51,064 nucleotides of DNA from an uncultured bacterium. GTDB lineage: Bacteria; CSSED10-310; CAZUFC01. Each line of letters starts with the position of its first letter. The first letter of the stretch is position 1. The stretch lies in assembly GCA_964619725.1 (NCBI GenBank), contig CAZUFC010000030.1, positions 19,804 through 70,867 of the forward strand, written 5' to 3'. The translations under genes were made by a program, and so were the position numbers. This document shows, one piece after another, positions 1 to 51,064 of the stretch. The notes under the pieces were generated by a model. That model had not been told where the DNA came from, ran no database searches, and worked only from the letters and a program-made list of their open reading frames with translations.

Positions 1-67
1 AACCCGGACGAAGTGCGATTAAAGTCGATATTGTCCCTCTTATTCGTGTGATTCGGGTGATTCGTGA
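1..67. repeat. Repeat family A copy 1, window-edge truncated. It shares gacgaagtgcgattaaagtcgatattgtccctcttattcgtgtgattcg with the other copies and carries ATTCGNGTG 9-mer direct repeats.
   Basis: 1-67 matches 487-553 with one mismatch. A third diverged copy lies at 50745-50816. The internal direct 9-mers are attcgtgtg / attcgggtg / attcgtg. Confidence 0.8.
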
Positions 68-127
68 TTACTGAAACAAACTGTCAAAAGCCTTTAAAGA
101 AGTGTAACCCCGGGTTGATCAGTCCCC
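66..127 (-). repeat. Family B MITE-like element, L-arm only in reverse orientation, fused to the family A repeat.
   Basis: gattactgaaacaaactgtcaaaagcctttaaagaagtgtaaccccgggttgatcagtcccc is the reverse complement of the conserved L arm (gactgatcaaacc..gttacacttctttaaaaactttcgacagtttgtttcagtaatc) seen at 8 other loci. Confidence 0.7.
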
Positions 128-196
128 AATTCAATAAGGTGATATTGAACCCTTGACCTGCAACGGCGCAGCCAAACGTAAAGTATGATCATTATG

Positions 197-330
197 CTCT
201 TCTCTTTTCGCGTGAATTCGCGTCAATTCGCGGACAAAAATTCTCTGGGAATGGTTTAATGATTTGCCGATCCAGGAATGGAGTTTTATTATCCGCGAAA
301 TTTCACGAATTCACGCGAAAAAGAGGGGTC
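197..330. repeat. Imperfect inverted repeat with about 30-bp arms and a 57-nt spacer, built from TTTCGCG / CGCGAAA and GAATTCGCG motifs.
   Basis: Arm 197-235 is ttttcgcgtgaattcgcgtcaattcgcgg and arm 292-330 is ccgcgaaatttcacgaattcacgcgaaaaa. One arm is a near reverse complement of the other. Confidence 0.6.
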
Positions 331-486
331 GTCGGAAAGGTCTGGGCGGGATATAAACGCAACTGCAGCATTTGACGGGTGAACCCAAAAAATTGTTTGT
401 CGTCCTTGACATATTTTGTGGTTTCCGGGTCCGTTCCTGCGCCCACACTCTGGATGAACTATTTCCCGGATATTCGTTCTGTCCAA

Positions 487-553
487 AACCCGGACGAAGT
501 GCGATTAAAGTCGATATTGTCCCTCTTATTCGTGTGATTCGCGTGATTCGTGG
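487..553. repeat. Repeat family A copy 2.
   Basis: It is a 67-bp near-identical direct repeat of positions 1-67. Confidence 0.85.
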
Positions 554-591
554 TTGCTTAAATTACCGCAGTTTGAATGAATGTTCATAAT

Positions 592-1329
592 TCAAGATAA
601 CAGTTCCTGTAATTCCGCCGCATTTTGGGCCGCATATCCGTTTTCGTCGTTATCGAAATAACAGAACACATCTTTACCGTCATCAGCCCACTTCCTGAAG
701 TCGCCTGCCAGATCCTTCAACATCTTTTTTTCATATTTTCCTTTGTAGGCGCCGTTCGGGCCGTGAAGCCTTACATAAACGAAGTCTGCGGTTATTTCCC
801 TTGCAGTGAACACGTCTTCAAAATGATATATGCAGAATGCCGCACCTTGTTCCGACAAAATCTCATAGATATCGTCGTTAAGCCAACTCTGGTCCCGGAA
901 CTCGAAAGCATATCTGTAACCATCCGGCAATGCCTTTAAAAAATTCTTCAATCGCTCTTCGTTCGCATTCCAATGTCCCGGCAATTGAAACAGCACAGGT
1001 CCGATTTTCTCGCCGAATTCTTTTATTCCTTTGAAAAATTTCCCCGTACTCTCTTCCGGGTCTTTCAGTTTTTTCATGTGAGTGATGTACCGGCTCGCTT
1101 TAACGGAAAAAATGAAATTATCCGGGACCGTTTCAAGCCAGGTTGTAATTTTCTTCTTATCAGGCAACTGATAGAAGGTGTTGTTCACCTCCACCGTCTG
1201 AAATTCTTTTATGTAAGTTTCCAGCATCTTCTTTTTATCGATGGCATCGGGATAATATTCGCCGATCCAATGATCGTAATTCCATCCCGATGTTCCGATA
1301 TGAATGTTTTTTTGCTTTTTCCCGGCCAT
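592..1329 (-). CDS. DUF72 (UPF0759) family protein.
   Basis: The 245-aa ORF has a typical DUF72 N-terminus (IGTSGWNYDHW...YYP) and family-typical length. An SD-like aagggag precedes the ATG. Confidence 0.85.
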   Translation of the reverse strand: MAGKKQKNIHIGTSGWNYDHWIGEYYPDAIDKKKMLETYIKEFQTVEVNNTFYQLPDKKKITTWLETVPDNFIFSVKASRYITHMKKLKDPEESTGKFFKGIKEFGEKIGPVLFQLPGHWNANEERLKNFLKALPDGYRYAFEFRDQSWLNDDIYEILSEQGAAFCIYHFEDVFTAREITADFVYVRLHGPNGAYKGKYEKKMLKDLAGDFRKWADDGKDVFCYFDNDENGYAAQNAAELQELLS

Positions 1330-1446
1330 TGCGAGTCTCCCTTTAACTTGAACGATAAGTGATATAGATGCGTGTCAACGTATCCGCTGTTACCGTCTCC
1401 TTTCTGTACAAAGACGACGGGTTAAAAATAATTTATGAAGGGGCGC

Positions 1447-3885
1447 CTATTCGTTTTCATTTTTTTTGCCTGCAGAGGCGAATTCCTTCAATTTATCGGC
1501 AAACCGTCGCAGTTTCCGGTCGACCAGGTAATTAACGGTGTCTTCCGGATAAGCGCCTTTTTCATCTTTTTCGCCGGCTTTTTTCCCCGTGAGAAGCTCG
1601 ATGCCTTCATCCACATGTCCGACAGGCCATACATGGAATTTGCCTTCTTTGACCGCTTCAATGACCTCTTCTCTGAGCGTCAGGTTATCCCTGTTGCTTT
1701 CGGGAATGAGAACGCCCTGGTCGCCGGTGAAGCCTTTATCCCTGCAGACGTAAAAGAAACCTTCGATTTTCTCGTTAATGCCTCCGACAGCCTGTATATT
1801 ACCGTATTGGTCCACGGAACCGGTAACCGCTATGCCTTGTTTCAGGGGCAAATCCGACAGAACCGAAAGGAGCGCGTAAAGCTCTGCAGACGAGGCGCTG
1901 TCGCCTTCCACGCCCTGGTAACTTTGTTCGAACACCAGTCTGGCAGCCAGCGATAACGGTATCTCGTGAGCGTATTTCTGGGAAAGGTAACCGCTCAAAA
2001 TGAGCACGCCTTTGCTGTGTATAGGACCGCCCAGTTTAGCTTCCCGTTCGATATCGATAATCCCTTCTCTTCCCGGAGCTATTCCCGCGGTTATCCTGGA
2101 AGGTCTGCCGAACTGGTAATCGCCGACATTGATGACCGACAAACCGTTGACCTGCCCTTTTTCGCTTCCCTCAACCTGGATGTGGAGAACGTCCCGCTTT
2201 ATCATCTCCTCTATTTTTTCCTGAATAAGGTTTGAACGATACCTTTTCTGATCAATGGCTTTTTTAATGTGAGAGGCCTCGATGTTATCCGCATTATCCT
2301 TCGAAGCCCAGAATGAAGCTTCCCTGATGACGTCCGCCACCGCTCCGAAATGAGTGGATATTTTTTTCTGATCACCCGCCAGTCTGACAGCATGTTCAAG
2401 CAATTTCGCAGCGCCGCCTGAATCAAGATGCTTCAATTCCTCCTTGCGACAGAAAGCGCTCACGGCGGTCATAAATTCGCAAATCTTCTGCTCATTGCAA
2501 TCCATAACCACATCATAGTGCGCCTTTACCTTGAACAATTCCGGCACGTCCTGGTCGTATGCCTGCATGATCAGATACACTAGAGGCCTGGCTATCAGCA
2601 ATATCTTGATATTCAACGGTATCGGCTGAGGCCGCAAACTCTTCGTCGACATGAAACCTAATCTTTCGCTTAATTCCTCCATTTCAATCTCACCCGACCT
2701 GATCGCTCGTTTTATACTTTCCCAGCTCATGAAATTGCGCAAAACATCTTCTGCCTGCAATACCAGGTAACCGCCGTTAGCCTGATGAAACGCTCCGGGT
2801 TTTATCAAAGTATGGTCGGTTATGAATGCCCCCATCTTCATTTCCTTCTCTATGCGTCCGAAAAGATGAGGATAACTGGGATTCAGCTCTGTAACCACAG
2901 GAGCGCCTTCCTGTTTACTGTTGTCTATCAAAACGTTGACCTTGTATTTTTTGAACATCTCATTCGTTGAATTCTGCATCTTGCCCCCGAGTTGAAGGGT
3001 TTGTCCGCCTCCTCCGCCTCCCTGCTGTTTCTGCTGCTGTTCCTTTTTGAACGCCGATATGTTTTCCACTATGTCCTCTTTGACTTCATCCAGGTATGCC
3101 GTAACATCTTCCAGGTCCGAATATTTTTCTTTGAAATCCTCGATTATGCCGCCCGTCAGATTCAAAGCCACCTGCTTGTCGAGCTCCTGCAGTTTATCCC
3201 GAGCCTCACGCTCCTGCTTCCGTATCTTCTTGGTCGCTTCATTCAACTCCTTCTGCAACTCCTTACGGCGTTCGTTATATTCCTCACGCTCCGATTCCGG
3301 CAGTTTCCGGAATTCATCCTCGTTCAGCTTCTTTCCCTCCTTCGTCGGAAATATCATTATGCCCATGGGACTCGCCTGTAATGTAAATCCAGCCTTCTCC
3401 GCCTTCTCCTTCAGTTCGTCCGATACTGCTTCCCGCTTCATGTTCAATGAATTCGTTATCTCTTCACGTTTGGCCGTATATTCCTCACTCTCAAACGCTA
3501 CAGGCAAATCACGGCGTATGTTGTCGATCAGTTCCTCCATGTCCTTTTTAAACTCACGCCCTTTGCCCGGAGGCAAAGATACCGCCTTGGGCTTATAGGA
3601 ATCCTCGAAATTATTCACATAACACCAGTCCCAAGGCGTTTCCTTTTTCTCCGCTATCTTCTCCAGAAAATTCTCCACCGTGCTCATCTTACCTATTCCA
3701 GGAGGTCCCACCACAAATATATTGAATCCCTCGTCGCCTATTTCAAGGCCGAATTGCAAGGCCGAAACCGCTCGCTCCTGACCTATTATTCCGGAAACAT
3801 GATCGCATTCCTCTGTAGTAATGATTCCTAATTCTTCTGGATCGAAAGTCCTGTAAAGTTTCTCCGCCGAAATCTCCTGTACCAT
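1447..3885 (-). CDS. Lon-like protease with an AAA+ module bearing a degenerate Walker A motif and a long coiled-coil insertion, followed by a C-terminal S16 peptidase domain (LonC-like).
   Basis: The N-terminal region reads GPPGIGKMST, a Lon-type Walker A with M in place of S/T. A charged coiled-coil insert of about 200 aa includes a QQQKQQGGGGGGQ tract. The C-terminus carries the Lon dyad context DSASSAELYALLS ... GGINEK. I place the start at ATG 3885, where an SD (aaggag) lies 6 nt upstream. The ORF track extends it to a TTG at 3924. Confidence 0.8.
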   Translation of the reverse strand: MVQEISAEKLYRTFDPEELGIITTEECDHVSGIIGQERAVSALQFGLEIGDEGFNIFVVGPPGIGKMSTVENFLEKIAEKKETPWDWCYVNNFEDSYKPKAVSLPPGKGREFKKDMEELIDNIRRDLPVAFESEEYTAKREEITNSLNMKREAVSDELKEKAEKAGFTLQASPMGIMIFPTKEGKKLNEDEFRKLPESEREEYNERRKELQKELNEATKKIRKQEREARDKLQELDKQVALNLTGGIIEDFKEKYSDLEDVTAYLDEVKEDIVENISAFKKEQQQKQQGGGGGGQTLQLGGKMQNSTNEMFKKYKVNVLIDNSKQEGAPVVTELNPSYPHLFGRIEKEMKMGAFITDHTLIKPGAFHQANGGYLVLQAEDVLRNFMSWESIKRAIRSGEIEMEELSERLGFMSTKSLRPQPIPLNIKILLIARPLVYLIMQAYDQDVPELFKVKAHYDVVMDCNEQKICEFMTAVSAFCRKEELKHLDSGGAAKLLEHAVRLAGDQKKISTHFGAVADVIREASFWASKDNADNIEASHIKKAIDQKRYRSNLIQEKIEEMIKRDVLHIQVEGSEKGQVNGLSVINVGDYQFGRPSRITAGIAPGREGIIDIEREAKLGGPIHSKGVLILSGYLSQKYAHEIPLSLAARLVFEQSYQGVEGDSASSAELYALLSVLSDLPLKQGIAVTGSVDQYGNIQAVGGINEKIEGFFYVCRDKGFTGDQGVLIPESNRDNLTLREEVIEAVKEGKFHVWPVGHVDEGIELLTGKKAGEKDEKGAYPEDTVNYLVDRKLRRFADKLKEFASAGKKNENE

Positions 3886-3928
3886 GGTCTTTCTCCTTTC
3901 CGAGTATGGAAATTTAACCGTCAAAAAT

Positions 3929-3948
3929 TAAGCAATAAATGTACCGTT
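3929..3948 (-). promoter_or_regulatory. Sigma-54-like -24/-12 element, cGGTACa-N4-TTGCT, reading on the minus strand.
   Basis: GG-N10-GC spacing is exact, with one mismatch to TGGCAC. It sits about 45 nt upstream of the Lon-like ATG at 3885. Confidence 0.45.
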
Positions 3949-3989
3949 ATGAAATTAATCAACGGCAAAACCCGACAGGACGAAGTTCA

Positions 3990-4095
3990 TTCGTCATCGG
4001 CTATTGACCATTGAAAATTGAACATTGATAATTAATCCATTAAACATTAACCATTTACTATTAGCCTTTAACCATTAACCATCGCCCATCAACCA
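3990..4095. repeat. Repeat family D copy 1, a tract of CATTGA(A/C)CATTGG / CCATTAAC-type direct repeats.
   Basis: The tract reads ctattgaccattgaaaattgaacattgataattaatccattaaacattaaccatt...aaccattaaccatcgcccatcaacc. A related tract lies at 8895-9050. Confidence 0.6.
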
Positions 4096-4313
4096 ATATA
4101 GCCGACGGTTCTGATCGAACGCGTTCAGGATTTCAGAATCATAAAATTTCACATCTCCCGACATTCGCCAATAAAAAATTGTCAGTCAATGTCAGGATGT
4201 GTGAAGTTAGAAGAAGTTCGAATTATACTTAGAAGTTTTTCTATACCTTCTGCCGGTAAATAAAGAGCATATGGACCGGTGAGCGCTGACCCGGATTCAG
4301 GCATTGATTAAAA

Positions 4314-4474
4314 AGGCTTCGTTTGAGGTTACAATTCTACAGAATATCTAATCATTTTTTTTTCGCTTGCGATACCGAACCCGATACCGACCGTGACCCC
4401 GATACGGAACCCGATTACTGAAACAAACTGTAAAAAGTTTTGAAAGAAGTGTAATTCCGGTCTGATCAGTCCCC
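4314..4474 (-). repeat. Family B MITE-like element, full copy in reverse orientation: R arm, an (NTCGGN)n core of about 8 units, then L arm.
   Basis: gtttgaggttacaattctacagaatatctaatcattttt ... gataccgaacccgataccgaccgtgaccccgatacggaacccg ... attactgaaacaaactgtaaaaagttttgaaagaagtgtaattccggtctgatcagtcccc. Confidence 0.8.
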
Positions 4475-4477
4475 GGA

Positions 4478-4625
4478 TTTCTCATAAAAAACCTCGTACA
4501 AGCGTCCATATCCCAGCATCTTCAAGCGCTGTTATGCTTCCGCAGTCCTCCGGTCTGCCGCGCTCGAATCAACGGGAATCAGTAAGCATTCACTACGATT
4601 TTGTATTAGAAATCTGTACTGAAAT
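4478..4625. repeat. Repeat family C copy 1, about 150 bp, containing atgcttccgcagtcctccggtctgccgcgctcgaatc..gggaatc.
   Basis: It aligns with 43622-43790, sharing ggatttctcata..aacc, ccatatccc.gca, the atgcttccgcagtcctccggtc core, gggaatc and a tcactac.atttt tail. Both copies lie upstream of plus-strand genes. Confidence 0.7.
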
Positions 4626-4745
4626 TTTGCTCACAGCTTTCGGCATCCGTTTGGCATAATACTCGCACTGTAAATGGGATGAAAAGTCATGAACTGTTTT
4701 GAACGGTTCACAAAATCAAGAACCGAAAGAAAGGAGCTGATATTT

Positions 4746-5402
4746 TTGGATAACGAAAAAATCAAAAAAGACGTTGTTGAGCAATTGTACTGGGACAGCC
4801 GCGTCAACGCATCGAATGTTCAGGTAAAGGTAGAAAACGGTGAGGTGCAATTAGACGGCAGCGTTCCGACTTTTAATGCACGTCTGGCTGCGCGGATGGA
4901 TGCCTGGATGGTTCCGGGCGTAAAGGCTGTGGATAATAACTTGAACGTCAGGTTTCCTGAAACGGTTCCGTTGCCGAATGATGCAGAGATGGCGGACAAC
5001 ATACGGAACATGCTGAGATGGCATCCTGATATCGATGATTCTCATATAGAAATTTCGGTGAATGCGGGTTTAGTGACGTTAAGAGGAAATGTGGCCACGT
5101 ATTGGGAAAAATTAATAGCGCCGGATTCGGCGACCAACGTCAACGGCGTATTGGACGTCAAGAACGAGTTGACGGTGGTTCCTACGGAGAATTACGTGGA
5201 CCAGGCCATAGGCGACGATATTATGGCGGCCTATGAGAGAAACATTTACATCAATCCTGAAGATATTGACGTGAAGGTTATGAACGGAAAAGTTTCGCTG
5301 TCTGGAACGGTACCGGACTGGATAGCCTACCGGGCCGCTATGAATGTGGCGGAATTGACTGCAGGCGTCACTGACGTAACCGACAACCTGAGAATCGCTT
5401 AA
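4746..5402 (+). CDS. BON-domain protein with three BON domains (OsmY-like), paralog 1.
   Basis: The three BON repeats are VVEQLYWDSRVNASNVQV, IRNMLRWHPDIDDSHIEI and IMAAYERNIYINPEDIDV. It is about 60% identical to the ORF at 8161-8817. A TTG start at 4746 with an aaggag SD gives 218 aa, the same length as the paralog. The alternative ATG at 4689 leaves no SD. Confidence 0.8.
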   Translation: MDNEKIKKDVVEQLYWDSRVNASNVQVKVENGEVQLDGSVPTFNARLAARMDAWMVPGVKAVDNNLNVRFPETVPLPNDAEMADNIRNMLRWHPDIDDSHIEISVNAGLVTLRGNVATYWEKLIAPDSATNVNGVLDVKNELTVVPTENYVDQAIGDDIMAAYERNIYINPEDIDVKVMNGKVSLSGTVPDWIAYRAAMNVAELTAGVTDVTDNLRIA

Positions 5403-5485
5403 TGACCTCGCTTCTATTTTTGCGCAAAATGAAACGAATTGAAACTCAAAATCACTCCAATTCTATTTGAGAGGAGGAAGACCAA

Positions 5486-5929
5486 ATGGCTTTATTGCCC
5501 ATTAAAAGAAGGAGACGAGAGGGAATGACCAGGTTCCCTGATGAATTTGAGAGCTTGCTTGACAGGTTCTTCGGAGAAACGGAGTTCCCCTGGATCGAAA
5601 AGGCTTATCGTCCCATCGTGGACATAGCCGACAAAGACGGAGAGATAGTAGTAAACGCAGAAATTCCGGGTTGCGACCCAAAGGATATCGAACTTTCCAT
5701 TCACGGCAATACTTTGACTTTGAAAGGGGAAAAAAAGGACAAATCCGAAATCAAAGAAGACGATTACTATCATATGGAAAGTTATCGCGGGACCTTTCGA
5801 CGGGACATGATGATTCCTTCTGAAGTGGATGCGGACAAGATCGAAGCGAAATGCAAAGACGGCGTTCTGACGATAAAGATGCCGAAAACCGAGAAGGAAC
5901 AGTCGAAAAAAATCGACATAGAATCATGA
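5486..5929 (+). CDS. Hsp20 / alpha-crystallin family small heat-shock protein.
   Basis: The 147-aa ORF has an alpha-crystallin domain (DIADKDGEIVVNAEIPGCDPKDIELSIHGNTLTLKGEK ... GTFRRDMMIPSEVDADKIEAKCKDGVLTIKMPK). A gaggagg SD precedes the ATG. Confidence 0.9.
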   Translation: MALLPIKRRRREGMTRFPDEFESLLDRFFGETEFPWIEKAYRPIVDIADKDGEIVVNAEIPGCDPKDIELSIHGNTLTLKGEKKDKSEIKEDDYYHMESYRGTFRRDMMIPSEVDADKIEAKCKDGVLTIKMPKTEKEQSKKIDIES

Positions 5930-6100
5930 ATCATGTTTACCCGGTGTCTGTCCGCAGTTTCTTCAACCAGGAAAACAGGGCCAGGCGCCGACTAACCCGA
6001 TTCAATTCATCGCATACGATCCGGCAATTGGAAGGAAGCGGAACGGCAAAGTCCGTTCCGCTCGCCGGACGATCATAATGTTTTCAGAAAGGACGGAAAA

Positions 6101-6886
6101 ATGCTGAGAAGCACAACGGCAATTTACGGATATAAAATTCACGTATTGGACGGCGAACTTGGAAAAGTGCATGATTTCTTTTTCGACGACGAAAAATGGG
6201 TCATTCGTTACCTTGTCGCAGAAACGGGAAGCTGGCTGAACAAAAGAAAAGTCCTTATTTCCACTCACTCACTGGGAAAACCTGACTGGGCTTCCTTCAC
6301 ATTCTTCGTGAACTTGAAAAAGGAACAGGTGGAAAACAGCCCTCCGGTCGATATTGATAAACCGGTTTCCAGGCGTTACGAGGAAAAACTGCACAGTCAT
6401 TTCGGATGGCCGGTCTATTGGGCCGGTACCCTGGCGCCGGGACCGCCGCCCATCAGTCCCGCTTATCCGCCCATTAAATCAAGAGAAAAAAAAGAACCCA
6501 TGACAACGGATAAATTCTCCGACGTGCAAACCCCCGAAACTCCTGAAGAAAAAACCCGCATCAGAAGCATGAAGGAAGTCACGGGATATTACATCGGCGC
6601 CAAAGACGGAGAAATTGGACATGCCGATGATTTCATCGTTAATGACGACGACTGGGGAATTTACTACATGGTCGTGGATACGCGCAACTGGCTTCCCGGA
6701 AGAAAAGTGCTGGTCTCCAGGTCCTGGATCGAAGACATCATCTGGCAGGACAGAAAAATATTCGTGGACCTGCGTCGTGATGCCATCAAAAAGAGTCCCG
6801 AATTCAATCCTTCCGAACCCGTTAACCGGGAATACGAAGCCCGATTATACGACTACTACGGACGGCCGAAATACTGGCAGGAATAA
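6101..6886 (+). CDS. Tandem PRC-barrel domain protein.
   Basis: Two repeats of the PRC-barrel signature (YKIHVLDGELGKVHDFFFDDEKWVIRYLVAE..; YYIGAKDGEIGHADDFIVNDDDWGIYYMVVD..) are separated by a Pro-rich linker. Confidence 0.8.
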   Translation: MLRSTTAIYGYKIHVLDGELGKVHDFFFDDEKWVIRYLVAETGSWLNKRKVLISTHSLGKPDWASFTFFVNLKKEQVENSPPVDIDKPVSRRYEEKLHSHFGWPVYWAGTLAPGPPPISPAYPPIKSREKKEPMTTDKFSDVQTPETPEEKTRIRSMKEVTGYYIGAKDGEIGHADDFIVNDDDWGIYYMVVDTRNWLPGRKVLVSRSWIEDIIWQDRKIFVDLRRDAIKKSPEFNPSEPVNREYEARLYDYYGRPKYWQE

Positions 6887-7057
6887 CGACGGAAGACATT
6901 TCCCATCTTCAGCGATGATACTAAAACGACAACAGGATCGCGCCGATTTTCGGAAATAAAAGGCGATTCTTAGTATCCTAATGGAATATGATTCAGAACT
7001 ATGGTGCATGCTAAAAAATGTCCGAAATCGTCTTATTGTTCGATAAAAATCAAATCG

Positions 7058-7128
7058 AGGTTGGTATCAGTATCGCAATCGAAATAAAATGAGGGGAGAT
7101 TCTGGCGAATTGTAACCTCGAAAGAGAT
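7058..7128 (+). repeat. Family B MITE-like element, partial copy consisting of a short core and the R arm.
   Basis: ggttggtatcagtatcgcaatcgaaataaaatgaggggagattctggcgaattgtaacctcgaaagag matches the R-arm consensus atcgaaacaaaatgatgggagattctgcgaattgtaacctcaaaagac. Confidence 0.7.
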
Positions 7129-7256
7129 ATTGGCGATCAATGCCGAAAAATGGAGGAGGAAGTTGAAAAGACGGTAATCTCAGAATATTCGATGTTTCCG
7201 ATCCTTATAACCCCATCGAAGCCGCGGTTCACGGCACATATACGCCCTGGAGAATA

Positions 7257-8063
7257 GTGATCTCCGGACGATACGCCTATGTAATCGAGGGCGTCGCTAA
7301 TGAATCGGACATCCTTCACATTCTGGACATCACGAACCCTGTTGATCCGCAGGAATTAGGAACGCATACCTTCAACGCATCGGACCTTGTTTGGGACCTG
7401 GTGATTGACGACGATATCTTATACGTAGCTAACGACGACGGCGGATTGAGATTGCTTGACGTTTCCGATCCTCTGAATCCGCAGGAAGCAGGAACATATA
7501 ATATTCTCGCTGCCATGGACATTGTCGTTCGCAATGATGTCGCTTTCCTGGCTTCCGGCGACTGGGAAGGCGGATTCCTTACGCTGGACGTCAGCGATCC
7601 GACTTCTCCCTCTCTTATCGGCTTATACGAAGACCTGGGGTTCATTTCTGTCCGCGTAGACGTCTCCGGTAATTACGCATTCGTTTCTGAATATGAATAC
7701 CTCTATCTCTTCGATATTTCCTCCCTGCAGAATCCAATCCTGCTGGATTCCATTGAACTGTCTCAAATCTGCACCGAACTTACCGCTATGGATAATCTCG
7801 CCTTCCTATCCAATGCCGATGCCGGCATACAGGTCTTCCAGAATACTTTAATTCAAACTTCCCCCACTCCACACATCTCTCCCTCCCCCACACATACGCC
7901 AACTGCCGTACCGCCGCAAGTCCCGGCAAACTCCCCTTTCGGAATACTCGTATTATTCATTCTGTTCAGCGCCTTTTACGGATACTTAATCCTCAAAAGA
8001 CGACTCCTGTCTGCAGAAGTTTCCATTTTCCAGGTCCATCGAAAAGGTGAACGGTACCGGTAA
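7257..8063 (+). CDS. LVIVD-repeat protein, N-terminally truncated or atypically started, with a P/T-rich linker and a C-terminal PGF-CTERM/PEP-CTERM-like sorting tail.
   Basis: LVIVD-type repeats (DVSDPLNP..., LDVSDPTSP...) are present. The frame is open upstream to 7176 (..FDVSDPYNPIEAAVHGTY..) with no ATG or signal peptide. The only start is a GTG at 7257. The C-terminus reads PTPHISPSPTHTPTAVPPQVPANSPFGILVLFILFSAFYGYLILKRR. Confidence 0.6.
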   Translation: MISGRYAYVIEGVANESDILHILDITNPVDPQELGTHTFNASDLVWDLVIDDDILYVANDDGGLRLLDVSDPLNPQEAGTYNILAAMDIVVRNDVAFLASGDWEGGFLTLDVSDPTSPSLIGLYEDLGFISVRVDVSGNYAFVSEYEYLYLFDISSLQNPILLDSIELSQICTELTAMDNLAFLSNADAGIQVFQNTLIQTSPTPHISPSPTHTPTAVPPQVPANSPFGILVLFILFSAFYGYLILKRRLLSAEVSIFQVHRKGERYR

Positions 8064-8160
8064 AACCATGAAATGATAAATGCAATTTTACAATTATGGA
8101 TGGAGTGTCGTTTCTGTTCATATTTGACCTTGGTACAGAAAAAAAAGGAGTTGATTATCA

Positions 8161-8817
8161 ATGACTGAAGAAACAATCAAAAAAAACGTGGTAGACCAGT
8201 TGTACTGGGATACCAGAGTTGACGCTTCCAACGTCAAGGTGGAAGTTGACGATGGTAAGGTGAGACTGGAAGGAGCCGTTCCCACGTATAACTCCAGGCT
8301 GGCCGCCGGTCTGGACGCTGCGATGACGGCAGGAATCGCTCAGGTAGAAAATAATCTGAAGGTAAATTTCCCGGAAACGGTCCCCGTTCCGACTGATGAA
8401 GATATTAAAACCAGCATAAGAAGCGTTCTGCGATGGCATCCGGATATAGACGATTCGGATATAAAGGTAGAAGTCAATGCCGGACTGGTAAAATTAAGCG
8501 GCAATGTCTACACATATTGGGAAAAAATGCTGGCGGAGGATTCAGCCTCAAACGTAAGAGGAGTCCTCGACGTAACGAACGAACTGGCGGTAGTGCCCTC
8601 CATAGATTTTGTAGACAAAACCATAGCCGACGATATCATTTCCGCCTTTGAAAGAAACATCCACGTCAATCCGGAAAATATCGACGTCTCCGTATTGAAC
8701 GGCAAAGTGACCCTATCAGGCACAGTACCCAACAGAACGGCATACGATGCGGCCATGAACATAGCCCGATACACGGCCGGCGTTATAGATGTGACTGATG
8801 ATCTGTTGATTTCCTGA
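8161..8817 (+). CDS. BON-domain protein with three BON domains, paralog 2.
   Basis: The 218-aa ORF shows strong colinear similarity to the ORF at 4746-5402. An aaaggag SD precedes the ATG. Confidence 0.9.
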   Translation: MTEETIKKNVVDQLYWDTRVDASNVKVEVDDGKVRLEGAVPTYNSRLAAGLDAAMTAGIAQVENNLKVNFPETVPVPTDEDIKTSIRSVLRWHPDIDDSDIKVEVNAGLVKLSGNVYTYWEKMLAEDSASNVRGVLDVTNELAVVPSIDFVDKTIADDIISAFERNIHVNPENIDVSVLNGKVTLSGTVPNRTAYDAAMNIARYTAGVIDVTDDLLIS

Positions 8818-8894
8818 CCTCACTCGCCTGCCGTCTCTTCTCATCAATAAACCAGAGGAAATATGCATCTATTCCCAATTGCCGACGATTGCAA

Positions 8895-9050
8895 GGTTGC
8901 ATTCATTGATCATTGACCATTGGCGATTGAACATTGGCCATTAGATCGTTTATCTGCTCAATCACATTCGGCTCGTCAGAATCGTCAATCGTCAATGGCC
9001 AATTAGCGCAAGCCGAAAAGCGTCGGCCATTGAACATTGGTTAACCGCAC
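8895..9050. repeat. Repeat family D copy 2.
   Basis: The tract reads cattgatcattgaccattggcgattgaacattggccattag ... aatcgtcaatcgtcaatggccaattag ... ggccattgaacattggttaacc. Confidence 0.6.
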
Positions 9051-9088
9051 TTGATGCAAAAGTAACCCCAAAGATTACCCAATCTTTC

Positions 9089-9337
9089 TCCCCCTCTCCA
9101 GCAATGGAATACGTATTAGGATAAGCTTTACTTCATTACTTCTAAATATGCTGGCTGATGAATCGTTGTCGTTGTCGGAGTATCGTGCGCAATGAATTTT
9201 AAACCCAATTTCACATGAATGAGCTTCGAGTTTAAATTCGACAGCGACAACGAATACATTTTTAACGTTTTTTGCTTTAAGAACAATGATTGGTTCCTGT
9301 TATCCTAATGCCAAAGCCAGCAATGGAGAGGGGGCCG
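9089..9337. repeat. Nested palindromic element with outer 36-bp inverted repeats and an inner 16-bp inverted repeat.
   Basis: The outer arm at 9089-9126 is tccccctctccagcaatggaatacgtattaggataagc and the outer arm at 9298-9337 is ctgttatcctaatgccaaagccagcaatggagagggggcc. The inner arms are 9163-9178 tcgttgtcgttgtcgg and 9239-9254 tcgacagcgacaacga. Confidence 0.6.
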
Positions 9338-9347
9338 GGGGGTGAGG

Positions 9348-13125
<3,778 letters not shown>

Positions 13126-13159
13126 GATTCCTCTCCTAAAATAAACGTTTCAGGCAACA

Positions 13160-13197
13160 AACAAAGGGCGCTGACAGAAAAGCGCCTCCGGCTTCCA
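13160..13197 (-). terminator. Candidate intrinsic terminator downstream of atpG.
   Basis: The minus strand reads aggcgcttttctgtcagcgccctttgtttgtt. That is a 5-6 bp GC stem followed by a T-rich tract. The stem is short. Confidence 0.35.
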
Positions 13198-13236
13198 TCC
13201 TCAGATCGGCATTCAGAATCTTCTCCCAATCCCCAA

Positions 13237-14136
13237 TCACTCCGCTCCTCCCTGACTCTCCGTCAAAGCTTCAAAACCGGATACTATATCCAGCAGTTCA
13301 GCGGTTATGGAAGACTGGCGGCGGCGATGATACAGCTTGTTCAATTCCTCCAGCCGGTCATTGATGTTCCTCTCAGCAGCCTGCATGGAAGAAAGCCTGG
13401 CCGCATTCTCCGCGGTCAGTGATTCACTTATCGTCTTGAATAATGTAACGAAAAAATATTCTCTGAGCAAAGCGCGGAAAAGCTGATGCCAATCCATCGT
13501 ATAATCGGGCAGCGTATTTGATTTCCATTCTTTACTTTCCAGCCCTTCCAGCATGCGTTGGTTCAAAGGAAGCAGAAAAGAGATAGCAGGCTCATAGGAA
13601 GCTCCTGGAACCGGTTTATTGTGAAAAAGTATAATCCTGTCCGCCTTATCGAACAAACGCATTTCCTCCATTTCTATGATCAGGCGCCTTAATTTGTCGG
13701 AAAGGTCGGCCAGGGTTCCCGATACGGTGAACTGCTTCTCTGTTTTCAACCCTTCATCTTCCAGCGAACCGGTCACGCGCTCGCCTAATGAGAAGATATG
13801 CACTTTTTCCGGTTGCGCCGACAGTTTTCCTATATTTTCAACTGCGTAGGAGGCGATTTTTTCATTGAATTTGCCGCACATGCCCTGTTCGGAGCCGAAA
13901 ACGACCGCTGCCTCTGTTTTATCGCTCTTCTGTTCATAGAATTTAAAATCCCGGGGTTTGTTTCTCATCAGTATCTGGAACCCCATTTCCACCGTATGGT
14001 AGTAATGATTGAGCGATTCGGCGGCCTTTTCATATCTTGTTATACTGACTGCAGCCAGCGATTTCATTGTTTTTACTACTGAACGGAGTTCTTTGGCGCT
14101 GTTTATTTTGTCTCTTAATTCGTCAAGCTGTTCCAT
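13237..14136 (-). CDS. atpG: N-ATPase (F-type) gamma subunit.
   Basis: The 299-aa ORF is the last gene of the atpDCQRBEFAG cluster. Its C-terminus is typical of a gamma subunit (...AELLDIVSGFEAL). Confidence 0.85.
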   Translation of the reverse strand: MEQLDELRDKINSAKELRSVVKTMKSLAAVSITRYEKAAESLNHYYHTVEMGFQILMRNKPRDFKFYEQKSDKTEAAVVFGSEQGMCGKFNEKIASYAVENIGKLSAQPEKVHIFSLGERVTGSLEDEGLKTEKQFTVSGTLADLSDKLRRLIIEMEEMRLFDKADRIILFHNKPVPGASYEPAISFLLPLNQRMLEGLESKEWKSNTLPDYTMDWHQLFRALLREYFFVTLFKTISESLTAENAARLSSMQAAERNINDRLEELNKLYHRRRQSSITAELLDIVSGFEALTESQGGAE

Positions 14137-14139
14137 AGT

Positions 14140-15711
14140 TCAATTATCTTCTGAATTCCTGCCGGTCATCTGCTCAGCAAATTTTGTCAGTGAATTAATA
14201 TCTTCATCATTCAGGGTTTCGCCTTTTTTGATTTTTCTGCAGATATCGGGACGCTCTTCACTGACGTTCTTTCTGATTTTTTCTTCAGCGTCATAGATTT
14301 CATCCAGTTCCAGCGGGTCAAATACGCCTTGATTGACGGCCGTTATGACGGCTATCTGTTCTGGAACCGTCATGGGATCGAATTCCTTCTGTTTAAGGAT
14401 TTCTCTGACTCGTCTGCCCCTGGCCAGGGTCTTCCGGGTTTCATCATCGAGCCTTGTGCCGAACCTGGCGAAGGATTCGAGTTCTTCAAACTGTGAATAG
14501 GAAAGCCTCAGATCGCCTGCCACGCCGCGATAGGCAGGAAGCTGCGTTTTTCCTCCCACGCGTGAAACCGATCTTCCGACCTCAACAGCCGGCATTCTGC
14601 CTTCCTCGAATAATTTAGGCGAAAGATAAATCTGTCCGTCCGTTATTGATATAAGATTAGTCGGAATATAGGCGGATAAGTTTTCTGCCTGAGTTTCTAT
14701 AATGGGCAAAGCAGTCAACGAACCTCCGCCGTATTCTTCTTTCAGATGAGTGGAACGTTCCAGGAGTCGTGAATGAATATAAAAAATATCGCCCGGATAA
14801 GCTTCCCTGGCCGGCGGACGGCGCAACAGCAGCGAAGCTTCGCGATAAGCCCGGGCATGCCGCGTCAGATCGTCGTAAATCACCAGGGCATCTTTTCCCT
14901 GGTCCATAAAATACTCGCCTATGGTTGTAGCGGCATAAGGAGCCGCAAAGTTCAATCCCGGCGAATCTTCGCCTGTCGCAACCACTACGGCGCTATATTC
15001 CATGGCGCCTCTTTCCTCCAAATCATCAATGACTTTGGCTACGGCTGACGCCCGCTGTCCTATCGCACAATATATGCAGATCACACCCCTCTCTTTCTGG
15101 TTGACGATGGTATCCAGAGCTATTGCCGTCTTGCCTGTCTGACGGTCTCCCAGTATCAGCTCACGCTGGCCTCTTCCCACCGGAATCAGAGCATCCACGA
15201 CTAAAAGGCCGGTCTGCAGAGGAACGCTTACCGGAGCCCGGTCCATTATCGCCGGCGCTTCCTTTTCGGACGGTTTTCTCGTTTCAGCTTTTACCGGTCC
15301 TTTTCCGTCCCGGGGACGCCCCAGCGGATCAATGACCCGGCCCATCAAACCTTCTCCTACCGGTACGTCGAGTATCCTTCCCGTGCGATATACCGGACCG
15401 CCGGCCCTTATGTTCTCGCTTTCATCGAGCAATACGACCGCTATCCTGTCACGGTCAAGATTGAACGCTATTCCCGCCTTATTTCCGGTGAATTCCACGA
15501 TCTCTTCGTAACTGACATTCGGCAATCCCTTCGCCCACACTATGCTGCCGCTTATCGACGTTATTCGGCCTATCTCTTTTTTATGTATACTATATTCATA
15601 CTCCTTCGCTGCCGATGCTACAATTCCGAACGTTTCCTTCAATAATTCGTCAAGTTCCCGTGTGCCGTTTTGATCAATCATTTTATTTACCCGCAACATC
15701 CTGCCGTTCAT
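14140..15711 (-). CDS. atpA: N-ATPase alpha subunit.
   Basis: The 523-aa ORF has the Walker A motif GDRQTGKT and the alpha signature ...DDLT/SKQA. It overlaps atpF by 4 nt. Confidence 0.95.
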
Positions 15712-16463
15712 AGTTTCTCGAATGTCTTGACCGTCTTCTGTTCAAGATCATCCAGGTAATCCTTTAAATTCCATTCATACTTTTTCTCGCCGATTATCAT
15801 CTCAATCCCGCCTACTAAATCCTCCGAAGTCTCAAACTCCAAAAAAACATCAGATGAAAACCTCTCCCGCATATTCTGTCTTACCTCTTCCTTAGCATCC
15901 TCCGACAGCTCGGAACCGCTGATTATCTTTATCTCACGATCGCTGCCCTTTATTTCCCCAATATCTGCTGCAGACTCTTCTTCAGAACTCTCCAGACGGC
16001 CGAACAACTTGCGCACAATCAGACTCTCCAATCTCGAATCGGAAAGCTCCTTCAACGCACGCCCCGAAATGTCGAATACGCCTTCAGCCGCACGAATTCG
16101 CAGCTCATGTAAAAATTCGCTTTTCTGTTTCCGTATGCCTTCCCACATTTTCTCCCTGTTTGCCTCCGCATCCTGCCGCGCTTCTTCCAGCAATCGCTTC
16201 CGCTTTTCTTCCGCTTCCTTTTCCGCTTTTTTCGTCAATTCCTCGCTTTTCGACTCCAATTCCTCTTTCTTTTCCAGGTATTCTTTTTCCGCTTGCTCGG
16301 CTTTTCGCCGCTTTTCTTCAGCCTCTTCAATTTCAGACCTGATCTTTTTCGCCCGGCGGTCCATCACCTCAATGATCCGCTTATACAGAAAATGACGCAA
16401 CAGAAGGATCAGGATTATGAAATTTATGATCTGAGCTATTATGGTGAATAAATCCAGATTCAT
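15708..16463 (-). CDS. atpF: N-ATPase b subunit. It is long and highly charged, and there is no separate delta gene.
   Basis: The 251-aa ORF has an N-terminal TM helix followed by an extended E/K/R-rich helix. No atpH is present in the operon. Confidence 0.8.
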
Positions 16464-16476
16464 TTTAACGCTTCCT

Positions 16477-16746
16477 TCATTGCTGAGTTACATAATTCCA
16501 GAAGGGATTGGCGAAAATGAGTATGATGGCGATTACAAAACAATAGATGGCGGTTGATTCGATCATTGCCAGTCCCACAAACAACGTTCTGGTTATGGTG
16601 TTGGACGCATCGGGCTGCTGCGCTACTGAACGGAGCGCCTGAGCCAGAGCGATCGCCTCGCCTATAGCCGGGCCTATGCTCCCTATCGCTATAGTCAATC
16701 CCGAAATAATAACAGATGCCATGCCGATCACAGTCGCATTATCCAT
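16477..16746 (-). CDS. atpE: N-ATPase c subunit (proteolipid) carrying a complete Na+-binding ligand set.
   Basis: Helix 2 reads LAMIESTAIYCFVIAIILIFANPF, with the E-S-T..Y pattern seen in Ilyobacter tartaricus c. Helix 1 carries an extra Glu (SIGPAIGEAIALAQ) where I. tartaricus has Gln32. I chose the Met start at 16746, which overlaps atpB by 8 nt. Confidence 0.9.
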   Translation of the reverse strand: MDNATVIGMASVIISGLTIAIGSIGPAIGEAIALAQALRSVAQQPDASNTITRTLFVGLAMIESTAIYCFVIAIILIFANPFWNYVTQQ

Positions 16747-17461
16747 TGGATTCTTCTCCTTTCTGTTCATTTTTGGATTCTTTATTCTCTTCTTCTCTGC
16801 GGACTCTGGTGGCGGAAGCGATGTAGACTGCCGCCAGAACGGCGAATATGTAAGCCTGTATCTGTCCTATGATCAGGTCCAGAGCCTGCAGAAGTATTGG
16901 AAAAATTAAAGGCGCTATGCTCACTAATACCGCTACGATAAGGGTCCCGCTCATTACATTCCCGAATAAACGGACTGCCAGCGCCAGAGTCCGGGACAAT
17001 TCTCCGATTATGTTGAATGGAAGCATCAGCATGGTCGGCCTGATGTAAAGCTTTAAATAATTCTTTATTCCCTGCTGCCCTATTCCATAAATCGGTACCG
17101 CAAAAAATACGCATAAAGCCAATGCCGCCGTCGTGTTGATTGAACCCGTCGGCGGTTGATATCCAGGTACGAAACTCAGTAAATTCGATATCGATATATA
17201 CAAAAATAAAGTCCCTAAAAAGGGTAAAAAGGGCATCGGGTTCTGTTCCACAATGTCCTCTATCTGGTCCCGTATAAAACTGACCAGCGATTCCAGAAAA
17301 TGCTGCTTCCGCGATATCTCCGGCTCCACCGATAAATTCCGGGTCGCCAACCAGGCCGAAATCACCAGCGCCGCCATGACCGCCCACGTATATACTATCG
17401 TAGCGCTTAAAGTTATGAATTTCCATTGAAAATATACTATTTCATCAGGAGTTATATTCAT
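16739..17461 (-). CDS. atpB: N-ATPase a subunit.
   Basis: The 240-aa polytopic membrane protein has the conserved a-subunit Arg region (LALAVRLFGNVMSG). Confidence 0.9.
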   Translation of the reverse strand: MNITPDEIVYFQWKFITLSATIVYTWAVMAALVISAWLATRNLSVEPEISRKQHFLESLVSFIRDQIEDIVEQNPMPFLPFLGTLFLYISISNLLSFVPGYQPPTGSINTTAALALCVFFAVPIYGIGQQGIKNYLKLYIRPTMLMLPFNIIGELSRTLALAVRLFGNVMSGTLIVAVLVSIAPLIFPILLQALDLIIGQIQAYIFAVLAAVYIASATRVRREEENKESKNEQKGEESNG

Positions 17462-17462
17462 A

Positions 17463-17774
17463 TCATACTTCCTTCTCCGTCAATTTTCGCATGACAGGCG
17501 GCGGCGAACTCTTTCTGAAGGTCATGACGATCTTTATCACGATAAATCCTCCCAAACAGATCAATAATGGCCGCAATCCCCCCAGGACCGCTGAGAGATA
17601 AAAAACGGCCAGGGCCGTCGCCGTCCTCAGGAAATAACCTGAAATCAAGACTAAATAGGGCTTCTTCAATTCTTTGAAACGACTTATGATCATCCAGAGC
17701 GTTCCGAAATAGAATAAACCTGTTAATAAGCCTGCAATAAAATACATAGAATATTGCAAGTAGATGCTATTCAT
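17463..17774 (-). CDS. atpR: N-ATPase-associated small membrane protein (AtpR-like).
   Basis: The 103-aa ORF has 3 predicted TM helices. Its position immediately upstream of atpB is as expected in N-ATPase operons. It overlaps the antiporter gene by 8 nt. Confidence 0.6.
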   Translation of the reverse strand: MNSIYLQYSMYFIAGLLTGLFYFGTLWMIISRFKELKKPYLVLISGYFLRTATALAVFYLSAVLGGLRPLLICLGGFIVIKIVMTFRKSSPPPVMRKLTEKEV

Positions 17775-19002
17775 TTTGTGCCTCCAGGAAATCAGACCAT
17801 TTATTTAAAAAAAAGCGAACGATAAAAGGCGAAAGCAGGCATGTCAGGGCTGAGACTATGACCATGCCGCCGAAAAGCCTGGGGGGCACGGCCCAATCGC
17901 CCAGTTTTTTTCCATGCTGCATAATGATCATGGCTATTTCAGCCCTGGGGACCATGCTGAATCCGATCAGAACGGCGGCTTTTCGATCTGTAACGAGATA
18001 AGCGAAAATACTTCCTCCTGCTATTTTTCCTATAAAAGCAGCGACGGTAAGGAGCAAACCGACAGCGGCGGCCGCGCCGAGTCCCTCCGGTACGAGGTGT
18101 AATCCTATACCGATAAAGAAAAAAGGTGAAAAAAGCTCATATAAGGGCCTGAATGAACCGGTGATTTTAACTGATTCCGGATCACGGCTGAATGCCAAAC
18201 CGGCAAAAAAGGCCCCTATCGCCACCGAAAAACCCAATAAACCCGCTATGGCGGCGATGATGATGCCTGTTCCCGCTATCAGCAGCATGGGGTCGGGCGG
18301 AGCCTCGATTCTTCTGAAGTATCGGGTGAGCTTTCCTTCCATTTTAATTGAAAATAAATAACAGAGGGCGCCGAATATAAGAAGCTTTAATATAATCAGT
18401 CCTATGGATTTGGACAACAGCACAACCAGTCCGATACCGCTTTCCTGATTCAATACCGGAACTGCAGCGAAAAGAAGGACCATAAAAATGATGCCTAAAA
18501 TATCATCCAGTTCGGCTGTATCGAGTAATAACTCACCGGTGGGCGTTTTCAGTTTTCCCGCTTCTTTCCATATTTGAACCGTTATGCCGACGCTGGTTGC
18601 AACCAGGGCCGCAGCGACGAAAAGAGATGGAATGGTAGAAAAACCGCAAATATGCCGGGCTGTTACATATCCGACGACTGCGGGTATCAGCGTGTTGCCC
18701 GTGCATATGAATCCGGCTCGTTTTATCTGGCTCAGCAGCTCTGAAATATTGCCTTCCAGCCCAATGTGAAACAGAAGAACGATAACGCCCATTTTAGCTA
18801 AAAACTCAAATATTTCTTCTCCTGCAGCAGAAAGAAACCCCAGTTGGTGATCGGCCAGTCGAAGGAGAAAACCGATGAGGATATAACCGACCAGGGAAGG
18901 GACGCTGATGCGCTCAAGTAAAGATTTGAAAAGGATAGCCAATACGATCAGCGTTCCGACCAGCGTTATCATTATGATGACTTCACCGCCGGCATCAATC
19001 AT
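17767..19002 (-). CDS. Cation:proton antiporter of the Na+/H+ exchanger family (CPA1/CPA2 superfamily), embedded in the N-ATPase operon.
   Basis: The 411-aa ORF has about 11-12 predicted TM helices and a typical Na_H_exchanger fold pattern. Its start overlaps the atpQ stop by 8 nt and its stop overlaps the atpR start by 8 nt. Confidence 0.8.
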   Translation of the reverse strand: MIDAGGEVIIMITLVGTLIVLAILFKSLLERISVPSLVGYILIGFLLRLADHQLGFLSAAGEEIFEFLAKMGVIVLLFHIGLEGNISELLSQIKRAGFICTGNTLIPAVVGYVTARHICGFSTIPSLFVAAALVATSVGITVQIWKEAGKLKTPTGELLLDTAELDDILGIIFMVLLFAAVPVLNQESGIGLVVLLSKSIGLIILKLLIFGALCYLFSIKMEGKLTRYFRRIEAPPDPMLLIAGTGIIIAAIAGLLGFSVAIGAFFAGLAFSRDPESVKITGSFRPLYELFSPFFFIGIGLHLVPEGLGAAAAVGLLLTVAAFIGKIAGGSIFAYLVTDRKAAVLIGFSMVPRAEIAMIIMQHGKKLGDWAVPPRLFGGMVIVSALTCLLSPFIVRFFLNKWSDFLEAQNE

Positions 19003-19303
19003 GTCGACTCTCCCTTTTAACCCAGCGCCAGGCGTTTAAACAGCCCAAAGCCACTCCTATCGACAGGAAAGTCAAAGTCCAGGATACGGAACCGTCCGTT
19101 TCGGCATCGAGCCACAAACCTACGGCGAGTCCGATCAGCGTCGGTATCACGACAGACCAGCCGATTATGCCGAACATGCCCAGGCCGTACCAGAGGCTTT
19201 TTTCCTTTTCACGTCGCGCCTTTAATTTACGGCTTTCTTCCTTTCCTATTTCTTCTGAGAATTCTTCAGCGTTTCTTTGTTCGTCATTTTTTTCTTCGTT
19301 CAT
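18995..19303 (-). CDS. atpQ: N-ATPase-associated small membrane protein (AtpQ / AtpZ/AtpI-like).
   Basis: The 102-aa ORF has a charged N-terminus and two TM helices. It sits after atpC as in N-ATPase operons. Confidence 0.6.
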   Translation of the reverse strand: MNEEKNDEQRNAEEFSEEIGKEESRKLKARREKEKSLWYGLGMFGIIGWSVVIPTLIGLAVGLWLDAETDGSVSWTLTFLSIGVALGCLNAWRWVKRESRHD

Positions 19304-19306
19304 TTT

Positions 19307-21198
<1,892 letters not shown>

Positions 21199-21316
21199 TT
21201 ACAATAAGCCACGGCAAAAATATTGACTAACAGATATTACAGTCAAATTAGAAATATTTCGAATTTTATTTTGAAATTTTTCGAAATATCGCACGATCTC
21301 TGGACTGAACAGAACA

Positions 21317-21506
21317 AACCGGGCTTATACCTCCTTCAGAACTCATGACAGTTTGTTTCAGTAATCGGGGTCGGGATCGGGATAGCTATCGGGATCGGGG
21401 TCGCTATCGGTATCGCTATCGCTATCGGGATCGAGATAGCTATCGGTATCGGTATCGGGGTCGCTATCGAGATCGGTTTCAAAGCAAAATGATGGGAGAG
21501 TTTTTA
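21317..21506 (+). repeat. Family B MITE-like element with the longest core: L arm, about 20 (NTCGGN) hexamers, then R arm.
   Basis: The L arm ends ..cagaactcatgacagtttgtttcagtaatc. The core reads ggggtcgggatcgggatagctatcgggatcggggtcgctatcggtatcgctatcgctatcgggatcgagatagctatcggtatcggtatcggggtcgctatcgagatcgg. The R arm starts tttcaaagcaaaatgatgggagag. Confidence 0.85.
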
Positions 21507-21735
21507 TACCAGAAGAAAGCATTGACTTGAAGGCTAATCAGCGCTGCTTAATTCGCATTGACTGTAAACCAAAACAAAAGAGCGATACGAAAAAGAAAAT
21601 TCTCAATAAAATTGCCTCGCGGGCAAAAGATTTGGGGATTTCAGATTTAGCGGCTCAACATGACCACTATTTATACGGAACGGAAAAATGATGACTATTC
21701 CGATATTTCTGGATATTGGCTATATCCTCGCTTTG

Positions 21736-22617
21736 TTAAATACACATGACGAATTTAATTCTTTGAAGGTAAACTGATCGGGTTGCACACCGGATTGCAT
21801 TAATAAAGTACCTTACCGTGAATATTTTTCTGGCGTTGAGCAGAAACGTCCGATGTCCTGCATTGGGAAAGTCATCGTCCAACTTGAAATTTTCAAAAAA
21901 AGTTTTGTCGGGCAGGATATTCTCCAGTAATTTTCTCAATCCGGGTTTATCCCATTGACTATCTGCCGTATCGTAAATCTTCTTTCCTTTGATGTCGTCC
22001 GGGATTAACTGAAAAATCTTATAAAATGACCTGTTGGCGGAAAGTATATTCAAATCCTCATCCAGAATAATCAAGGGCTCCCGCACTGTATCCACTATGG
22101 ATTCAGCGTAATTCTTCGCCTGTTTTTCCCCTTCAACGGACTCCTGAAGCTCCTGCTTCTTTTCAATCTTTTCCGTAACTTCCAGGAAAGTGATCACTAC
22201 GCCGTCCATGATGTCTTCTGTCGTCAAATAGGGAGAGATTCTTATCTGATAATATTCTCCATTTATGGTTTCCACATCTTTCTTTATTGCCTGAAGCGAA
22301 TCTAGAACAAGGCGAATATCATCGTACATTTCCGGATATCTTAACTTGGTGGCGATGTGATCTACGGGACGCCCCATATCCTCTTCAATCAGTTGTATCA
22401 ATTTTTTGGCGGAATTGGAAAACTGTCTTATGCACATGTTTTTGTCCAGAATAAGAAATCCGAATTCAGGACAGTTCATGAGATTTTTAAGATCACTTTT
22501 AACGCTATCCACTTCTTCCAGCTTGTTTTCCAGTTCCGCATTAACCGTCATCAATTCCTCATTAACGCTGTGTAACTCCTCCTTCGACGTCTCAAGCTCT
22601 TCATTGGAACTCTGCAA
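21736..22617 (-). CDS. PAS-domain protein whose N-terminal coiled-coil carries an SNEELxxxxEEL signature, as found in CheR/CheB-PAS fusion linkers. It has no output domain.
   Basis: The N-terminus reads QSSNEELETSKEELHSVNEELMTVNAELENKLEEV and is followed by two PAS-like segments. The ORF-track start is a TTG directly after the stop of the receiver gene. The C-terminal roughly 30 aa look like read-through into the intergenic region. Confidence 0.55.
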   Translation of the reverse strand: MQSSNEELETSKEELHSVNEELMTVNAELENKLEEVDSVKSDLKNLMNCPEFGFLILDKNMCIRQFSNSAKKLIQLIEEDMGRPVDHIATKLRYPEMYDDIRLVLDSLQAIKKDVETINGEYYQIRISPYLTTEDIMDGVVITFLEVTEKIEKKQELQESVEGEKQAKNYAESIVDTVREPLIILDEDLNILSANRSFYKIFQLIPDDIKGKKIYDTADSQWDKPGLRKLLENILPDKTFFENFKLDDDFPNAGHRTFLLNARKIFTVRYFINAIRCATRSVYLQRIKFVMCI

Positions 22618-23044
22618 TTCCTTCAGGCCGGAGTATCTTATGAATGGTTTCCATCATTTGATCCATGTCAGGAGGTTTGCGAAAGACCGCTGCAGGGGCC
22701 GTTTTCCGCATGACTTCTTCAGGCAGTTTGGTGGAAATGGCGGTGAGATAAATTAAAGCTGTTTTGCTTTTTTCCTGGATGATGGAAGCGGCTTTCAAAC
22801 CGTCTAATTCTTCCGCCAGCAATATATCCATAATTATCAGGTCCGGCGTCTCTTTTTCGGCTAACTCTACCGCCTCCTCACCCGTCAAAGCCGTCATCAC
22901 CTCGTAGTCGCAATCCTCCAACATCATTTTCAGCCCGGCCGATATGATCGTTTCATCCTCAACGATCAGTATGCTTGGTTTGTTTCCTTTCGTCATATTA
23001 TTTCTCCGGGAATGTAATACAAAATTCGGTTCCCTTTTCTCCAA
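22601..23044 (-). CDS. Stand-alone CheY-like response regulator receiver domain.
   Basis: The 147-aa ORF contains ILIVEDE...DLIIMDILL...GL. It overlaps both flanking genes. Confidence 0.85.
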   Translation of the reverse strand: MEKREPNFVLHSRRNNMTKGNKPSILIVEDETIISAGLKMMLEDCDYEVMTALTGEEAVELAEKETPDLIIMDILLAEELDGLKAASIIQEKSKTALIYLTAISTKLPEEVMRKTAPAAVFRKPPDMDQMMETIHKILRPEGIAEFQ

Positions 23045-24128
23045 TTATTTTTATCGTTCCTCTCAGTTGCGAAACAAGCAATTGAACTATCTTAAGTCCC
23101 AACGATTCTGTTTTCTGAATGTCGAAATCCTCCGGCAAACCCTGGCCCCTGTCCTCTACGCGCAATTCGTAATTATCCCCTTTCTTCCCAAAATCCAGAA
23201 TCATAACATGGTCCTCTTCGTTTCCGTCATCCTTATACGCATGTTTCAGGACGTTCGTCGCCAGTTCATTTATGATCATCCCTGCAGGAATAGCCTTATC
23301 CATTTCCATACGAAAATCTTTCACGTTCAACCTGATATCGAGCTTGCGCCGGTGAGAATTTAAAAATACCGTCAGTAAAGCTTCCACATATTGTTTTATG
23401 TCGATGTCCGTCAGGTTTTCCGTCCGGTGAAGCAGTTCATGAACTAAAGCTATCGAACGTATGCGATCCTTACAGTTCCTAAACAGCTCCAGAACCTCCT
23501 CATCTTTTACTCCACGTGCATGCAACGTCAACAATCCGTTTATTATCGCCAGATTGTTGTTCACCCTGTGATGCAGCTCCTTCAACAGCAGATTCTTCTC
23601 CTCCAATTCCTGCTTCAACCTCTCTTCAGTCTCTGCCAGTTCAGTTATATCCGTCACCGCCGTCATGACTTGACGTCCGTTATCGTCTCCCCCGGTATTC
23701 AATACGCTTTCCAGGCGTAAAAAACGAGTCCTCTTGTCCCTGCCCCTCGTTTTTACGCGGATTATCTGTCTTTTCCCGGTTCTTAACGCTTTATGATGAT
23801 GCAACAGTATCGCCTTTTCAAATTCTTTATCGCAAAATACCGAAAAAGATTTGCCTGAAATATCGGATTTCAACATCCCAAGCATTCTCGCCGCCGTCTC
23901 GTTGATCTTCGTTATCGCGCCCCTCTCATCGCTCGTATAATAACCGATAGGCGCAGATTCATATAATTCCTCATACTCCGCCTTCGACTTCTCCAGCAAT
24001 GACTGAGCCTCACGTAAAGACTCATTCTGCATGTCCAGCTCAACCTGATGCACCTGCAACTCATGGATTACTTCTTCTAACGATTCCACGGTCTCGTCTG
24101 CAGGCATCTTTGATGACAGTTTTTCCAA
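22998..24128 (-). CDS. PAS-domain sensor histidine kinase of the HisKA_2 type.
   Basis: The 376-aa ORF has a PAS domain, an H-box ELHHRVNNNLAIINGLL (HisKA_2/HWE-like) and a HATPase_c domain (ELATNVLKHAY...DRGQGLPEDF). Confidence 0.85.
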   Translation of the reverse strand: MEKLSSKMPADETVESLEEVIHELQVHQVELDMQNESLREAQSLLEKSKAEYEELYESAPIGYYTSDERGAITKINETAARMLGMLKSDISGKSFSVFCDKEFEKAILLHHHKALRTGKRQIIRVKTRGRDKRTRFLRLESVLNTGGDDNGRQVMTAVTDITELAETEERLKQELEEKNLLLKELHHRVNNNLAIINGLLTLHARGVKDEEVLELFRNCKDRIRSIALVHELLHRTENLTDIDIKQYVEALLTVFLNSHRRKLDIRLNVKDFRMEMDKAIPAGMIINELATNVLKHAYKDDGNEEDHVMILDFGKKGDNYELRVEDRGQGLPEDFDIQKTESLGLKIVQLLVSQLRGTIKIIGEKGTEFCITFPEK

Positions 24129-24576
24129 TTTTCCCTCCGCATTGCGACGAAGTTCAAATTTTCTTTGTCTGATTCTAACTACTGCCTTTCATTGATCTAT
24201 ACAATATATGTTAAGCAAAATTCACAATAACAGATTTTCAAATGGCATCCCCGATTCACATCACTTTTAATCTACCACTAATTTGCATTTATGTCAATTC
24301 TTTTTTGCATTGGAATGGGTGCAACGTTGGGCGTCAATCGAAATGGCATTTGAATTGCCGACTCCCCGGAAATCTTTATGGAAGGATGGATGGAAAGGTG
24401 GGATGTCGTCATATAGAAGAAATTTTTTTCATTGTTTGATAGATTTTCCCGTTTTCGCAGGAAAACGCCGGCAGAACGCTTTTTTTCACAGGAAAGCATT
24501 GTTCGTCGTTTAAAGACAAGAATCATTCGAGCAATTTGCGGGCGATGATCAGAATAGAGAGCTTGCGATTGCAATT

Positions 24577-24595
24577 CCGGCAAGGATATTGCTAG
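24577..24595 (+). promoter_or_regulatory. Weak sigma-54-like -24/-12 element, cGGCAAg-N4-TTGCT.
   Basis: GG-N10-GC spacing is exact, with one mismatch in the -24 box. It lies about 115 nt upstream of the hemerythrin-like gene. Confidence 0.3.
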
Positions 24596-24709
24596 TGAGA
24601 ACATGAGGTCTGGAACAGCGGTAAGGAAAGCCTTCTTATGCCGGCATAATACCGTCGCTGCTCAGACTTCCTGGATTTTATTAACCACTTTCACCGAGGA
24701 GCGATAAAA

Positions 24710-25249
24710 ATGGTAATGCCCATCGGACATTTGATGAAGGAACATCGAACGATCGAACGGATGATTGAGGTTATCCGGAAAAAGATAAATGATTATTATG
24801 AAAGTAAAAAGATTGATCCGGATTTTGTGGATGAAGCGGTCGATTTCATCAGGACCTATGCGGACCGCCTTCATCACGGCAAGGAAGAAGATATTCTGTT
24901 CAAGAAGCTGGAAGAAAAGGAGTTGTCGGATGAACATCAAAAAATCATGGATGAGCTGATGGAAGAGCATCGCTGGGGGAGGGAGACGGTGAAGAAACTG
25001 ACGGAAGCCAATCGGAGATACAGGCATGGCGATGAAGAGGCATCAGAGAGCATAGCGGAGAATCTGCATGAGTTGGCGAATTTTTATCCCGGTCATATCG
25101 AAAAGGAAGATAAACATTTTTTTATCCCTGTCATGGAATACCTTTCAGACGAAGAAAAAAGTAAAATGATAGATGATGAGGACGAATTCGACCGGCAGTT
25201 CATCCATGTTATTTATGAAGAGAAAATCAAGCATTCGAAAGCGGATTAG
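24710..25249 (+). CDS. Hemerythrin-like protein (HHE cation-binding domain).
   Basis: The 179-aa ORF is His/Glu-rich. It has H..E...H pairs (HLMKEHRTIERMIE; RLHHGKEEDILF; HRWGRE; HIEKEDKHFF) consistent with a diiron four-helix bundle. A gaggag SD is present. Confidence 0.7.
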   Translation: MVMPIGHLMKEHRTIERMIEVIRKKINDYYESKKIDPDFVDEAVDFIRTYADRLHHGKEEDILFKKLEEKELSDEHQKIMDELMEEHRWGRETVKKLTEANRRYRHGDEEASESIAENLHELANFYPGHIEKEDKHFFIPVMEYLSDEEKSKMIDDEDEFDRQFIHVIYEEKIKHSKAD

Positions 25250-25379
25250 CTGGCGCCTGTCCAGCGCTAAAATTTGAATCTGGTTTTGAGTTCATGGATA
25301 GGCGCCGGATAACGGCAGCGCAATCGCGCATTCAATACGAATATTCTGTACCGGGTTAACTGATAAGGAGGTTCAGCTA

Positions 25380-26306
25380 TTGAAAAGAATCGTGACCGTA
25401 ACCATGAATCCCAGTATTGATATAGGCTTGAAAGCCGCCAAGATACAGGCTGAGAAAAAACTGCGCTGCAGTAAGCCGAGATTCGCACCCGGAGGAGGCG
25501 GCATCAACATATCAAGGGTCGTGAAACGACTGGGCGGAGAATCCCTGGCAGTCCTCACGGAAGGCGGCGCTGCAGGGAAAATGCTTCATGATTTACTGGA
25601 AAAGGAATCATTGAACCTGCATCCGATTGAAATAAGCGAAATGACGAGGGAAAACTTCAATGTGGTCGAGGAATCGACCAATCAGCAATTTCGTTTCATC
25701 ATGCCGGGACCTGAGCTGAAGAAGGAGGAATGGGAGGAATGCCTTTCCACGTTAAAGAGTCTGGACCCGCCGCCCGATTACATAGCGGCGAGCGGCAGTC
25801 TTCCGCCGGGGGCGCCGGAGGATTTTTACGCCAAAGTGGCTGAATTGGCGGATACAAGGAACACTCATTTCATTCTGGATGCTTCCGGGAATGCGCTGAA
25901 GCGAGCGGCCGAGCACGGCGTGTTCATGTTATTGCCGAACATCAATGAATTGAAACAGATGCTGGATAAAGAGCCGGAAGATGAGAAAGCGCTGATTCGC
26001 GCTTCCAGGGATATCGTTGAAAAAGGGTGGGCCGAGGTCCTGGTAGTATCGCTGGGAGCCGGGGGAGCGATCCTGACCACAATGGACGGTTCGGAGCATC
26101 TAAGAGCCCCGACCGTTCCAATCAAAAGCCGAGTAGGAGCCGGCGACAGCATGGCAGCCGGCATAGTCACAAGCCTGGCCCAGGGAAATAACATAAGGGA
26201 ATCAGTCAGATACGGCATAGCCGCAGGTTCAGCGGCGGTAATGTCCCCAGGATCGGAACTCTGCCGCAAAGAAGACTTCGATCGTATTTATTCCGGCATG
26301 AAATAA
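25380..26306 (+). CDS. PfkB-family carbohydrate kinase (1-phosphofructokinase / tagatose-6-phosphate kinase-like).
   Basis: The 308-aa ORF starts VTVTMNPSIDI. It has the motif GGGGINISR and the C-terminal motif GAGDSMAAG. The start is a TTG with an aaggagg SD. Confidence 0.85.
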   Translation: MKRIVTVTMNPSIDIGLKAAKIQAEKKLRCSKPRFAPGGGGINISRVVKRLGGESLAVLTEGGAAGKMLHDLLEKESLNLHPIEISEMTRENFNVVEESTNQQFRFIMPGPELKKEEWEECLSTLKSLDPPPDYIAASGSLPPGAPEDFYAKVAELADTRNTHFILDASGNALKRAAEHGVFMLLPNINELKQMLDKEPEDEKALIRASRDIVEKGWAEVLVVSLGAGGAILTTMDGSEHLRAPTVPIKSRVGAGDSMAAGIVTSLAQGNNIRESVRYGIAAGSAAVMSPGSELCRKEDFDRIYSGMK

Positions 26307-26932
26307 GAAAGAGAGGAGAAAAATCCGCCTGTTGGAGGACAAAAACCAAGAATCTCACAAATCAAAAGAATAAGAGGGGCGATATTGCCGTAAACCCAAC
26401 ATCATTCAGCCATTAAAAACCCGACGAACACATTCAATATCGTCCGGCGGCAACTAAAGCAAAGGGCAGAACCAAACGTTCTCGGCATAGTCAAAACCAT
26501 TGAATCCGCCGCCAGACGTCAGGGCATTAAAAACCATCAAGGGAACGCGGCAGGATGCCGCTTTCAAAGGCGCCCGCAGAATCCGATCAGGTGTATATGG
26601 ACCGACAAAACTAATTGAATGATTACAACCCGAACTTTTAAGATAGTTCCCGAACATCGAAGAGAAAAAAGCGGATCAGGATGCAAAACTGGCTCATAAG
26701 ATTACAGCGGATAGCCCAGACAACAAGGATTGATGGAAAAAAAGATTGCGATATTAAACGCGTCAAGGCCTGCGGTAAAAGCTAATGTCGACGATGACGT
26801 TGACCGGACGAAAACCGCGAATCTCGTGAATCTCAGGAATAAGAGGGGAGATATTGCCGCGCATCCACATCGTTCATCTTTCCGGCATCAATAACATCCT
26901 CGAAAGCGTTCACCGATGAAGATTTTCACATT

Positions 26933-27075
26933 TGTCAAAAACACTTCTCTTAAGGTTGCAATTCGACAAAATATCCCATCATTTTGTTTTGATTTCGATC
27001 CCTATACCGGCCCCCGATTACTGAAACAAACCGTCATAAGTTTTTAAAGATGTGTAACCCGGTTTGACCAGTCCC
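26933..27075 (-). repeat. Family B MITE-like element, full copy in reverse orientation with a minimal core of about 3 units.
   Basis: The reverse complement reads aattagggactggtcaaaccgggttacacatctttaaaaacttatgacggtttgtttcagtaatcgggggccggtatagggatcgaaatcaaaacaaaatgatgggatattttgtcgaattgcaaccttaagagaagtg. Confidence 0.8.
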
Positions 27076-27326
27076 TAATTTTTACAGTCTTGATCGCTTT
27101 ACGGAGGCGGCAAATCTGATAAAGCCAAAAATCATGGGGCGGCAGGCGATTAGAAAAACGACCTCACATACGCTAATACAGAAGCGTGATAAAAGCGTTG
27201 TACACCATCAAGCGTATATTCCGTCGAATTTTGCGAGTAAAAGGCTTTTTTGTCCATCGCCCTTTGTAAATAATTTACTTTTCCATGGCGTCGTTGAATT
27301 CTTCAATGAAAAACTTGCATGCAGGA

Positions 27327-27701
27327 CTATGATGCCCGTACTCTCTGTTTGATCCTGTTGTTTATTTCTTTTTTCAAGTCGTCTAAATCTTCTGTTTTGC
27401 GGACGAAAGCATCAGCGCACCAGGTTCTGAAATTGCAACTGAAATCGTTACAATTCGAGTGCAGAATAATGGGCGTATCGCGTTTACTGCCGGCAATCTG
27501 CTGAATGGCCTGCAGACCTGATTCGAGCGATTTTGAGATGTCGAAAACTACCACGTCGGGCGCATGAATATCCACCAGGTCTGGAGCAATGTCATAATTT
27601 CCCGTCATTATAAGGCGGTGGCCGTTTGTTTTAAGATTTTTTTCGTATATCCTCCGATATACGTCATCTTTATCCGCCACAAGGATTTTTGCCATAACCA
27701 T
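27327..27701 (-). CDS. Stand-alone response regulator receiver domain.
   Basis: The receiver fold is KILVADKDDVYRRIY...VVVFDISK. I place the start at an ATG with an aggagg SD at 27701. The ORF track begins at 27716. Confidence 0.7.
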   Translation of the reverse strand: MVMAKILVADKDDVYRRIYEKNLKTNGHRLIMTGNYDIAPDLVDIHAPDVVVFDISKSLESGLQAIQQIAGSKRDTPIILHSNCNDFSCNFRTWCADAFVRKTEDLDDLKKEINNRIKQRVRAS

Positions 27702-27857
27702 GTACTCCTCCTGCAACGATCGATATGCGTCTCGACCGCCGATCGAAAAATATTCTCCTTACTTCACCGAGATATTTTTATAGCCCATACGTTCCTTCCG
27801 GAAAATTTTCCCGGATTAAAACCGGAACCTGCAAGGAAAGATTAAGCAATTCTCGTG

Positions 27858-27891
27858 CCCATTAATTTTCGCGTACGCGAAAATTAATGGG
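27858..27891. promoter_or_regulatory. Perfect 34-bp palindrome, 16-bp arms and a 2-bp centre. It is a candidate operator.
   Basis: cccattaattttcgcg ta cgcgaaaattaatggg. The 2-nt centre is too short for an RNA hairpin loop, so a dimeric DNA-binding protein site is more likely. It shares the TTTCGCG/CGCGAAA motif with the 197-330 inverted repeat. Confidence 0.5.
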
Positions 27892-28415
27892 TTATTTTCA
27901 CGACGCTATCAGTATAGGAATTCGTCCGTCGAACGGGAGTTCGCCTGGCGTCGCGGTATTATCCGGGGTTTCTGCAGACCGGAAAATCGTCCCCAAAAAC
28001 CCTGGTATTTTGCCCACCTTAAAATGTTCGAAGTTTTGCTAACTCCGTTCGTAAATTTTCGAAAGCTTTCCAAAGGTCTAAGGGAATCAATTTTACGTTG
28101 ATGCCGGTATATGGAGGGCCCATTCACGATGTCTGAAATTATTCTCATTAGCCGTCCTGCAAGCATTTTCATCGATATCGAAGTATTTCAACATGACGTC
28201 TATAATTTTACCCAAACGACATATTCGCCGCCGGCGCTTTTTTTGCCGCTTAAACGGCGAAGGAGCGTTCGAACCGCATGCTTTTCAATTTCTTCATACG
28301 AAGCAGGAGACGATTTATCCGGAAAGATCGTTCCTTTAACTCGAAAAAGCGCTTACAGGAAGCGCGGGTAAAAAGAATGAAAGTTCTGGCCTTCAGATAA
28401 ATAAAGGAGCGATAC

Positions 28416-29780
28416 ATGGCGAAAGAAATAAAACTTCCGGAAATATCGGAGAACATTCATGAGGCTGAAGTGGTTGAAGTATTGGTATCCGAAGGGGACC
28501 AGGTGAAGAAGGATCAGGCCGTGGCTGAAATGGAAACGGAAAAATCGATATTCGAGATACCGTCGCCTTCTGCGGGCAAAATAACCGAACTCGCCATAAA
28601 AAAAGGCGATACGGTCAAAGTGGGCGATCTGATAGCCCGGCTTGATACGGAAGAGGAAGTTGAAGAGGAAGAACCTCCGGAAACCGAAAAAACGGAACGC
28701 AAAAGAGAGAAAAAACAGGCAGCACCTGAAGAGGAAGAACCGACGGAGCCCGAAGAAGAACCGAAGGAACCTGAAGCAGAACCGGAAGAAGAAAAAGAAA
28801 AGGAGGAGGAGAGAGTTGAATCCGGGAAAGAAGAAGAGGTCAAAGAAGTAAAGAAGCAGAAGGAGTCTGAGCGAGAGGAGCCAGAAAGAGGCCCGGCTCC
28901 AGCAGCGCCGTCGGTGCGCCGGCTGGCGGCGGAACTCGGTATAGAGATACATGATGTCCGGGGTTCAGGACCAGGAGGCCGGATAACCCGCGACGACGTA
29001 AAATCACATACCCGCGAGTTGATTGAAAGCCCGGCCGGTCAGGAACATAAGCGATTGCCTGATTTTTCCCAATGGGGTCCGGTGCATCGGGAACCCATGA
29101 GCAAGGTCAGGCGCATAACCGCCGAAAGCATGTCTTACTCCTGGAGGACTGTTCCTCATGTGACTCAGTTCAGCAAAGCGGACGTCACGTCAGCCGAAGA
29201 ATTCCGGAAAAAAAATACGGAGAGGGCGAAAAAGGAAGGCGGCAAACTGACGTTGACCTCTATTCTGATAAAGCTGTCGGCGCTGGCGTTACAGCGGTTT
29301 CCCCGTTTCGGCGCTTCGCTGGACGAGCAGAATCAGGAATTAATATATAAAGATTACATTCACATAGGTTTTGCCGTGGATACGGACCGCGGGTTGCTGG
29401 TACCGGTGATCAGGGATGCCGACAAAAAGGACATTTACAAATTATCGGCAGAAGTTTCGGGTCTGGCGGAAAAGGCCAAGAACAAAAAGATATCGCCAGA
29501 TGAGATGGAAGGCGGTTGTTTCACCGTCTCCAATCTGGGCGGCATAGGCGGAACAAATTTCACGCCCATTGTTTATGCTCCGCAAGCTGCTGTCCTGGGC
29601 GCAGACCGCGCCGAAATGATGCCGGTATACGAAAACGGCGAATTTCATCCTCGCCTGATGTTGCCTCTTTCCCTGTCTTACGATCACAGGATCATTGACG
29701 GCGCTGACGGAGCCAGATTCATGCAATGGATGAAAAACGCTCTGGAGAACCCGTTATCGATACTGCTGGAAGGAGAATGA
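28416..29780 (+). CDS. 2-oxoacid dehydrogenase E2 (dihydrolipoamide acyltransferase) with lipoyl, E/K-rich linker, PSBD and catalytic domains.
   Basis: The lipoyl Lys is in AEMETEKSIFEI. The peripheral subunit-binding domain is PSVRRLAAELGIEIHDVRGSGPGGRITRDD. The C-terminal catalytic motif is DHRIIDGADGARF. Confidence 0.95.
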   Translation: MAKEIKLPEISENIHEAEVVEVLVSEGDQVKKDQAVAEMETEKSIFEIPSPSAGKITELAIKKGDTVKVGDLIARLDTEEEVEEEEPPETEKTERKREKKQAAPEEEEPTEPEEEPKEPEAEPEEEKEKEEERVESGKEEEVKEVKKQKESEREEPERGPAPAAPSVRRLAAELGIEIHDVRGSGPGGRITRDDVKSHTRELIESPAGQEHKRLPDFSQWGPVHREPMSKVRRITAESMSYSWRTVPHVTQFSKADVTSAEEFRKKNTERAKKEGGKLTLTSILIKLSALALQRFPRFGASLDEQNQELIYKDYIHIGFAVDTDRGLLVPVIRDADKKDIYKLSAEVSGLAEKAKNKKISPDEMEGGCFTVSNLGGIGGTNFTPIVYAPQAAVLGADRAEMMPVYENGEFHPRLMLPLSLSYDHRIIDGADGARFMQWMKNALENPLSILLEGE

Positions 29781-29783
29781 ACC

Positions 29784-31229
29784 ATGCCTGACATTCAGAA
29801 GACCGAAGTAGCTGTTATCGGCGCCGGTCCTGGGGGTTATGCGGCGGCTTTTCTGTCTGCAGACCTGGGGATGCGAACCGTCATGATTGACCCTTTGCCG
29901 AATCCGGGCGGCGTATGTCTGTTTCGAGGCTGCATCCCTTCGAAAGCATTACTGCACGTGGCCCGTCAAATCAGGGAAGCCGGAACGGCCGAAAAATTCG
30001 GGCTTCATTTCGGAGAACCTGAAATAAAAATCGATCAGATAAGGGACTGGAAAAATGATACAGTGAAAAAACTGACGGAAGGTCTCGGACTCCTGGCCAG
30101 ACAAAAGAAGGTGAAGCATCTCCGGGGCAAAGCCCGTTTTTTGGATTCTCACTCAATTGAAATCGAAACTTCTGATAATTCCGGCAAACAAAAACTCCAA
30201 TACGATCACGCCATACTCGCTACGGGAGGATATCCCGCCAAACTGCCCGGAATTGAACTCGAATCCGACAGAATCTGGTATTCCTCCGAAGCGCTGGATG
30301 TTCCTCAAATACCTGAAACGCTGCTCGTCGTCGGAAGCGGGTACATCGGCCTGGAGTTGGGGACGTTCTACGCTGCCTTAGGCGCTCGAGTTACCCTGAT
30401 AGAGATCATGCCGGGAATACTGCCGGGCATCGACCGTGACCTGACGGATACTTTCCTGAAAGCGAACGAAAATTTGTTCGAGAATATTTATACTTCAACC
30501 AGAATCGCGGATGTTAAAGAAAAAAACGGAAAACTCGACGTTTTCTTTGAAAGCGAAAACGGCAACGCTCCTCAATCCGCCTCTTTTGACAATATACTTG
30601 CCGCAATCGGCAGGAAACCCTATACATCCGGCCTGGATTTGGACAATACAAAGGTTGAATTGAACGAACGGGGATATGTCAAGGTCAATAAGCAAAGGCA
30701 AACGGACGATCCGGCCATTCATGCCGTCGGAGACCTGACCGGCGATCCCCTCCTGGCGCACAAGGCTACACACGAAGGCCGCACCGCAGCCGAGGACATC
30801 GCAGGATTAACGACTTTTTTCGATCCTGCAGCCATACCCGCAGTGGAATATACCGATCCCGAAATTGCGGTATGCGGGTTGTCCGAAACCGAAGCCGAAC
30901 AGCAGAACAAAAAAATAGAAACCGCGAAATTCCCCTGGCAGGCTTCCGGCAGGGCCCTCACCATGGGCAGAAATCATGGACTCACTAAACTGATAATCGA
31001 TCCCGATACAGAACGCATTCTGGGTATGGGCATAGTGGGAGCGGACGCCGGAGAACTTATCTCCGAAGGGGTTCTGGCGATTGAAATGGCTGCTGTGGTC
31101 AAAGACCTGGCCCTTTCCATCCATCCGCACCCCACGTTATCCGAAACGCTGATGGAGGCGGCGGAAGCCTACTACGGAAAAAGCACGCACTTTCACGGTA
31201 AAAGGAGACGGCGAAAGAAGAAAAAATGA
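29784..31229 (+). CDS. lpdA: Dihydrolipoyl dehydrogenase (E3).
   Basis: The FAD motif is VIGAGPGGYAAA and the redox-active disulfide is GGVCLFRGCIPSK. The C-terminal HP..E motif (HPHPTLSE) is present. There is an unusual polybasic C-terminal tail, GKRRRRKKKK. Confidence 0.9.
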   Translation: MPDIQKTEVAVIGAGPGGYAAAFLSADLGMRTVMIDPLPNPGGVCLFRGCIPSKALLHVARQIREAGTAEKFGLHFGEPEIKIDQIRDWKNDTVKKLTEGLGLLARQKKVKHLRGKARFLDSHSIEIETSDNSGKQKLQYDHAILATGGYPAKLPGIELESDRIWYSSEALDVPQIPETLLVVGSGYIGLELGTFYAALGARVTLIEIMPGILPGIDRDLTDTFLKANENLFENIYTSTRIADVKEKNGKLDVFFESENGNAPQSASFDNILAAIGRKPYTSGLDLDNTKVELNERGYVKVNKQRQTDDPAIHAVGDLTGDPLLAHKATHEGRTAAEDIAGLTTFFDPAAIPAVEYTDPEIAVCGLSETEAEQQNKKIETAKFPWQASGRALTMGRNHGLTKLIIDPDTERILGMGIVGADAGELISEGVLAIEMAAVVKDLALSIHPHPTLSETLMEAAEAYYGKSTHFHGKRRRRKKKK

Positions 31230-31313
31230 ATTCTGCGTCAAAAAAAGAGTTCGCAATGAAGATAAATCGAAAAACGTATTCATCTATAGAGAAAACATCC
31301 AAGGAGGATATAA

Positions 31314-32072
31314 ATGAATGACGAAATGAAAGGTAAAGTATTTCTGGTAACAGGAGGAAGCACGGGAATAGGAAAAGCGGCAGCTCTCGCTTTCGCACGA
31401 AACGGGGCCGATGTGGTCGTTGCTGACGTACAGGAAAAAAAGGGATTGTATACTGTCGAGGAAATTCAGGATATGGACCGAAGAGCAATTTACGTGCAAA
31501 CGGACGTTTCACAGGTCGAACAGGTTGAAAACATGATCACAAAGACCCTGGATGAATTCGGACGGCTGGATTACGCTTTCAACAATGCGGGGATCGAGGG
31601 GGAGCAGGCGCCCACGGCAGAATGCACCGAAGGGAACTGGGACAGGGTGATCAACATAAACCTTAAAGGCGTATGGCTTTGCATGAAATATGAGATACCG
31701 GAGATAGTGAAACAGGGAGGAGCCATCGTCAACAACTCCTCTGTCGCAGGGAAAGTAGGCTTCATAAACATTCCTGCTTACACGGCAAGTAAACACGGCG
31801 TACTGGGACTGACCAAGGCTGCGGCGCTTGAATATGCGAATCGGGGTATTCGCATCAATGCGGTATGTCCCGGAATAATCGCCACTGAAATGATCGAGCG
31901 TTTCACGCAAAACAATGAAGAAGTGAGAAAAGAACTTCTTGCGACAGAACCCATCGGACGAATGGGCAAACCGGAAGAAGTGGCGGACGTCGTGCTGTGC
32001 CTGTGCTCAGAAAGAGCATCCTACATCACGGGTCATGCCCTTAATGTGGACGGCGGATACGTTTCCCGCTGA
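31314..32072 (+). CDS. Short-chain dehydrogenase/reductase (SDR) family oxidoreductase.
   Basis: The Rossmann motif is TGGSTGIGKAAA and the catalytic residues are NNSS..Y..ASK (YTASKHG). Confidence 0.9.
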   Translation: MNDEMKGKVFLVTGGSTGIGKAAALAFARNGADVVVADVQEKKGLYTVEEIQDMDRRAIYVQTDVSQVEQVENMITKTLDEFGRLDYAFNNAGIEGEQAPTAECTEGNWDRVININLKGVWLCMKYEIPEIVKQGGAIVNNSSVAGKVGFINIPAYTASKHGVLGLTKAAALEYANRGIRINAVCPGIIATEMIERFTQNNEEVRKELLATEPIGRMGKPEEVADVVLCLCSERASYITGHALNVDGGYVSR

Positions 32073-32214
32073 TTACGCGAAAAAGCGTTCGCCGGCCTGC
32101 AATGCCCTGATATTGAATTAGGGTTTTTCATAAAGAAGGCTGCTCGTATTTCACGAAATGGAGTCAGTAGCCGTCGCTGCAATAAAATCAGCAAATGACA
32201 TTCAAGGAGAAAAT

Positions 32215-34890
32215 GCAATGGAAGAGAGGCAGCAGACTGATATAAAGGAATTTGAGAACCGGGAATGGCTGGAGTCGCTGGAATTCGTCTTTCAGGATGA
32301 AGGTCCTGCCAGGGTGGAGGAGCTTCTGACTCTGTTGAACAACCGCGCCAAAAAAGAGGGCGCGGAATTCGCCTGTCCTGCGACCACCCCTTACATCAAT
32401 ACGATTCCCCAGAACCGACAGCCGCCTTATCCCGGAAGCCGGGAGATCGAAAGACGCATCAAAAGCATCATACGCTGGAACGCCATGGCTATGGTGGTGA
32501 GGGCCAATCGCGAGGCGAGCGGCATAGGTGGCCATATCTCGACTTATGCGTCGCAGGCGACTTTGTTTGAGGTGGCGTTCAACCATTTTTTGAGAGCTAA
32601 AACGGAGGATCATTTCGGCGATATAGTTTACTACCAGGGGCATGCTTCACCGGGGATTTACGCACGCGCCTTTCTGGAAGGCCGTTTGCAAGAGAAGGAC
32701 CTGGGAAATTTCCGAAGAGAACTGAAAAAGGGCGGAGGGCTGACTTCTTATCCGCATGCCTGGCTGATGGATGATTTCTGGAGATTTCCCACGGTATCCA
32801 TGGGATTGTCGCCCATACAGGCGATATATCATGCCCGTTTTTTGCGTTATATGGAGGACAGAGGTTTGAAGGAACCTTCCGATGAGAATGTCTGGGCCTT
32901 CCTGGGCGACGGAGAAATGGACGAACCTGAATCGATGGGCGCCATTACCCTGGCCTCCCGCGAAAACCTGGACAACCTCATTTTCGTTATAAACGCCAAC
33001 CTGCAGAGGCTTGACGGTCCGGTAAGAGGCAACGGCAAGATCATTCAGGAGCTGGAAGCGGCCTTTCGCGGCGCCCGCTGGAACGTCATCAAAGTCATCT
33101 GGGGGGGTGACTGGGACACGCTGCTGGATAAAGATGATGAAGGCGTTCTGATCGATGCCATGAACAAAGTCCTGGACGGAGAGTTCCAGAAATATACCGT
33201 CGAAGGCGGGGCTTATATCCGCGAACACTTCTTCGGTCAGGACCCCAGACTGAAGGAAATGGTGAAAAATTATTCGGATGAACAACTCGCGAAACTGCGA
33301 AGAGGAGGTCACGACCCGGAAAAAGTTTATGCCGCATATAAAGCCGCTGTCGAATATAAGGAGGGCCCTACCGTCATACTGGCTCAGACCATCAAGGGAT
33401 ACGGACTCGGCGAAGCAGGCGAAGGAAAAAACATTACGCACCAGCAGAAAAAACTCAATGAAAAAGAACTGCGCTATTTCCGGGGACGCTTCGGCATCCC
33501 CGTTTCTGACGACGATTTGCCCGATGCCCCCTTCTACAAACCCGCAGACGACAGCGAGGAAATCCGTTACCTCCGGGAGCGCCGGAAAGCCCTGGGAGGT
33601 TTCGTTCCTTCCCGATCAGTAACCGTCGAACCTTTGAAAACGCCCGAAAGCAGCTTCTTTGATGAATATTATGAAGGAATGGGCGACAGGGAAGTCGCAA
33701 CCACCATGGTCTTTGTCCATATGCTGTCACGTTTGATGAAACATGAAGAAATCGGCAAGCTGATCGTTCCCATCGTCCCTGACGAAGCCAGAACATTCGG
33801 CATGGAATCACTGTTCCGGCAGGCCGGGATATACTCTCATACCGGACAACTCTACGAACCCGTCGACAGGGAAAGCCTGCTTTACTACAAGGAAGCGCAG
33901 GACGGCGCCATACTGGAAGAAGGAATAACAGAAGCCGGCTGCATGTCATCGTTCATTGCCGCAGGAACAGCCTATTCTAATCTCAATATCAACATGATCC
34001 CCGTCTTCCTGTTCTATTCCATGTTCGGATTCCAGCGCATAGGCGACCTGATATGGGCCGCTGGAGATGCCGGCGCCAAAGGGTTCCTGGCAGGAGGCAC
34101 TTCAGGCAGAACCACTCTCCCCGGCGAAGGTCTGCAGCACCAGGACGGCAACAGCCATCTTCTGGCCTATCCCCATCCTTCCGTCAAAGCATACGACCCC
34201 GCATACGCATACGAAGTTGCAGTCATCGTTCGCGAAGGTCTACGGAGAATGTACGAAAAACAGGAAAACTGGATATACTACCTGACCATAATGAACGAGT
34301 TCTATAAACAGCCCCCCATGCCCGAAGGCGTCGAAGAAGGAATATTGAAAGGCCTTTATAAATATAAAAATGCCGAAAATCAAACTGATTCCGATAAAAA
34401 AGCGCACCTCTTCGGAAGCGGCGCCATACTCAACGAAGCGCTGGATGCTCAATCGCTCCTCCAGGATAAATACGACATACCCGCAGACGTCTGGAGCGTC
34501 ACCAGCTATAAAGAACTCCACCAGGACGCCCTGGCAGCAGACAGATACAACATGATCCACCCGGATGAAAAGCCCAGACTTTCCTACCTGGAAAACGTTT
34601 TATCGGATGAAAAAGGAGTCTTCGTCGCAGCAAGCGATTACGTCAAAGCGCTTCCCGCTTCCGTGGCAAAATGGATGCCCGGACCTTACAAAATCCTGGG
34701 AACAGATGGTTTCGGCAGAAGCGATACACGGCAGGCGCTCAGAGATTTCTTTGAAGTCGACAGCCGTTACATCACTCTCGCTGCACTTCACGCCCTTCAC
34801 GAAAAAAAGGCTATCGACGATGATCTCATTAAAAAAGCGATCAAAGACCTGGATATAAATCCAAATAAACCCAATCCCGCGTATGAATGA
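32215..34890 (+). CDS. aceE: Pyruvate dehydrogenase E1 component, homodimeric AceE type.
   Basis: The roughly 890-aa ORF has an N-terminus (MEERQQTDIKEFENREWLESLEFV) that is colinear with E. coli AceE (..ETRDWLQAIESV). The ThDP-binding motif is GDGEMDEPES. I start it at an ATG with an aaggag SD. The ORF track starts at 32158. Confidence 0.9.
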   Translation, partial: AMEERQQTDIKEFENREWLESLEFVFQDEGPARVEELLTLLNNRAKKEGAEFACPATTPYINTIPQNRQPPYPGSREIERRIKSIIRWNAMAMVVRANREASGIGGHISTYASQATLFEVAFNHFLRAKTEDHFGDIVYYQGHASPGIYARAFLEGRLQEKDLGNFRRELKKGGGLTSYPHAWLMDDFWRFPTVSMGLSPIQAIYHARFLRYMEDRGLKEPSDENVWAFLGDGEMDEPESMGAITLASRENLDNLIFVINANLQRLDGPVRGNGKIIQELEAAFRGARWNVIKVIWGGDWDTLLDKDDEGVLIDAMNKVLDGEFQKYTVEGGAYIREHFFGQDPRLKEMVKNYSDEQLAKLRRGGHDPEKVYAAYKAAVEYKEGPTVILAQTIKGYGLGEAGEGKNITHQQKKLNEKELRYFRGRFGIPVSDDDLPDAPFYKPADDSEEIRYLRERRKALGGFVPSRSVTVEPLKTPESSFFDEYYEGMGDREVATTMVFVHMLSRLMKHEEIGKLIVPIVPDEARTFGMESLFRQAGIYSHTGQLYEPVDRESLLYYKEAQDGAILEEGITEAGCMSSFIAAGTAYSNLNINMIPVFLFYSMFGFQRIGDLIWAAGDAGAKGFLAGGTSGRTTLPGEGLQHQDGNSHLLAYPHPSVKAYDPAYAYEVAVIVREGLRRMYEKQENWIYYLTIMNEFYKQPPMPEGVEEGILKGLYKYKNAENQTDSDKKAHLFGSGAILNEALDAQSLLQDKYDIPADVWSVTSYKELHQDALAADRYNMIHPDEKPRLSYLENVLSDEKGVFVAASDYVKALPASVAKWMPGPYKILGTDGFGRSDTRQALRDFFEVDSRYITLAALHALHEKKAIDDDLIKKAIKDLDINPNKPNPAYE

Positions 34891-35000
34891 CTGTTCTTCA
34901 CGATCAATCCGTTGATTAAACCGGCATAGCTGATGTGACTAAATTTAAAATCTTATTCACCTGACGCACAAGGCGGCAGGGGCCGTGTTTGTTATTGTGG

Positions 35001-35202
35001 GCCTGATCAAACACGGATTACACTTCTTTCAAAATTTTCGACAGTTTGTTTCAGCAATAGGTATCGGGATCGGATTCGGTTTCGGCGGCCGTATCGGTAT
35101 CGGGTCGGATTCGGTTTCGGCGTCGGGATCGGCATCGCAATCCGAATAGCAATCGAAACAAAATGATGGAATATTCTGCCGAATTTTAACCTCAAAAGAC
35201 AC
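35001..35202 (+). repeat. Family B MITE-like element, full copy with a core of about 16 units.
   Basis: The L arm is gcctgatcaaacacggattacacttctttcaaaattttcgacagtttgtttcagcaatag. The core is gtatcgggatcggattcggtttcggcggccgtatcggtatcgggtcggattcggtttcggcgtcgggatcggcatcgcaatccgaatagcaatcg. The R arm is aaacaaaatgatggaatattctgccgaattttaacctcaaaagac. Confidence 0.85.
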
Positions 35203-35206
35203 TTTT

Positions 35207-35224
35207 CAGGCACAATTATTGCTT
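35207..35224 (+). promoter_or_regulatory. Sigma-54 -24/-12 promoter, aGGCACa-N4-TTGCT.
   Basis: GG 35209-10 and GC 35221-22 have the exact N10 spacing. It is a near-consensus match to TGGCACG-N4-TTGCW. The predicted TSS at about 35233 lies upstream of the Hsp20 gene. Confidence 0.55.
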
Positions 35225-35358
35225 CCTAATTCGGTGAGAGTTATTGATTTTTTGATCATAAAAATTCTGCGGGCATAATGAACTTCTGCGATACACAAAG
35301 TAAAAAAATTATCAACATATTGGAAAACAGAAGGCGTTATGTTTATGGAGAAACAAAA

Positions 35359-35838
35359 ATGGAAATAAGCGCCAATGAATTCAGAAGAAATACAAACAAT
35401 GGAAGAGCGAACCGTTTTCCGAAATTTGAAAAACCGGAAAACGGAGCTTCAAAACCTGAGCCCCGAAACAGTTGGCTGCCGCTGACCGACATTATGGAAG
35501 CGGACACCAAGGTTATTGTTTTAGTCGAACTGCCGGGAATGGAATCGGATCAGGTCGAACTGGAAATCGAAAATAATTTTTTAACGATTCGTGGGGAGAA
35601 ACCCAACGATCTGTTTGAAACGGATCATTATCTTCATAATTGTGAGAGGTACAGCGGAATATTTCAAAGGATTTTTTTGCTTCCCCACAATCTGGTTGTA
35701 AAAAATGCTCACGCCTGGTTTAAAAACGGTTTACTGACCGTCGAGATTCCAAAGTGGGGCGGAGATACGCCGTATTTCAGCAACGTAAGAAGAGCCGGGC
35801 AAATGGAACATCCGAAACACACAATTCGAATCGAATGA
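35359..35838 (+). CDS. Hsp20 / alpha-crystallin family small heat-shock protein, second copy.
   Basis: The alpha-crystallin domain is WLPLTDIMEADTKVIVLVELPGMESDQVELEIENNFLTIRGEK...GLLTVEIPK. I chose the ATG with a ggag SD, giving 159 aa. The ORF-track start at 35278 has no SD. Confidence 0.8.
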   Translation: MEISANEFRRNTNNGRANRFPKFEKPENGASKPEPRNSWLPLTDIMEADTKVIVLVELPGMESDQVELEIENNFLTIRGEKPNDLFETDHYLHNCERYSGIFQRIFLLPHNLVVKNAHAWFKNGLLTVEIPKWGGDTPYFSNVRRAGQMEHPKHTIRIE

Positions 35839-35865
35839 TTTGAAATTTCATCTAAGAAATGCAAA

Positions 35866-35902
35866 GAACGGATTGGAACCATTTCCAATCCGGTTCTTTT
35901 AT
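35866..35902 (+). terminator. Intrinsic terminator after Hsp20-2.
   Basis: aagaacggattggaacc atttc caatccggttctt forms a stem of about 13 bp, followed by ttttatg. Confidence 0.6.
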
Positions 35903-36235
35903 GCATTGGTTAATCCGGGAACTGATGAAAAATGATGAATTCAAACAAAATATTTTGATTTCCGATCATTTTTTCATCGGCGATCAGGAGGAGAAAGAAG
36001 GAACTTTTTTTGAATTTAAATAGGAAAACAGACATGGTATGGCATCGTCACACTTCATGCTCCGACAATGACTGCGTATCCGATGCTGTGTTCGATAAAG
36101 CCGGAGGTTGAAATTCCCGGAAAATGTAATATGCTGTATTTTTTCCCTGCGCCGGTTCCTGATAAGGCGAACGGCTTCCGGTTGCTCGAAGTATTCAGAA
36201 TTCTGTAAACGGGAACTCAACGGAAAGGATGAATC

Positions 36236-36517
36236 ATGAAGATAAAACACGTGGAAGGAAAAGACCGGGGCAAAATAATGTTGTATGCCATCAGCACATG
36301 CGTCTGGTGTAAAAAAACCAAAAGGTTGCTGGACGAACTGGGTGCAGCATACGATTATATAGATGTGGACACCCTGTCGCAGGAAGAAAAAGAACAAACA
36401 AAAAAGGAGATGCAGGCTTGGAATCCGCGACTGTCTTACCCCACTCTTATCATCAATAGTGAAGCCGTAGTGGGGTACAAGGAAGACAAAATAAGGAAAT
36501 TGCTCGAAAAAGATTAA
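36236..36517 (+). CDS. Glutaredoxin-like / NrdH-like small thiol-disulfide protein.
   Basis: The 93-aa ORF has a CVWC active-site motif near the N-terminus (MLYAISTCVWCKKTK) and a thioredoxin-fold pattern (..YPTLIIN..). An aaaggatg SD is present. Confidence 0.8.
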   Translation: MKIKHVEGKDRGKIMLYAISTCVWCKKTKRLLDELGAAYDYIDVDTLSQEEKEQTKKEMQAWNPRLSYPTLIINSEAVVGYKEDKIRKLLEKD

Positions 36518-36541
36518 CAGGAGTCTGTTAAGGAGAAAAAT

Positions 36542-37063
36542 ATGGCTGAAAACAACGACATTCCTCAGAAGCAAATCGATGATCTTTATGAAAAGCTGGA
36601 CAGAGAAGCGGAGGAGTCCGGATATCACCTGAATCCGGATGAAGAATTCACCAAAGAACTCGTCAAGGGATTGATCACAAACGAGAAAAGGTACGGATAC
36701 CCGGCATGCCCCTGCCGCCTGGCCGAAGGCGATAAAATAGAAGACCTGGACATCATCTGTCCCTGCGATTACAGAGATGCGGACCTGAATGACTACGACG
36801 CGTGCTATTGCGCTCTTTATGTGACGCAGGAGGTTGTAGAAGGCAAAAAAGAAGCCGCTTCCATACCTGAAAGACGCCCGCCCAGAGAGGAAAGAAGTCA
36901 GATCAAAAGGCAGAAACCGGCCCAAAGCGCGTCTGAACTGCCCTACACTGTCTGGCGATGCAAGGTTTGCGGTTACCTCTGCGCAAGAGAACAACCGCCC
37001 CAGGTCTGCCCCGTATGCTTCGCCAAAAAAGACAGGTTTGAAGTCTTTATCAGAAGCAAGTAA
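36542..37063 (+). CDS. Ferredoxin:thioredoxin reductase catalytic-subunit-like domain fused to a C-terminal rubredoxin domain (FTR-Rd fusion).
   Basis: The FTRC cysteine pattern is [24 protein letters not shown]...DACYCALY, i.e. CPC-x16-CPC-x..-CxC. The C-terminus reads WRCKVCGY...CPVCF, a rubredoxin CxxCG...CPxC pattern. A ggagaaaaat SD is present. Confidence 0.8.
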
Positions 37064-37180
37064 TGCGACTGAGCAAATGGGTATACATTTTGTCCCGGCA
37101 ATAAATCGGCCTATTGAAATAGCGTTGCCAAAGCCGGCTGTTATGCACATTTGACACGCGACCCCGGATTTCGGGAAGAA

Positions 37181-37290
37181 TCAGACCGGGTTTATACTAC
37201 TTTCAAGACTTTTGACGGTTTGTTTCAGTAATCGGGGCCGGTATCGGAATCGGGGGTGAAATCGGTAACGAAATCGAAACAAAATTCATT
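37181..37290 (+). repeat. Family B MITE-like element with a short core of about 6 units and a degenerate R arm.
   Basis: tcagaccgggtttatactactttcaagacttttgacggtttgtttcagtaatcggggccggtatcggaatcgggggtgaaatcggtaacgaaatcgaaacaaaattcatt. Confidence 0.8.
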
Positions 37291-37383
37291 AACCGCAGCG
37301 GGGCTGTGAAAGGTGAAGAAACGATAAAGGTTAATTCCAGGGCCAAATGCCTAAATTCGACAGAATAAGCAAACTGCACAGGG

Positions 37384-37604
37384 TAACGTGAATAAAAACT
37401 CATTAAAATTTTAACCCCTCACGGAAGGTAAAGAAAAAAACTTCACCAAACCTATCAGGGGGATTTGAAAGGGTGCGCTGAACTGAAAGATTCATTCTGC
37501 TAAAGCAGGCTGGAAGCCTGCGCTCCCAGTAACCCCTCGTAATTGGGAATTCAGTTAGCGTGAATAAAAACTCATAAAAATTGAAACCCCTCACGGAAGG
37601 TAAA
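37384..37604. repeat. Two direct copies of a roughly 50-bp unit, 171 bp apart, in an 800-bp non-coding region.
   Basis: 37384-37433 is gtaacgtgaataaaaactcattaaaattttaacccctcacggaaggtaaag. 37555-37604 is gttagcgtgaataaaaactcataaaaattgaaacccctcacggaaggtaaaa. Confidence 0.7.
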
Positions 37605-38113
37605 AAATACAGCTCAATACAGCGTTCTGCCTAATAGCCGTCCATAAGCCTGAATCGTAAGTTTGATGCTTATGGACCTTTTTTCCGCTAATAAGTTTTT
37701 GTCCATAAACGGTGAATTTCCCCAAATGCTGCGTCAGGCTGCGGATTTGCTCAGTCAATGTATAAACAATACCCCTGCCTCGCAAATCCTTGCCTTCCTT
37801 GTCTTAAGAAAAATTCGCCCGTTTATGGATCAAAAACCCAAGTGGCTGTCCAGCATTAAATTTTGAATCGAGATTCGAGTTTGTGGACAGACACTAATAA
37901 GGTTATTATCCGGATATTTCAAAAGAAACAATGCCGTTTCAATCAGGTATGCTGAAAATATGCACACCATTTATCGTGAACCCTCACAGTTCTATTTTGG
38001 CTGAAAAGTTGCATAACGAAAATCAGGATGAATCGGGGAAATTTCTTCTGTTACAGCAGTCTTGAACAACAGCCGGAAATATCCCGCAAAGTTTAATCAA
38101 AAGGAGCAACAGT

Positions 38114-39478
38114 ATGAAAAATTATGATTATATTATAGTCGGCAACGGTTCGGGCGGGGCTCTGGCGGATGCGGCCGTTTCTCATAATCTGAAAATCGCG
38201 GTTATCGATAAAAAGCCCATCGGCGGGACATGCGAAAATTTCGGTTGCATTCCGTCCAAGATGCTGATGCTGCCGGCTCATCGTATAATGGAAATAAAAG
38301 AAGCCGCCAGATTGGGCATCAAAACGGAAATAACCGATACGAACTTCAGCGAAGTTATGGAAAGAATGCGGATACACCGGAAAGCGACCCAGGACCGCCG
38401 GTATGATGCTGTAAGAAATTCCCCTCCGATGGATTTTTATTTCGGCGAAGCGGAATTTACGGACGAATATACGTTAAGCATAAACGGCAAAACGCTCCGC
38501 GGCGAAAAAATAGTGATAGCGGCCGGAGCCCGTCCTTCACATCCGCCGATTGAGGGAATCGACAGCCACCCTACTTTGAATAATGAAACCGTCCTTGAAT
38601 TGAAACGTCTTCCACGCAGCATGATCATCATCGGCGGCGGATACATTGCAGCGGAATACGGACATTTTTTTTCAGCCTTCGGCAGTGAAGTAACGATCAT
38701 TGAACAGGGAAATCGATTATTGTCGAATGAAGAGCCGGAAATTTCAGAAGCGTTGGAGAAGGCTCTTGGAGATAGACTGAATATAGTTTTGAACGTTAAA
38801 GCTGAAAAAATGGAAGGCAATGATTACGGGCTCAGAATATCGGGACGGGATGAAAAAGGCGACTTGATGAAAATTGAAGCGGAAGAGCTGCTCATTGCGA
38901 CAGGTCGGATTTCTAATGCTGATGTATTAAAAGTTGGAAACACAGGCGTCGCCGTGGACGATCGCGGTTTCATCAGAGTGAACGAAAGGCTCGAAACAGG
39001 AAAAGAGGGCATCTGGGCGCTCGGAGACATTATCGGCAAGCAGATGTTCAAACATGTCGCCAATCGCGAGGCCGGCGTAGTCTTTGAAAACAGCATTCAC
39101 GGCGAAAAAATGGAGATGGACTACGATTCCATTCCTCATGCCGTCTTTACATATCCTGAAATAGCTTCACTCGGATACACGGAAAATCAGGCGCGAAAGA
39201 AACACGACATATGGGTCGGAAGAGCCGGTTATTCTGATACCGCCTGGGGACTGGCCATGCGGGAAGAAGAAGGATTCGTAAAAATAATTGTGGACCGGGA
39301 AAGCAGAAATGTCATCGGGGCCCACATTTTCGGACCCAACGCTTCAATGATAATCCAGGAGTTGATCAATGCCGCATCCGGCAAACATGACATAAGCGCT
39401 CTGGCAAATCCCATGCACATCCATCCGGCATTGCCTGAAGTGATAACTTCTGCGTTGTATAACCTGGAGGAAGTATAG
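38114..39478 (+). CDS. Class I pyridine-nucleotide disulfide oxidoreductase (dihydrolipoamide dehydrogenase / glutathione-reductase / mercuric-reductase-like flavoprotein).
   Basis: The FAD motif is IIVGNGSGGA and the redox-active CxxxxC is GGTCENFGCIPSK. The NAD(P) motif is IIGGGYIAAE. A C-terminal dimerisation domain with HIHPALPE is present. An aaaggag SD is present. Confidence 0.85.
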   Translation: MKNYDYIIVGNGSGGALADAAVSHNLKIAVIDKKPIGGTCENFGCIPSKMLMLPAHRIMEIKEAARLGIKTEITDTNFSEVMERMRIHRKATQDRRYDAVRNSPPMDFYFGEAEFTDEYTLSINGKTLRGEKIVIAAGARPSHPPIEGIDSHPTLNNETVLELKRLPRSMIIIGGGYIAAEYGHFFSAFGSEVTIIEQGNRLLSNEEPEISEALEKALGDRLNIVLNVKAEKMEGNDYGLRISGRDEKGDLMKIEAEELLIATGRISNADVLKVGNTGVAVDDRGFIRVNERLETGKEGIWALGDIIGKQMFKHVANREAGVVFENSIHGEKMEMDYDSIPHAVFTYPEIASLGYTENQARKKHDIWVGRAGYSDTAWGLAMREEEGFVKIIVDRESRNVIGAHIFGPNASMIIQELINAASGKHDISALANPMHIHPALPEVITSALYNLEEV

Positions 39479-39529
39479 AATTCCGGGAATGATCAATAAC
39501 CGGAAACTTGAGCTCCCTGGTCTTCCTCA

Positions 39530-41404
39530 TCAAAACCTGTATCCTATCGAAACCTCGACGATATCGGCCGTATAATCATTGAAATGGTGCAACTCTTCTT
39601 CATAATCTTCGTATCTGTATTCGGTTCTTATGAGCGCGCCTCCAAACATGGTCCATTCAATCCTGCCGCTTAACCGCATTTGACTGACAGGCCATGATTC
39701 ATCATTATCCATTACGACGAAATTTCCGCTTATGCTTCGACCTTCCTGGAATTCATACTCGACCATTCCATCAAGGATATGATTATCGGCTTCGTATTGA
39801 ACCGGCCATTGGAAAGCTCCTCCGGATGTGATGATTTCCTGGTCTATTTCGCGTTTGATGTTCCTGTATGAGTAACCCAGGTTCATAGTGAGACCGCTTT
39901 GATGATAAACGGCCCTGGCATTAAGATGATCGGAATCGGATTCCCAATCAGAATCATCGTTCACGGTTCTTTTGATCAGAGCAGTCGCAGTTATGGAAAA
40001 AAGTGAATTTATCCTGGTTTTAGCCTTAAGATAGAACCGGTGATATTCACCCGGAGCTGCCGTAACGTAAGGATCGTCCGCCTGTCCGTATTGATAATCT
40101 CCGGTTAATTTGAACTTTTGGATGGAGCTCCATTTGACGTGAGAAAACAAACCCAGGCGTTCGGTAACCGGCGGTTCCGATTCATATTCATATATCCCAT
40201 GACTGATATCCCGCGACTGGTACCTCGTTCCTAAACTCAGGAACAACCCAGGCGCCGGCGAATATTGTAATCCGGCTTCGCCTCTGTCTATATCATAATC
40301 CCAGTCCGTTTCAGTATCGCTTCCATCCATGTTCAACCATCCTTCCTGCGAAAGATCGCGCCGGTCGAACAGTCCTCCTAACGCCCATCGATCGCTTAAC
40401 CGGTATGATAATTCAACCTCGTAAGCCGTAATATCCCGCTCAACTTCTCCCTCTCCGCTGAAGAAAAAATCCGAATATGATCCCGAATAGCCGATTCCTT
40501 CCCCCTCCTCAGAATAATCATATTCCATATCCAGGTCTTCCCGGCTTACAATCGCATTAATGGTTAATCTTTTCACAGGATTCACAATTACCCGGAAAAT
40601 GTGATTGTAACTCATGAAGTCATACGGCATATTGAGAGCAAAATCGAACAACTCCGTAGCCCCACCTTCGTTTTCATCATCCTGTCCTGGAGAAGGTCCC
40701 GGAAGAAACGCCGAGAAATTGTTTTCATAATCCCTGATCCTTTCCTCCAAAACGAAACTGACTCGCTTAAACTTAATGTTCACTCCTGCTGAGTATTCAT
40801 ATTTCGTTTCATCGATCGGTTTATCGAGAATGAACAGGTCTCTTCCGTAGGAATAGGTGATTTCACTTATTCCTTCTTTGACGTATCTGGAAAAATTCAT
40901 GAATAGATCGAACCTGCTGCCCAACCGCACCTTCAGTGCAGCATCGTCGTATTCCCTGTCGAAATTGAAGGTGTGAAGGTCCCCTTCATTATTAATATGG
41001 TAATCGCTCAGTTCCTCCGGCCAAAGTATATCGTCATAGCTGTAAGCAGCCTTTCTTCTTTTATATCTGAACTGATAGCTTCCATATTTTCTTATGGTAA
41101 CTCCTGCCCTGTAAAAGGGATCGCCGCCTAAATCAGAAAGGCTTATTTCCATCTTGTCCGCAAGTTTTTTGAGCGACCCGGCCGGTTTGCAACGTAAATA
41201 AGCTTCCATCAGCCGAAATCCATCCTGCAGGTTGACGTGCTGATCATATTTTGATTCTGCGCCTCCGACATCGACGAACCGGTAACCAGCGACCAGCAAC
41301 CCTGAAAAACGGCTTTGCTCTTCCGACTGCGCCTTAAGGTAATTAAACGGCCCGGCTGCCGCCAGGAGCAATCCAAAAATAACAAATAATTTGTATGTTT
41401 TCAT
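39530..41404 (-). CDS. Outer-membrane beta-barrel protein, MtrB/MtoB/PioB-like in size. It is the presumed porin partner of the adjacent decaheme cytochrome.
   Basis: The roughly 624-aa mature-sized protein has a signal peptide (MKTYKLFVIFGLLLAAAGPFNYLKAQ). Amphipathic beta-strand character alternates along its length and it ends in an aromatic residue (...SIGYRF). I chose the internal Met start at 41404 so it does not overlap the cytochrome gene. It lies 24 nt downstream of the decaheme gene. Confidence 0.65.
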   Translation of the reverse strand: MKTYKLFVIFGLLLAAAGPFNYLKAQSEEQSRFSGLLVAGYRFVDVGGAESKYDQHVNLQDGFRLMEAYLRCKPAGSLKKLADKMEISLSDLGGDPFYRAGVTIRKYGSYQFRYKRRKAAYSYDDILWPEELSDYHINNEGDLHTFNFDREYDDAALKVRLGSRFDLFMNFSRYVKEGISEITYSYGRDLFILDKPIDETKYEYSAGVNIKFKRVSFVLEERIRDYENNFSAFLPGPSPGQDDENEGGATELFDFALNMPYDFMSYNHIFRVIVNPVKRLTINAIVSREDLDMEYDYSEEGEGIGYSGSYSDFFFSGEGEVERDITAYEVELSYRLSDRWALGGLFDRRDLSQEGWLNMDGSDTETDWDYDIDRGEAGLQYSPAPGLFLSLGTRYQSRDISHGIYEYESEPPVTERLGLFSHVKWSSIQKFKLTGDYQYGQADDPYVTAAPGEYHRFYLKAKTRINSLFSITATALIKRTVNDDSDWESDSDHLNARAVYHQSGLTMNLGYSYRNIKREIDQEIITSGGAFQWPVQYEADNHILDGMVEYEFQEGRSISGNFVVMDNDESWPVSQMRLSGRIEWTMFGGALIRTEYRYEDYEEELHHFNDYTADIVEVSIGYRF

Positions 41405-41427
41405 TATTATCCTCCCCGGAATGCCCT

Positions 41428-42312
41428 TTATTTGCCGAAATAAGACGACAGATTGGAACCGTGTATTGCAGCATGGCAATCAGTGCAATTCGATTGCCTG
41501 GTAAATCTCTGATGCCAGACCGGGACTTCAGCATGGCAACTATAGCACAAGTCCGCAACGCTCTGAAACAGCAGCAAATGCCGGTTTACGGAACCGTGAG
41601 GATCATGACAGCCGGTACACCCTTCTATTAAAACGCCTCCATGTTCATACAGGTAAGGCCCTCGTTTGAAAGCATGACACTTGTAGCATATCTGCGGATC
41701 GTAACCGCTCAGGTTCCTCCTCCTTGACGGTCCGTGCACCTCATGACATGATGTGCATACCATGAAACCTTCCTTCAACGGATGATGCTCATTCAAATTA
41801 AATCGCGCATATATCGAAGGATGACACTCTCGACACGATTCAACTGTGCTTTCCTTGAGCAGATAACCGGCGACCTCGTTTTCGGAATGGATGCTGTGAC
41901 ATCTCATGCAATCCGTACCGGTGAATCCATGAACGGAACTGAAAAACCTCGATGTTTTTTTCTTATGACATTGAACGCATGCAGCGGTTTTTGAAATAGG
42001 CGTTTCCTTCTCGCTGAACGTCGTCATTCCTGCTGTATTCGTATAATCCTCCACATGCGCTTTATATCCCTTATGACATGCCGCACAACTGAATTCGACA
42101 GATTCTCCGCCGTGGGCCTTTTTACGATCCAGAGAAACATGAGGGTTATCTTTGATCGAAGATACGACTTCATCATGACAACCCGCGCATAATCGGACAT
42201 CGGAGCTTTCCTGCGCTGCCGACGGAAAGTAAACGATATGCAACACGATCACGGTGAATATAAATGCCTGCACGACTGTGACATAATGTGTGCGGCGCAT
42301 GAGGAAATTCAT
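41428..42312 (-). CDS. Periplasmic decaheme c-type cytochrome, MtrA/MtoA/PioA/DmsE-like.
   Basis: The 294-aa ORF has a signal peptide and exactly ten CxxCH motifs: CAGCH, CAACH, CVQCH, CMRCH, CRECH, CTSCH, CYKCH, CTGCH, CYSCH and CTDCH. Confidence 0.85.
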   Translation of the reverse strand: MNFLMRRTHYVTVVQAFIFTVIVLHIVYFPSAAQESSDVRLCAGCHDEVVSSIKDNPHVSLDRKKAHGGESVEFSCAACHKGYKAHVEDYTNTAGMTTFSEKETPISKTAACVQCHKKKTSRFFSSVHGFTGTDCMRCHSIHSENEVAGYLLKESTVESCRECHPSIYARFNLNEHHPLKEGFMVCTSCHEVHGPSRRRNLSGYDPQICYKCHAFKRGPYLYEHGGVLIEGCTGCHDPHGSVNRHLLLFQSVADLCYSCHAEVPVWHQRFTRQSNCTDCHAAIHGSNLSSYFGK

Positions 42313-42354
42313 TTCAGCCCTCCCTTGATTTGATGTTGAATCTGCTTATTCTTT

Positions 42355-43155
42355 TCAAGAGTGAGAAAAAACGATGACCGCGTCAGGATCGATCACCTGA
42401 AAAGTAAAAGATTCCGTGAAATACAACCATACTTCCTTGCTGGAATGCTGTTCGTATCCCATTGAGAAATCATGTCCGAGAGTCAGACGAAAACTGCCTT
42501 CCCGTTGAGATGCCAGAAACATATCGTCGATATGAGGAGAAAATATTACCTCGCCTCCTATCAAGTCCTTTATCTGACGGTGCAGCGGATATCCTTTCAC
42601 AGTAGCCATCATCCTGCTCCACATATCGGGAGACATTACAAGCGAACAGGGTCCCGGTATGCCGGCTTTCCTGAATTTGATCATCCCCTCGGAAAGTTTT
42701 TCCATTAATGACTCAGCTCCGTCCGGATAAGGAATCACCTCATGCCCCGTTCCCTTCGCCAATCCCTCTATGCCGCCTGTATGAAAACCTTTATATACAG
42801 CCTTTTCCTCGAATGCGGCTATCTTGCGCGCAGCCTCCTCCATAGGTTCAATATCCGCATCCTCAGCCCCTCTGCTTATGTTGTCCAATTCCCATACATT
42901 CAGCTTAAAAGAAATACGGGTTTCCATCAGCGGTTTTACCTGGTGAAGACCGTACAGGACCTCCCGCTTGGGCTCCGATTCCAAAACCTGCAGACGGCCT
43001 GTCGATACTACTCCGAAATCCCATCCGTGAGGTCCATCTATCTCCACGAACTTTCTCGCCGTCAACGAGGTCCTGAATATTTCTCCCGCTCGTCCCCGTA
43101 ATTCCTCCCAGGCCCTATCGGATATGGGCGCTAACGATTGTCTCAATATGTCCAT
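42355..43155 (-). CDS. Family 1 encapsulin (linocin M18-like) nanocompartment shell protein.
   Basis: The 266-aa ORF is colinear with Thermotoga maritima encapsulin. MDILRQSLAPISDRAWEELRGRAGEIFRTSLTARKFVEIDGPHGWDF aligns with [47 protein letters not shown], and the match continues through the C-terminus (..TESFTFQVIDPDAVIV). Confidence 0.9.
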   Translation of the reverse strand: MDILRQSLAPISDRAWEELRGRAGEIFRTSLTARKFVEIDGPHGWDFGVVSTGRLQVLESEPKREVLYGLHQVKPLMETRISFKLNVWELDNISRGAEDADIEPMEEAARKIAAFEEKAVYKGFHTGGIEGLAKGTGHEVIPYPDGAESLMEKLSEGMIKFRKAGIPGPCSLVMSPDMWSRMMATVKGYPLHRQIKDLIGGEVIFSPHIDDMFLASQREGSFRLTLGHDFSMGYEQHSSKEVWLYFTESFTFQVIDPDAVIVFSHS

Positions 43156-43175
43156 TGGTTTCCTCCTTCTGTTTT

Positions 43176-43535
43176 CTAAGGTTTGCCTATCTTAAGGTCA
43201 GGGTTGTCGCTATCCTCTGATTCCGGTTCTTCATTTTCTTCCTGCATCTCCTCCAGCTCCGTTATGTCTCCTTCCTTAAACAGGTAAGTCCGCATCTCCT
43301 CATCCCAGCCCGGCATATTCCTTCTCAACCATTCCAGAATCATGCACGCATGCTCGATCTCCTCATCCCTGTTATGAGACAGAATTTTCTTCATCGCCTC
43401 ATCCGAAGCCGCATCAACCCTCTGGTTGTACCAATCCACAGCCTCGATTTCTTCTTTCAGACTGTGCAATGCACGTGTACAATCTCTGGTTAAATCCCTT
43501 AATTCATCAGTCGGTTCATGATATTCCGCCATTTT
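43176..43535 (-). CDS. Encapsulated ferritin-like cargo protein (EncFtn) with a C-terminal targeting peptide.
   Basis: The protein is about 119 aa. ExxH ferroxidase-type motifs are present (EEIEAVDWY; DEEIEHACM). An acidic linker is followed by a C-terminal ...DLKIGKP, which resembles the T. maritima cargo peptide GGDLGIRK. I start it at an ATG with an aaggag SD. The ORF track starts at 43613. It lies 20 nt upstream of the encapsulin gene. Confidence 0.75.
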   Translation of the reverse strand, partial: KMAEYHEPTDELRDLTRDCTRALHSLKEEIEAVDWYNQRVDAASDEAMKKILSHNRDEEIEHACMILEWLRRNMPGWDEEMRTYLFKEGDITELEEMQEENEEPESEDSDNPDLKIGKP

Positions 43536-43584
43536 TGCTGCTCCTTCCCGTTGAAAATACCAATAACTGAGTCTCTGAAAAAAG

Positions 43585-43604
43585 AAGCAAACGCCGTGCC
43601 TAAT
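43585..43604 (-). promoter_or_regulatory. Sigma-54 -24/-12 promoter, aGGCACG-gcgt-TTGCT, in front of the EncFtn-encapsulin-cytochrome-porin operon.
   Basis: The minus-strand sequence aggcacggcgtttgct matches TGGCACG-N4-TTGCW at every position except the first T. It lies about 50 nt upstream of the cargo-gene ATG. Confidence 0.6.
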
Positions 43605-43621
43605 TCTCAACACTGAATCAA

Positions 43622-43790
43622 CCAGGATTTCTCATATAACCTGTTACGAACGGCCATATCCCCGCACCTTTAAGCCCTGCTCACTTCGGACCTGATCAAC
43701 ATAACGCCCCCATGCTTCCGCAGTCCTCCGGTCCGCCACGCTAGAATCTGCGGGAATCTGAACGCTCTCACTACAATTTTATATGAAAAA
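43622..43790. repeat. Repeat family C copy 2.
   Basis: It contains atgcttccgcagtcctccggtccgccacgctagaatctgcgggaatc and the shared flanking blocks. It aligns with 4478-4625. Confidence 0.7.
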
Positions 43791-44099
43791 TCCGGGCTAA
43801 CGCACTGCTGCTGATAAAAACTTTGTATTTCATCCCGAAATCCTTTTGAATAAAAATTGAATTAGAAATTTTACAATTTTTTTTAGCAATTATTCTAATT
43901 TCCGACCGGCAACATAATCGTTCAGCCTGAACAAAAACTGAGGAACATTCGCAGGTCCACGGCTTAAATCCTTTTATGCAGCGCTTTCCAGGATGAGTTT
44001 GACTTCTTCAAGTGAGTCCCCTAGATTTAGAAAGGACTTAATGATGAGTTCCAGGGGAATGAATTCCATGCGCAAGAACCGGTTCTTAAGTCAGTATCT

Positions 44100-47000
44100 A
44101 TGGAAGTATCCGTATTGGGATATCTTTTGCGTACTAGACGAAAAAACATTTTGATCACAGGAATGAAAAGCGACACAATGAATCATAAAGAAGAAAAAAT
44201 AAAATTCAGTTACAGGGAATCGGGAATAATAATCCTGGCATTCGGCGCATTATATCTCATCAGCCGTTATAATTATTTGCTGTTTCATACATTATCGGAG
44301 GGGTTCAGCATAGCTATTGCTCTGGCCATATTCATTTTTGCCTGGCATTCCCATCGGATGATGAAAAACGATTTCTTCACGGTAATCGGGGTAGCTTACT
44401 TATTCGTCGGTTTGCTCGATCTGCTGCATACCCTGGCTTACCCCGGCATGAGCGTGCTGGCCGGTTCATCCACAGATTTGGGCGCTCAGCTATGGATATC
44501 TGCCCGTTTTATGGAAGCGGCTTCGCTGGGAATAGCCCTATTTTTTCTGAAACGCCGGACGAACAGGGAACTGATTTTCACAATTTACGCCCTCGTAACC
44601 GCGCTGCTCATCACCACCGTTTTCACCGGTTTCATGCCGGCCTGTTTTGTTGAAGGACAAGGGCTGACTCCTTTTAAGACAACCGTCGAATATCTCATCT
44701 GCTTTATTTTAGCTGCTGCCGCTTTTTTTCTTTATAAAAACCGTGAAGCCATTGATCACAGCGTTTTCATTCTCATTTTTGCTTCCCTGCTGGTCACTGC
44801 TCTCGCTGAAATCCTTTTTTCTTTCTACTCGAATCCTTACGACCTGGCCAATCTCTCGGGACATTTTCTTAAAATAATTTCTTTTTATTTAATTTACAAA
44901 GCCATAATATGGGTAGGTTTCACCACGCCCTTCGGACTTCAGTTCCGTGAACTCCGCCAGAATGAAGAAAAACTGAGAAAGGCCCTGGCGGAAAGAGAAG
45001 CCGCTCAAAGAAAAACAAAACGGGAACAGGGTAAATTCCTCAATATTCTGGACAGCATAAAAGATGGGATTTACATGGTTGATTCGGAATGCAACGTCGT
45101 ATATGTGAATCCGGTCATTAAACGGGAATTCGGCATGGTTGACGAAAAAAAGTGCTATGAATACCTGAACGGCCTGAGAGAACAATGCCCCTGGTGCAAT
45201 ATGGACAAAGTTATGAGCGGGGAAACCGTACGATGGGAATGGGAGGTCCCGGAAACGGGAAAAATTTATGATATTATAGAATCGCCGGTGACAGACTCCG
45301 ACGGAAGCATGTTGAAACTCAAAATACTGCGTGACGTCACGGAAATGAAGCACGCCGAGCAGCAGATCCGCGAAAGCGAAGAACGATATGATCTCATACT
45401 TGATAGCGTGGAATTGGGCATATGGGATTGGGACCTGCAGAAAAACACAGTAGTATGGAACAAACAGATGTACGGTCTTCTAGGGATGACTCCCCATCAT
45501 GGCGAAACAGACCCGGATATCTTTTTTGAACGCATTCACTCCGAAGACAGAGAGCGTATCCAACAAGAAGTGAAGTCTCTTCTGGCAAACGGCCATTTTC
45601 TGGATACGGAATTAAGAGTCTTAACGTCGGAAGGTGAAACGCTCTGGCTCAAAAGCAAGGGTAAACTTTACCGGAATGAAGAGGGAGAGCCGGTCAGGCT
45701 GCTCGGCGTCAATTATGATATTACTGCAGCAAGGGAAGCTGAAGAAACGATTAAAAGTTTATCGCGTTTTCCTGAAGAAAACGCCAATCCAGTTCTCCGA
45801 GTCAGCCTGGATGCGAAGCTGATGTATGCGAACAAGGCGGCAGCTCCTTTACTGGAAGGCTGGGGCATTGACGTTGGTGAAGAAGTTCCCTCATTCATCA
45901 ATGAGCAGATAGAATCCGCATTCAAGCAAAAATCTGTGGAGAGTTTTGATTTCCAGATTGGAGAGCTTCATTTTACGATTTCCTGTGTTCCTATACTTCA
46001 GGCAAAATACGCGAATCTTTACGGCATGGATATTACGGAAAAGAAAATAATAGAGCAACGGGAAAAGGAAGCCGCTGCCCTGGCGACTGCTTCAAAAACT
46101 GCGCTCGATGCCATGCAGGCTATGGGTGAAGGAATAGCCGTAATTCAATTGGATGGAACCATAACTTCGGTCAATCCGGCTCTGACCCGTTTAATCGGTT
46201 ATGAGGCGAACGAATTGCTGGGATGGAATATTGAAGAAATATTACCTAAATTATTTAAAGAGTATAGCCTGCAGACGACTTCCGAAGCCTGGATGAAACT
46301 GAAGCAGGGGCAGGCGCCCGTGAATCCGCCTATCAATATTATTCCTAAATCAGGAACGTCCAAAAGCGTACTGCCGACTGTTTCCTTCATTAGAAAAGAA
46401 AACAATGAACCTATTGCCGTAGTGCTTTCACTCAAAGATATTTCTCCCATACTCAAAATGCAGGAAGAATTGAAGCAGAGCGAGAAACTTTTCCGTCTGC
46501 TTGCTGAAACGATTGAAGACGTTTTCTGGATGCGTTCCACGGACTTTGAAGAGATTCTTTATGTCAGTCCGGCATACGAGAAAATCTGGGGACGCAGCCG
46601 GGAAAGCCTATACAAGGCCCCGCACTCATTGATCGATTCGGTATATCCTGGAGATCGCGATAAACTTACGTCAAAAATGTCCCGTAGACTTGACGAAGTT
46701 CAACGACTGGAATACCGCATAATTCGTCCTGACGGAGAGATCAGGTGGATACGGGACCGCACATTTCCCGTCACTGATGAAAATGATGAACAAATCGGCA
46801 CAGTAGGCAATTCGACCGACATAACCGACCTGATTGATATCCAGAATTCACTGGAAAAAAGCAAAATAATGCTGGACGAGGCTCAACGGATCGCCCATCT
46901 GGGCAACTGGGAATGGGATTTAATCACGGACGAGATCACCTGGTCTGATGAAACTTATAAGATTCTAGGTTTTGAATCAGGTAAAGCTCGCCCTGCCTAC

Positions 47001-47960
47001 GATTTGTTCATGAAGATCGTGCATCCCGAAGACAGGAACATGGTGCAACAAGAGATAGAAAAGACGCTGGAAAACAACGAAAGATACAGCATTGACCATC
47101 GGATCGTGAAACAAAACGGAGAAGTTCGTCATGTTCACGAAGACGGCGAAACGATGCTCAATGAAGAGGGAAAACCTGTCAGGATGATCGGGACCGTGCA
47201 GGACATCACGGAGCGAGTCAGGCTGGAACGCATGCTGCGGACGCAGGACAAACTGGTTTCCCTGGGAAGAATCACCGCGGGAATAGCTCATGAGATCAGG
47301 AATCCGTTGATGGGGATGAAAATTTATATGGATATATTGAAACGCATTCATCAGGAAGGCAGGACGGCGAAACCGGAAGAGATAGAAGAAATCATGGGTC
47401 AGTTGCATGGGGCGAACAAGAAGATAGAATCCGTGATCAAAAGGGTGATGGATTTTGCGAAACCGTCGACGCCCAGAATGCAGGATACCGACATCAATAA
47501 AGCCGTCAGGGAGGCCGTCGAATTATCCAGCGTTTTTCTGCGTAAAAAAGGGATAAAGATGACGAGTGAATTTGAGTCTTCATCACCCAGGAGTCAGGCT
47601 GATTCGCAGATGATCAGCCAGCTCGTACTCAATTTATTATCCAATGCTGCCGAGGCTTTGAGCAAAACAGAAGGAAAGAAGCAAATCAGAGTATCCACGA
47701 AGAAATTAGACGGTAAAATCCAAATCACGGTCAGCGATTCGGGGCCGGGCATTCCTGAAAACGTCCGGCAGCACATTTTCGAACCCTTTTTCACGACCAA
47801 AAAAGAGGGAACAGGCATTGGCCTGAGTTTGTGCAAACGGATCGTAGACGATCATCGAGGCTCTCTGTTCATAGAGGAGAACGAAGGGGGCGGCACAAAA
47901 TTCATCGCTGTTCTGCCGATGCCGGATAATGTCAGCGCCGATGATAAAAACAGCCAGTGA
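44100..47960 (+). CDS. Large membrane-anchored multi-PAS sensor histidine kinase.
   Basis: The 1286-aa ORF has an N-terminal polytopic membrane domain with about 7 TM helices and at least 5 PAS/PAC segments. The HisKA motif is GIAHEIRNPL and the HATPase_c motif is DSGPGIPENVRQHIFEPFFTTK..GTGIGLSLC. Confidence 0.9.
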   Translation: MEVSVLGYLLRTRRKNILITGMKSDTMNHKEEKIKFSYRESGIIILAFGALYLISRYNYLLFHTLSEGFSIAIALAIFIFAWHSHRMMKNDFFTVIGVAYLFVGLLDLLHTLAYPGMSVLAGSSTDLGAQLWISARFMEAASLGIALFFLKRRTNRELIFTIYALVTALLITTVFTGFMPACFVEGQGLTPFKTTVEYLICFILAAAAFFLYKNREAIDHSVFILIFASLLVTALAEILFSFYSNPYDLANLSGHFLKIISFYLIYKAIIWVGFTTPFGLQFRELRQNEEKLRKALAEREAAQRKTKREQGKFLNILDSIKDGIYMVDSECNVVYVNPVIKREFGMVDEKKCYEYLNGLREQCPWCNMDKVMSGETVRWEWEVPETGKIYDIIESPVTDSDGSMLKLKILRDVTEMKHAEQQIRESEERYDLILDSVELGIWDWDLQKNTVVWNKQMYGLLGMTPHHGETDPDIFFERIHSEDRERIQQEVKSLLANGHFLDTELRVLTSEGETLWLKSKGKLYRNEEGEPVRLLGVNYDITAAREAEETIKSLSRFPEENANPVLRVSLDAKLMYANKAAAPLLEGWGIDVGEEVPSFINEQIESAFKQKSVESFDFQIGELHFTISCVPILQAKYANLYGMDITEKKIIEQREKEAAALATASKTALDAMQAMGEGIAVIQLDGTITSVNPALTRLIGYEANELLGWNIEEILPKLFKEYSLQTTSEAWMKLKQGQAPVNPPINIIPKSGTSKSVLPTVSFIRKENNEPIAVVLSLKDISPILKMQEELKQSEKLFRLLAETIEDVFWMRSTDFEEILYVSPAYEKIWGRSRESLYKAPHSLIDSVYPGDRDKLTSKMSRRLDEVQRLEYRIIRPDGEIRWIRDRTFPVTDENDEQIGTVGNSTDITDLIDIQNSLEKSKIMLDEAQRIAHLGNWEWDLITDEITWSDETYKILGFESGKARPAYDLFMKIVHPEDRNMVQQEIEKTLENNERYSIDHRIVKQNGEVRHVHEDGETMLNEEGKPVRMIGTVQDITERVRLERMLRTQDKLVSLGRITAGIAHEIRNPLMGMKIYMDILKRIHQEGRTAKPEEIEEIMGQLHGANKKIESVIKRVMDFAKPSTPRMQDTDINKAVREAVELSSVFLRKKGIKMTSEFESSSPRSQADSQMISQLVLNLLSNAAEALSKTEGKKQIRVSTKKLDGKIQITVSDSGPGIPENVRQHIFEPFFTTKKEGTGIGLSLCKRIVDDHRGSLFIEENEGGGTKFIAVLPMPDNVSADDKNSQ

Positions 47961-48061
47961 ATTTTCACGAACCACAGCGCTCCTTTAAATGACTCCTCTG
48001 CACCGGCGCCCGCGTCCGATTGATAACTCTACCGCAAAAATAAATCTGCATAAGGGAATCC

Positions 48062-48312
48062 GGGGACTGTTCAAACACAGATTACATTTTTCTTAAAAAA
48101 ATCAGCGCAAAGGAATCCCCTGTTTTTTCATCGAGGCCCGTTTGTTTCGGGGTCGGGGTCGGGATCGAAATCCGGCGCTGATCAAAAATGGCCATGTCAG
48201 GGTTACAATTTGTCAGTTTGAATCCTTCGTGCTCGTGCTCGTGCTCAGTGCAGCGGTAATCGTAATCGAAACAAAATGATGTGATATTCTTTAGAATTGC
48301 AAAATCAAAAGA
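48062..48312 (+). repeat. Family B MITE-like element, a composite/nested copy with internal insertions and a CGTGCT-type core variant.
   Basis: The L arm is ggggactgttcaaacacagattacatttttcttaaaaaaatc. An insert follows, then ggggtcggggtcgggatcg, then a second internal L-like piece cagggttacaatttgtcagtttg, then cgtgctcgtgctcgtgct ... ggtaatcgtaatcg and the R arm aaacaaaatgatgtgatattctttagaattgcaaaatcaaaag. Confidence 0.7.
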
Positions 48313-48369
48313 AGCATTTTTGATCATTGTCGACTTTTGATCATCGCCGGTGCAATTTACGATAATATC

Positions 48370-49572
48370 TCATTGTTCATAGACAATCCTGTACACCGCT
48401 CCGGCGTGATCGTCTGAAACGAGCATAGAACCGTCGTCCAGGACCAGGAGGTCGACAGGTCTTCCCCAGGTATTGCCTTCATGCCTCCAGCCTTGGGCGA
48501 AAACTTCATATTTGACGGCTTCGCCTTTTTCCATAGTAACCATCGTTATACGGTACCCGATAGGAACGGTCCTGTTCCATGACCCATGCTCGGCAATGAA
48601 GATATTGTTTTTATATTTACCGGGAAACATGTCTCCGGTGTAAAAACGCATACCCAGGGATGCGACGTGAGGTCCTAGCTCAATTTCCGGTTTCTGGAAC
48701 TCATCGCAATTTCTGTCGTACTGGGGATCGCTGATGTCATTGCCGTGACAATAAGGAAATCCGAAATGCTGTCCCGTCTTTTCAAGTTTGTTCAACTCAT
48801 CCGGGGGCCTGTCGTCTCCCATCCAGTCTCTGCCGTTATCCGTGAACCAGAGCTTCCCGGTTTCAGGATGCCAGTCGAAACCGACCGTATTCCTCACTCC
48901 CCGCGCTATCACCTCATACCCGGTTCCGTCCGGGTTTATTCGAGTGATAGAAGCGAACGGGTCATCGCGTTCACAGAGGTTACAGGGAGCGCCCACCGGA
49001 ACATAAAGTTTGCCGTCAGGGCCGAAAGCGATGAATTTCCAGCCATGATGCCCTTTTTCGGGATAATCGTCGTAGACGACTTCGGGTTCAGGCGGATTCT
49101 TCAATCGCTCATCAATATCATCGAATCGAAGAATGCGGGACATCTCCGCCACATAAAGCGCTCCGTCTTTCACCGCCACGCCGTTCGGCATGTTCAGTCC
49201 ATCAGCAACCACGTAAACTTCATCGGCCTTTTTGTCATTATCCGTGTCCTTCAAAGCGAAAACCTTGTCGTTCGTCCGCGTTCCCACGAACAATGTCCCC
49301 TGGCTGCTCATCGCCAGCGAGCGCGCGTTTTCAATGTTATCCGCATAAACGTCAATGCGGAAGCCGGCAGGCAGTTGTATTCTGTCCAGATTCAACTTCC
49401 TCTCCTCCGATGGAAAAAAAGTCGCAGAATAAGCCTCCGTATGGAAAATAAGTCCTGTCCTTATTGCTTTTGCGACGTTTTTTCCTATCGGAGTATACTG
49501 ATACAAAAGAAAAAATGCTGCAGCCAAAGCCGCTGTCGCGACCCCCGTTCCTATTAATATTTTTCTGATCAT
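48370..49572 (-). CDS. PQQ-dependent soluble sugar (glucose/sorbosone) dehydrogenase family protein, beta-propeller.
   Basis: The 400-aa ORF has an N-terminal signal/anchor. GSDH-family motifs are present (NTVGFDWHPETGKLWFTDNGRDWMGDDRPPDELN; GQHFGFPYCHG). An aaggagg SD is present. Confidence 0.85.
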   Translation of the reverse strand: MIRKILIGTGVATAALAAAFFLLYQYTPIGKNVAKAIRTGLIFHTEAYSATFFPSEERKLNLDRIQLPAGFRIDVYADNIENARSLAMSSQGTLFVGTRTNDKVFALKDTDNDKKADEVYVVADGLNMPNGVAVKDGALYVAEMSRILRFDDIDERLKNPPEPEVVYDDYPEKGHHGWKFIAFGPDGKLYVPVGAPCNLCERDDPFASITRINPDGTGYEVIARGVRNTVGFDWHPETGKLWFTDNGRDWMGDDRPPDELNKLEKTGQHFGFPYCHGNDISDPQYDRNCDEFQKPEIELGPHVASLGMRFYTGDMFPGKYKNNIFIAEHGSWNRTVPIGYRITMVTMEKGEAVKYEVFAQGWRHEGNTWGRPVDLLVLDDGSMLVSDDHAGAVYRIVYEQ

Positions 49573-49911
49573 ATTTTTTGCCTCCTTGCCGTGGCGTTTA
49601 CCGCTTCCGGAAAAAAACTCCTGTTCATGCGATTTCTTTCTTCGCCCGGTTCATGTTAATTGTTCCATAAAAAGCGTTTCCTGTTTTCTTTAATCCGTTT
49701 TTCCCCAGAAAAAATAATCGCGAGTCTCCGATAATGAAGAATCCGGGCCCTATACTCAGGAGCAAAAAATATACCAGAAGGCACGGTTTTTGCTGTTATA
49801 AAATCGAAGGATTTTTATATTCGGAATTCAATGGAAGTCGTTCCATATCATAATTGTCCGGATGTCGATCGGTAAGCGACACTATAACTTCAACATTTCA
49901 GGAGGTTAAAG

Positions 49912-50419
49912 ATGAACGGAAGAAAAGGAATTGCCTGGGGAATCGTCTTAGTCGTCACGGCGGCAGCGGTAAGTGTTCTGGCAGGCGGCATGATGCCGAA
50001 ACCGGAAGGATAGGATTTCTGGGAATACATTTCGCAAAAAGACCCTTACACGGAATGGAAACATTGGCCAGGTTATGAAGAAATGTATACGGGAAAAAGT
50101 CCGCATGGAGCCTATCTGGAGCTTTACGTCAACGATAAGGCTTACAAGGCGATCCAGGAGGACAAAAAAACGATGTCCTACGGCGCCGTCATCGTAAAAG
50201 AAAATTACGCTGAAGATAAAAAAACCCTCAAGGCGATAACTCCCATGTATAAAGTCGAAGGATTCGCCTGAAGACGGCGACTGGTTCTTGGCCAAATACG
50301 GACCGAAAGGAAAAGTAATGGCGGCAGGACAGGTCAAGGGATGCATCGATTGCCATAAAGCCATGCAGAAAAATGACTGGCTGTTTACAGGTAAAAAGAA
50401 AATAGAGCATAGTCATTGA
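49912..50419 (+). pseudogene. Cytochrome P460 / cytochrome c'-beta family gene disrupted by an in-frame TAG and a frameshift.
   Basis: An aggagg SD precedes the ATG at 49912 and the signal peptide MNGRKGIAWGIVLVVTAAAVSVLAGG. A TAG stop lies at 50011-50013. The same frame continues as DFWEYISQKDPYTEWKHWPG...VIVKENYAEDKK.. to a TGA at 50269. The +1 frame then carries DGDWFLAKYGPKGKVMAAGQVKGCIDCHKAMQKNDWLFTG to 50419. The C-terminal heme motif context resembles Nitrosomonas P460 (..NWAFY...CAACHKENAKTDMVFTQ). Confidence 0.65.
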
Positions 50420-50531
50420 ACGGCATTCATCAATATCACAGCACATGTACGCAAACTCGAACCCCGATTTAAATTTTTAGCGCTGGACAGGAGCTGCGGT
50501 TTTTGATCCGAAAATTAAGCTTTATTTTGAT

Positions 50532-50686
50532 GACTGATCAAACCTGTGTTACACTTCCTTAAAAACTTTCGACAGTTTGTTTCAGTGATCGGGGTCGGTA
50601 TCGGTATCGGGGTCGGGATCGCAATCGGGTGCAAAATCTAAATAAAATGATGGGAGGTTGCGGAGAATTGTAACCTCAAAAGACGC
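50532..50686 (+). repeat. Family B MITE-like element, full copy.
   Basis: gactgatcaaacctgtgttacacttccttaaaaactttcgacagtttgtttcagtgatc is followed by ggggtcggtatcggtatcggggtcgggatcgcaatcggg and then tgcaaaatctaaataaaatgatgggaggttgcggagaattgtaacctcaaaagac. Confidence 0.85.
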
Positions 50687-50744
50687 ATCTTTGCTCAATG
50701 CCGCATGGAAAAATGGCTTCGCAGATGTCATTGCTGCCGAACCG

Positions 50745-50816
50745 CTTGACGAAGTTTATTTTACGTCGATATCGACTCTCTTATTCATGTGATTCGTGTG
50801 ATTCGTGGTTTGCTTT
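50745..50816. repeat. Repeat family A copy 3 (GTGATTC heptamer/iteron-like).
   Basis: ttgacgaagtttattttacgtcgatatcgactctcttattcatgtgattcgtgtgattcgtggtttgcttta aligns with 491-560. Confidence 0.75.
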
Positions 50817-51064
50817 ATCAACGTTTTAATCGCCGTTTGCGTTTGTCCGAGCTTGATTCGGGTCCCTTCGGAAAAATGCGGCCTATAATTTCAACAACGT
50901 CTGCTGAGCCGCATTCGCGTAATCGGATTTTGACAGCGCATTTGAAAGCGGCAGGATGCCGCTTCTACTTTCTCTTCGTCTTTTGAGGATGTTTTTTGTT
51001 AGAGCTGTAGAATCTCCTTTGAAATATATGCATCGAGGAATGGCTTCGCGGATGACCTTACTGC

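Follow-up and report, generated by a model that had tools for sequence, protein, structure and literature searches.

An N-ATPase operon with a NapA-like cation:proton antiporter gene embedded between atpQ and atpR: a putative salt and pH homeostasis unit

The window, i.e., the whole stretch of 51,064 nucleotides analysed here, carries on its minus strand a complete N-ATPase operon (21072-13237) in the order atpD-atpC-atpQ-[411-aa CPA2 antiporter]-atpR-atpB-atpE-atpF-atpA-atpG (Table 1). The ten genes form a single, tightly packed unit in which the antiporter gene is translationally coupled to both atpQ and atpR, and from this packing we infer that the atp genes and the antiporter gene are co-transcribed. 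The antiporter start overlaps the atpQ stop by 8 nt (ATGATTGA), with a GGGAG motif 8 nt upstream, and the antiporter stop overlaps the atpR start, again by 8 nt (ATGAATAG), with a GGAGG motif upstream. At the head of the operon, the atpD reading frame as listed runs to position 21180 and is over-extended; translation almost certainly begins at the ATG at 21072, which is preceded at a distance of 5 nt by the Shine-Dalgarno sequence AAGGAGGA. The following gene, atpC, overlaps the atpD stop by 4 nt.

Table 1. Genes and candidate signals of the N-ATPase operon, in positions of the window.
Feature	Coordinates	Strand	Evidence
Promoter-like site 5' of atpD	21217..21246	-	consensus scan: TTGACT, 16-18 nt spacer, AATATT/TATTTT
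atpD, F1 beta	19681..21072	-	TIGR03305 799.7 bits (cut-off 752); PF00006 match
atpC, epsilon	19307..19684	-	TIGR03166 137.7 bits (cut-off 100.1); PF02823
atpQ, small two-helix membrane protein, AtpZ/AtpI-like	18995..19303	-	PF09527 E=3e-15; TIGR02230 E=2e-37
NapA-like CPA2 cation:proton antiporter, 411 aa, ATG start	17767..19002	-	PF00999 E=2.5e-44, residues 20-401
atpR, N-ATPase-specific small membrane protein	17463..17774	-	PF12966 E=1.4e-16; TIGR03165 57.2 bits (cut-off 55.5)
atpB, Fo a subunit	16739..17461	-	TIGR03306 324.7 bits (cut-off 302.1)
atpE, c subunit	16477..16770	-	TIGR03322 145.5 bits (cut-off 130.85)
atpF, b subunit, 251 aa	15708..16463	-	PF00430; TIGR03321 215.1 bits (cut-off 224.7)
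atpA, alpha	14140..15711	-	TIGR03324 794 bits (cut-off 750.5)
atpG, gamma, last gene of the operon	13237..14136	-	TIGR03323 314.4 bits (cut-off 282.35)
Terminator-like GC-rich hairpin with T-rich tail	13167..13186	-	consensus scan (GGCGCTTTTCTGTCAGCGCC CTTTGTTTGT)

The subunits were assigned with the NCBIfam models of the 'alternate F1F0 ATPase', which have curated cut-offs. The beta, alpha, gamma, a, c, and epsilon subunits all score above these cut-offs, as do AtpQ (TIGR02230) and AtpR (TIGR03165), while AtpF falls marginally below its own. The C-terminus of AtpF contains an OSCP/delta-like domain (PF00213, E=5e-6, residues 176-242), which makes it a b-delta fusion, and no separate delta gene (atpH ORF) was found within the cluster. 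The order that the sequence-only reading had considered diagnostic of an N-ATPase, with beta first, gamma last, no delta, and two small membrane genes before atpB, is therefore borne out by the Pfam and NCBIfam matches, the two small genes being atpQ (PF09527) and atpR (PF12966). The cluster thus combines the N-ATPase gene order (with one extra gene), atpQ and atpR, a delta-like b subunit, N-type subunits, and a Na+-type c subunit. A further characteristic of N-ATPases is that the genome always also encodes a canonical F- or A/V-type ATP synthase, next to which the N-ATPase is the second enzyme; the 51-kb window contains no ATPase genes besides the N-ATPase cluster.

Both candidate signals at the borders of the operon lie where they would be expected: the promoter-like site is correctly placed for an operon promoter, and the terminator-like hairpin, 50 nt past the atpG stop, suits the operon end. 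Since the numbers of promoter-like and terminator-like sites in the region are not above those in shuffled sequences, both calls are weak, positional hints only. No RNA gene above the Rfam threshold was found in the window. An archaeal, Methanosarcina-type origin of the window was considered and rejected: its other genes include those for bacterial LigA, PolX, LonC, a MASE3/PAS kinase, and a PDH complex, and the best LigA relatives are found in bacterial MAGs (63-69% identity).

The earlier assignment of the inserted ORF to the CPA/Na_H_exchanger superfamily stands, as PF00999 matches it over its whole length. This is its sole Pfam match, and the protein ends at residue 411 directly after the last transmembrane helix. 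With its Na_H_Exchanger domain and predicted NhaA/NapA fold (13 transmembrane helices, two crossing discontinuous helices), it fits the NapA clade. The electrogenic CPA2 antiporter NapA of Thermus thermophilus (4BWZ, 5BZ2, 5BZ3) is matched collinearly over the full length (E=2e-33), with the same 13-helix fold and the same ATSV/DD/K/R..E residues, but only 27-28% identity. The catalytic residues are aligned, D166/D167, K326, and R353/E355 corresponding to D156/D157, K305, and R331/E333 of NapA. An AF2 model of the antiporter (pLDDT 79, pTM 0.82) likewise has NapA structures as its best Foldseek matches (4BWZ and 5BZ2, TM 0.70-0.85; 0.80/0.85 for 5BZ2). The ion site reads A135-T136-S137-V138 ... 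D166-D167 ... K326, plus R353/E355; A135, S137, V138, D166, D167, and K326 do not vary in an alignment of 18 homologues (A1), in which at least 90% of the sequences also have T136. Members of this subfamily are about 405-415 aa long and, among those compared, at least 44% identical.

The CPA1 markers are absent, motif position 5 being occupied by T162 rather than Glu and position 8 by K326 rather than Arg. According to published motif rules for CPA antiporters, an Asp at position 6 together with a Lys at position 8 points to electrogenic transport, and a non-polar residue at position 4 to Na+ selectivity (PMC6181914). On this basis the protein is predicted to be an electrogenic Na+/H+ exchanger; NHA2, which also has the DD motif, is reportedly electroneutral.

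The c subunit of the window carries, as judged from its translation (...GPAIGEA...MIESTAIYCF...), the full Na+-binding signature, i.e., a Glu in helix 1 (PAIGE) and ESTAIY in helix 2. The ESTxxY motif is present in 40/40 operons with an embedded antiporter and a readable c subunit, compared with 27/49 N-ATPase operons without it (Fisher p=1.4e-7, with the operons treated as independent of phylogeny). Among these 40, the embedded antiporter is thus seen only in operons with the predicted Na+ signature.

The distribution of the arrangement was approached from both sides. When the 80 homologues closest to the antiporter were taken from species-representative genomes, 45 species-level loci from at least nine phyla had the antiporter gene between atpQ and atpR/atpB. 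About a third of these homologues are stand-alone, so the antiporter does not need the pump. Conversely, starting from the c subunit, none of 52 sampled N-ATPase operons contains the antiporter; the gap to atpB, measured in all of these operons from an atpQ match and in none from atpC, is 260-683 nt and already holds atpR. Since most N-ATPase operons, including Na+-type ones, do without the antiporter, the pump does not need it either, and the antiporter-bearing operon is a minority variant.

Where the antiporter is embedded, the junction with atpQ is strongly conserved: the 8-nt sequence RTGANTGA is found in 41/47 embedded loci, with the Shine-Dalgarno sequence lying within conserved C-terminal codons of AtpQ. 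The homology of the junction across embedded loci argues that the junction itself arose once. The recurrence of slot and junction in 45 other species-level genomes shows that the arrangement is not due to chance. The sequence-only reading had regarded the antiporter gene as an integral member of the operon; its two 8-nt overlaps are real, and because at least nine phyla share the slot and the junction, membership is now far better supported than it could be from one window. Among the cultured carriers, which are open to genetic and biochemical work, are Acaryochloris marina MBIC11017, Mastigocoleus testarum BC008, and Phormidium sp. CCY1219, and the arrangement also occurs in Pleurocapsa. Where the name of a host is informative, it mostly points to marine, saline, or alkaline settings (Salinivenus, Balneolaceae, Desulfatitalea alkaliphila, marine cyanobacteria), and many hosts are anaerobes (Desulfobacterota, Zixibacteria, Aminicenantes-like lineages). 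A PEP-synthase-like gene is a frequent neighbour, as are glycolytic genes at stand-alone loci.

The pairwise distances of antiporter and AtpA are correlated (r=0.80, n=34). None of the AtpA, AtpD, AtpB, AtpG, and antiporter trees, all neighbour-joining without support values, contains a single clean clade of embedded operons (best F1 0.55-0.73), and embedded and non-embedded forms are interleaved in the AtpA and antiporter trees. A single-origin clade is therefore not adopted here; the trees are compatible with an ancient insertion followed by many losses or with recombinational spread of an atpQ-antiporter segment. Stand-alone members of the subfamily adjoin P-type cation ATPases in three loci (L033, L035, L064) and, divergently, in two more (L051, L060), which speaks for an affinity of the subfamily for ATP-driven pumps. 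A profile search for a hidden atpQ 5' of stand-alone homologues found only a truncated relic, in L064; therefore, AtpQ and the antiporter are not a general two-gene module outside the operon. A second inserted gene in the antiporter-atpR gap of about 390 nt in Coleofasciculus was also considered and rejected, as no convincing ORF was present.

The canonical N-ATPase operon, atpDCQRBEFAG (Dibrova, Galperin & Mulkidjanian 2010, PMC2881411), shares with the window its gene order, the lack of a delta gene, the position of atpQ and atpR before atpB, and a c subunit with two Glu residues and ESTxxY. It has nothing between atpQ and atpR, whereas the window has a tenth gene, for the 411-aa CPA2 antiporter, coupled on both sides. 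An architecture identical to that of the window is found on plasmid pREB4 of A. marina MBIC11017, where a cation:proton antiporter (WP_012167720.1) lies between an AtpZ/AtpI-family gene and 'ATP synthase subunit I' (atpR). This antiporter is 48% identical to that of the window and has the same 8-nt overlap at atpQ, but overlaps atpR by 4 nt instead of 8 nt; unlike the window operon, the plasmid operon resides on a cyanobacterial conjugative element beside ppsA and hox/hyp hydrogenase genes. NapA is encoded by a stand-alone gene; unlike it, the window's antiporter subfamily is found within N-ATPase operons in over half of the species sampled. The Enterococcus hirae operon ntpFIKECGABDHJ offers a conceptual precedent, as it too combines the gene of a secondary cation transporter with a Na+-pumping rotary ATPase. 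According to PMC12604602, which cites Takase 1994 and Murata 1996, the V-type Na+-ATPase genes share a transcript with ntpJ (KtrB), Na+ and alkaline pH induce the operon, and the function of NtpJ does not depend on the pump. The differences are nonetheless clear: the E. hirae pump is V-type rather than N-type, NtpJ is a Trk/Ktr K+ uptake subunit rather than a CPA2 antiporter, and ntpJ is the last gene of its operon, whereas the antiporter gene of the window is embedded between assembly-factor genes. In E. faecalis, ntpJ is located elsewhere in the genome.

The explanation we favour, at somewhat better than even confidence, is that the window encodes a Na+-translocating N-type rotary ATPase whose operon has acquired and keeps a NapA-like antiporter, the two together performing an ATP-powered exchange of Na+ out for H+ in. 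Gene context and motifs suggest that pump and antiporter probably form a combined ion-homeostasis (salt/pH) unit. Under salt and/or alkaline stress, the operon would be transcribed, and the N-ATPase would hydrolyse ATP and expel Na+. As this export would be electrogenic, a membrane potential, inside negative, would build up, which the co-produced antiporter, with a predicted stoichiometry of 2 H+ in to 1 Na+ out, would spend on further Na+ export. The pair would thereby act as a nearly electroneutral, ATP-powered Na+-out/H+-in exchanger, independent of the respiratory proton motive force. Furthermore, the antiporter would relieve the electrical back-pressure by which a pump with a high ion/ATP ratio would be brought to a halt. 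N-type c-rings can indeed be very large, as in the c17 ring of Burkholderia, which corresponds to many ions per ATP (PMC5376962). Given the ntpJ precedent, the antiporter is most likely a separate, co-regulated partner and not a physical subunit of the enzyme. The salt-stress role of N-ATPases is itself to be taken with caution: the N-ATPase transcripts of Synechococcus PCC 7002 showed no increase at high salinity (PMC3468840).

The same genes could also run the cycle in the opposite sense. If the antiporter let Na+ back in and drove H+ out, ATP hydrolysis would be converted through a Na+ cycle into proton extrusion or a proton motive force, and would serve acid resistance or the H+-coupled transport of fermenting anaerobes. 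Reversibility is inherent in CPA antiporters, many of the hosts are anaerobes, and the PEP-synthase-like and glycolytic neighbours hint at a link to substrate-level ATP. However, a 2H+:1Na+ exchanger expelling H+ would work against the pump: net positive charge would leave against the potential that the pump has made, which energetics disfavour except at a very large Na+ gradient. The marine, saline, or alkaline hosts, moreover, need Na+ export and H+ capture, and the reversed direction is thus considered unlikely. A change of ion instead of direction, with a Kef/KEA-like K+/H+ exchanger tuning K+ and pH while the pump removes Na+, is quite unlikely as well. The generic annotation points that way, many homologues being labelled 'Kef-type K+ transport system membrane component KefB' (JGI), and the protein matches TIGR00932 (CPA2) and, weakly, the KefB, KefC, and YbaL models. 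Escherichia coli KefC (8BXG), a glutathione-gated K+/H+ exchanger that shares the CPA2 superfamily and fold, is the second-best structural match (TM 0.75). Yet the KefB/KefC/YbaL scores reach only 21-35 bits against cut-offs of 700-800. Motif and Pfam checks found none of the Kef features in the antiporter: it has DD instead of the QD strictly conserved in KefC/KEA, ATSV instead of LSST, no Thr at motif position 4, and no C-terminal RCK/KTN domain. KefC, with QD and not DD, is electroneutral, and its Q155D variant abolishes K+ binding (PMC11150392); this K+-selective exchanger thus differs from the antiporter of the window, for which electrogenic Na+/H+ exchange is predicted. The hedge 'Na+(K+)/H+' of the sequence-only reading can hence be narrowed to its Na+ part, because both the ion-site motif (DD/ATSV/K) and the closest structure are NapA-type and not Kef-type.

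The extreme conservation of the atpQ/antiporter junction invites a more intimate arrangement, in which the antiporter would be a physical partner of the N-ATPase membrane sector, bound via AtpQ and/or AtpR, and the overlaps would fix the stoichiometry of a hybrid primary/secondary transporter. In a fuller form, AtpQ would tether a NapA-like dimer in a supercomplex whose local ion exchange makes it a single ATP-driven Na+/H+ exchanger. The slot is always between the two accessory membrane proteins, and AtpQ has no assigned function (PMC5376962). Against this, homologues that stand alone, with no atpQ, are common and are mixed with embedded ones in the tree, the antiporter is missing from most N-ATPases, and NapA-type antiporters function as homodimers alone (PMC11150392). 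NtpJ, the nearest precedent, is likewise independent of its ATPase in function (PMC12604602). Both the physical association and, to the same degree, its supercomplex form are accordingly judged improbable. At the opposite extreme, the gene might be a neutral passenger, i.e., a mobile insertion functionally unrelated to the pump. N-ATPase operons undergo lateral transfer and accept insertions at other places (Dibrova 2010, PMC2881411; also seen here in L040, L106, and L147), and the interleaving of embedded and non-embedded forms in both trees would fit such a history. This possibility is strongly disfavoured, as at least 45 species from nine or more phyla have kept the gene, its ORF intact, its catalytic residues invariant, and its coupling junction conserved. 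Its association with Na+-type c subunits is exclusive among the readable cases (40/40), and in the window the gene is bordered by neither a transposase nor a repeat.

The suggestion that the combination had not been described holds in part. A full-text literature search returned no paper that names this inserted gene or treats its function, although an earlier mention beyond its coverage is possible; the Acaryochloris papers within that search neither name nor discuss the gene, and the main text of an Acaryochloris RNA-seq paper contains nothing gene-specific. On the other hand, the gene is annotated in public genomes, where the insertion has been visible since 2008, and Dibrova et al. mention a 'single gene insertion' in the A. 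marina N-ATPase operon (PMC2881411), which is most likely this antiporter gene. The sequence-only reading had taken common and already catalogued insertions of this kind as evidence against itself, and this applies by half: they do recur across genomes, but they are rare among N-ATPase operons (0/52) and have not been catalogued. With both parts belonging to known families, the ntpJ precedent, and the insertion already public, this is not a new kind of system.

The variant nevertheless has several consequences. Automated catalogues that define the operon as beta-epsilon-X-X-a-c... may miss or misfile the three-gene variant; the ProAD 2025 definition, for example, permits just two genes at this place. 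'KefB', the generic label of the antiporter subfamily, is probably wrong. A supercomplex, if it proved true, would represent a new transporter class, a primary/secondary hybrid. More broadly, the antiporter-bearing operon can be seen as a natural experiment on the purpose of N-ATPases, be it the export of Na+ or of H+ or the tolerance of salt or of acid, and on what limits the pump. The combination suggests a design in which a Na+ pump and a voltage-consuming antiporter would together achieve ATP-powered exchange of Na+ out for H+ in without respiration.

The ten tightly packed open reading frames (ORFs) of the cluster lie on the minus strand, from about 21250 to about 13170 in the window ORF listing, and their assignment is based on Pfam and NCBIfam profile matches (see table). 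Against the 'alternate F1F0 ATPase' models, six subunits (alpha, beta, gamma, epsilon, a, and c) clear the curated cut-off of their model, and subunit b falls marginally short of its own. No delta gene was found by Pfam among the window ORFs of the cluster; the C-terminus of AtpF is OSCP-like, and a b-delta fusion is a typical N-ATPase trait (ProAD paper). Profiles and gene order bear out the sequence-only reading, which had placed a CPA-family antiporter gene inside an N-ATPase operon. The overlaps claimed for it are both exact: the atpQ stop and the antiporter start are joined by ATGATTGA, and the antiporter stop and the atpR start by ATGAATAG, each with a Shine-Dalgarno sequence upstream. 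As listed, atpD is almost certainly over-extended; an ATG at 21072, preceded by a strong AAGGAGGA, is the more likely start, and, in the numbering of the listed ORF, the beta family model starts to match at residue 49, which is 12 residues past this ATG.

A consensus scan found a promoter-like site and a hairpin with a T-rich tail flanking the cluster, although such sites are no more frequent in the region than in shuffles. Directly before atpD and on the same strand, a group of three genes encodes a histidine kinase, a stand-alone receiver-domain protein, and a PAS protein, which are possible regulators of the operon. A response regulator also adjoins the N-ATPase operon on an Acaryochloris plasmid. 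The intergenic stretch that separates the upstream PAS gene from the promoter region of the operon holds a degenerate tandem array of ATCGGG-like hexamers (~19 copies, 71–84% matches), which yields a spurious RDRYRY-rich ORF. Long antisense or alternative-frame ORFs overlapping the atp genes, such as one of 214 aa inside atpB, were rejected as genes, being composition by-products without family support. The genomic surroundings, including the pyruvate dehydrogenase, protease, and second kinase genes of the table, are bacterial, and the lineage is poorly sampled, since no other protein exceeds 69% identity to its LigA.

Features of the window and of compared loci from other genomes
Feature	Sequence	Position	Strand	Remark
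atpD, beta	window	19681-21180	-	as listed; Pfam/NCBIfam
atpC, epsilon	window	19307-19684	-	Pfam/NCBIfam
atpQ	window	18995-19303	-	PF09527 / TIGR02230
antiporter, 411 aa	window	17767-19002	-	PF00999
atpR	window	17463-17774	-	PF12966 / TIGR03165
atpB, a	window	16739-17461	-	Pfam/NCBIfam
atpE, c	window	16477-16770	-	Pfam/NCBIfam
atpF, b	window	15708-16463	-	Pfam/NCBIfam
atpA, alpha	window	14140-15711	-	Pfam/NCBIfam
atpG, gamma	window	13237-14136	-	Pfam/NCBIfam
promoter-like site	window	21246-21217		consensus scan
hairpin, T-rich tail	window	13186-13167		consensus scan
histidine kinase	window	22998-24128	-	PAS/HisKA_2 (HWE-type)
receiver-domain protein	window	22601-23044	-	stand-alone
PAS protein	window	21736-22617	-	PAS_10/PAS
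hexamer array	window	21364-21476
spurious ORF	window	21345-21530	+	from hexamer array
overlapping ORF	window	16782-17426	-	rejected
overlapping ORFs, many	window	13000-21200	+	rejected
pyruvate dehydrogenase complex	window	28416-34890	+	E2, E3, AceE-type E1
LonC-like protease	window	1447-3924	-
histidine kinase, 1286 aa	window	44100-47960	+	MASE3/PAS
P-type ATPase	L033	6716-9502		just downstream of antiporter, same strand
P-type ATPase	L035	8688-11270		just downstream of antiporter, same strand
P-type ATPase	L064	8217-10946		just downstream of antiporter, same strand
atpQ relic	L064	6850-6990		upstream of stand-alone antiporter
insertion	L106	5783-6649
insertion	L147	4128-6263
insertion	L040	1677-6342
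PEP-synthase-like gene	L004, L008, L022, L023, L031, L036, L038, L048, L053, L058, L067, L084			upstream of atpD/atpC
PEP-synthase-like gene	L015, L033, L061, L069			upstream of stand-alone antiporter

Na+ is the predicted ion of both machines, given the c-subunit signature of the pump and the NapA-type motif and match of the antiporter. The window c subunit carries a helix-1 Glu (PAIGE) and ESTAIY in helix 2, and a helix-1 Glu with a helix-2 ESTxxY motif is the signature defining Na+-type N-ATPases (Dibrova 2010, PMC2881411). Among solved structures, the antiporter sequence matches only three Thermus NapA entries (E=2e-33, collinear over residues 19-404), and its D166/D167, K326, and R353/E355 align with D156/D157, K305, and R331/E333 of NapA. 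The best structural match of its AF2 model (pLDDT 79, pTM 0.82) is likewise NapA (TM 0.80/0.85), with KefC second. Read with the eight-position CPA motif of Masrati et al. 2018 (PMC6181914), the protein shows A-T-S-V, no Glu, D-D, and K, which is the electrogenic, Na+-selective CPA2 pattern of that study. Across 18 homologues from different phyla, A135, S137, V138, D166, D167, and K326 are invariant and T136 is nearly so.

The embedded arrangement, with the antiporter gene between atpQ and atpR, is not peculiar to the window. More than 2,000 antiporter homologues were found, the top ones (48–58% identical, ~400–425 aa) in cyanobacteria, Desulfobacterota, Aminicenantes, Zixibacteria, KSB1, and others; a Pleurocapsa homologue occupies the same operon slot. 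A species scan (one genome per GTDB species, antiporter alignment as query) gave 80 loci, which were classified by placing the ten operon proteins of the window on each locus. The antiporter is embedded in 45 of these: it comes right after atpQ and before atpR/atpB or a contig end in 43, and in two (L071, L080) the contig begins within the antiporter and runs on into atpR or atpB. It adjoins the operon without being embedded in four loci and stands alone in about 30. Embedded hosts comprise Cyanobacteria, Desulfobacterota, Bacteroidota (including Salinivenus and Balneolaceae), Zixibacteria, Ignavibacteria, Calditrichota, Planctomycetota (Ca. Loosdrechtia), Hydrogenedentota, and an alphaproteobacterial MAG. 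The 8-nt overlap RTGANTGA between atpQ stop and antiporter start recurs in 41/47 embedded loci, and the antiporter ribosome-binding site is formed by codons conserved at the AtpQ C-terminus (…W-x-x-x-E-S…), which marks this junction as homologous between phyla and as under selection. On the atpR side of the antiporter, the spacing in embedded loci is looser (-4, +2, -8 nt, and others).

Embedded and non-embedded operons are interleaved in NJ trees of AtpA, AtpD, AtpB, and AtpG, as are embedded and stand-alone copies in the antiporter tree. Distances between antiporters are correlated with those between AtpA proteins (r=0.80, n=34), and both may simply be tracking host phylogeny. In Desulfatitalea alkaliphila (L064), a truncated relic of the atpQ 3'-end (…NAWYGIDRESRHD…; profile E=3.4e-8) directly precedes a stand-alone antiporter, and no further atp gene lies within 7 kb. 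At least one stand-alone antiporter therefore derives from an embedded copy, having apparently left the operon with the junction carried along. The arrangement may go back to one ancient gain followed by many losses, or recombination may have spread an atpQ-antiporter cassette.

On the pump side, JGI metagenomes were scanned with a c-subunit alignment (limited to 600 pattern matches), the sample being ranked by similarity to the window c subunit, so that any bias should run toward embedded operons. None of the 52 operons covering the atpQ-atpB interval holds an antiporter there, the gaps of 260–683 nt being too short; the 95% upper bound in this sample is ~6%. ESTxxY is present in 40/40 embedded operons with a readable c subunit, 39 of which also have the helix-1 Glu, versus 27/49 non-embedded operons (Fisher p=1.4e-7, kinship of loci ignored). 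The embedded variant is thus a minority form, limited to Na+-type operons within the sample. Insertions into the atpC-atpQ or atpD-atpC intervals of L106, L147, and L040 indicate that the operon tolerates them elsewhere. Some embedded operons lack atpD in its usual place (L026, L056; L040, where it lies 4.6 kb upstream of atpC; and the Desulfobacteraceae MAGs L036, L048, and L067). In these MAGs no beta subunit match was found anywhere in the locus, though atpA and atpG are there, and a ppsA-like gene immediately precedes atpC.

P-type cation ATPases (E1-E2_ATPase with Cation_ATPase_N and _C domains) directly adjoin stand-alone antiporters in L033, L035, and L064 and are divergent in L051 and L060. 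The antiporter lineage therefore tends to adjoin ATP-driven cation pumps generally, and is repeatedly paired with pumps of two unrelated classes. A PEP-synthase-like gene (~790–830 aa, 54–73% identical to the L033 copy across loci) lies directly upstream of the N-ATPase operon on the same strand in 12/33 embedded and 2/17 non-embedded loci; the window has none. GAPDH (L061) or phosphoglycerate mutase (L044) is encoded downstream of stand-alone or adjacent antiporter copies. Such neighbours may point to a link with substrate-level ATP or PEP metabolism.

The sequence-only reading was also aware of no earlier description of such a module for this operon type. Acaryochloris marina pREB4 has a 'cation:proton antiporter' (WP_012167720.1) flanked by an AtpZ/AtpI-family gene and 'ATP synthase subunit I', in the window's slot and with the same 8-nt overlap at atpQ, and the arrangement is hence already annotated in public records. 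Dibrova et al. 2010 note a 'single gene insertion' in the operon of this species, most likely the antiporter gene. Neither a name nor a meaning for an antiporter in the operon was found in N-ATPase surveys, the ProAD database, whose operon definition allows just two genes between epsilon and a, or the Burkholderia c-ring paper; the same holds for comparative genomics of Acaryochloris and for the genome papers on Halothece, PCC 7002, Nitrospira, and Futiania. The arrangement has therefore been seen before and characterised nowhere in the literature examined.

A Na+-type N-ATPase would hydrolyse ATP to export Na+ electrogenically, and the potential so made would drive the NapA-type exchanger, predicted to bring 2 H+ in per Na+ out. 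Per pumped Na+, the pair would move two Na+ out and two H+ in with little net charge, giving ATP-powered Na+/H+ exchange without dependence on respiration, useful at high salt, at high pH, and in anaerobes. The antiporter would also relieve the pump of electrical back-pressure. A ring of 17 c subunits is present in the one N-type rotor that has been solved (Burkholderia, PMC5376962); such a ring is taken to mean many ions per ATP and with that a low stalling voltage, which would apply to the window enzyme if its ring were as large. The antiporter might instead run in reverse, a Na+ cycle then driving H+ extrusion, which we regard as unlikely, if the least so of the alternatives.

The closest precedent for a secondary transporter gene in a rotary Na+-ATPase operon is the Enterococcus hirae ntp operon, in which the genes of a V-type Na+-ATPase share a transcript with ntpJ, a K+ transporter gene; Na+ and alkaline pH induce this operon, and ntpJ is functionally independent of the pump (PMC12604602). 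By this analogy, we favour the antiporter as a co-regulated yet physically separate partner of the N-ATPase, and a supercomplex of the two via AtpQ seems improbable. A K+/H+ role, only slightly more probable than such a complex, is disfavoured by the motif and its conservation: Kef/KEA K+ exchangers are electroneutral and have L-S-S-T, a strictly conserved QD, and an RCK domain (PMC11150392), whereas the window antiporter lacks all three features and scores 21–35 bits on Kef equivalog models with cut-offs of 700–800. Motif and conservation likewise speak against the gene being a neutral passenger, which we consider very improbable. Each component of the proposed co-regulated pair is ordinary in itself, and an operon that combines a pump with a transporter was known before; a translationally coupled antiporter in a rotary ATPase operon, conserved across phyla and in this sample only with Na+-type pumps, nonetheless offers a concrete, testable handle on N-ATPase function.

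Follow-up and report, generated by a model that had tools for sequence, protein, structure and literature searches.

A hexamer-cored intergenic repeat family with BOX-like architecture in a deep, barely sampled bacterial lineage

The 51,064-nt stretch of bacterial DNA analysed here, referred to below as the window, carries a family of composite repeats in which two inverted arms flank a variable array of degenerate hexamers. The family is multicopy, dispersed over many contigs and restricted to intergenic DNA, where it occurs in both orientations, and its members show a modular anatomy with inverted arms, block duplications within the arrays, and truncated, composite and tandem forms. We favor, with a probability of roughly 0.55, the reading that the element is a decaying, non-coding, non-autonomous interspersed repeat of the BOX/BIME/NIME/MITE type, and we infer that transposition in trans dispersed it and that it serves no function of its own. 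There was no sign of an unusual mechanism in any test run.

With nhmmer profiles of the two arms, we identified eight left arms and eight right arms at nine loci and no further matches in the window (Table 1). The 20-nt left core, GACAGTTTGTTTCAGTAATC, gave seven matches at three or fewer mismatches across the whole window where 0.00 were expected, and the right core, ATCGAAACAAAATGATGGGA, gave six where 0.01 were expected. An earlier reading made from the letters alone (the sequence-only reading) had listed these nine loci, and all nine are real. The complete arm, array and arm anatomy that it described is present in five of the nine copies (c2, c4, c5, c6 and c9) and does not extend to the other four, since c1, c3 and c7 are partial, being truncated or fused, and c8 is composite. 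Its intergenic placement of the family is confirmed: the coding density of the window is 82%, and all nine copies are located in the remaining 18% of non-coding DNA, an outcome that simple arithmetic puts at ~2e-7 for nine independent sites. The copies do occur in both orientations, as had been claimed, and occupy gaps between divergent (c2, c7), convergent (c5, c8) and co-directional (c3, c4, c6) genes, with no fixed orientation of the element relative to the genes that flank it. Elements are 150-280 bp in size, are found at ~1 copy per 5.7 kb in the window and, again by simple arithmetic, account for ~16% of its intergenic DNA.

Table 1. Copies of the hexamer-cored element and other repeats found in the window (positions count from its first nucleotide).
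Feature	Position	Strand	Description
c1	66..132	-	Solo left arm; inner end joined directly to family-B 9-mer array (1-65)
c2	4298..4480	-	Complete, 8 hexamer units; between divergent LonC-like and BON genes
c3	7036..7145	+	Right arm and decayed array; left arm absent
c4 left arm	21305..21366	+	Outer part diverged, inner core GACAGTTTGTTTCAGTAATC intact; nhmmer E=1e-16, exact core match
c4 hexamer core	21367..21480	+	19 GGKATC-type units with 18/30/36-nt higher-order repeats inside; TRF 21364-21476, unit parsing
c4 right arm	21479..21535	+	9-nt deletion, outer part diverged; nhmmer E=1e-7, alignments
c5	26927..27080	-	Complete, 25-nt core (~4 units); family-B module past right end
c6	34993..35214	+	Complete, 95-nt core (~16 units, 35-nt higher-order period); between PDH E1 stop and HSP20 gene
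c7	37166..37290	+	Left arm, 7 units, first 10 nt of right arm; remainder of right arm lost
c8	48055..48332	+	Composite: left arm with internal replacement, then 5 units, second left-arm variant, TCGTGC/GTAATC units, right arm
c9	50526..50703	+	Complete, 8 units; closest relative (83%) of ENA copy L082; family-B module past right end
Family B	1-65, 487-553, 50742-50808; inverted 26337-26403, 26806-26859		
Heptamer arrays	3994-4082, 8903-8943		
81-nt unit	4534-4614, 43712-43792		
59-nt pair	37384-37442, 37556-37614		
Region C	188-469		

The largest array is that of c4, which on the plus strand runs through the left arm to GACAGTTTGTTTCAGTAATC, continues with 19 hexamers (GGGATC, GGTATC, GGGGTC or GCTATC) and enters the right arm at (T)TCAAAGCAAAATGATGGGAG. 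Across the family, the conserved left end begins at about (A)ATTnnGGGGACTGATCA. The right arm, with the consensus ATCGAAAyAAAATGATGGGAtATTCTgnaGAATTGTAACCTCAAAAGAaGCnTTTTTGATCAATGCC, reaches ~25 nt further out than first described, to ...AAAGAAGCnTTTTTGATCAATGCC. From the outside inward, the arms share a common plan of (A)ATTnnGGsAyTGATCAAA, a spacer, GGTTACAmTTC, a second spacer and CAkTTTGTTTC. When the consensus left arm is aligned with the reverse complement of the consensus right arm the score is 30, compared with 16.5 +/- 3.1 for shuffled sequences, of which 1 in 1000 reaches 30 (p ~0.001), and a control with the arms in the same orientation scores 14. The match is imperfect and includes a 10-nt indel. 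These scores agree with the earlier description of the arms as imperfect reverse complements and show that the two are inverted copies of a single sequence that have since diverged. The average identity between pairs is 79% for left arms and 72% for right arms, with values now ranging from 64 to 87%, and GC content is 39% in the left arm, 34% in the right arm, 60% in the core and ~46% in the window. Mismatch rates are 0.07-0.12 in the inner 25 nt, 0.15-0.19 in the outer arm and ~0.5 in the flanks, and this uneven conservation, best at the inner boundary, could mean that the boundary beside the core is under constraint. The composite copy, c8, carries a second left-arm variant, TGATCAAAAATGGCCATGTCAGGGTTACAATTTGTCAG, at ~48174-48215.

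The hexamer core is 25-114 nt long, equal to 4-19 units of the consensus G-G-[G/T]-A-T-C (degenerate GGKATC), so the variability previously noted stands, with a measured range of 4-19 units in place of ~3 to ~20. Five of seven cores are exact multiples of six, and three copies have exactly 8 units: c2, c9 and L082, the last of these on an ENA contig. Tandem Repeats Finder (TRF) applied to the c4 core reports a period of 6 together with higher-order periods of 18, 30 and 36 nt at 76-84% match, and other arrays are reported at 35060-35137 (period 35, 88% match), 50587-50629 (period 18), 48147-48167 and 48227-48251. The higher-order periods of 18, 30, 35 and 36 nt show duplication of blocks of units. 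The cores of c9 and L082 align best in register, at 40 of 48 positions against at most 37 of 48 when shifted by whole units; given this match and the shared 8-unit length, the array may be partly inherited rather than locally generated by the ongoing slippage that the sequence-only reading proposed, although the margin is small and comes from one pair only. A further proposal of the sequence-only reading, that the embedded GATC forms a methylation-sensitive or protein-binding ladder, was not supported. GATC is present in 12 of ~69 units and TATC in 20 of ~69, and the observed/expected ratio of GATC is 1.04 over the whole window; with GATC in a minority of units and unskewed in the window, we rejected a Dam/GATC ladder.

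To look beyond the window, we used the open frame that runs through the element on the reverse strand, ALIKNASFEVTILQNIPSFCFD(Asp-X)n, as a search handle, in the form of conceptual peptides in protein databases. A peptide profile returned six predicted "proteins" from a collection of 5.8 billion sequences, and an exhaustive HMMER scan of 1.84 billion representatives returned six additional ones. Eleven of these twelve ORF entries are on NCBI contigs of 13,439-54,364 nt, at least nine different ones, other than the 70,867-nt contig that contains the window; the contigs probably belong to the same fragmented MAG. In one entry, P0022, the elements are arranged in tandem. The twelfth entry is on ENA contig ERZ10759773 NODE_665986 (576 nt, locus L082), where a complete 8-unit element 83% identical to c9 is followed by an extra outer arm and then by a 284-nt stretch 87% identical to window positions 188-469. 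The extra arm is 95% identical to the internal arm of c8 (48174-48210). With copies on the ENA contig and on at least nine other NCBI contigs, the family extends beyond the window; confinement to it was what the earlier account had named as a refutation.

Outside these contigs, a search of GTDB species representatives, JGI metagenome contigs and IMG/VR with the strict core pattern gave nothing, the back-translated profile had no match in JGI metagenomes, and blastn had none against plasmids and phages. The best homologues of the pyruvate dehydrogenase (PDH) E1 protein encoded in the window, from Zixibacteria, Ignavibacteria, Latescibacteria and others, do not exceed 69% identity, and the arms were found in 0 of 80 loci surrounding them. 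The HSP20 adjoining c6 had no close homologue except itself, and the host had no close relatives, in the collections searched. One Logan fragment from the same strain (SRR7048225, 100% identical to the window over 1.6 kb) was recovered; the element is not on it. Literature searches for bacterial MITEs with hexanucleotide arrays, and likewise for SRR7048225, gave no relevant match. The host lineage is deep and barely sampled, and the suggestion that the repeat family is lineage-specific is supported; its sequence resembles nothing in Rfam, plasmids, phages, IMG/VR, GTDB representatives or JGI metagenomes.

Several hallmarks of MITEs are present (hallmark list from PMC3049150): the elements are short, non-coding, multicopy and dispersed, and they have inverted terminal arms that are AT-rich. 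The tight base pairing on the same list is absent when fold z-scores are compared with shuffles. We found no consistent target-site duplication in six copies, the exact ends of which are uncertain. A scan over end offsets of 0-19 nt and duplication lengths of 2-9 nt gave, at best, a 2-nt match in three of the six, which is chance level; what look like duplications at c2 (AATCCGGG) and c6 (TTATTG) do not occupy corresponding positions. Pfam annotation revealed no transposase, integrase or RAYT-like gene in the window. With neither a duplication nor a transposase at hand in the window, mobility is inferred rather than shown, and the argument for transposition in trans loses strength for want of duplications and a partner enzyme.

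We hypothesize that the ancestral unit was ~185 bp long and consisted of a ~62-nt left arm, TGATCAAAcc-GGTTACACTTC-...-GACAGTTTGTTTCAGTAATC, followed by ~8 degenerate GGKATC hexamers and a ~70-nt right arm that would be a diverged inverted copy of the left. Such a unit would have been copied in the past into many intergenic sites of the host genome, most likely by a transposase or recombinase that is encoded elsewhere and recognizes the shared arm sequence. A partner IS, RAYT gene or recombinase would be expected to have ends containing GGSAYTGATCAAA...GGTTACA. The copies have since been decaying, with cores growing and shrinking by duplication or deletion of blocks of units to give 4-19 units, while arms were lost and copies became joined to other repeat modules; any effect on neighboring genes would probably be incidental. 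The decay and nesting observed at c1, c3, c7 and c8, in the tandem arrangement of P0022, in the extra arm of L082 and in the clustering with family B are typical of parasitic repeats.

The setting is an ordinary chromosomal region by Pfam annotation. Its genes encode a DUF72 protein, a LonC-like protease, two BON-domain proteins, two HSP20s, a PRC-barrel protein and an LVIVD protein; LigA and PolX; an N-type ATPase operon with an inserted Na/H exchanger; PAS histidine kinases, response regulators, hemerythrin and PfkB; pyruvate dehydrogenase E2/E3/E1; and a porin-like protein with a multihaem cytochrome, encapsulin, a MASE3 kinase and a GSDH-like protein. No tRNAs are found in the window. The hexamer-cored element belongs, as a single module, to a wider mosaic, which the sequence-only reading missed and in which other array-bearing repeats take part. 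One of these, family B, has the head ...CATGGATGAAC..TTTCGCGGATGT.ATTGCTGCCGAA...GACGAAGT....GTCGATATyGnCCCTCTT, followed by (ATTCGnGTG)n and a GGTTTT.GTCC tail. At least three families with arrays are found in the same intergenic regions, and all within-window repeats together make up 23% of intergenic DNA.

We also considered a number of known element types. A known RNA family was ruled out, as Rfam gave 0 matches at gathering thresholds and, at E<=1, only two unrelated weak ones elsewhere in the window, with none on the elements. By eye, G-runs are inconsistent between copies, which rejects a G-quadruplex; half-sites of a split parS-like site have the wrong spacing and density; and the core motifs of attC sites do not fit.

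The composite copies and the missing duplications invite an account in which the modules (A arm, hexamers, family B and 9-mers) were spread and reshuffled by homologous or microhomology-mediated recombination or gene conversion, in a BIME/NIME-like manner, and not by transposition. This would be consistent with the failure to find a target-site duplication in six copies, with the family-B module that follows the right arm of the element at both c5 and c9 in the same order and the same orientation, and with c1, where the 9-mer array of family B runs into the inner end of the solo left arm and is fused to it at a GATT microhomology. The extra arms in c8 and L082, the solo arms in c3 and c7 and the co-occurrence of at least three array-bearing families in the same intergenic regions argue in the same direction. 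However, recombination alone leaves the spread to many unrelated intergenic sites on at least ten contigs unexplained, and the arms are symmetric and inverted, as expected of ends bound by a transposase. We regard recombination as an unlikely substitute for transposition. A different proposal is that the element acts in cis or in trans as a regulatory element at the RNA or DNA level, whether or not it arose as a mobile one, that it is transcribed from the forward strand, and that core length tunes its neighbors, several of which are stress genes. In this form the stem CAGUUUGUUUC / GAAACAAAAUG would close a G-rich hexamer loop to serve as a protein-binding platform, an RNA stabilizer or an attenuator. 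The inner boundary is indeed the best-conserved part of the element. The inner stem, CAgTTTGTTTC/GAAACAAAaTG, pairs in 93% of cells, as opposed to 31-55% with the partner slid, and on the forward strand each of the five one-sided changes can still form a G-U pair, which would allow some scope for an RNA-level role. However, because the stem was read off the same sequences, the control with a slid partner leans toward it; there are zero compensatory double changes, and five other cells break the pairing. Folding of whole elements (c9 and c2, both strands) gave z-scores of -0.81, +0.86, +1.31 and +1.14 against dinucleotide shuffles, and the eight left arms gave -1.77 to +1.24, in neither case better than shuffled sequence. 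Within the left arm, ACTGAtCAAAC can pair with GTTTGttTCAGT, at an energy no better than shuffles. A stable hairpin or a cruciform is ruled out by these values. Each arm does contain an inward-facing -10-like hexamer, TACACT or TACAAT, and a promoter scan picked up the right-arm TACAAT in c2 and c3, at 9 of 12 positions only; consensus matches to sigma-70 promoters and intrinsic terminators are at shuffle level, and a Bacteroidetes-type -33/-7 spacing did not fit by eye. While c2, c3 and c6 are upstream of BON and HSP20 genes, orientation relative to the neighbors is inconsistent, c5 and c8 are between convergent gene ends, and Rfam offers no match even at E<=1. With no positive thermodynamic or positional support, a regulatory role strikes us as improbable.

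The frame used for our searches raises the question of whether the reverse strand encodes small peptides, with a conserved N-terminal (M)ALIKNASFEVTILQNIPSFCFD and a variable acidic (Asp-Pro/Thr/Ser)n tail ending in DY-stop. The frame, ALIKNASFEVTI...(Asp-X)n, starts at an ATG, GTG or TTG and stays open up to a stop, which is in GATTACTGA for c4 and c9 and elsewhere for c3, c5, c6 and c8. The hexamer units preserve it, and gene callers chose it in 12 other copies and the overlapping ITETNC frame in none; a search with the ITETNC frame gave low-complexity false matches only. However, a (GAYNCC)n core cannot make stops in the peptide frame, and its openness is therefore uninformative. There is no codon-position signal, as substitutions are distributed 18/16/25 (p=0.32) with no third-position excess, and the repeat codon NCC has a fixed third base and variable first two bases, the reverse of coding drift. 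The frame is also broken: c2 has an in-frame stop in the conserved part, c4 is missing half of that part, c1 and c7 are missing all of it, and the cores of c5, c6 and P0006 are frameshifted. The left arm, which follows the stop and is an inverted copy of the ORF sequence, is better conserved (79% identity) than the right arm that carries the ORF (72%). No Pfam family is recorded for any of the ORF entries, and the protein collection contains none of the ORFs that the window itself has over the element. The negative coding tests, the broken frames and the arm conservation together suggest that the twelve database ORFs are best read as gene-calling artefacts, and we consider a peptide gene family very hard to credit. 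Slightly less remote, and still quite improbable in our view, is the idea that the hexamer-cored elements and their 9-mer and 7-mer sister families are tunable intergenic devices, in the form of forward-strand RNAs with a conserved closing stem that offers a G-rich repeat loop to a binding protein, promoter-proximal spacers with a unit number that sets the expression of neighboring stress and energy genes, or variable (Asp-X)n micro-peptides. Among these forms, the micro-peptide family is the less likely one.

The family has practical consequences. Public databases list at least 12 orphan "proteins" that it explains as artefacts of repeat translation, and the repeat is a probable cause of assembly breaks in the host organism. 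Its density of ~1 copy per 5.7 kb would suit it to strain typing, in the manner of a VNTR, and to use as a binning marker. For biology, it adds a microsatellite-cored example, from a deep, barely sampled lineage, to the BOX/BIME/MITE spectrum; the coexistence of several repeat families with arrays in one poorly known lineage also makes it a curiosity.

Several known systems share features with the element. As in the short tandemly repeated repetitive (STRR) heptamers of cyanobacteria, a single genome has short tandem arrays (of 6, 7 and 9 nt) dispersed in its intergenic DNA. The arrays of STRRs are plain and have no conserved arms at their flanks. In contrast to STRR hosts, the host here is not a cyanobacterium, its best PDH E1 relatives being from Zixibacteria and Ignavibacteria (69%). 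As in the BIMEs of enterobacteria and the NIMEs of Neisseria, several short intergenic motif types (A arms, hexamers, family B with its 9-mers, heptamer arrays and region C) occur in varied orders and orientations without target-site duplications. BIMEs are built from hairpin-forming REP palindromes and have RAYT partners; neither REP palindromes nor a RAYT were seen in the window, and to our knowledge the motifs of BIMEs and NIMEs are unrelated in sequence to those described here. The element resembles MITEs such as Correia/NEMIS, RUP and Nezha in being short, non-coding, multicopy and intergenic, with AT-rich arms of inverted similarity and truncated or nested copies. It differs from MITEs in its internal microsatellite, in being not highly base-paired, in having no detected target-site duplication and in having no partner IS in the window.

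The nearest parallel is BOX, a boxA-(boxB)n-boxC repeat of Streptococcus pneumoniae and S. suis that is regarded as a dormant non-autonomous parasite, and which clusters in pneumococci with RUP and SPRITE repeats, as these do with each other (PMC3049150). Unlike BOX, which has a 45-nt boxB module and is predicted to fold (PMC3049150), the element here has a degenerate 6-nt microsatellite of 4-19 units as its central unit and no predicted stable stem-loop, and the host lineages are unrelated. In both, architecture being all that is compared, a composite intergenic repeat has two distinct end modules with inverted-repeat similarity and a variable tandem middle, so the modular layout of arm, variable repeat and arm for which the sequence-only reading had invoked BOX is sound as an analogy in architecture. 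Both also reach high copy number, cluster with other repeat families and sometimes generate spurious or novel ORFs (PMC3049150). The hexamer-cored element is a new family within the known class of small mosaic or MITE-like repeats, and its architecture is closest to that of BOX.

The window also carries a second repeat family, B, in which a conserved head (GACGAAGT...GTCGATATTGTCCCTCTT; its longer left part reads CATGGATGAAC..TTTCGCGGATGT.ATTGCTGCCGAA) is followed by an array of (ATTCGnGTG)n 9-mers and then by a tail, GGTTTT.GTCC. Relative to the GGACGAA of the head, the tail is in inverted orientation. In addition to the copies tabulated below, the stretch at 51030-51064 is probably the start of one more. 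Family B is found beside the A element, the intergenic repeat that has a variable hexamer core between two arms. The right arms of two complete A copies, c5 and c9, are each followed by a B module, with order and orientation identical at both, and the solo left arm c1 is fused to a B copy.

Region C, roughly 284 nt of non-coding DNA, also adjoins both families. It spans 188-469 of the window and matches 261-543 of L082 (reverse complement), a locus on ENA contig ERZ10759773 NODE_665986, at 87% identity. TTCGCGTSAA 10-mers form an inverted repeat within it (205-245 / 281-321). In the window and L082 alike, region C sits between an A element and the start of a B element, while the flanking A copy differs between the two in orientation and completeness. 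Region C is either an orthologous locus at which repeats have turned over or a third repeat family.

Repeats, arrays and gene loci of the window
Feature	Coordinates	Strand	Detail
Family B copy	1-65	+
Family B copy	487-553	+
Family B copy	50742-50808	+
Family B copy	26337-26403	-
Family B copy	26806-26859	-
81-nt direct repeat	4534-4614, 43712-43792		83% identity
59-nt direct pair	37384-37442, 37556-37614		intergenic, 86% identity
46-nt inverted pair	37822-37867, 50469-50514		intergenic, with GGATCAAAAAC
Heptamer tandem arrays	3994-4082, 8903-8943, 9026-9040		intergenic; ATTGAMC / ATTAACC / CATTGRC
Encapsulin (Linocin_M18) locus	41428-43613	-
ATPase operon	13237-21180	-
Na+/H+ exchanger gene	17767-19002		411 aa

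The A element also accounts for twelve orphan entries, 36-103 aa long, among the predicted proteins of public collections (P0001-P0006, P0012, P0013, P0015-P0017, P0022); they are translations of the repeat and carry the motif ALIKNASFEVTI..PSFCFD(Asp-X)n. These annotation artefacts could be flagged in the databases.

The second HSP20 has 159 aa in its database version, against 186 aa for the longest ORF (35278-35838), which makes 35359 its likely start; the right end of c6, a complete A copy, is about 145 nt away. The ATPase operon has the N-type gene order (beta, epsilon, two small membrane proteins, a, c, b, alpha, gamma), with the exchanger gene inserted within it. The encapsulin gene neighbours an upstream ORF (145 aa) and genes for a multihaem cytochrome with paired CXXCH and a beta-barrel-like protein of 649 aa, an arrangement that suggests an encapsulin cargo system adjoining a porin-cytochrome module.

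One copy of the 81-nt repeat (ATGCTTCCGCAGTCCTCCGGTCyGCC...TCACTACrATTTT.TAT) lies 75 nt upstream of a BON gene and the other inside the divergent gap adjoining the encapsulin operon; the repeat, for which Rfam returned no match, may be a common regulatory region or a small RNA. The 59-nt pair includes GGTTAAAATT, a motif resembling the A-element right arm, and one arm of the 46-nt pair is immediately left of c9. The heptamer arrays, located in intergenic DNA adjoining a LonC-like gene and downstream of the second BON gene, are similar in form to cyanobacterial STRR arrays.

Follow-up and report, generated by a model that had tools for sequence, protein, structure and literature searches.

The stretch of DNA analysed here, 51,064 nt from an uncultured bacterium and referred to below as the window, was annotated with Pfam and NCBIfam. 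It carries two Hsp20 genes, two BON-domain genes, and genes for a LonC-type protease, a hemerythrin and a PfkB kinase, together with a complete N-ATPase operon that includes AtpR, AtpQ and a Na+/H+ exchanger and is followed by PolX and LigA. A pyruvate dehydrogenase operon, sensor kinases and receiver-only regulators are also present. Upstream of genes in this window lie matches to the sigma-54 -24/-12 promoter consensus, in which a GG (-24) and a GC (-12) stand exactly 10 nt apart. We scored them with a 16-position weight matrix that approximates the published TGGCACG-N4-TTGCW consensus and is our own approximation, not a curated matrix. The sites are as follows:

3931-3946, minus strand: CGGTACATTTATTGCT, weaker at 11.8 bits; the LonC-like protease (ATG 3885, 1447-3885) starts 45 nt downstream
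4652-4667, plus strand: TGGCATAATACTCGCA, weaker at 12.9 bits; BON1 (TTG 4746-5402) starts 78 nt downstream
21131-21146, minus strand: CGGCATGTTTTTTGCC, 12.7 bits; atpD of the N-ATPase operon (13237-21072) starts about 59 nt downstream
24344-24359, plus strand: TGGCATTTGAATTGCC, a second site in the same orientation, weaker at 12.6 bits; hemerythrin starts 351 nt downstream
24578-24593, plus strand: sigma-54 motif CGGCAAGGATATTGCT, 13.2 bits; hemerythrin (24710-25249) starts 116 nt downstream
27845-27860, minus strand: sigma-54 motif GGGCACGAGAATTGCT, 15.5 bits; a receiver-only response regulator (27327-27716) starts 128 nt downstream
35208-35223, plus strand: sigma-54 motif AGGCACAATTATTGCT, 14.4 bits; Hsp20-2 (35359-35838) starts 135 nt downstream
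37998-38013, plus strand: TGGCTGAAAAGTTGCA, marginal at 10.8 bits; a dihydrolipoyl-dehydrogenase-like flavoprotein gene (38114-39478) starts 100 nt downstream
43586-43601, minus strand: sigma-54 motif AGGCACGGCGTTTGCT, 16.5 bits, the best of the window; EncFtn starts 53 nt downstream
49761-49776, minus strand: sigma-54 motif TGGTATATTTTTTGCT, 13.6 bits; a GSDH/PVC-type dehydrogenase-like gene (48370-49572) starts 188 nt downstream
49779-49794, plus strand: sigma-54 motif AGGCACGGTTTTTGCT, 16.1 bits; a cytochrome-P460-like gene (49912-50419) starts 117 nt downstream

A preliminary description of this DNA had named five of these sites, those before Hsp20-2, EncFtn, the LonC-like protease, hemerythrin and BON1. 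All five were recovered with exactly the sequence, position and strand that it had given, and all five are intergenic and co-oriented with the gene named, at 45-135 nt from its start codon. Four sites were absent from that description, namely those before the response regulator, the GSDH-type gene, the P460-like gene and the N-ATPase operon, and the first three of these are among the five strongest in the window. The observation is thus both stronger and broader than first described.

The window holds far more sigma-54-type promoter sequences than expected by chance; their density is unusual, while the promoter type itself is well known. The consensus GGYAY-N5-TTGCW was matched 6 times against 0.5 expected, a count reached in 0 of 100 shuffles, and GGCAC-N5-TTGC is present in four exact copies. 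The preliminary description had asked whether the motif might be as frequent as base composition alone predicts, and a weight-matrix scan of the 51-kb window instead placed its frequency above expectation, with 8 matches scoring 13 bits or more where 1.26 would be expected. The five top-scoring sites are all intergenic, with a gene 54-189 nt downstream, in a window of which only 19% is intergenic. When scoring was confined to 20 strand-specific upstream regions, one per plausible transcription-unit start, nine reached 11.5 bits or more where 0.21 would be expected, and in 500 shuffles no more than 2 regions ever did so; eight reached 12.5 bits or more where 0.11 would be expected. The best score per region was bimodal: nine genes scored at least 11.8 bits (the nine main sites range from 11.8 to 16.5 bits), two scored 10.8 and 9.3, and the remainder scored 7.5 or less. 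The match at 9.3 bits (7062-7077, upstream of LVIVD) falls among the hexamer repeats of one repeat element, and we took it as chance. The sigma-70 consensus was not enriched in the window, with observed counts of 29, 26 and 14 against shuffled expectations of 27.6, 26.3 and 16.5. Enrichment well past chance and correct placement together uphold the earlier reading of these elements as sigma-54-type -24/-12 promoters, which we consider well supported by the sequence statistics.

Could the matches be products of chance, of base composition or of repeat copies, and not promoters at all? The window is rich in intergenic repeats. One element of about 170-220 nt, with conserved arms around a variable hexamer-repeat core, is present in at least nine copies, one of which reaches to within 8 nt of the Hsp20-2 site. 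The other copies of this element, however, lack a sigma-54 motif at the equivalent position, and the motif was not spread by a repeat, since no relatedness is seen among the sequences flanking the different sites. Moreover, no shuffle reached either the observed GGYAY-N5-TTGCW count or the observed upstream-region scores. We therefore rejected a repeat artefact and regard an origin of the whole set by chance or repeat copying as extremely unlikely. The element itself folded no better than shuffled sequence (z-scores of -0.55 and +1.08).

The Hsp20-2 site has a predicted transcription start near 35234; for four other sites the start is predicted near 43575 (EncFtn, minus strand), 49805 (P460-like), 49751 (GSDH, minus strand) and 27834 (response regulator, minus strand). 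The start codon of the gene, ATG 35359, agrees with a 159-aa NCBI protein (P0001), and a bidirectional terminator-like hairpin follows the gene at 35869-35892. Between the sigma-54 site and the gene lies a sigma-70-like 9/12 match, TTGATC-16-CATAAT (35252-35279), which may serve as an additional Hsp20-2 promoter. We also considered an RNA thermometer in the leader of about 125 nt, but the fold z-score was -0.87, and the minimum-energy structure leaves the ribosome-binding site unpaired; with no significant structure in the leader, nothing points to a thermometer layer. Rfam returned no match at gathering thresholds.

The highest-scoring site precedes a four-gene operon whose members were assigned with Pfam and NCBIfam:

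39530-43532, minus strand: four-gene operon behind the site at 43586
43176-43532, minus strand: EncFtn, gene 1
42355-43155, minus strand: encapsulin, gene 2
41428-42312, minus strand: DmsE/GSU2203-like decahaem cytochrome, gene 3
39530-about 41425, minus strand: GSU2204-like outer-membrane beta-barrel, gene 4

The intergenic gaps in this operon are 20, 42 and about 2 nt. The EncFtn site AGGCACGGCGTTTGCT is identical in a Logan contig (L001), and a 2.3-kb piece identical to the window is present in SRR7048225.

The GSDH and P460 sites are divergent and lie back to back, with only 2 nt separating the 16-nt motifs, so that the polymerase footprints are expected to overlap; the pair leaves no intergenic room for separate enhancers. 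The P460-like gene is disrupted by an in-frame TAG and a frameshift. At the response-regulator promoter, the -24 GG is overlapped by a perfect palindrome that is unique in the window and is a candidate operator or activator site:

27858-27891, no strand assigned: 34-nt palindrome CCCATTAATTTTCGCGT/ACGCGAAAATTAATGGG

Downstream of hemerythrin lies PfkB (25380-26306), and downstream of BON1, across an 83-nt gap, lies Hsp20-1 (5486-5929). The preliminary description had favored TTG 4746 as the BON1 start, which is plausible, given a GGAG some 10 nt ahead of it and a predicted transcription start near 4678. The start of atpD, the first gene of the N-ATPase operon, was corrected to ATG 21072, with GGAGG in front, and this puts the site CGGCATGTTTTTTGCC, which had formerly seemed intragenic, upstream of the operon.

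The sites are not of equal quality. Among those named in the preliminary description, only the Hsp20-2 and EncFtn sites carry the full GGCAC-N5-TTGC, and the LonC, hemerythrin and BON1 sites, which have one mismatch or are weaker, draw their support mainly from placement. Each of the LonC, hemerythrin, BON1, atpD and flavoprotein sites is, taken singly, within reach of chance. This raises the alternative that only the full-consensus sites are real (EncFtn, Hsp20-2, response regulator, P460-like and perhaps GSDH) and that the weaker five are chance look-alikes; under it, the LonC, hemerythrin, BON1, atpD and flavoprotein genes would use other promoters. The looser motif rules are compatible with such a split: matches to GGCAC-N5-TTGC with one mismatch allowed were only mildly enriched (15 against 9 expected), and GG-N8-TTGCT, with 11 matches against 6.0 expected in the 51-kb window, is a weak and barely selective rule because 5 of 100 shuffles reach 11. 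LonC relatives in species-representative genomes, at most 52% identical, likewise have upstream regions without the motif, and it is absent upstream of atpD in two other loci (L053 and L046). Against this division, 6 of the 11 one-mismatch sites are intergenic, in a window of which only 19% is, and five of those six face a gene. The upstream-region counts given above, nine of 20 at 11.5 bits or more and eight at 12.5 bits or more, also speak against it. We judge this alternative to be improbable.

No close relative of the window organism was present in the collections searched, and the comparative evidence comes from distant loci. For Hsp20-2, identity to the next-best homologue is 46%. The encapsulin relatives found in JGI metagenomes (two loci, 44% identity) have no motif upstream, and neither do EncFtn homologues, which again are from distant loci. 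Best matches of LigA and AtpD are scattered among Aminicenantes, Thermodesulfobacteriota, Chloroflexota, Jettenia and archaea. Other genomes do, however, contain a recurring stress-survival island of PRC-barrel, BON, PfkB, DUF72, N-ATPase, PolX and LigA genes, to which some loci add Hsp20-LonC, trehalose synthases and a hibernation-factor/cold-shock fusion. In Aminicenantes-like metagenome-assembled genomes (L044 and L046, and also L042, L048 and L049) the island consists of the same gene families as the window, and its PRC, N-ATPase subunits, DUF72, PolX and LigA are 49-74% identical to those of the window.

In most of the distant homologous loci (L002-L043 and L048-L053) the motif is missing, and L042, L048 and L049 have no sigma-54-like sites. 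Among the loci retrieved, such sites were found only in L046 (GCA_012974985.1) and L044 (GCA_046538375.1, named Aminicenantes), where four sigma-54-like sites fall within an intergenic fraction of 5-8%:

L046/L044: CGGCATGTTTCTTGCT, directly before a small zinc-ribbon gene
L046/L044: TGGCATGTATCTTGTA, directly before the PRC homologue
L046/L044: TGGCATGTATTTTGTA, directly before the BON homologue
L046/L044: TGGCATGTTTTTTGTA, directly before a KTI12-like kinase

These sites lend partial independent support to a link between sigma-54-type promoters and the stress gene set. The support is qualified because three of the four have GT at the -12 dinucleotide and not the near-invariant GC. The distribution over genes differs as well: in the window the PRC gene has no site, unlike in L046/L044, and it is the Hsp20, EncFtn and N-ATPase genes that do.

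The loci L046 and L044 show TGGCATGTAT(C/T)TTGTA with a conserved spacer, and GT at -12 is atypical for sigma-54. They offer some ground for supposing that the motif is read by another sigma factor, or by a DNA-binding regulator with a similar site. In the window itself, though, the GG-N10-GC spacing, the GGCAC element and the TTGCT box all suit the sigma-54 consensus, and we know of no other factor that uses an asymmetric bipartite GG-N10-GC motif. We consider a reader other than sigma-54 very unlikely.

Sigma-54 promoters depend on bacterial enhancer-binding proteins (bEBPs), and the preliminary description was right that the window encodes none: Sigma54_activat was found in none of 39 ORFs, and neither a GAFTGA-like loop nor a GESGTGK Walker-A signature appears in any of the six frames of the 51-kb window. 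Its further proposal, that all sites form one sigma-54 regulon for proteostasis and iron/oxygen handling under a single bEBP, did not find support. The theme holds in part, in that stress genes do carry sites. It is too narrow, however, since the response-regulator, GSDH, P460-like and N-ATPase sites are equal or better, and the targets thereby come to include such unrelated functions as a dehydrogenase, a response regulator and a pseudogene. No activator-binding motif common to the promoters emerged. Activator sequences of sigma-54 promoters typically lie about 80-150 nt upstream, often with an IHF site. When 230 nt of upstream sequence were compared across nine or ten sites, there was no shared dyad with arms of 5-6 nt, and the only long k-mers common to these regions were copies of the repeat element. 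With those copies masked, the best shared 12-mer scored 48 against 45-47 in shuffled controls, and the IHF consensus was absent upstream of every site. A single activator acting through a shared site is therefore unsupported, and the palindrome at the response-regulator promoter is that promoter's own.

Several observations do favor a single regulon. The downstream genes have a stress theme in common, and homologues of BON, PRC, PfkB, DUF72, N-ATPase, PolX, LigA and LonC-Hsp20 travel together as an island elsewhere. The BON1 and EncFtn sites both have a repeat of about 81-110 nt upstream of them (4534-4614 and 43712-43792, 83% identical), but it is found at these two promoters only, and its copies are in opposite orientation relative to them. 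Finally, the GSDH/P460 pair, with no room for enhancers, would fit an activator that needs none. On balance we hold one regulon under one bEBP to be unlikely, though less so than the alternatives weighed above. As no common upstream activator sequence was found, we suggest instead that there are probably several activators, or one that acts without a DNA enhancer.

Together, these data make it likely that the window carries a dense and genuine set of sigma-54 (RpoN)-type promoters whose activator or activators would be encoded outside it, and its sites are most likely real sigma-54 promoters. The motif was identified, counted and placed directly in the DNA, as was its orientation; from these we infer sigma-54 binding, the positions of the start sites, dependence on an activator and control by inducing signals. 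Six of the predicted promoters are strong: those of the EncFtn-encapsulin-decahaem-porin operon, Hsp20-2, the response regulator, the GSDH/PVC-type gene, the P460-like gene and hemerythrin. Three or four predicted promoters are weaker, those of BON1-Hsp20-1, the N-ATPase operon, LonC and possibly the flavoprotein disulfide reductase. At such promoters, sigma-54 RNA polymerase would bind the GG at -24 and the TTGCT at -12 and stay there as a stable closed complex, until ATP hydrolysis by an AAA+ bEBP remodels the complex and allows initiation about 12 nt past the GC. The genes would then be silent until a signal arrives, which would give tight off/on control of stress-survival, iron-storage/redox and ion-extrusion functions.

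A more far-reaching version would have sigma-54 and one global, enhancer-independent activator act as the master switch of a conserved dormancy/stress-survival gene set, in a lineage possibly related to Aminicenantes. The set would comprise the small Hsps, BON/OsmY-like proteins, LonC, the N-ATPase, hemerythrin and the encapsulated-ferritin/porin-cytochrome operon. Were this so, sigma-54 would fill the role that RpoS, SigB or EcfG plays elsewhere, and a large share of transcription units, not a few percent, would be under its control. We regard this version as speculative and improbable.

What a dense set of sigma-54-type promoters would add is regulon content and density, not a new principle, because the promoter type and its mechanism are textbook knowledge. 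New are the candidate targets, namely the EncFtn-encapsulin-cytochrome operon and the N-ATPase operon. We found no paper that pairs sigma-54 or rpoN with encapsulin in the literature searched, nor any mention of encapsulin, hemerythrin or N-ATPase in the parts of PMC12316311 consulted. If the sites work as predicted, an encapsulated-ferritin operon with a decahaem cytochrome and an outer-membrane barrel would join the functions controlled by sigma-54, as would a Na+-type N-ATPase operon. In such a lineage, about half of the transcription units within 51 kb would rely on enhancer-dependent transcription, and this would open a testable route to the signals by which uncultured bacteria induce stress-survival genes and iron storage in encapsulins.

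The window sites share with canonical RpoN -24/-12 promoters (TGGCAC-N5-TTGCW, activated by AAA+ bEBPs) the GG-N10-GC spacing, the GGCAC element and the TTGCT box, the last of which is given as the consensus -12 box in PMC12316311. Like canonical promoters, they stand in intergenic DNA and in the orientation of the gene, with 45-190 nt between site and start codon. They differ in the base before the GG, which is A, G or C in most of the strong window sites and T in the canonical consensus, and in that our searches revealed neither an upstream activator sequence nor an IHF site nor a bEBP gene nearby. The density is also unusually high, with sites in nine of about 20 upstream regions in 51 kb.

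The kinds of genes involved have precedents. According to Carrera-Reyna et al. (2025, PMC12316311), small heat-shock proteins (COG0071) and Lon-type proteases are enriched behind predicted sigma-54 promoters in Planctomycetota and Bacteroidota, as are CheY-like receivers in Planctomycetia. These same classes (sHsp, Lon and receiver) carry the motif in the window. Unlike the heat-shock/proteostasis regulons of those phyla, the window contains no GroEL or DnaK, and its best named homologues are from Aminicenantes and Thermodesulfobacteriota. A further parallel is the E. coli small heat-shock gene ibpB, which has a ChIP-confirmed sigma-54 promoter, TGGTAAATGGTTTGCT, at -185 to -168 (PMC2831329). 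The ibpB gene is part of the ibpAB operon and has a sigma-32 promoter too, whereas Hsp20-2 is monocistronic with a terminator-like hairpin behind it. Both genes nevertheless have a sigma-54-type site far upstream, that of Hsp20-2 being at -135, and the E. coli ibpB site is also resembled by the GSDH site of the window, TGGTATATTTTTTGCT.

Genes for DUF72, LonC, BON, Hsp20, PRC-barrel, N-ATPase, PolX, LigA and PfkB in the window were found to co-occur in distant MAGs, where their partners include trehalose synthases, PPDK and an S30AE-CSD fusion. In two of the homologous loci, L044 (GCA_046538375.1, Aminicenantes) and L046 (GCA_012974985.1), an RpoD-like sigma-70 gene adjoins the set. This recurring gene set is a conserved stress-survival island:

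592-21072 and 24710-26306, island gene set in the window; counterparts in loci L042, L044, L046, L048, L049, L052 and L053

The island was probably spread by horizontal transfer, which makes LigA and AtpD of little use as taxonomic markers in this case.

The minus-strand operon at 39530-43532 encodes, besides EncFtn and encapsulin, a decahaem cytochrome of DmsE/GSU2203-like type and an outer-membrane barrel resembling GSU2204, an arrangement that ties a nanocompartment for iron storage to a module of the porin-cytochrome type. Two loci from a low-GC organism, L040 and L041 (JGI Ga0102943_1014713 and Ga0102941_1003020), carry BON, EncFtn (69% identical), encapsulin and PfkB side by side, and a search of these loci for the sigma-54 motif (-24/-12, GG-N10-GC) found none. 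BON, encapsulin and PfkB recur together whatever the promoter type. L044 and L046 contain a recurrent intergenic motif, (T/C)GGCATGT(A/T)T(C/T)TTG(T/C)(A/T), that precedes a small zinc-ribbon ORF, PRC, BON and a KTI12-like kinase gene:

L046 1153-1168, 1648-1663 and 4730-4745, sigma-54-like motif
L044 4696-4711, sigma-54-like motif

The motif resembles a sigma-54 promoter, but its spacer is conserved and three of the four copies carry GT at -12.

Within the window, a pair of divergent sigma-54 motifs, each 16 nt long and separated by 2 nt, stands back to back at 49761-49794; one faces a GSDH/PVC-type dehydrogenase-like gene and the other the following gene:

49912-50419, plus strand, cytochrome-P460-like gene

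The polymerase footprints predicted at these sites share about 15 bp, which suggests that occupancy of the two promoters would be mutually exclusive, or that one activator would serve both. The P460-like gene has an in-frame TAG directly past the signal peptide (50011-50013) and a frameshift near 50265-50275; it is probably a pseudogene, or else the sequence contains assembly errors. Though disrupted, it keeps one of the strongest sigma-54 motifs.

Several repeat families occupy the non-coding DNA. An intergenic MITE-like element of about 170-220 nt is present in at least nine copies in the window:

66-132, minus strand, MITE-like element
4300-4479, minus strand, same element
7031-7144, plus strand, same element
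21309-21503, plus strand, same element
26928-27077, minus strand, same element
34999-35200, plus strand, same element
37167-37279, plus strand, same element
48057-48330, plus strand, same element
50527-50702, plus strand, same element

A conserved left arm (GGGGACTGATCAAACC..GTTACACTTCTTTCAAAACTTTTGACAGTTTGTTTCAGTAATCGGGG) and right arm (ATCGAAACAAAATGATGGGA..GAATTGTAACCTCAAAAGA..TTTTTGATCAATGCC) flank a variable core of (TCGGKA)n hexamer repeats, and the two copies that we folded did so no better than shuffled sequence. The other families are as follows:

4534-4614 and 43712-43792, direct repeat pair, 83% identical, extending to about 4502-4615 and 43682-43795
1-76, 487-562 and 50742-50817, second repeat family, ..GTCGATATTGTCCCTCTTATTCGTGTGATTCG(C/G)GTGATTCGTG.., with inverted copies at 26344-26403 and 26813-26854
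37384-37442 and 37556-37614, pair of 59-nt direct repeats with 86% identity, 172 nt apart

One copy of the 83%-identical repeat lies 5' of the BON1 sigma-54 site and the other, inverted there, 5' of the EncFtn site; the repeat also precedes the gene for the MASE3 histidine kinase. A shared regulatory module is one possible reading of it, one more repeat family another. The second family occurs in non-coding stretches, including a 1-kb gene-free region (26307-27326). The 59-nt pair falls within the 963-nt gene-free region between the flavoprotein gene and a 388-aa hypothetical ORF (35984-37150, minus strand) that had no matches in Pfam or NCBIfam.

At 27858-27891, a perfect 34-nt palindrome (CCCATTAATTTTCGCGT directly followed by ACGCGAAAATTAATGGG) overlaps the response-regulator promoter at its -24 element. 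The palindrome occurs once in the window, and its position fits a terminator for none of the genes.

Divergent from the hemerythrin gene is a signalling cluster:

21736-24128, minus strand, HisKA_2/HWE-type histidine kinase, receiver-only regulator and PAS-only protein

Its upstream region contained no sigma-54 motif (top score 6.5 bits). By analogy, the architecture of this cluster recalls general-stress signalling modules.

Follow-up and report, generated by a model that had tools for sequence, protein, structure and literature searches.

Two small adjacent genes for thiol-redox proteins, at positions 36236-37063 of a 51,064-nt stretch of DNA from an uncultured bacterium (hereafter the window), raise the question of what their products reduce and from where they would draw electrons. 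We consider it likely, on the strength of sequence comparisons, that grx and fdr form a small operon for ferredoxin-dependent, pyridine-nucleotide-independent protein-disulfide reduction, like the ferredoxin:disulfide reductase (FDR)/methanoredoxin system of Methanosarcina acetivorans. As such, the pair is an ordinary, textbook member of a known system and nothing new in kind, since its counterpart in a methanogen has been studied both by crystallography and by assay, and hundreds of anaerobe genomes carry the pair.

Both open reading frames lie on the forward strand, separated by 24 nt, as a previous reading of this DNA made from its letters alone (the sequence-only reading) had placed them. 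The first, grx (36236-36517, +), encodes a methanoredoxin-like, glutaredoxin-fold protein of 93 aa (PF00462, E 3e-13) with a CVWC active site, C22-V-W-C25 (36299-36310, +). The last letter of its stop codon is at 36517, and the ATG of fdr stands at 36542; by direct reading, fdr has an AAGGAG ribosome-binding site in the intervening spacer (36518-36541, +), and spacing this short is compatible with co-transcription. The second gene, fdr (36542-37063, +), encodes a protein of 173 aa identified by its match to the crystal structure 4TPU; the alias of this enzyme, "ferredoxin:glutaredoxin reductase", is the label that NCBI gives to some members of the family.

A weak sigma-70-like promoter candidate (TTGAAA-16-TATGCT; 36108-36135, +; 9/12 consensus matches) is found 100 nt 5' of grx, in a region where shuffled sequence yields at least as many such sites. 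Just 3' of the preceding gene, hsp20, there is a terminator-like hairpin with a stem of 10 bp and, behind it, a T-rich tail (35869-35892, +; picked out by consensus scan only), a candidate boundary that would mark off grx-fdr as a separate transcription unit. No stable or terminator-like structure was detected 3' of fdr (z-score +1.24), and Rfam returned zero matches both for the whole window at the gathering score and for 34890-38120 at E ≤ 1. The possibility that a 14-nt palindrome 5' of grx (36194-36208) serves as an operator was weighed and set aside; the palindrome is unique in the window, at a frequency within chance expectation. An antisense ORF of 388 aa (35984-37150) was judged spurious in view of the strong family matches of both sense genes. 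Membership of hsp20 in the system was likewise discounted, given the terminator-like hairpin behind it and its absence from all 80 related loci in the survey described below.

The fdr product has two recognisable parts. An FTRC-like catalytic domain, i.e., one resembling the catalytic subunit of ferredoxin:thioredoxin reductase (FTR), occupies residues 15-105 (36584-36856, +) and matches positions 5-97 of the 106-position profile PF02943 (FeThRed_B) at 86.4 bits (E 1.6e-24), against a Pfam gathering cut-off of 22. A predicted rubredoxin-like Fe(Cys)4 module follows at residues 138-167 (36953-37042, +), with the ligand pattern C140-x2-C143 and C156-x2-C159. This two-domain architecture, including a tyrosine in place of the plant histidine, had been recognised in the sequence-only reading and was upheld by the profile matches and the CYC motif. 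The rubredoxin family that it named was not: the module matches the rubrerythrin-type model PF21349 (E 2.5e-13), and PF00301, the classical Rubredoxin model, was absent from the matches listed for this protein at E ≤ 0.01.

The catalytic cysteines follow the pattern CPC-x14-CPC-x12-CYC (C56/C58, C73/C75 and C88/C90), which amends the earlier count of sixteen residues between the two CPC motifs by two. The expectation that these cysteines would align with FTRC held, as they line up column for column with both plant FTRC (7BZK) and 4TPU. Across 32 aligned homologues C56, P57, C58, C73, P74, C75, C88, Y89 and C90 are invariant, as are the rubredoxin cysteines C140, C143, C156 and C159; the same alignment shows two tandem rubredoxin modules in some close homologues, and the window protein departs from the family consensus at P54 (for W) and F160 (for K). 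By analogy with the FTR literature, C56, C73, C75 and C88 would be the [4Fe-4S] ligands and C58-C90 the redox-active disulfide, with Y89 at the position of the plant-type FTR His. The AlphaFold model is of only moderate confidence (pLDDT 72.8, falling below 50 in the cluster loop 59-77), its domain arrangement differs from that of 4TPU (rmsd 17.8 Å), and it is uninformative on the rubredoxin-cluster distance. Foldseek ranked 4tpu first for this protein (E 6e-19) and 7pwe second.

Plant-type FTR shares the catalytic fold and the six-cysteine cluster/disulfide site with the fdr product, at a considerable distance (phmmer E 1.8e-6 to 1e-3, Foldseek E ~1e-3, ~20% identity). The plant enzyme has CHC with a catalytic His, whereas the window protein has CYC, and the spacing in plant and cyanobacterial FTR is x16/x8 rather than x14/x12. 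Plant FTR also relies on a separate variable subunit, where the window protein carries a fused rubredoxin-like module, and its partner is a classical WCGPC thioredoxin rather than a glutaredoxin-fold protein. FeThRed_A, the variable subunit, had no match among 35 window ORFs scanned with Pfam, a set that takes in most ORFs of ≥ 100 aa and part of the small ORFs.

The closest characterised relative is the FDR of M. acetivorans, whose crystal structure, 4TPU, was released in 2015. Residues 3-172 of its chain align with residues 9-170 of the fdr product (E 7.9e-68), with 62% identity across 162 residues. The two proteins share their two-domain architecture and their length of 173 aa, and, taken as a pair, FDR and methanoredoxin of M. 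acetivorans show the same CPC/CPC/CYC signature, CVWC motif and Cys4 rubredoxin-like module as the window proteins. In the methanogen loci of Methanothrix, Methanocrinis, Methanoregula and Methanobacteriaceae, a glutaredoxin gene stands directly 5' of fdr, as it does here. The M. acetivorans system differs in its setting, the window host being an uncultured bacterium in which coenzyme M is not expected. The LigA of this host is ~66% identical to its closest matches, from MAGs labelled Aminicenantes or Desulfobacterales among others; the best named matches, at ~65-67%, bear mixed labels that also include Acidobacteriota, Chloroflexota and Clostridiales. The methanogen scheme is not wholly transferable, because methanoredoxin uses coenzyme M, which is missing from most bacteria.

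The sequence-only reading had described fusions of this type as biochemically uncharacterised, which no longer holds: besides the crystal structure of the M. acetivorans orthologue, functional work is cited in three papers (PMC6262447, PMC6491703, PMC7278568). According to these, FDRs act through an active-site [4Fe-4S] cluster and methanoredoxin uses coenzyme M and FDR. More specifically, PMC6262447 has the M. acetivorans FDR reducing a thioredoxin, there called MaTrx5, and PMC7278568 gives M. acetivorans methanoredoxin a coenzyme M-dependent insulin disulfide reductase activity. Both the title of 4TPU and PMC7278568 present the characterised FDR orthologue as ferredoxin-dependent. For a bacterial rubredoxin-type FDR, no published biochemistry was found in the accessible literature.

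A bacterial relative has been crystallised as well: 7PWE is a protein of Desulfotalea psychrophila in which glutaredoxin and FDR are naturally fused. Its glutaredoxin part matches the grx product (E 1.6e-13, 37% identity) and its FTRC part the fdr product (E 2.1e-36, 54%), and it retains the CPC/CPC/CYC signature. In 7PWE the glutaredoxin is fused N-terminally, whereas the window has a separate grx gene and a C-terminal rubredoxin module; the 196 residues of 7PWE are too few to accommodate that module. The fusion shows that the glutaredoxin and FDR activities belong together.

The grx product itself is of methanoredoxin type, its best relatives of solved structure being 5CAX, the methanoredoxin of M. 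acetivorans (E 3.8e-29; 55% identity, the stretch STCVWCKKTK being shared letter for letter), and 3NZN (E 1.4e-28). Models for glutathione-type glutaredoxins stay below their cut-offs on this protein, with 33 bits against 90 for TIGR02181 (Grx3) and 26.3 bits against 87.25 for GRX_euk (TIGR02180).

The association of the two genes extends far beyond this host. Homologues of the fdr product number at least 7,971 at E ≤ 1e-10, and we surveyed the loci of 80 species-representative genomes spread over many phyla of both domains, including Chloroflexota, WOR-3, Ignavibacteria, Thermodesulfobacteriota, Spirochaetota and Acidobacteriota among Bacteria, and Thermoplasmatota, methanogens and Hadarchaeum among Archaea. 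A grx homologue precedes fdr on the same strand at 77 of the 80 loci, or 77 of the 78 that could be assessed (the other two have no upstream DNA), with a gap of ≤ ~105 nt in 74. Every one of the 77 upstream homologues carries a CxWC motif, CPC-x14-CPC-x12-CYC is found at 72 of the 80 loci, and the rubredoxin CxxC...CPxC pattern is found at all 80. FDR/methanoredoxin is, as this locus confirms, a closely linked gene pair distributed very widely among anaerobic Bacteria and Archaea. The earlier suggestion that the upstream CVWC protein is a plausible substrate gains from its homology, from this synteny and from the 7PWE fusion, and it is likely to be one.

Beyond the pair itself, neighbours recur only weakly, and those that do serve oxidative-stress or Fe-S functions: cysteine desulfurase (8 loci), NifU (7), superoxide reductase (6), rubrerythrin (5), flavodiiron protein, Bcp peroxiredoxin and Rrf2 (4 each). 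The two subunits of 2-oxoacid:ferredoxin oxidoreductase occur near grx-fdr at 7 and 6 of the 80 loci. These counts come from the 16 most recurrent neighbour clusters, of which 8 were confirmed with Pfam and the remainder judged by eye.

We infer the cofactor content, the electron donor and the order of electron transfer for the FDR of the window as follows. Reduced ferredoxin (or flavodoxin) would supply electrons one at a time to the Fe(Cys)4 centre at the C-terminus, from which they would pass to the active-site [4Fe-4S] cluster. The cluster would then reduce the adjoining C58-C90 disulfide in two one-electron steps, with Tyr89 at the catalytic-His position, and the resulting C58/C90 dithiol would reduce the C22-C25 disulfide of the CVWC protein by thiol-disulfide exchange. 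The CVWC protein would in turn reduce oxidised target proteins, its role being most plausibly oxidative-stress repair in an anaerobe or microaerophile. In the published FDR scheme, reduced ferredoxin is reportedly the external donor and the rubredoxin centre an internal relay, positioned where FTR has its variable subunit; the Tyr-for-His and rubredoxin relay roles are reportedly described in Kumar 2015 and Prakash 2018.

The flavoprotein downstream raises the prospect of a link to NAD(P)H. This gene (38114-39478, +), which the sequence-only reading had rightly taken for a flavoprotein disulfide reductase, encodes a class I enzyme of that kind, mycothione-reductase-like, with Pyr_redox_2 and Pyr_redox_dim domains and the redox motif CENFGC; its best relatives in the PDB are mycothione reductases (E 1e-81), and its identity to the PDH E3 of the same window is only 26%. 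The flavoprotein might keep a low-molecular-weight thiol reduced, or act on the CVWC protein, beside or instead of FDR, and this would accord with the acceptance by methanoredoxin of coenzyme M, a thiol of that class (PMC7278568). Flavoproteins 42-48% identical to that of the window occur within 4 kb of grx-fdr at 5 of the 80 loci, by rough reckoning more than expected for a random gene family, and at one of them (L030) the gene lies directly 5' of grx-fdr on the same strand. However, the flavoprotein is missing at the other 75, and the five loci are not independent, because they represent only about three lineages. The window's own copy scores below every NCBIfam equivalog cut-off and is parted from fdr by 1,050 nt of non-coding DNA with dispersed repeats. 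The suggested connection to grx-fdr is thus weak; we regard such a link as very unlikely, and the flavoprotein probably lies outside the system. A broader version, in which the methanoredoxin-like protein would serve as a two-input hub in glutathione- and coenzyme M-free bacteria and archaea, fed by ferredoxin via FDR and by NAD(P)H via the flavoprotein and a low-molecular-weight thiol, takes its support from the presence of this flavoprotein family beside grx-fdr in the window and in the five other genomes, and seems to us unlikely.

Ribonucleotide reductase (RNR) is another conceivable destination for the electrons. The pair might be a dedicated supply for an anaerobic (class III) RNR, as reported for Methanosarcina barkeri, where FDR and an NrdH-like redoxin serve NrdD, and JGI auto-annotation does call many homologues of the grx product "glutaredoxin-like protein NrdH". 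NrdH does resemble the grx product in its small size, its glutaredoxin fold and its CVxC motif. Its hallmarks are a CVQC active site, a WSGFRP motif and nrdEF or nrdI neighbours, whereas the grx product has CVWC and neither of the other two. The NrdH models score far below their cut-offs on it (TIGR02194, 33.4 bits vs 85.75; NF007657, 24.7 vs 131), and the W.GFRP motif is absent from every frame of the window. The 35 scanned ORFs contain no nrdD, nrdG, nrdE or nrdF domain, and none of the 16 most recurrent neighbour clusters at the 80 loci is an RNR-like family. The grx product is, by these comparisons, not a canonical NrdH, in agreement with what the sequence-only reading had supposed, and a dedicated RNR supply is a decidedly improbable role. 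For annotation, the upstream gene is better not called NrdH, and the fusion neither a plant-type FTR nor a "rubredoxin".

Least probable of all, and at odds with the published scheme outlined above, is the earlier proposal that the fused rubredoxin centre replaces ferredoxin and takes electrons from another reductase, e.g., NADH:rubredoxin oxidoreductase: no ferredoxin or flavodoxin gene is found in the 51-kb window and the tandem rubredoxin modules of some close homologues would fit a longer internal wire, but no rubredoxin reductase is adjacent here or among the recurrent neighbours, the 2-oxoacid:ferredoxin oxidoreductases that do recur are makers of reduced ferredoxin, and the characterised orthologue is the ferredoxin-dependent enzyme described above.

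Ferredoxin-dependent disulfide reduction by FDR and its methanoredoxin-like partner thus stays our preferred reading of grx-fdr. Separately, we observed a dispersed non-coding repeat of ~200 nt that brackets the hsp20-grx-fdr block and recurs 5' of a gene for a Lon-like protease. As a small coding gene it was rejected, with no frame consistently open across its six copies; a possible role is that of a common regulatory element responding to stress.

Two open reading frames lie on the forward strand where the sequence-only reading had placed them: a 93-aa glutaredoxin-like gene (grx; 36236-36517), which matched PF00462 Glutaredoxin (E 3e-13), and a 173-aa reductase gene (fdr; 36542-37063). The product of the latter, hereafter the fusion, matched PF02943, the catalytic chain of ferredoxin:thioredoxin reductase (FTR), over residues 15-105 (E 1.6e-24), and the rubrerythrin-type rubredoxin-like model PF21349 over residues 138-167 (E 2.5e-13); PF00301, the classical Rubredoxin model, gave no listed match to it at E <= 0.01. 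The spacer between the genes is 24 nt and contains an AAGGAG ribosome-binding site. The 93-aa protein has a single CxxC (C22-V-W-C25), while the cysteines of the fusion are C56-P-C58, C73-P-C75, C88-Y-C90, C140-x2-C143, C147 and C156-x2-C159, so the pattern is CPC-x14-CPC-x12-CYC and the x16 first read between the CPC motifs must be corrected. Failure of these cysteines to align with the FTR catalytic domain had been set in advance as grounds for refutation and did not occur: the profile alignment spans positions 5-97 of 106, and CPC, CPC and CHC/CYC share columns in a pairwise alignment with the plant catalytic chain 7BZK.

A search of solved-structure sequences settles the identity of both proteins. 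The fusion matched 4TPU_A (173 aa), the ferredoxin:disulfide reductase (FDR) of Methanosarcina acetivorans released in the PDB in 2015, over nearly its full length (E 7.9e-68, 62% identity). The upstream protein matched 3NZN (E 1.4e-28) and 5CAX (E 3.8e-29, 55% identity), with an identical STCVWCKKTK active-site stretch; the 5CAX chain carries only the tool label "Glutaredoxin" and is the methanoredoxin (MRX) of M. acetivorans. Both proteins also matched 7PWE, a natural glutaredoxin/FDR fusion of Desulfotalea psychrophila (glutaredoxin half, E 1.6e-13; FTR catalytic half, E 2.1e-36), and since the two halves are joined there, it is independent evidence that the grx and fdr products would act together. 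An AlphaFold2 model of the fusion built from 32 homologues was of moderate confidence (pLDDT 72.8), with the cofactor-binding loop 59-77 poorly modelled, as expected because the cluster is absent from the model. With this model, Foldseek ranked 4tpu first in the PDB (E 6e-19), followed by 7pwe (E 2e-11) and, lower, plant and cyanobacterial FTR catalytic chains (E about 1e-3).

On every criterion testable at the sequence level, the pair is a putative member of the FDR/methanoredoxin system. Plant-type FTR, which has a CHC motif, was ruled out for the fusion because CYC replaces CHC and a rubredoxin module is fused. The 93-aa protein is not NrdH, as it scored 33 against 85.75 for TIGR02194 and has neither CVQC nor WSGFRP, nor is it a classical glutathione glutaredoxin, since it scored below the cut-offs of those families. 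The system itself is already known: archaeal and bacterial crystal structures exist, its biochemistry has been published, and NCBI has curated a product name for it, "ferredoxin:glutaredoxin reductase", which some homologues of the fusion already bear. The published work on FDR therefore overturns the earlier statement that FTR-rubredoxin fusions "remain biochemically uncharacterised". FTRs and FDRs are said to "use an active-site [4Fe-4S] cluster", and CoM-SH is used by MRX in an insulin reduction assay (PMC7278568).

Homologues of the fusion fall into at least 7,971 clusters (90% identity) at E <= 1e-10, and pattern matching in species-representative genomes found at least 567 stretches encoding a relative. 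Our locus survey covered the best 80 of these at least 567 relatives, 59-71% identical to the fusion, from bacteria (Chloroflexota, WOR-3, Ignavibacteria, Thermodesulfobacteriota and Syntrophales, Spirochaetota, Acidobacteriota and Aminicenantes, Zixibacteria) and from Thermoplasmatota, Methanothrix, Methanocrinis, Methanoregula, Methanobacteriota and Hadarchaeum. In 77 of the 80, a tblastn search with the 93-aa protein located a glutaredoxin homologue, 36-64% identical, upstream of fdr on its strand, and in 74 the gap between the two is at most about 105 nt; in two of the remaining three the upstream DNA is shorter than 120 nt, and L054 is the only one of the 80 loci with upstream sequence in which tblastn found no such homologue. 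The redoxin motif is CxWC throughout (CVWC in 38 loci, CGWC 20, CIWC 13, CPWC 4, CAWC 1, CQWC 1), CPC-x14-CPC-x12-CYC occurs in 72 of the 80, with CFC in four, and the rubredoxin pattern CxxC...CPxC is present in all 80. The reductase signature and rubredoxin-pattern residues are all invariant in a 32-sequence alignment, where the window copy departs from the consensus at two residues only, having P54 in place of W and F160 in place of K; it is a typical family member.

A variant with two tandem rubredoxin-like modules was observed in six of 31 aligned FDR homologues (P0002, P0007, P0015, P0029, P0032 and P0055 in alignment A2; 205-220 aa), among them the best-scoring matches, in which the segment ending ...CPxCKAKKxRFE is present in duplicate. 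The tandem pair is seen in close reductase homologues 211-220 aa in length. The length class of the six is shared by 26 of the 119 other listed matches, and we know of no description of such a variant.

Prakash et al. 2018 (J Biol Chem 293:9198) reportedly proposed the rubredoxin centre as an electron relay from ferredoxin to the cluster, and are said to have placed an active-site Tyr where FTR has its essential His. Transferring residue roles by alignment from FTR and FDR structures, we infer that the Fe(Cys)4 centre (C140, C143, C156, C159) would receive electrons from reduced ferredoxin or flavodoxin and hand them on to the [4Fe-4S] cluster (C56, C73, C75, C88). The cluster would reduce the C58-C90 disulfide one electron at a time, in two steps, and Y89 would occupy the His position. 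The C58/C90 dithiol would then reduce C22-C25 of the CVWC redoxin, which would act on oxidised protein targets. We consider this scheme, the best supported of those weighed, probable as to the step from reductase to redoxin, and place far less trust in any particular downstream target.

Downstream of fdr, after 1,050 nt of non-coding DNA, lies a class I pyridine-nucleotide disulfide oxidoreductase (38114-39478), through which NAD(P)H or a low-molecular-weight thiol might supply the pair. The nearest solved relatives of this flavoprotein are mycothione reductases (E 1e-81); it shares only 26% identity with the E3 encoded in the window's pyruvate dehydrogenase operon (28416-34890) and falls under every NCBIfam equivalog cut-off. 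Only five of the 80 best loci (L019, L023, L030, L035 and L071, from Anaerolineae, Thermoplasmatales, Methanothrix and Methanocrinis) have a homologue (42-48% identity) no more than 4 kb from grx-fdr, and in L030 it stands immediately upstream on the same strand. The link may be read as a hint and not as a conserved partnership, and input by this route appears unlikely.

Neighbour clustering across the 80 best loci found nothing else conserved, each recurrent family occurring in at most eight loci. These families (P-type ATPase, cysteine desulfurase, NifU, nitroreductase, 2-oxoacid:ferredoxin oxidoreductase, superoxide reductase, rubrerythrin, flavodiiron protein, Bcp peroxiredoxin and Rrf2) point to oxidative-stress defence, Fe-S maintenance and ferredoxin supply. 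Ribonucleotide reductase is absent from them, and a Pfam scan of 35 ORFs found none in the window; a dedicated electron supply to that enzyme is rated lower again, as quite improbable. Least credible is a rubredoxin module fed by a non-ferredoxin reductase, even with no ferredoxin-type ORF in the window. Upstream of grx, hsp20 (35278-35838) is a unit separate from grx-fdr, since a terminator-like hairpin with a 10-bp stem follows it (35869-35892) and it neighbours the pair in none of the 80 loci.

The 51 kb hold six copies of a dispersed non-coding repeat about 200 nt long (71-98(-), 4418-4445(-), 27021-27048(-), 35027-35054(+), 37201-37228(+) and 50558-50585(+)), where shuffles gave an expectation of zero. 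In the full elements (about 34990-35200 and 37165-37300), the 5' module, GGGGACTGATCAAACCGGGGTTACACTTCTTTAAAAACTTTTGACAGTTTGTTTCAGTAAT, and the 3' module, AAAATGATGGGATATTCTGTCGAATTGTAACCTCAAAAGAAGC, are conserved, whereas the run of ATCGGN-type hexamers between them varies from 2 to about 13 units. Of the two copies that bracket hsp20-grx-fdr in direct orientation, one sits about 80 nt upstream of hsp20; a further copy precedes a Lon-like gene by about 350 nt. No frame is consistently open across copies and Rfam gave no match for the repeat, which may be regulatory, specify a small RNA or be MITE-like. Within the gap between fdr and the flavoprotein, a 59-nt direct repeat containing ATTGAAACCCCTCACGGAAGG (37384-37442 and 37556-37614; 86% identical, 172 nt apart) was rejected as a CRISPR array because there are only two copies. 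Upstream of the pyruvate dehydrogenase operon, about 2 kb (26306-28416) has almost no convincing coding sequence, its sole sizeable ORF being 27327-27716(-) (129 aa), and includes one copy of the dispersed repeat.

The remaining content of the window (GC 46.7%) has a stress flavour, with a Lon-like protease, BON-domain proteins, a second Hsp20, PolX, LigA and PAS histidine kinases. For LigA, the best named matches (about 65-67% identity) come from MAGs whose labels are mixed and include Aminicenantes, Acidobacteriota, Desulfobacterales, Chloroflexota and Clostridiales. At 42355-43613(-) and 39530-42312(-), encapsulin shell (Linocin_M18) and EncFtn cargo genes adjoin a multihaem c-type cytochrome and a 649-aa outer-membrane beta-barrel-like protein; this neighbourhood resembles an iron-storage or stress cluster next to a possible module for extracellular electron transfer. 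The ATP synthase operon (13237-21180(-)) has a Na+/H+ exchanger-family gene (17767-19002) amid the atp genes, a layout reminiscent of N-type ATPase operons.

Follow-up and report, generated by a model that had tools for sequence, protein, structure and literature searches.

Can an encapsulated-ferritin nanocompartment and a porin-cytochrome conduit form part of one transcriptional and functional unit? This question was raised by four genes on the minus strand of a 51,064-nucleotide stretch of DNA from an uncultured bacterium, hereafter termed the window. The ORF list of the window gave these genes in the order EncFtn, family-1 encapsulin, decahaem cytochrome and outer-membrane barrel. A reading made from the sequence alone had proposed that they form a single module that moves electrons or iron across the outer membrane and sequesters the resulting iron inside a protein shell.

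Layout and assembly support of the locus

The gaps separating the four genes were measured at 20, 42 and 23 nt, with Shine-Dalgarno sequences of AAGGAGG, AGGGAGGG and GGGGAGG in the respective gaps, and every one of the four genes was found to have a Shine-Dalgarno sequence of its own. The tightly packed, operon-like layout described in the sequence-only reading was thereby borne out, as were its values for the first two gaps; its third value, 24 nt, was one too many. The gap between the encapsulin and cytochrome genes, at which the two halves of the locus meet, lies at 42313-42354. Two independent Logan contigs from run SRR7048225 were identical to the window, one at 41428-43773, covering EncFtn, encapsulin and cytochrome, and the other at 37869-41450, covering the barrel and its neighbour. 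The exact match of the former means that the encapsulin-to-cytochrome junction recurs when the same reads are assembled a second time.

The GC content of the four genes (45-49%) was inside the range of neighbouring genes, and their RSCU correlation with the rest of the window was lowish (0.41-0.61), though the genes are too short for this value to be informative; neither codon usage nor GC pointed clearly to a recent transfer of one half or the other. An Rfam search of the window returned no match. A weak terminator-like hairpin was located at 39502..39517 (minus strand), directly 3' of the barrel stop codon and facing a convergent oxidoreductase gene. This was the sole intergenic minus-strand terminator-like site within 39000-44200, the total count of such sites being at chance level, and no hairpin was present after the encapsulin stop codon or elsewhere between the four genes before the end of the barrel.

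The EncFtn cargo and encapsulin shell

The first gene (43176..43532, minus strand) encodes an encapsulated ferritin-like cargo protein of 118 aa, identified as EncFtn with Pfam and NCBIfam profiles (PF22277, 6.9e-42, 141.6 bits against a cutoff of 27; TIGR04535, 157 bits, cutoff 125). Solved EncFtn structures matched this protein at 4e-30, and the di-iron EExEH motif aligned, with EEIEAVDWY and EEIEH opposite the corresponding residues of the solved chains; an ExxH motif is defining for EncFtn (PMC11202242). An acidic linker is followed by a putative C-terminal targeting peptide, PDLKIGKP (43179..43202, minus strand), which carries a DLxIGK tail. Of the three EncFtn homologues closest to it, two kept the L-x-IG-K/R tail and the third kept IG-R only, with the linker varying amongst them. 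We take this tail to resemble that of the T. maritima cargo. Together with a shell gene 20 nt downstream, the linker and tail appear to fit the targeting arrangement of EncFtn.

The second gene (42355..43155, minus strand) encodes a family-1 encapsulin shell protein of 266 aa, again recognized by both Pfam and NCBIfam profiles (Linocin_M18, PF04454, 9e-77; NF041155, 254.7 bits, cutoff 100). Its full-length similarity (residues 1-263) to 3dkt, the T=1 shell of T. maritima, reached 1e-63. [quoted passage not shown] No signal peptide was present in the translations of the cargo or shell protein, and both are therefore predicted to be cytoplasmic.

The same cargo-then-shell gene order is found in the EncFtn-encapsulin compartments of Thermotoga maritima, Rhodospirillum rubrum and Haliangium ochraceum (Family 1, Flp cargo), with which the pair in the window also shares the EExEH motif, the putative C-terminal targeting tail and a T. 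maritima-like shell. Unlike these known pairs, it is followed 42 nt on, on the same strand, by decahaem cytochrome and barrel genes, and has a sigma-54 motif ahead of it; its closest EncFtn-encapsulin relatives instead end at a convergent gene and have no sigma-54 motif.

The decahaem cytochrome and outer-membrane barrel

The third gene (41428..42312, minus strand) encodes a predicted periplasmic decahaem c-type cytochrome resembling MtrA and MtoA, with 10 CxxCH motifs in 294 aa and an N-terminal leader judged by eye to be hydrophobic. No other ORF in the window has more than one CxxCH motif. The protein narrowly missed the curated cutoff of the DmsE family profile (TIGR03508, 1.5e-53, 181.9 bits against 192.2) and matched solved MtrA (6r2q chain A) at 5.4e-28 over residues 42-288, and with this haem count and this match the proposed MtrA/MtoA-type identity was sustained.

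The fourth gene (39530..41404, minus strand) encodes an outer-membrane beta-barrel of 624 aa that resembles MtrB and has a signal peptide and a C-terminal GYRF. A 649-aa version of the ORF begins at an upstream TTG overlapping the cytochrome gene; the start was placed instead at the ATG at 41404, which fits the N-termini of homologues. Assignment of this protein to the MtrB/PioB type, as had been proposed, failed with sequence profiles and succeeded with structure. PF11854 gave no match at E<0.1 and TIGR03509 scored 15.3 bits against a cutoff of 240, whilst the former profile matched four of 21 barrel homologues (best 2.8e-10), and one homologue is named 'MtrB/PioB family' by NCBI. PDB sequence searches returned noise only with the single sequence and matched no chain with the 21-homologue profile, and sequence identity with Shewanella MtrB was 14-15%. 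Only fold comparison linked the protein to MtrB, which was its best structural match; the barrel is large and MtrB-like, MtrB itself having 26 strands. The earlier reading had held that the assignment would fall if the 649-aa ORF failed to match the MtrB/PioB family and matched an unrelated outer-membrane protein instead; the former occurred, but no unrelated outer-membrane protein family was matched in profile searches. Amongst the 68 loci with a barrel match, the barrel gene directly followed the decahaem gene in 63, as it does in the window after a gap of 23 nt.

Relationship of the conduit to known systems

A decahaem gene followed by a barrel gene of ~620 aa is also the arrangement of MtoAB in Sideroxydans lithotrophicus and PioAB in Rhodopseudomonas palustris TIE-1, and like these systems of Fe(II) oxidisers the conduit in the window is without an MtrC-type extracellular cytochrome. 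It differs from the canonical MtoAB/PioAB family in its weak sequence similarity, falling below the PF11854, TIGR03509 and DmsE-family cutoffs, and from Shewanella MtrCAB (solved structure 6r2q) in having no MtrC gene in the window. No periplasmic or inner-membrane partner of the MtoD, CymA or PioC type was identified in the window, though a gene for one may exist elsewhere. FeGenie interprets MtoAB without MtrC as probably oxidising Fe, or possibly reducing it (PMC7005843). A neighbour-joining tree grouped the barrel with those of other two-gene loci; the conduit is a member of a two-gene clade that has an MtoAB/PioAB-like architecture and lacks an extracellular cytochrome.

Aminicenantes-type clusters, which comprise L002, L004 and about 40 further loci, contain homologues of the decahaem gene (36-46% identity) and of the barrel gene (30-35% identity). 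These clusters also encode an extracellular 10-haem cytochrome of ~720 aa and additional cytochromes, whereas the barrel in the window falls in the other, two-gene clade. In many of them a near-consensus sigma-54 promoter heads the operon. Gene annotation covered L002 and L004, both of which encode an adjacent NtrC-type activator; the promoter there lies ahead of a gene for a stand-alone response regulator, whereas that in the window lies ahead of the encapsulin pair.

The sigma-54 promoter motif and its regulatory context

The sigma-54-type promoter motif AGGCACGGCGTTTGCT (43586..43601, minus strand), with -24 GG and -12 GC, lies 53 nt before the EncFtn ATG and has one mismatch to TGGCACG-N4-TTGCW. 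When sites with at most one mismatch and with GG and GC kept were counted, the window contained three against 0.24 expected, a number reached in 0 of 100 simulations, and ~0.0013 such sites would be expected by chance on this strand of the 568-nt intergenic region. The near-consensus sigma-54 promoter motif that had been placed about 50 nt upstream of the first gene was therefore confirmed. Allowing three mismatches still revealed no second sigma-54-like site in the gap that separates encapsulin from cytochrome, and a simple scan of the 42-nt gap and the 3' end of the encapsulin gene detected no sigma-70-like or sigma-54-like site. The nearest sigma-70-like match (42284..42257) lies within the cytochrome coding region, and such matches were at chance level overall.

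No enhancer-binding protein (GAFTGA motif) was detected in any frame of the window, nor was rpoN encoded in it, and when repeats that might serve as enhancer-binding sites were sought 5' of the promoter, only weak AT-rich inverted repeats were seen. A divergent gene sharing the 568-nt intergenic region (44100..47960, plus strand) encodes a sensor kinase with MASE3, PAS, HisKA and HATPase domains (Pfam), which is a candidate sensor. Neighbouring genes related to redox or stress encode a glutaredoxin-like protein, an FTR-like protein with a rubredoxin domain, a disulfide oxidoreductase and an Hsp20, the last having a sigma-54-like site of its own. A stand-alone response regulator at 27327-27716, likewise with its own sigma-54-like site, was considered as a displaced orthologue of the regulator leading the Aminicenantes operons and was rejected (E 0.029 over 28 residues).

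Inheritance of sigma-54 control with the conduit was also considered and rejected. It held for the three-gene Aminicenantes clade, a strict motif being present in about 25 of 63 loci, but the motif was absent from the two-gene conduit relatives, the clade to which the barrel of the window belongs, and from the closest encapsulin loci. As relatives of both halves are without the motif, the promoter can be traced to neither parent module.

Occurrence of the pairing in related loci

None of the 63 related conduit loci had an encapsulin within 10 kb, and none of the three closest encapsulin loci, all of which were plain EncFtn-encapsulin pairs, had cytochromes nearby. The searchable literature yielded no paper tying an encapsulin or EncFtn to a porin-cytochrome conduit. 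These counts agree with the earlier suggestion that the arrangement is not a recognized one: the four-gene pairing is unique so far, and consists of known parts in a new operon arrangement. A ferritin-type neighbour of another conduit was seen in one case, a secreted DUF2202 protein in locus L026. The nearest relatives of the encapsulin (51-57% identity) are labelled Bacteroidota, and those of the barrel are a Calditrichaceae sequence (37% identity) and Aminicenantes sequences (about 35%). For LigA, the top matches had 65-69% identity and bore Aminicenantes/Acidobacteriota, Desulfobacterota and Chloroflexota labels. With the linkage being a singleton, conservation lends no support to the pairing.

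In a large encapsulin survey, cytochromes are mentioned solely for an anammox fusion, the cytochrome-fused encapsulin of Kuenenia stuttgartiensis, which is the sole earlier link between an encapsulin and a c-type cytochrome to be described (PMC8346489). In that organism the shell carries a fused dihaem domain and has a NIR-HAO enzyme as its cargo; in the window, unlike Kuenenia, a separate exported decahaem cytochrome is paired with a porin.

One unit or two neighbours

Judging from the layout and promoter signals, the four genes are most likely transcribed as one mRNA from the sigma-54 promoter upstream of EncFtn. The products could nonetheless be functionally unrelated, an ordinary EncFtn-encapsulin pair for stress or iron storage having come to lie beside an ordinary two-gene conduit, whichever of them arrived later, and perhaps being co-transcribed with it. 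The single occurrence amongst all loci examined and the different lineages of the nearest relatives of the two halves favour such a chance juxtaposition, as does the frequent horizontal transfer of Family 2 encapsulins (PMC8346489), if a like mobility is assumed for Family 1. Set against this are the tight spacing with individual Shine-Dalgarno sequences, the want of any terminator or promoter signal between the halves, the iron or redox chemistry common to both and a composition uniform over the four genes, and we regard juxtaposition as possible but rather unlikely. Division into two transcription units, with sigma-54 driving EncFtn and encapsulin only and a cytochrome-barrel promoter residing in the 3' part of the encapsulin gene or the 42-nt gap, seems improbable: the decahaem-barrel pair occurs without encapsulin in every relative and hence with its own promoter region, and non-consensus promoters could escape simple scans, but neither a candidate site there nor a hairpin after the encapsulin stop codon was found.

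Mtr-type conduits carry electrons, not iron, along a haem wire that occupies the barrel (6r2q structure), and Fe(III) made extracellularly by oxidation of the MtoAB/PioAB type is insoluble and remains outside the cell. A literal single pathway, in which iron, or the iron product of the conduit, crosses the outer membrane and is deposited in the shell, gains from the adjacency of two iron-related modules; it conflicts with both of these properties and with the cytoplasmic location predicted for shell and cargo, and no inner-membrane iron transporter or quinol-linked cytochrome was found in the window. We consider it very improbable, and the earlier single-module proposal was supported only in part: its picture of iron moving across the outer membrane into the shell found no support, given a shell predicted to be cytoplasmic, an electron conduit, no inner-membrane link in the window and a singleton arrangement.

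On balance we lean, by a small measure, towards one four-gene sigma-54 unit comprising two co-regulated iron modules, coupled through regulation and not by a physical iron pathway. The EncFtn-encapsulin pair and the conduit would act in different compartments. EncFtn decamers within a roughly 24-nm T=1 shell would oxidise and mineralise cytoplasmic Fe(II), and the decahaem cytochrome would thread the barrel as an electron path through the outer membrane, probably linking the periplasm with extracellular Fe(II)/Fe(III) or some other redox partner outside the cell. With one enhancer-dependent promoter, deployment of the conduit would also raise the iron-buffering capacity of the cytoplasm, and induction might be expected under iron-rich, redox-active conditions, when Fe(II) influx and the demand for haem iron are both high. 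A far more speculative idea, to which we attach very little credence, is that the encapsulated mineral serves as a rechargeable intracellular redox store, an 'iron capacitor' wired to the outside through the MtoAB-like conduit, with electrons taken up or released being buffered as its ferric core is reduced and re-oxidised. If true, the four genes would be a true functional unit, beyond co-regulated neighbours.

As a single occurrence in an uncultured organism, the pairing amounts to a lead, not as yet to a general principle, and it offers a compact four-gene construct for testing in Shewanella or E. coli. It bears on the unsettled role of encapsulated ferritins in anaerobes, and on how bacteria that exchange electrons with mineral iron avoid cytoplasmic iron toxicity or supply the iron demand of multihaem proteins. 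A natural operon in which one enhancer-dependent promoter governs both an EncFtn nanocompartment and a porin-cytochrome conduit would provide the first genetic hint of their joint use.

Organisation of the four-gene unit

Four minus-strand genes, encoding an EncFtn-type ferritin-like cargo protein (118 aa; 43532..43176), an encapsulin shell (266 aa; 43155..42355), a decahaem cytochrome (294 aa; 42312..41428) and an outer-membrane barrel protein (624 aa; 41404..39530), were found to be separated by gaps of 20, 42 and 23 nt, with a strong Shine-Dalgarno sequence in every gap. The 649-aa ORF listed for the barrel reflects a start at an upstream TTG inside an overlap with the cytochrome gene. Between the encapsulin pair (EncFtn and shell) and the conduit (cytochrome and barrel), scans turned up nothing resembling a terminator or a promoter. 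An independent assembly of the sequencing run SRR7048225 contains two contigs that are identical to the window at 41428-43773 and 37869-41450, hence the encapsulin-to-cytochrome junction is not assembler-specific.

A predicted sigma-54 motif, AGGCACGGCGTTTGCT (43601..43586, minus strand), is located 53 nt upstream of the EncFtn start codon (ATG). When sites were allowed a single mismatch at most and had to retain the GG and GC dinucleotides, three were observed in the window relative to 0.24 expected, a count reached in none of 100 Markov simulations, and approximately 0.0013 sites would be expected on the correct strand of the 568-nt intergenic region. Two well-understood modules share one operon-like unit behind this statistically solid motif, confirming the four ORFs and promoter motif described in the sequence-only reading, and we infer that the four genes are co-transcribed. 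No activator gene, rpoN or inner-membrane partner genes were identified in the window; a MASE3-PAS kinase encoded at 44100-47960 may be the partner of an NtrC-type activator.

Sigma-54-like motifs also occur directly upstream of genes at four other sites, preceding a stand-alone response regulator (motif 27845-27860, minus strand; gene 27716..27327), an Hsp20 gene (35208-35223, plus strand; 35278..35838), a cytochrome P460-like gene (49779-49794, plus strand; ATG at 49913) and a Lon-like protease gene (3931-3946, minus strand; 3924..1447), which suggests that sigma-54 governs a considerable set of stress genes in the organism. The P460-like gene (49913-50300, plus strand) encodes a signal-peptide protein whose domain matched PF16694 below cutoff (5.9e-5); its reading frame is interrupted by a TAG at 50012-50014 and apparently shifts near 50270, owing either to decay into a pseudogene or to sequencing error.

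Identity of the encoded proteins

Profile and structure matches upheld the component assignments, save that the barrel fell short of profile-level membership of the MtrB/PioB family. EncFtn passed both TIGR04535 (157 bits; cutoff 125) and PF22277, matched solved EncFtn structures (4e-30) and conserves the di-iron EExEH motif in the alignment. Its C-terminus consists of an acidic linker followed by DLKIGKP; the L-x-IG-K/R tail is kept in two of the three closest homologues, the third keeping only IG-R, and the linker is variable. The shell passed the family-1 equivalog NF041155 (254.7 bits; cutoff 100) and matched the T. maritima T=1 shell over its full length (1e-63). A signal peptide is absent from both proteins.

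The cytochrome has ten CxxCH motifs and a hydrophobic leader, scoring 181.9 bits (1.5e-53) against the DmsE/MtrA decahaem family, below the cutoff of 192.2, and 5.4e-28 against chain A of the Mtr complex (6r2q). The barrel did not match PF11854, scored 15 bits against TIGR03509 (cutoff 240) and retrieved no PDB chain by sequence, including with a 21-member profile. The structural and comparative evidence points in the opposite direction to these failed sequence models: PF11854 matched 4 of the 21 barrel homologues, and one homologue carries the NCBI label MtrB/PioB family. The most fitting description of the protein is a porin distantly related to MtrB and similar to it in structure.

Relatives of the conduit and of the encapsulin

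A scan of species-representative genomes retrieved 63 loci encoding barrel relatives (30-37% identity), mostly from Aminicenantes, the nearest being from a Calditrichaceae MAG. When loci from other look-ups were counted in, a decahaem gene lay directly upstream of the barrel gene in 63 of the 68 with a barrel hit. Most Aminicenantes loci encode a ~720-aa 10-haem cytochrome immediately downstream of the barrel along with further cytochromes, and in many of them the decahaem gene is preceded by a near-consensus sigma-54 promoter. In L002 and L004, the two annotated Aminicenantes loci, this promoter is located just upstream of a small response-regulator gene heading the operon, with an NtrC-type activator gene adjacent. 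The order in both is HAMP kinase, NtrC-type activator, sigma-54 promoter, stand-alone response regulator, decahaem cytochrome, MtrB-like barrel, ~720-aa 10-haem cytochrome, 8-haem cytochrome and ResB/CcsA, with L002 additionally encoding a large multihaem cytochrome (~17 CxxCH). According to CxxCH counts, the downstream cytochrome pattern recurs in ~40 other Aminicenantes loci, and the phylum seems to carry a complete island for extracellular electron transfer together with its regulation.

Approximately ten loci, labelled Calditrichaceae, Acidobacteriota, Thermoanaerobaculia, Gemmatimonadota and several Proteobacteria, were without the outer cytochrome, and no sigma-54 motif was found upstream of these two-gene relatives. 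Neighbour-joining placed the barrel of the window within this two-gene clade, grouped with the Calditrichaceae sequence, and the window contains no multihaem ORF other than the decahaem cytochrome; the conduit therefore has the same architecture as MtoAB/PioAB. FeGenie treats that architecture as indicative of probable iron oxidation or possible reduction, iron oxidisers being devoid of MtrC (PMC7005843).

No conduit locus beyond the window's own sample had an encapsulin or EncFtn gene within up to 10 kb. A possible neighbour of ferritin type occurs at just one further conduit locus, L026 from an Acidobacteriota MAG, also a singleton, which encodes on one strand (7556-11818) a secreted DUF2202 protein (ferritin-like superfamily), a small PBP-like protein, a decahaem cytochrome and a barrel. 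Each of the three closest encapsulin loci (51-57% identity) consists simply of an EncFtn-Enc pair with a convergent gene behind it, and none has a sigma-54 motif. As neither these nor the two-gene conduit relatives possess it, the promoter-encapsulin-conduit combination is genome-specific among everything examined.

In the searchable literature, encapsulin and porin-cytochrome were not found named together, and encapsulin with decaheme, multiheme or extracellular electron transfer returned only incidental co-mentions. The only cytochromes named in a large encapsulin survey are those of the anammox dihaem-fusion shells, and outer-membrane components go unmentioned there (PMC8346489). The EncFtn-encapsulin-conduit arrangement is unreported in that literature and was seen in no related locus; the operon architecture is new, the component systems known.

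A proposed regulatory link, or chance juxtaposition

The main rival to a functional association is that the encapsulin pair and conduit were juxtaposed by chance, and this remains a serious one, since the arrangement was encountered only once and the relatives nearest to its two halves sit in different lineages. In its stronger form, the sequence-only reading had iron crossing the outer membrane and ending up in the shell by a single pathway. The integrated mechanism of that reading is only partly supported: its operon-like unit behind a sigma-54 motif stood, whilst the iron path found no support, as the shell is predicted to be cytoplasmic, Mtr-type conduits carry electrons, and no inner-membrane transporter or carrier was found near the operon.

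The genes surrounding the operon fit a stress-response neighbourhood. A thiol-redox cluster converging on it (36236-39478, plus strand) encodes a glutaredoxin-like protein, a homologue of the ferredoxin-thioredoxin reductase catalytic chain with a fused rubredoxin-like domain, and a class-I pyridine-nucleotide disulfide oxidoreductase. Further neighbours are Hsp20, which has a sigma-54-like site of its own, hemerythrin, BON-domain proteins and a Lon-like protease. Elsewhere in the window (13237-21180, minus strand), a Na+/H+ exchanger gene lies between the ATP synthase genes for the gamma, alpha, b/delta fusion and a subunits and the one for a beta-like subunit. Such an order is atypical and may point to an N-type or Na+-linked ATPase. 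Two regions of ~1 kb (26310-27320 and 37100-38100) contain no ORF above ~70 aa and no Rfam match.

Because shell and cargo would act in the cytoplasm, and cytochrome and barrel in the envelope, the link between encapsulin and conduit would be regulatory. Deployment of the conduit, plausibly under Fe(II)-rich, redox-active conditions, would raise cytoplasmic iron-sequestering capacity in parallel, and the added sequestration would counter iron and oxidative stress, possibly also providing an iron reserve for haem synthesis.
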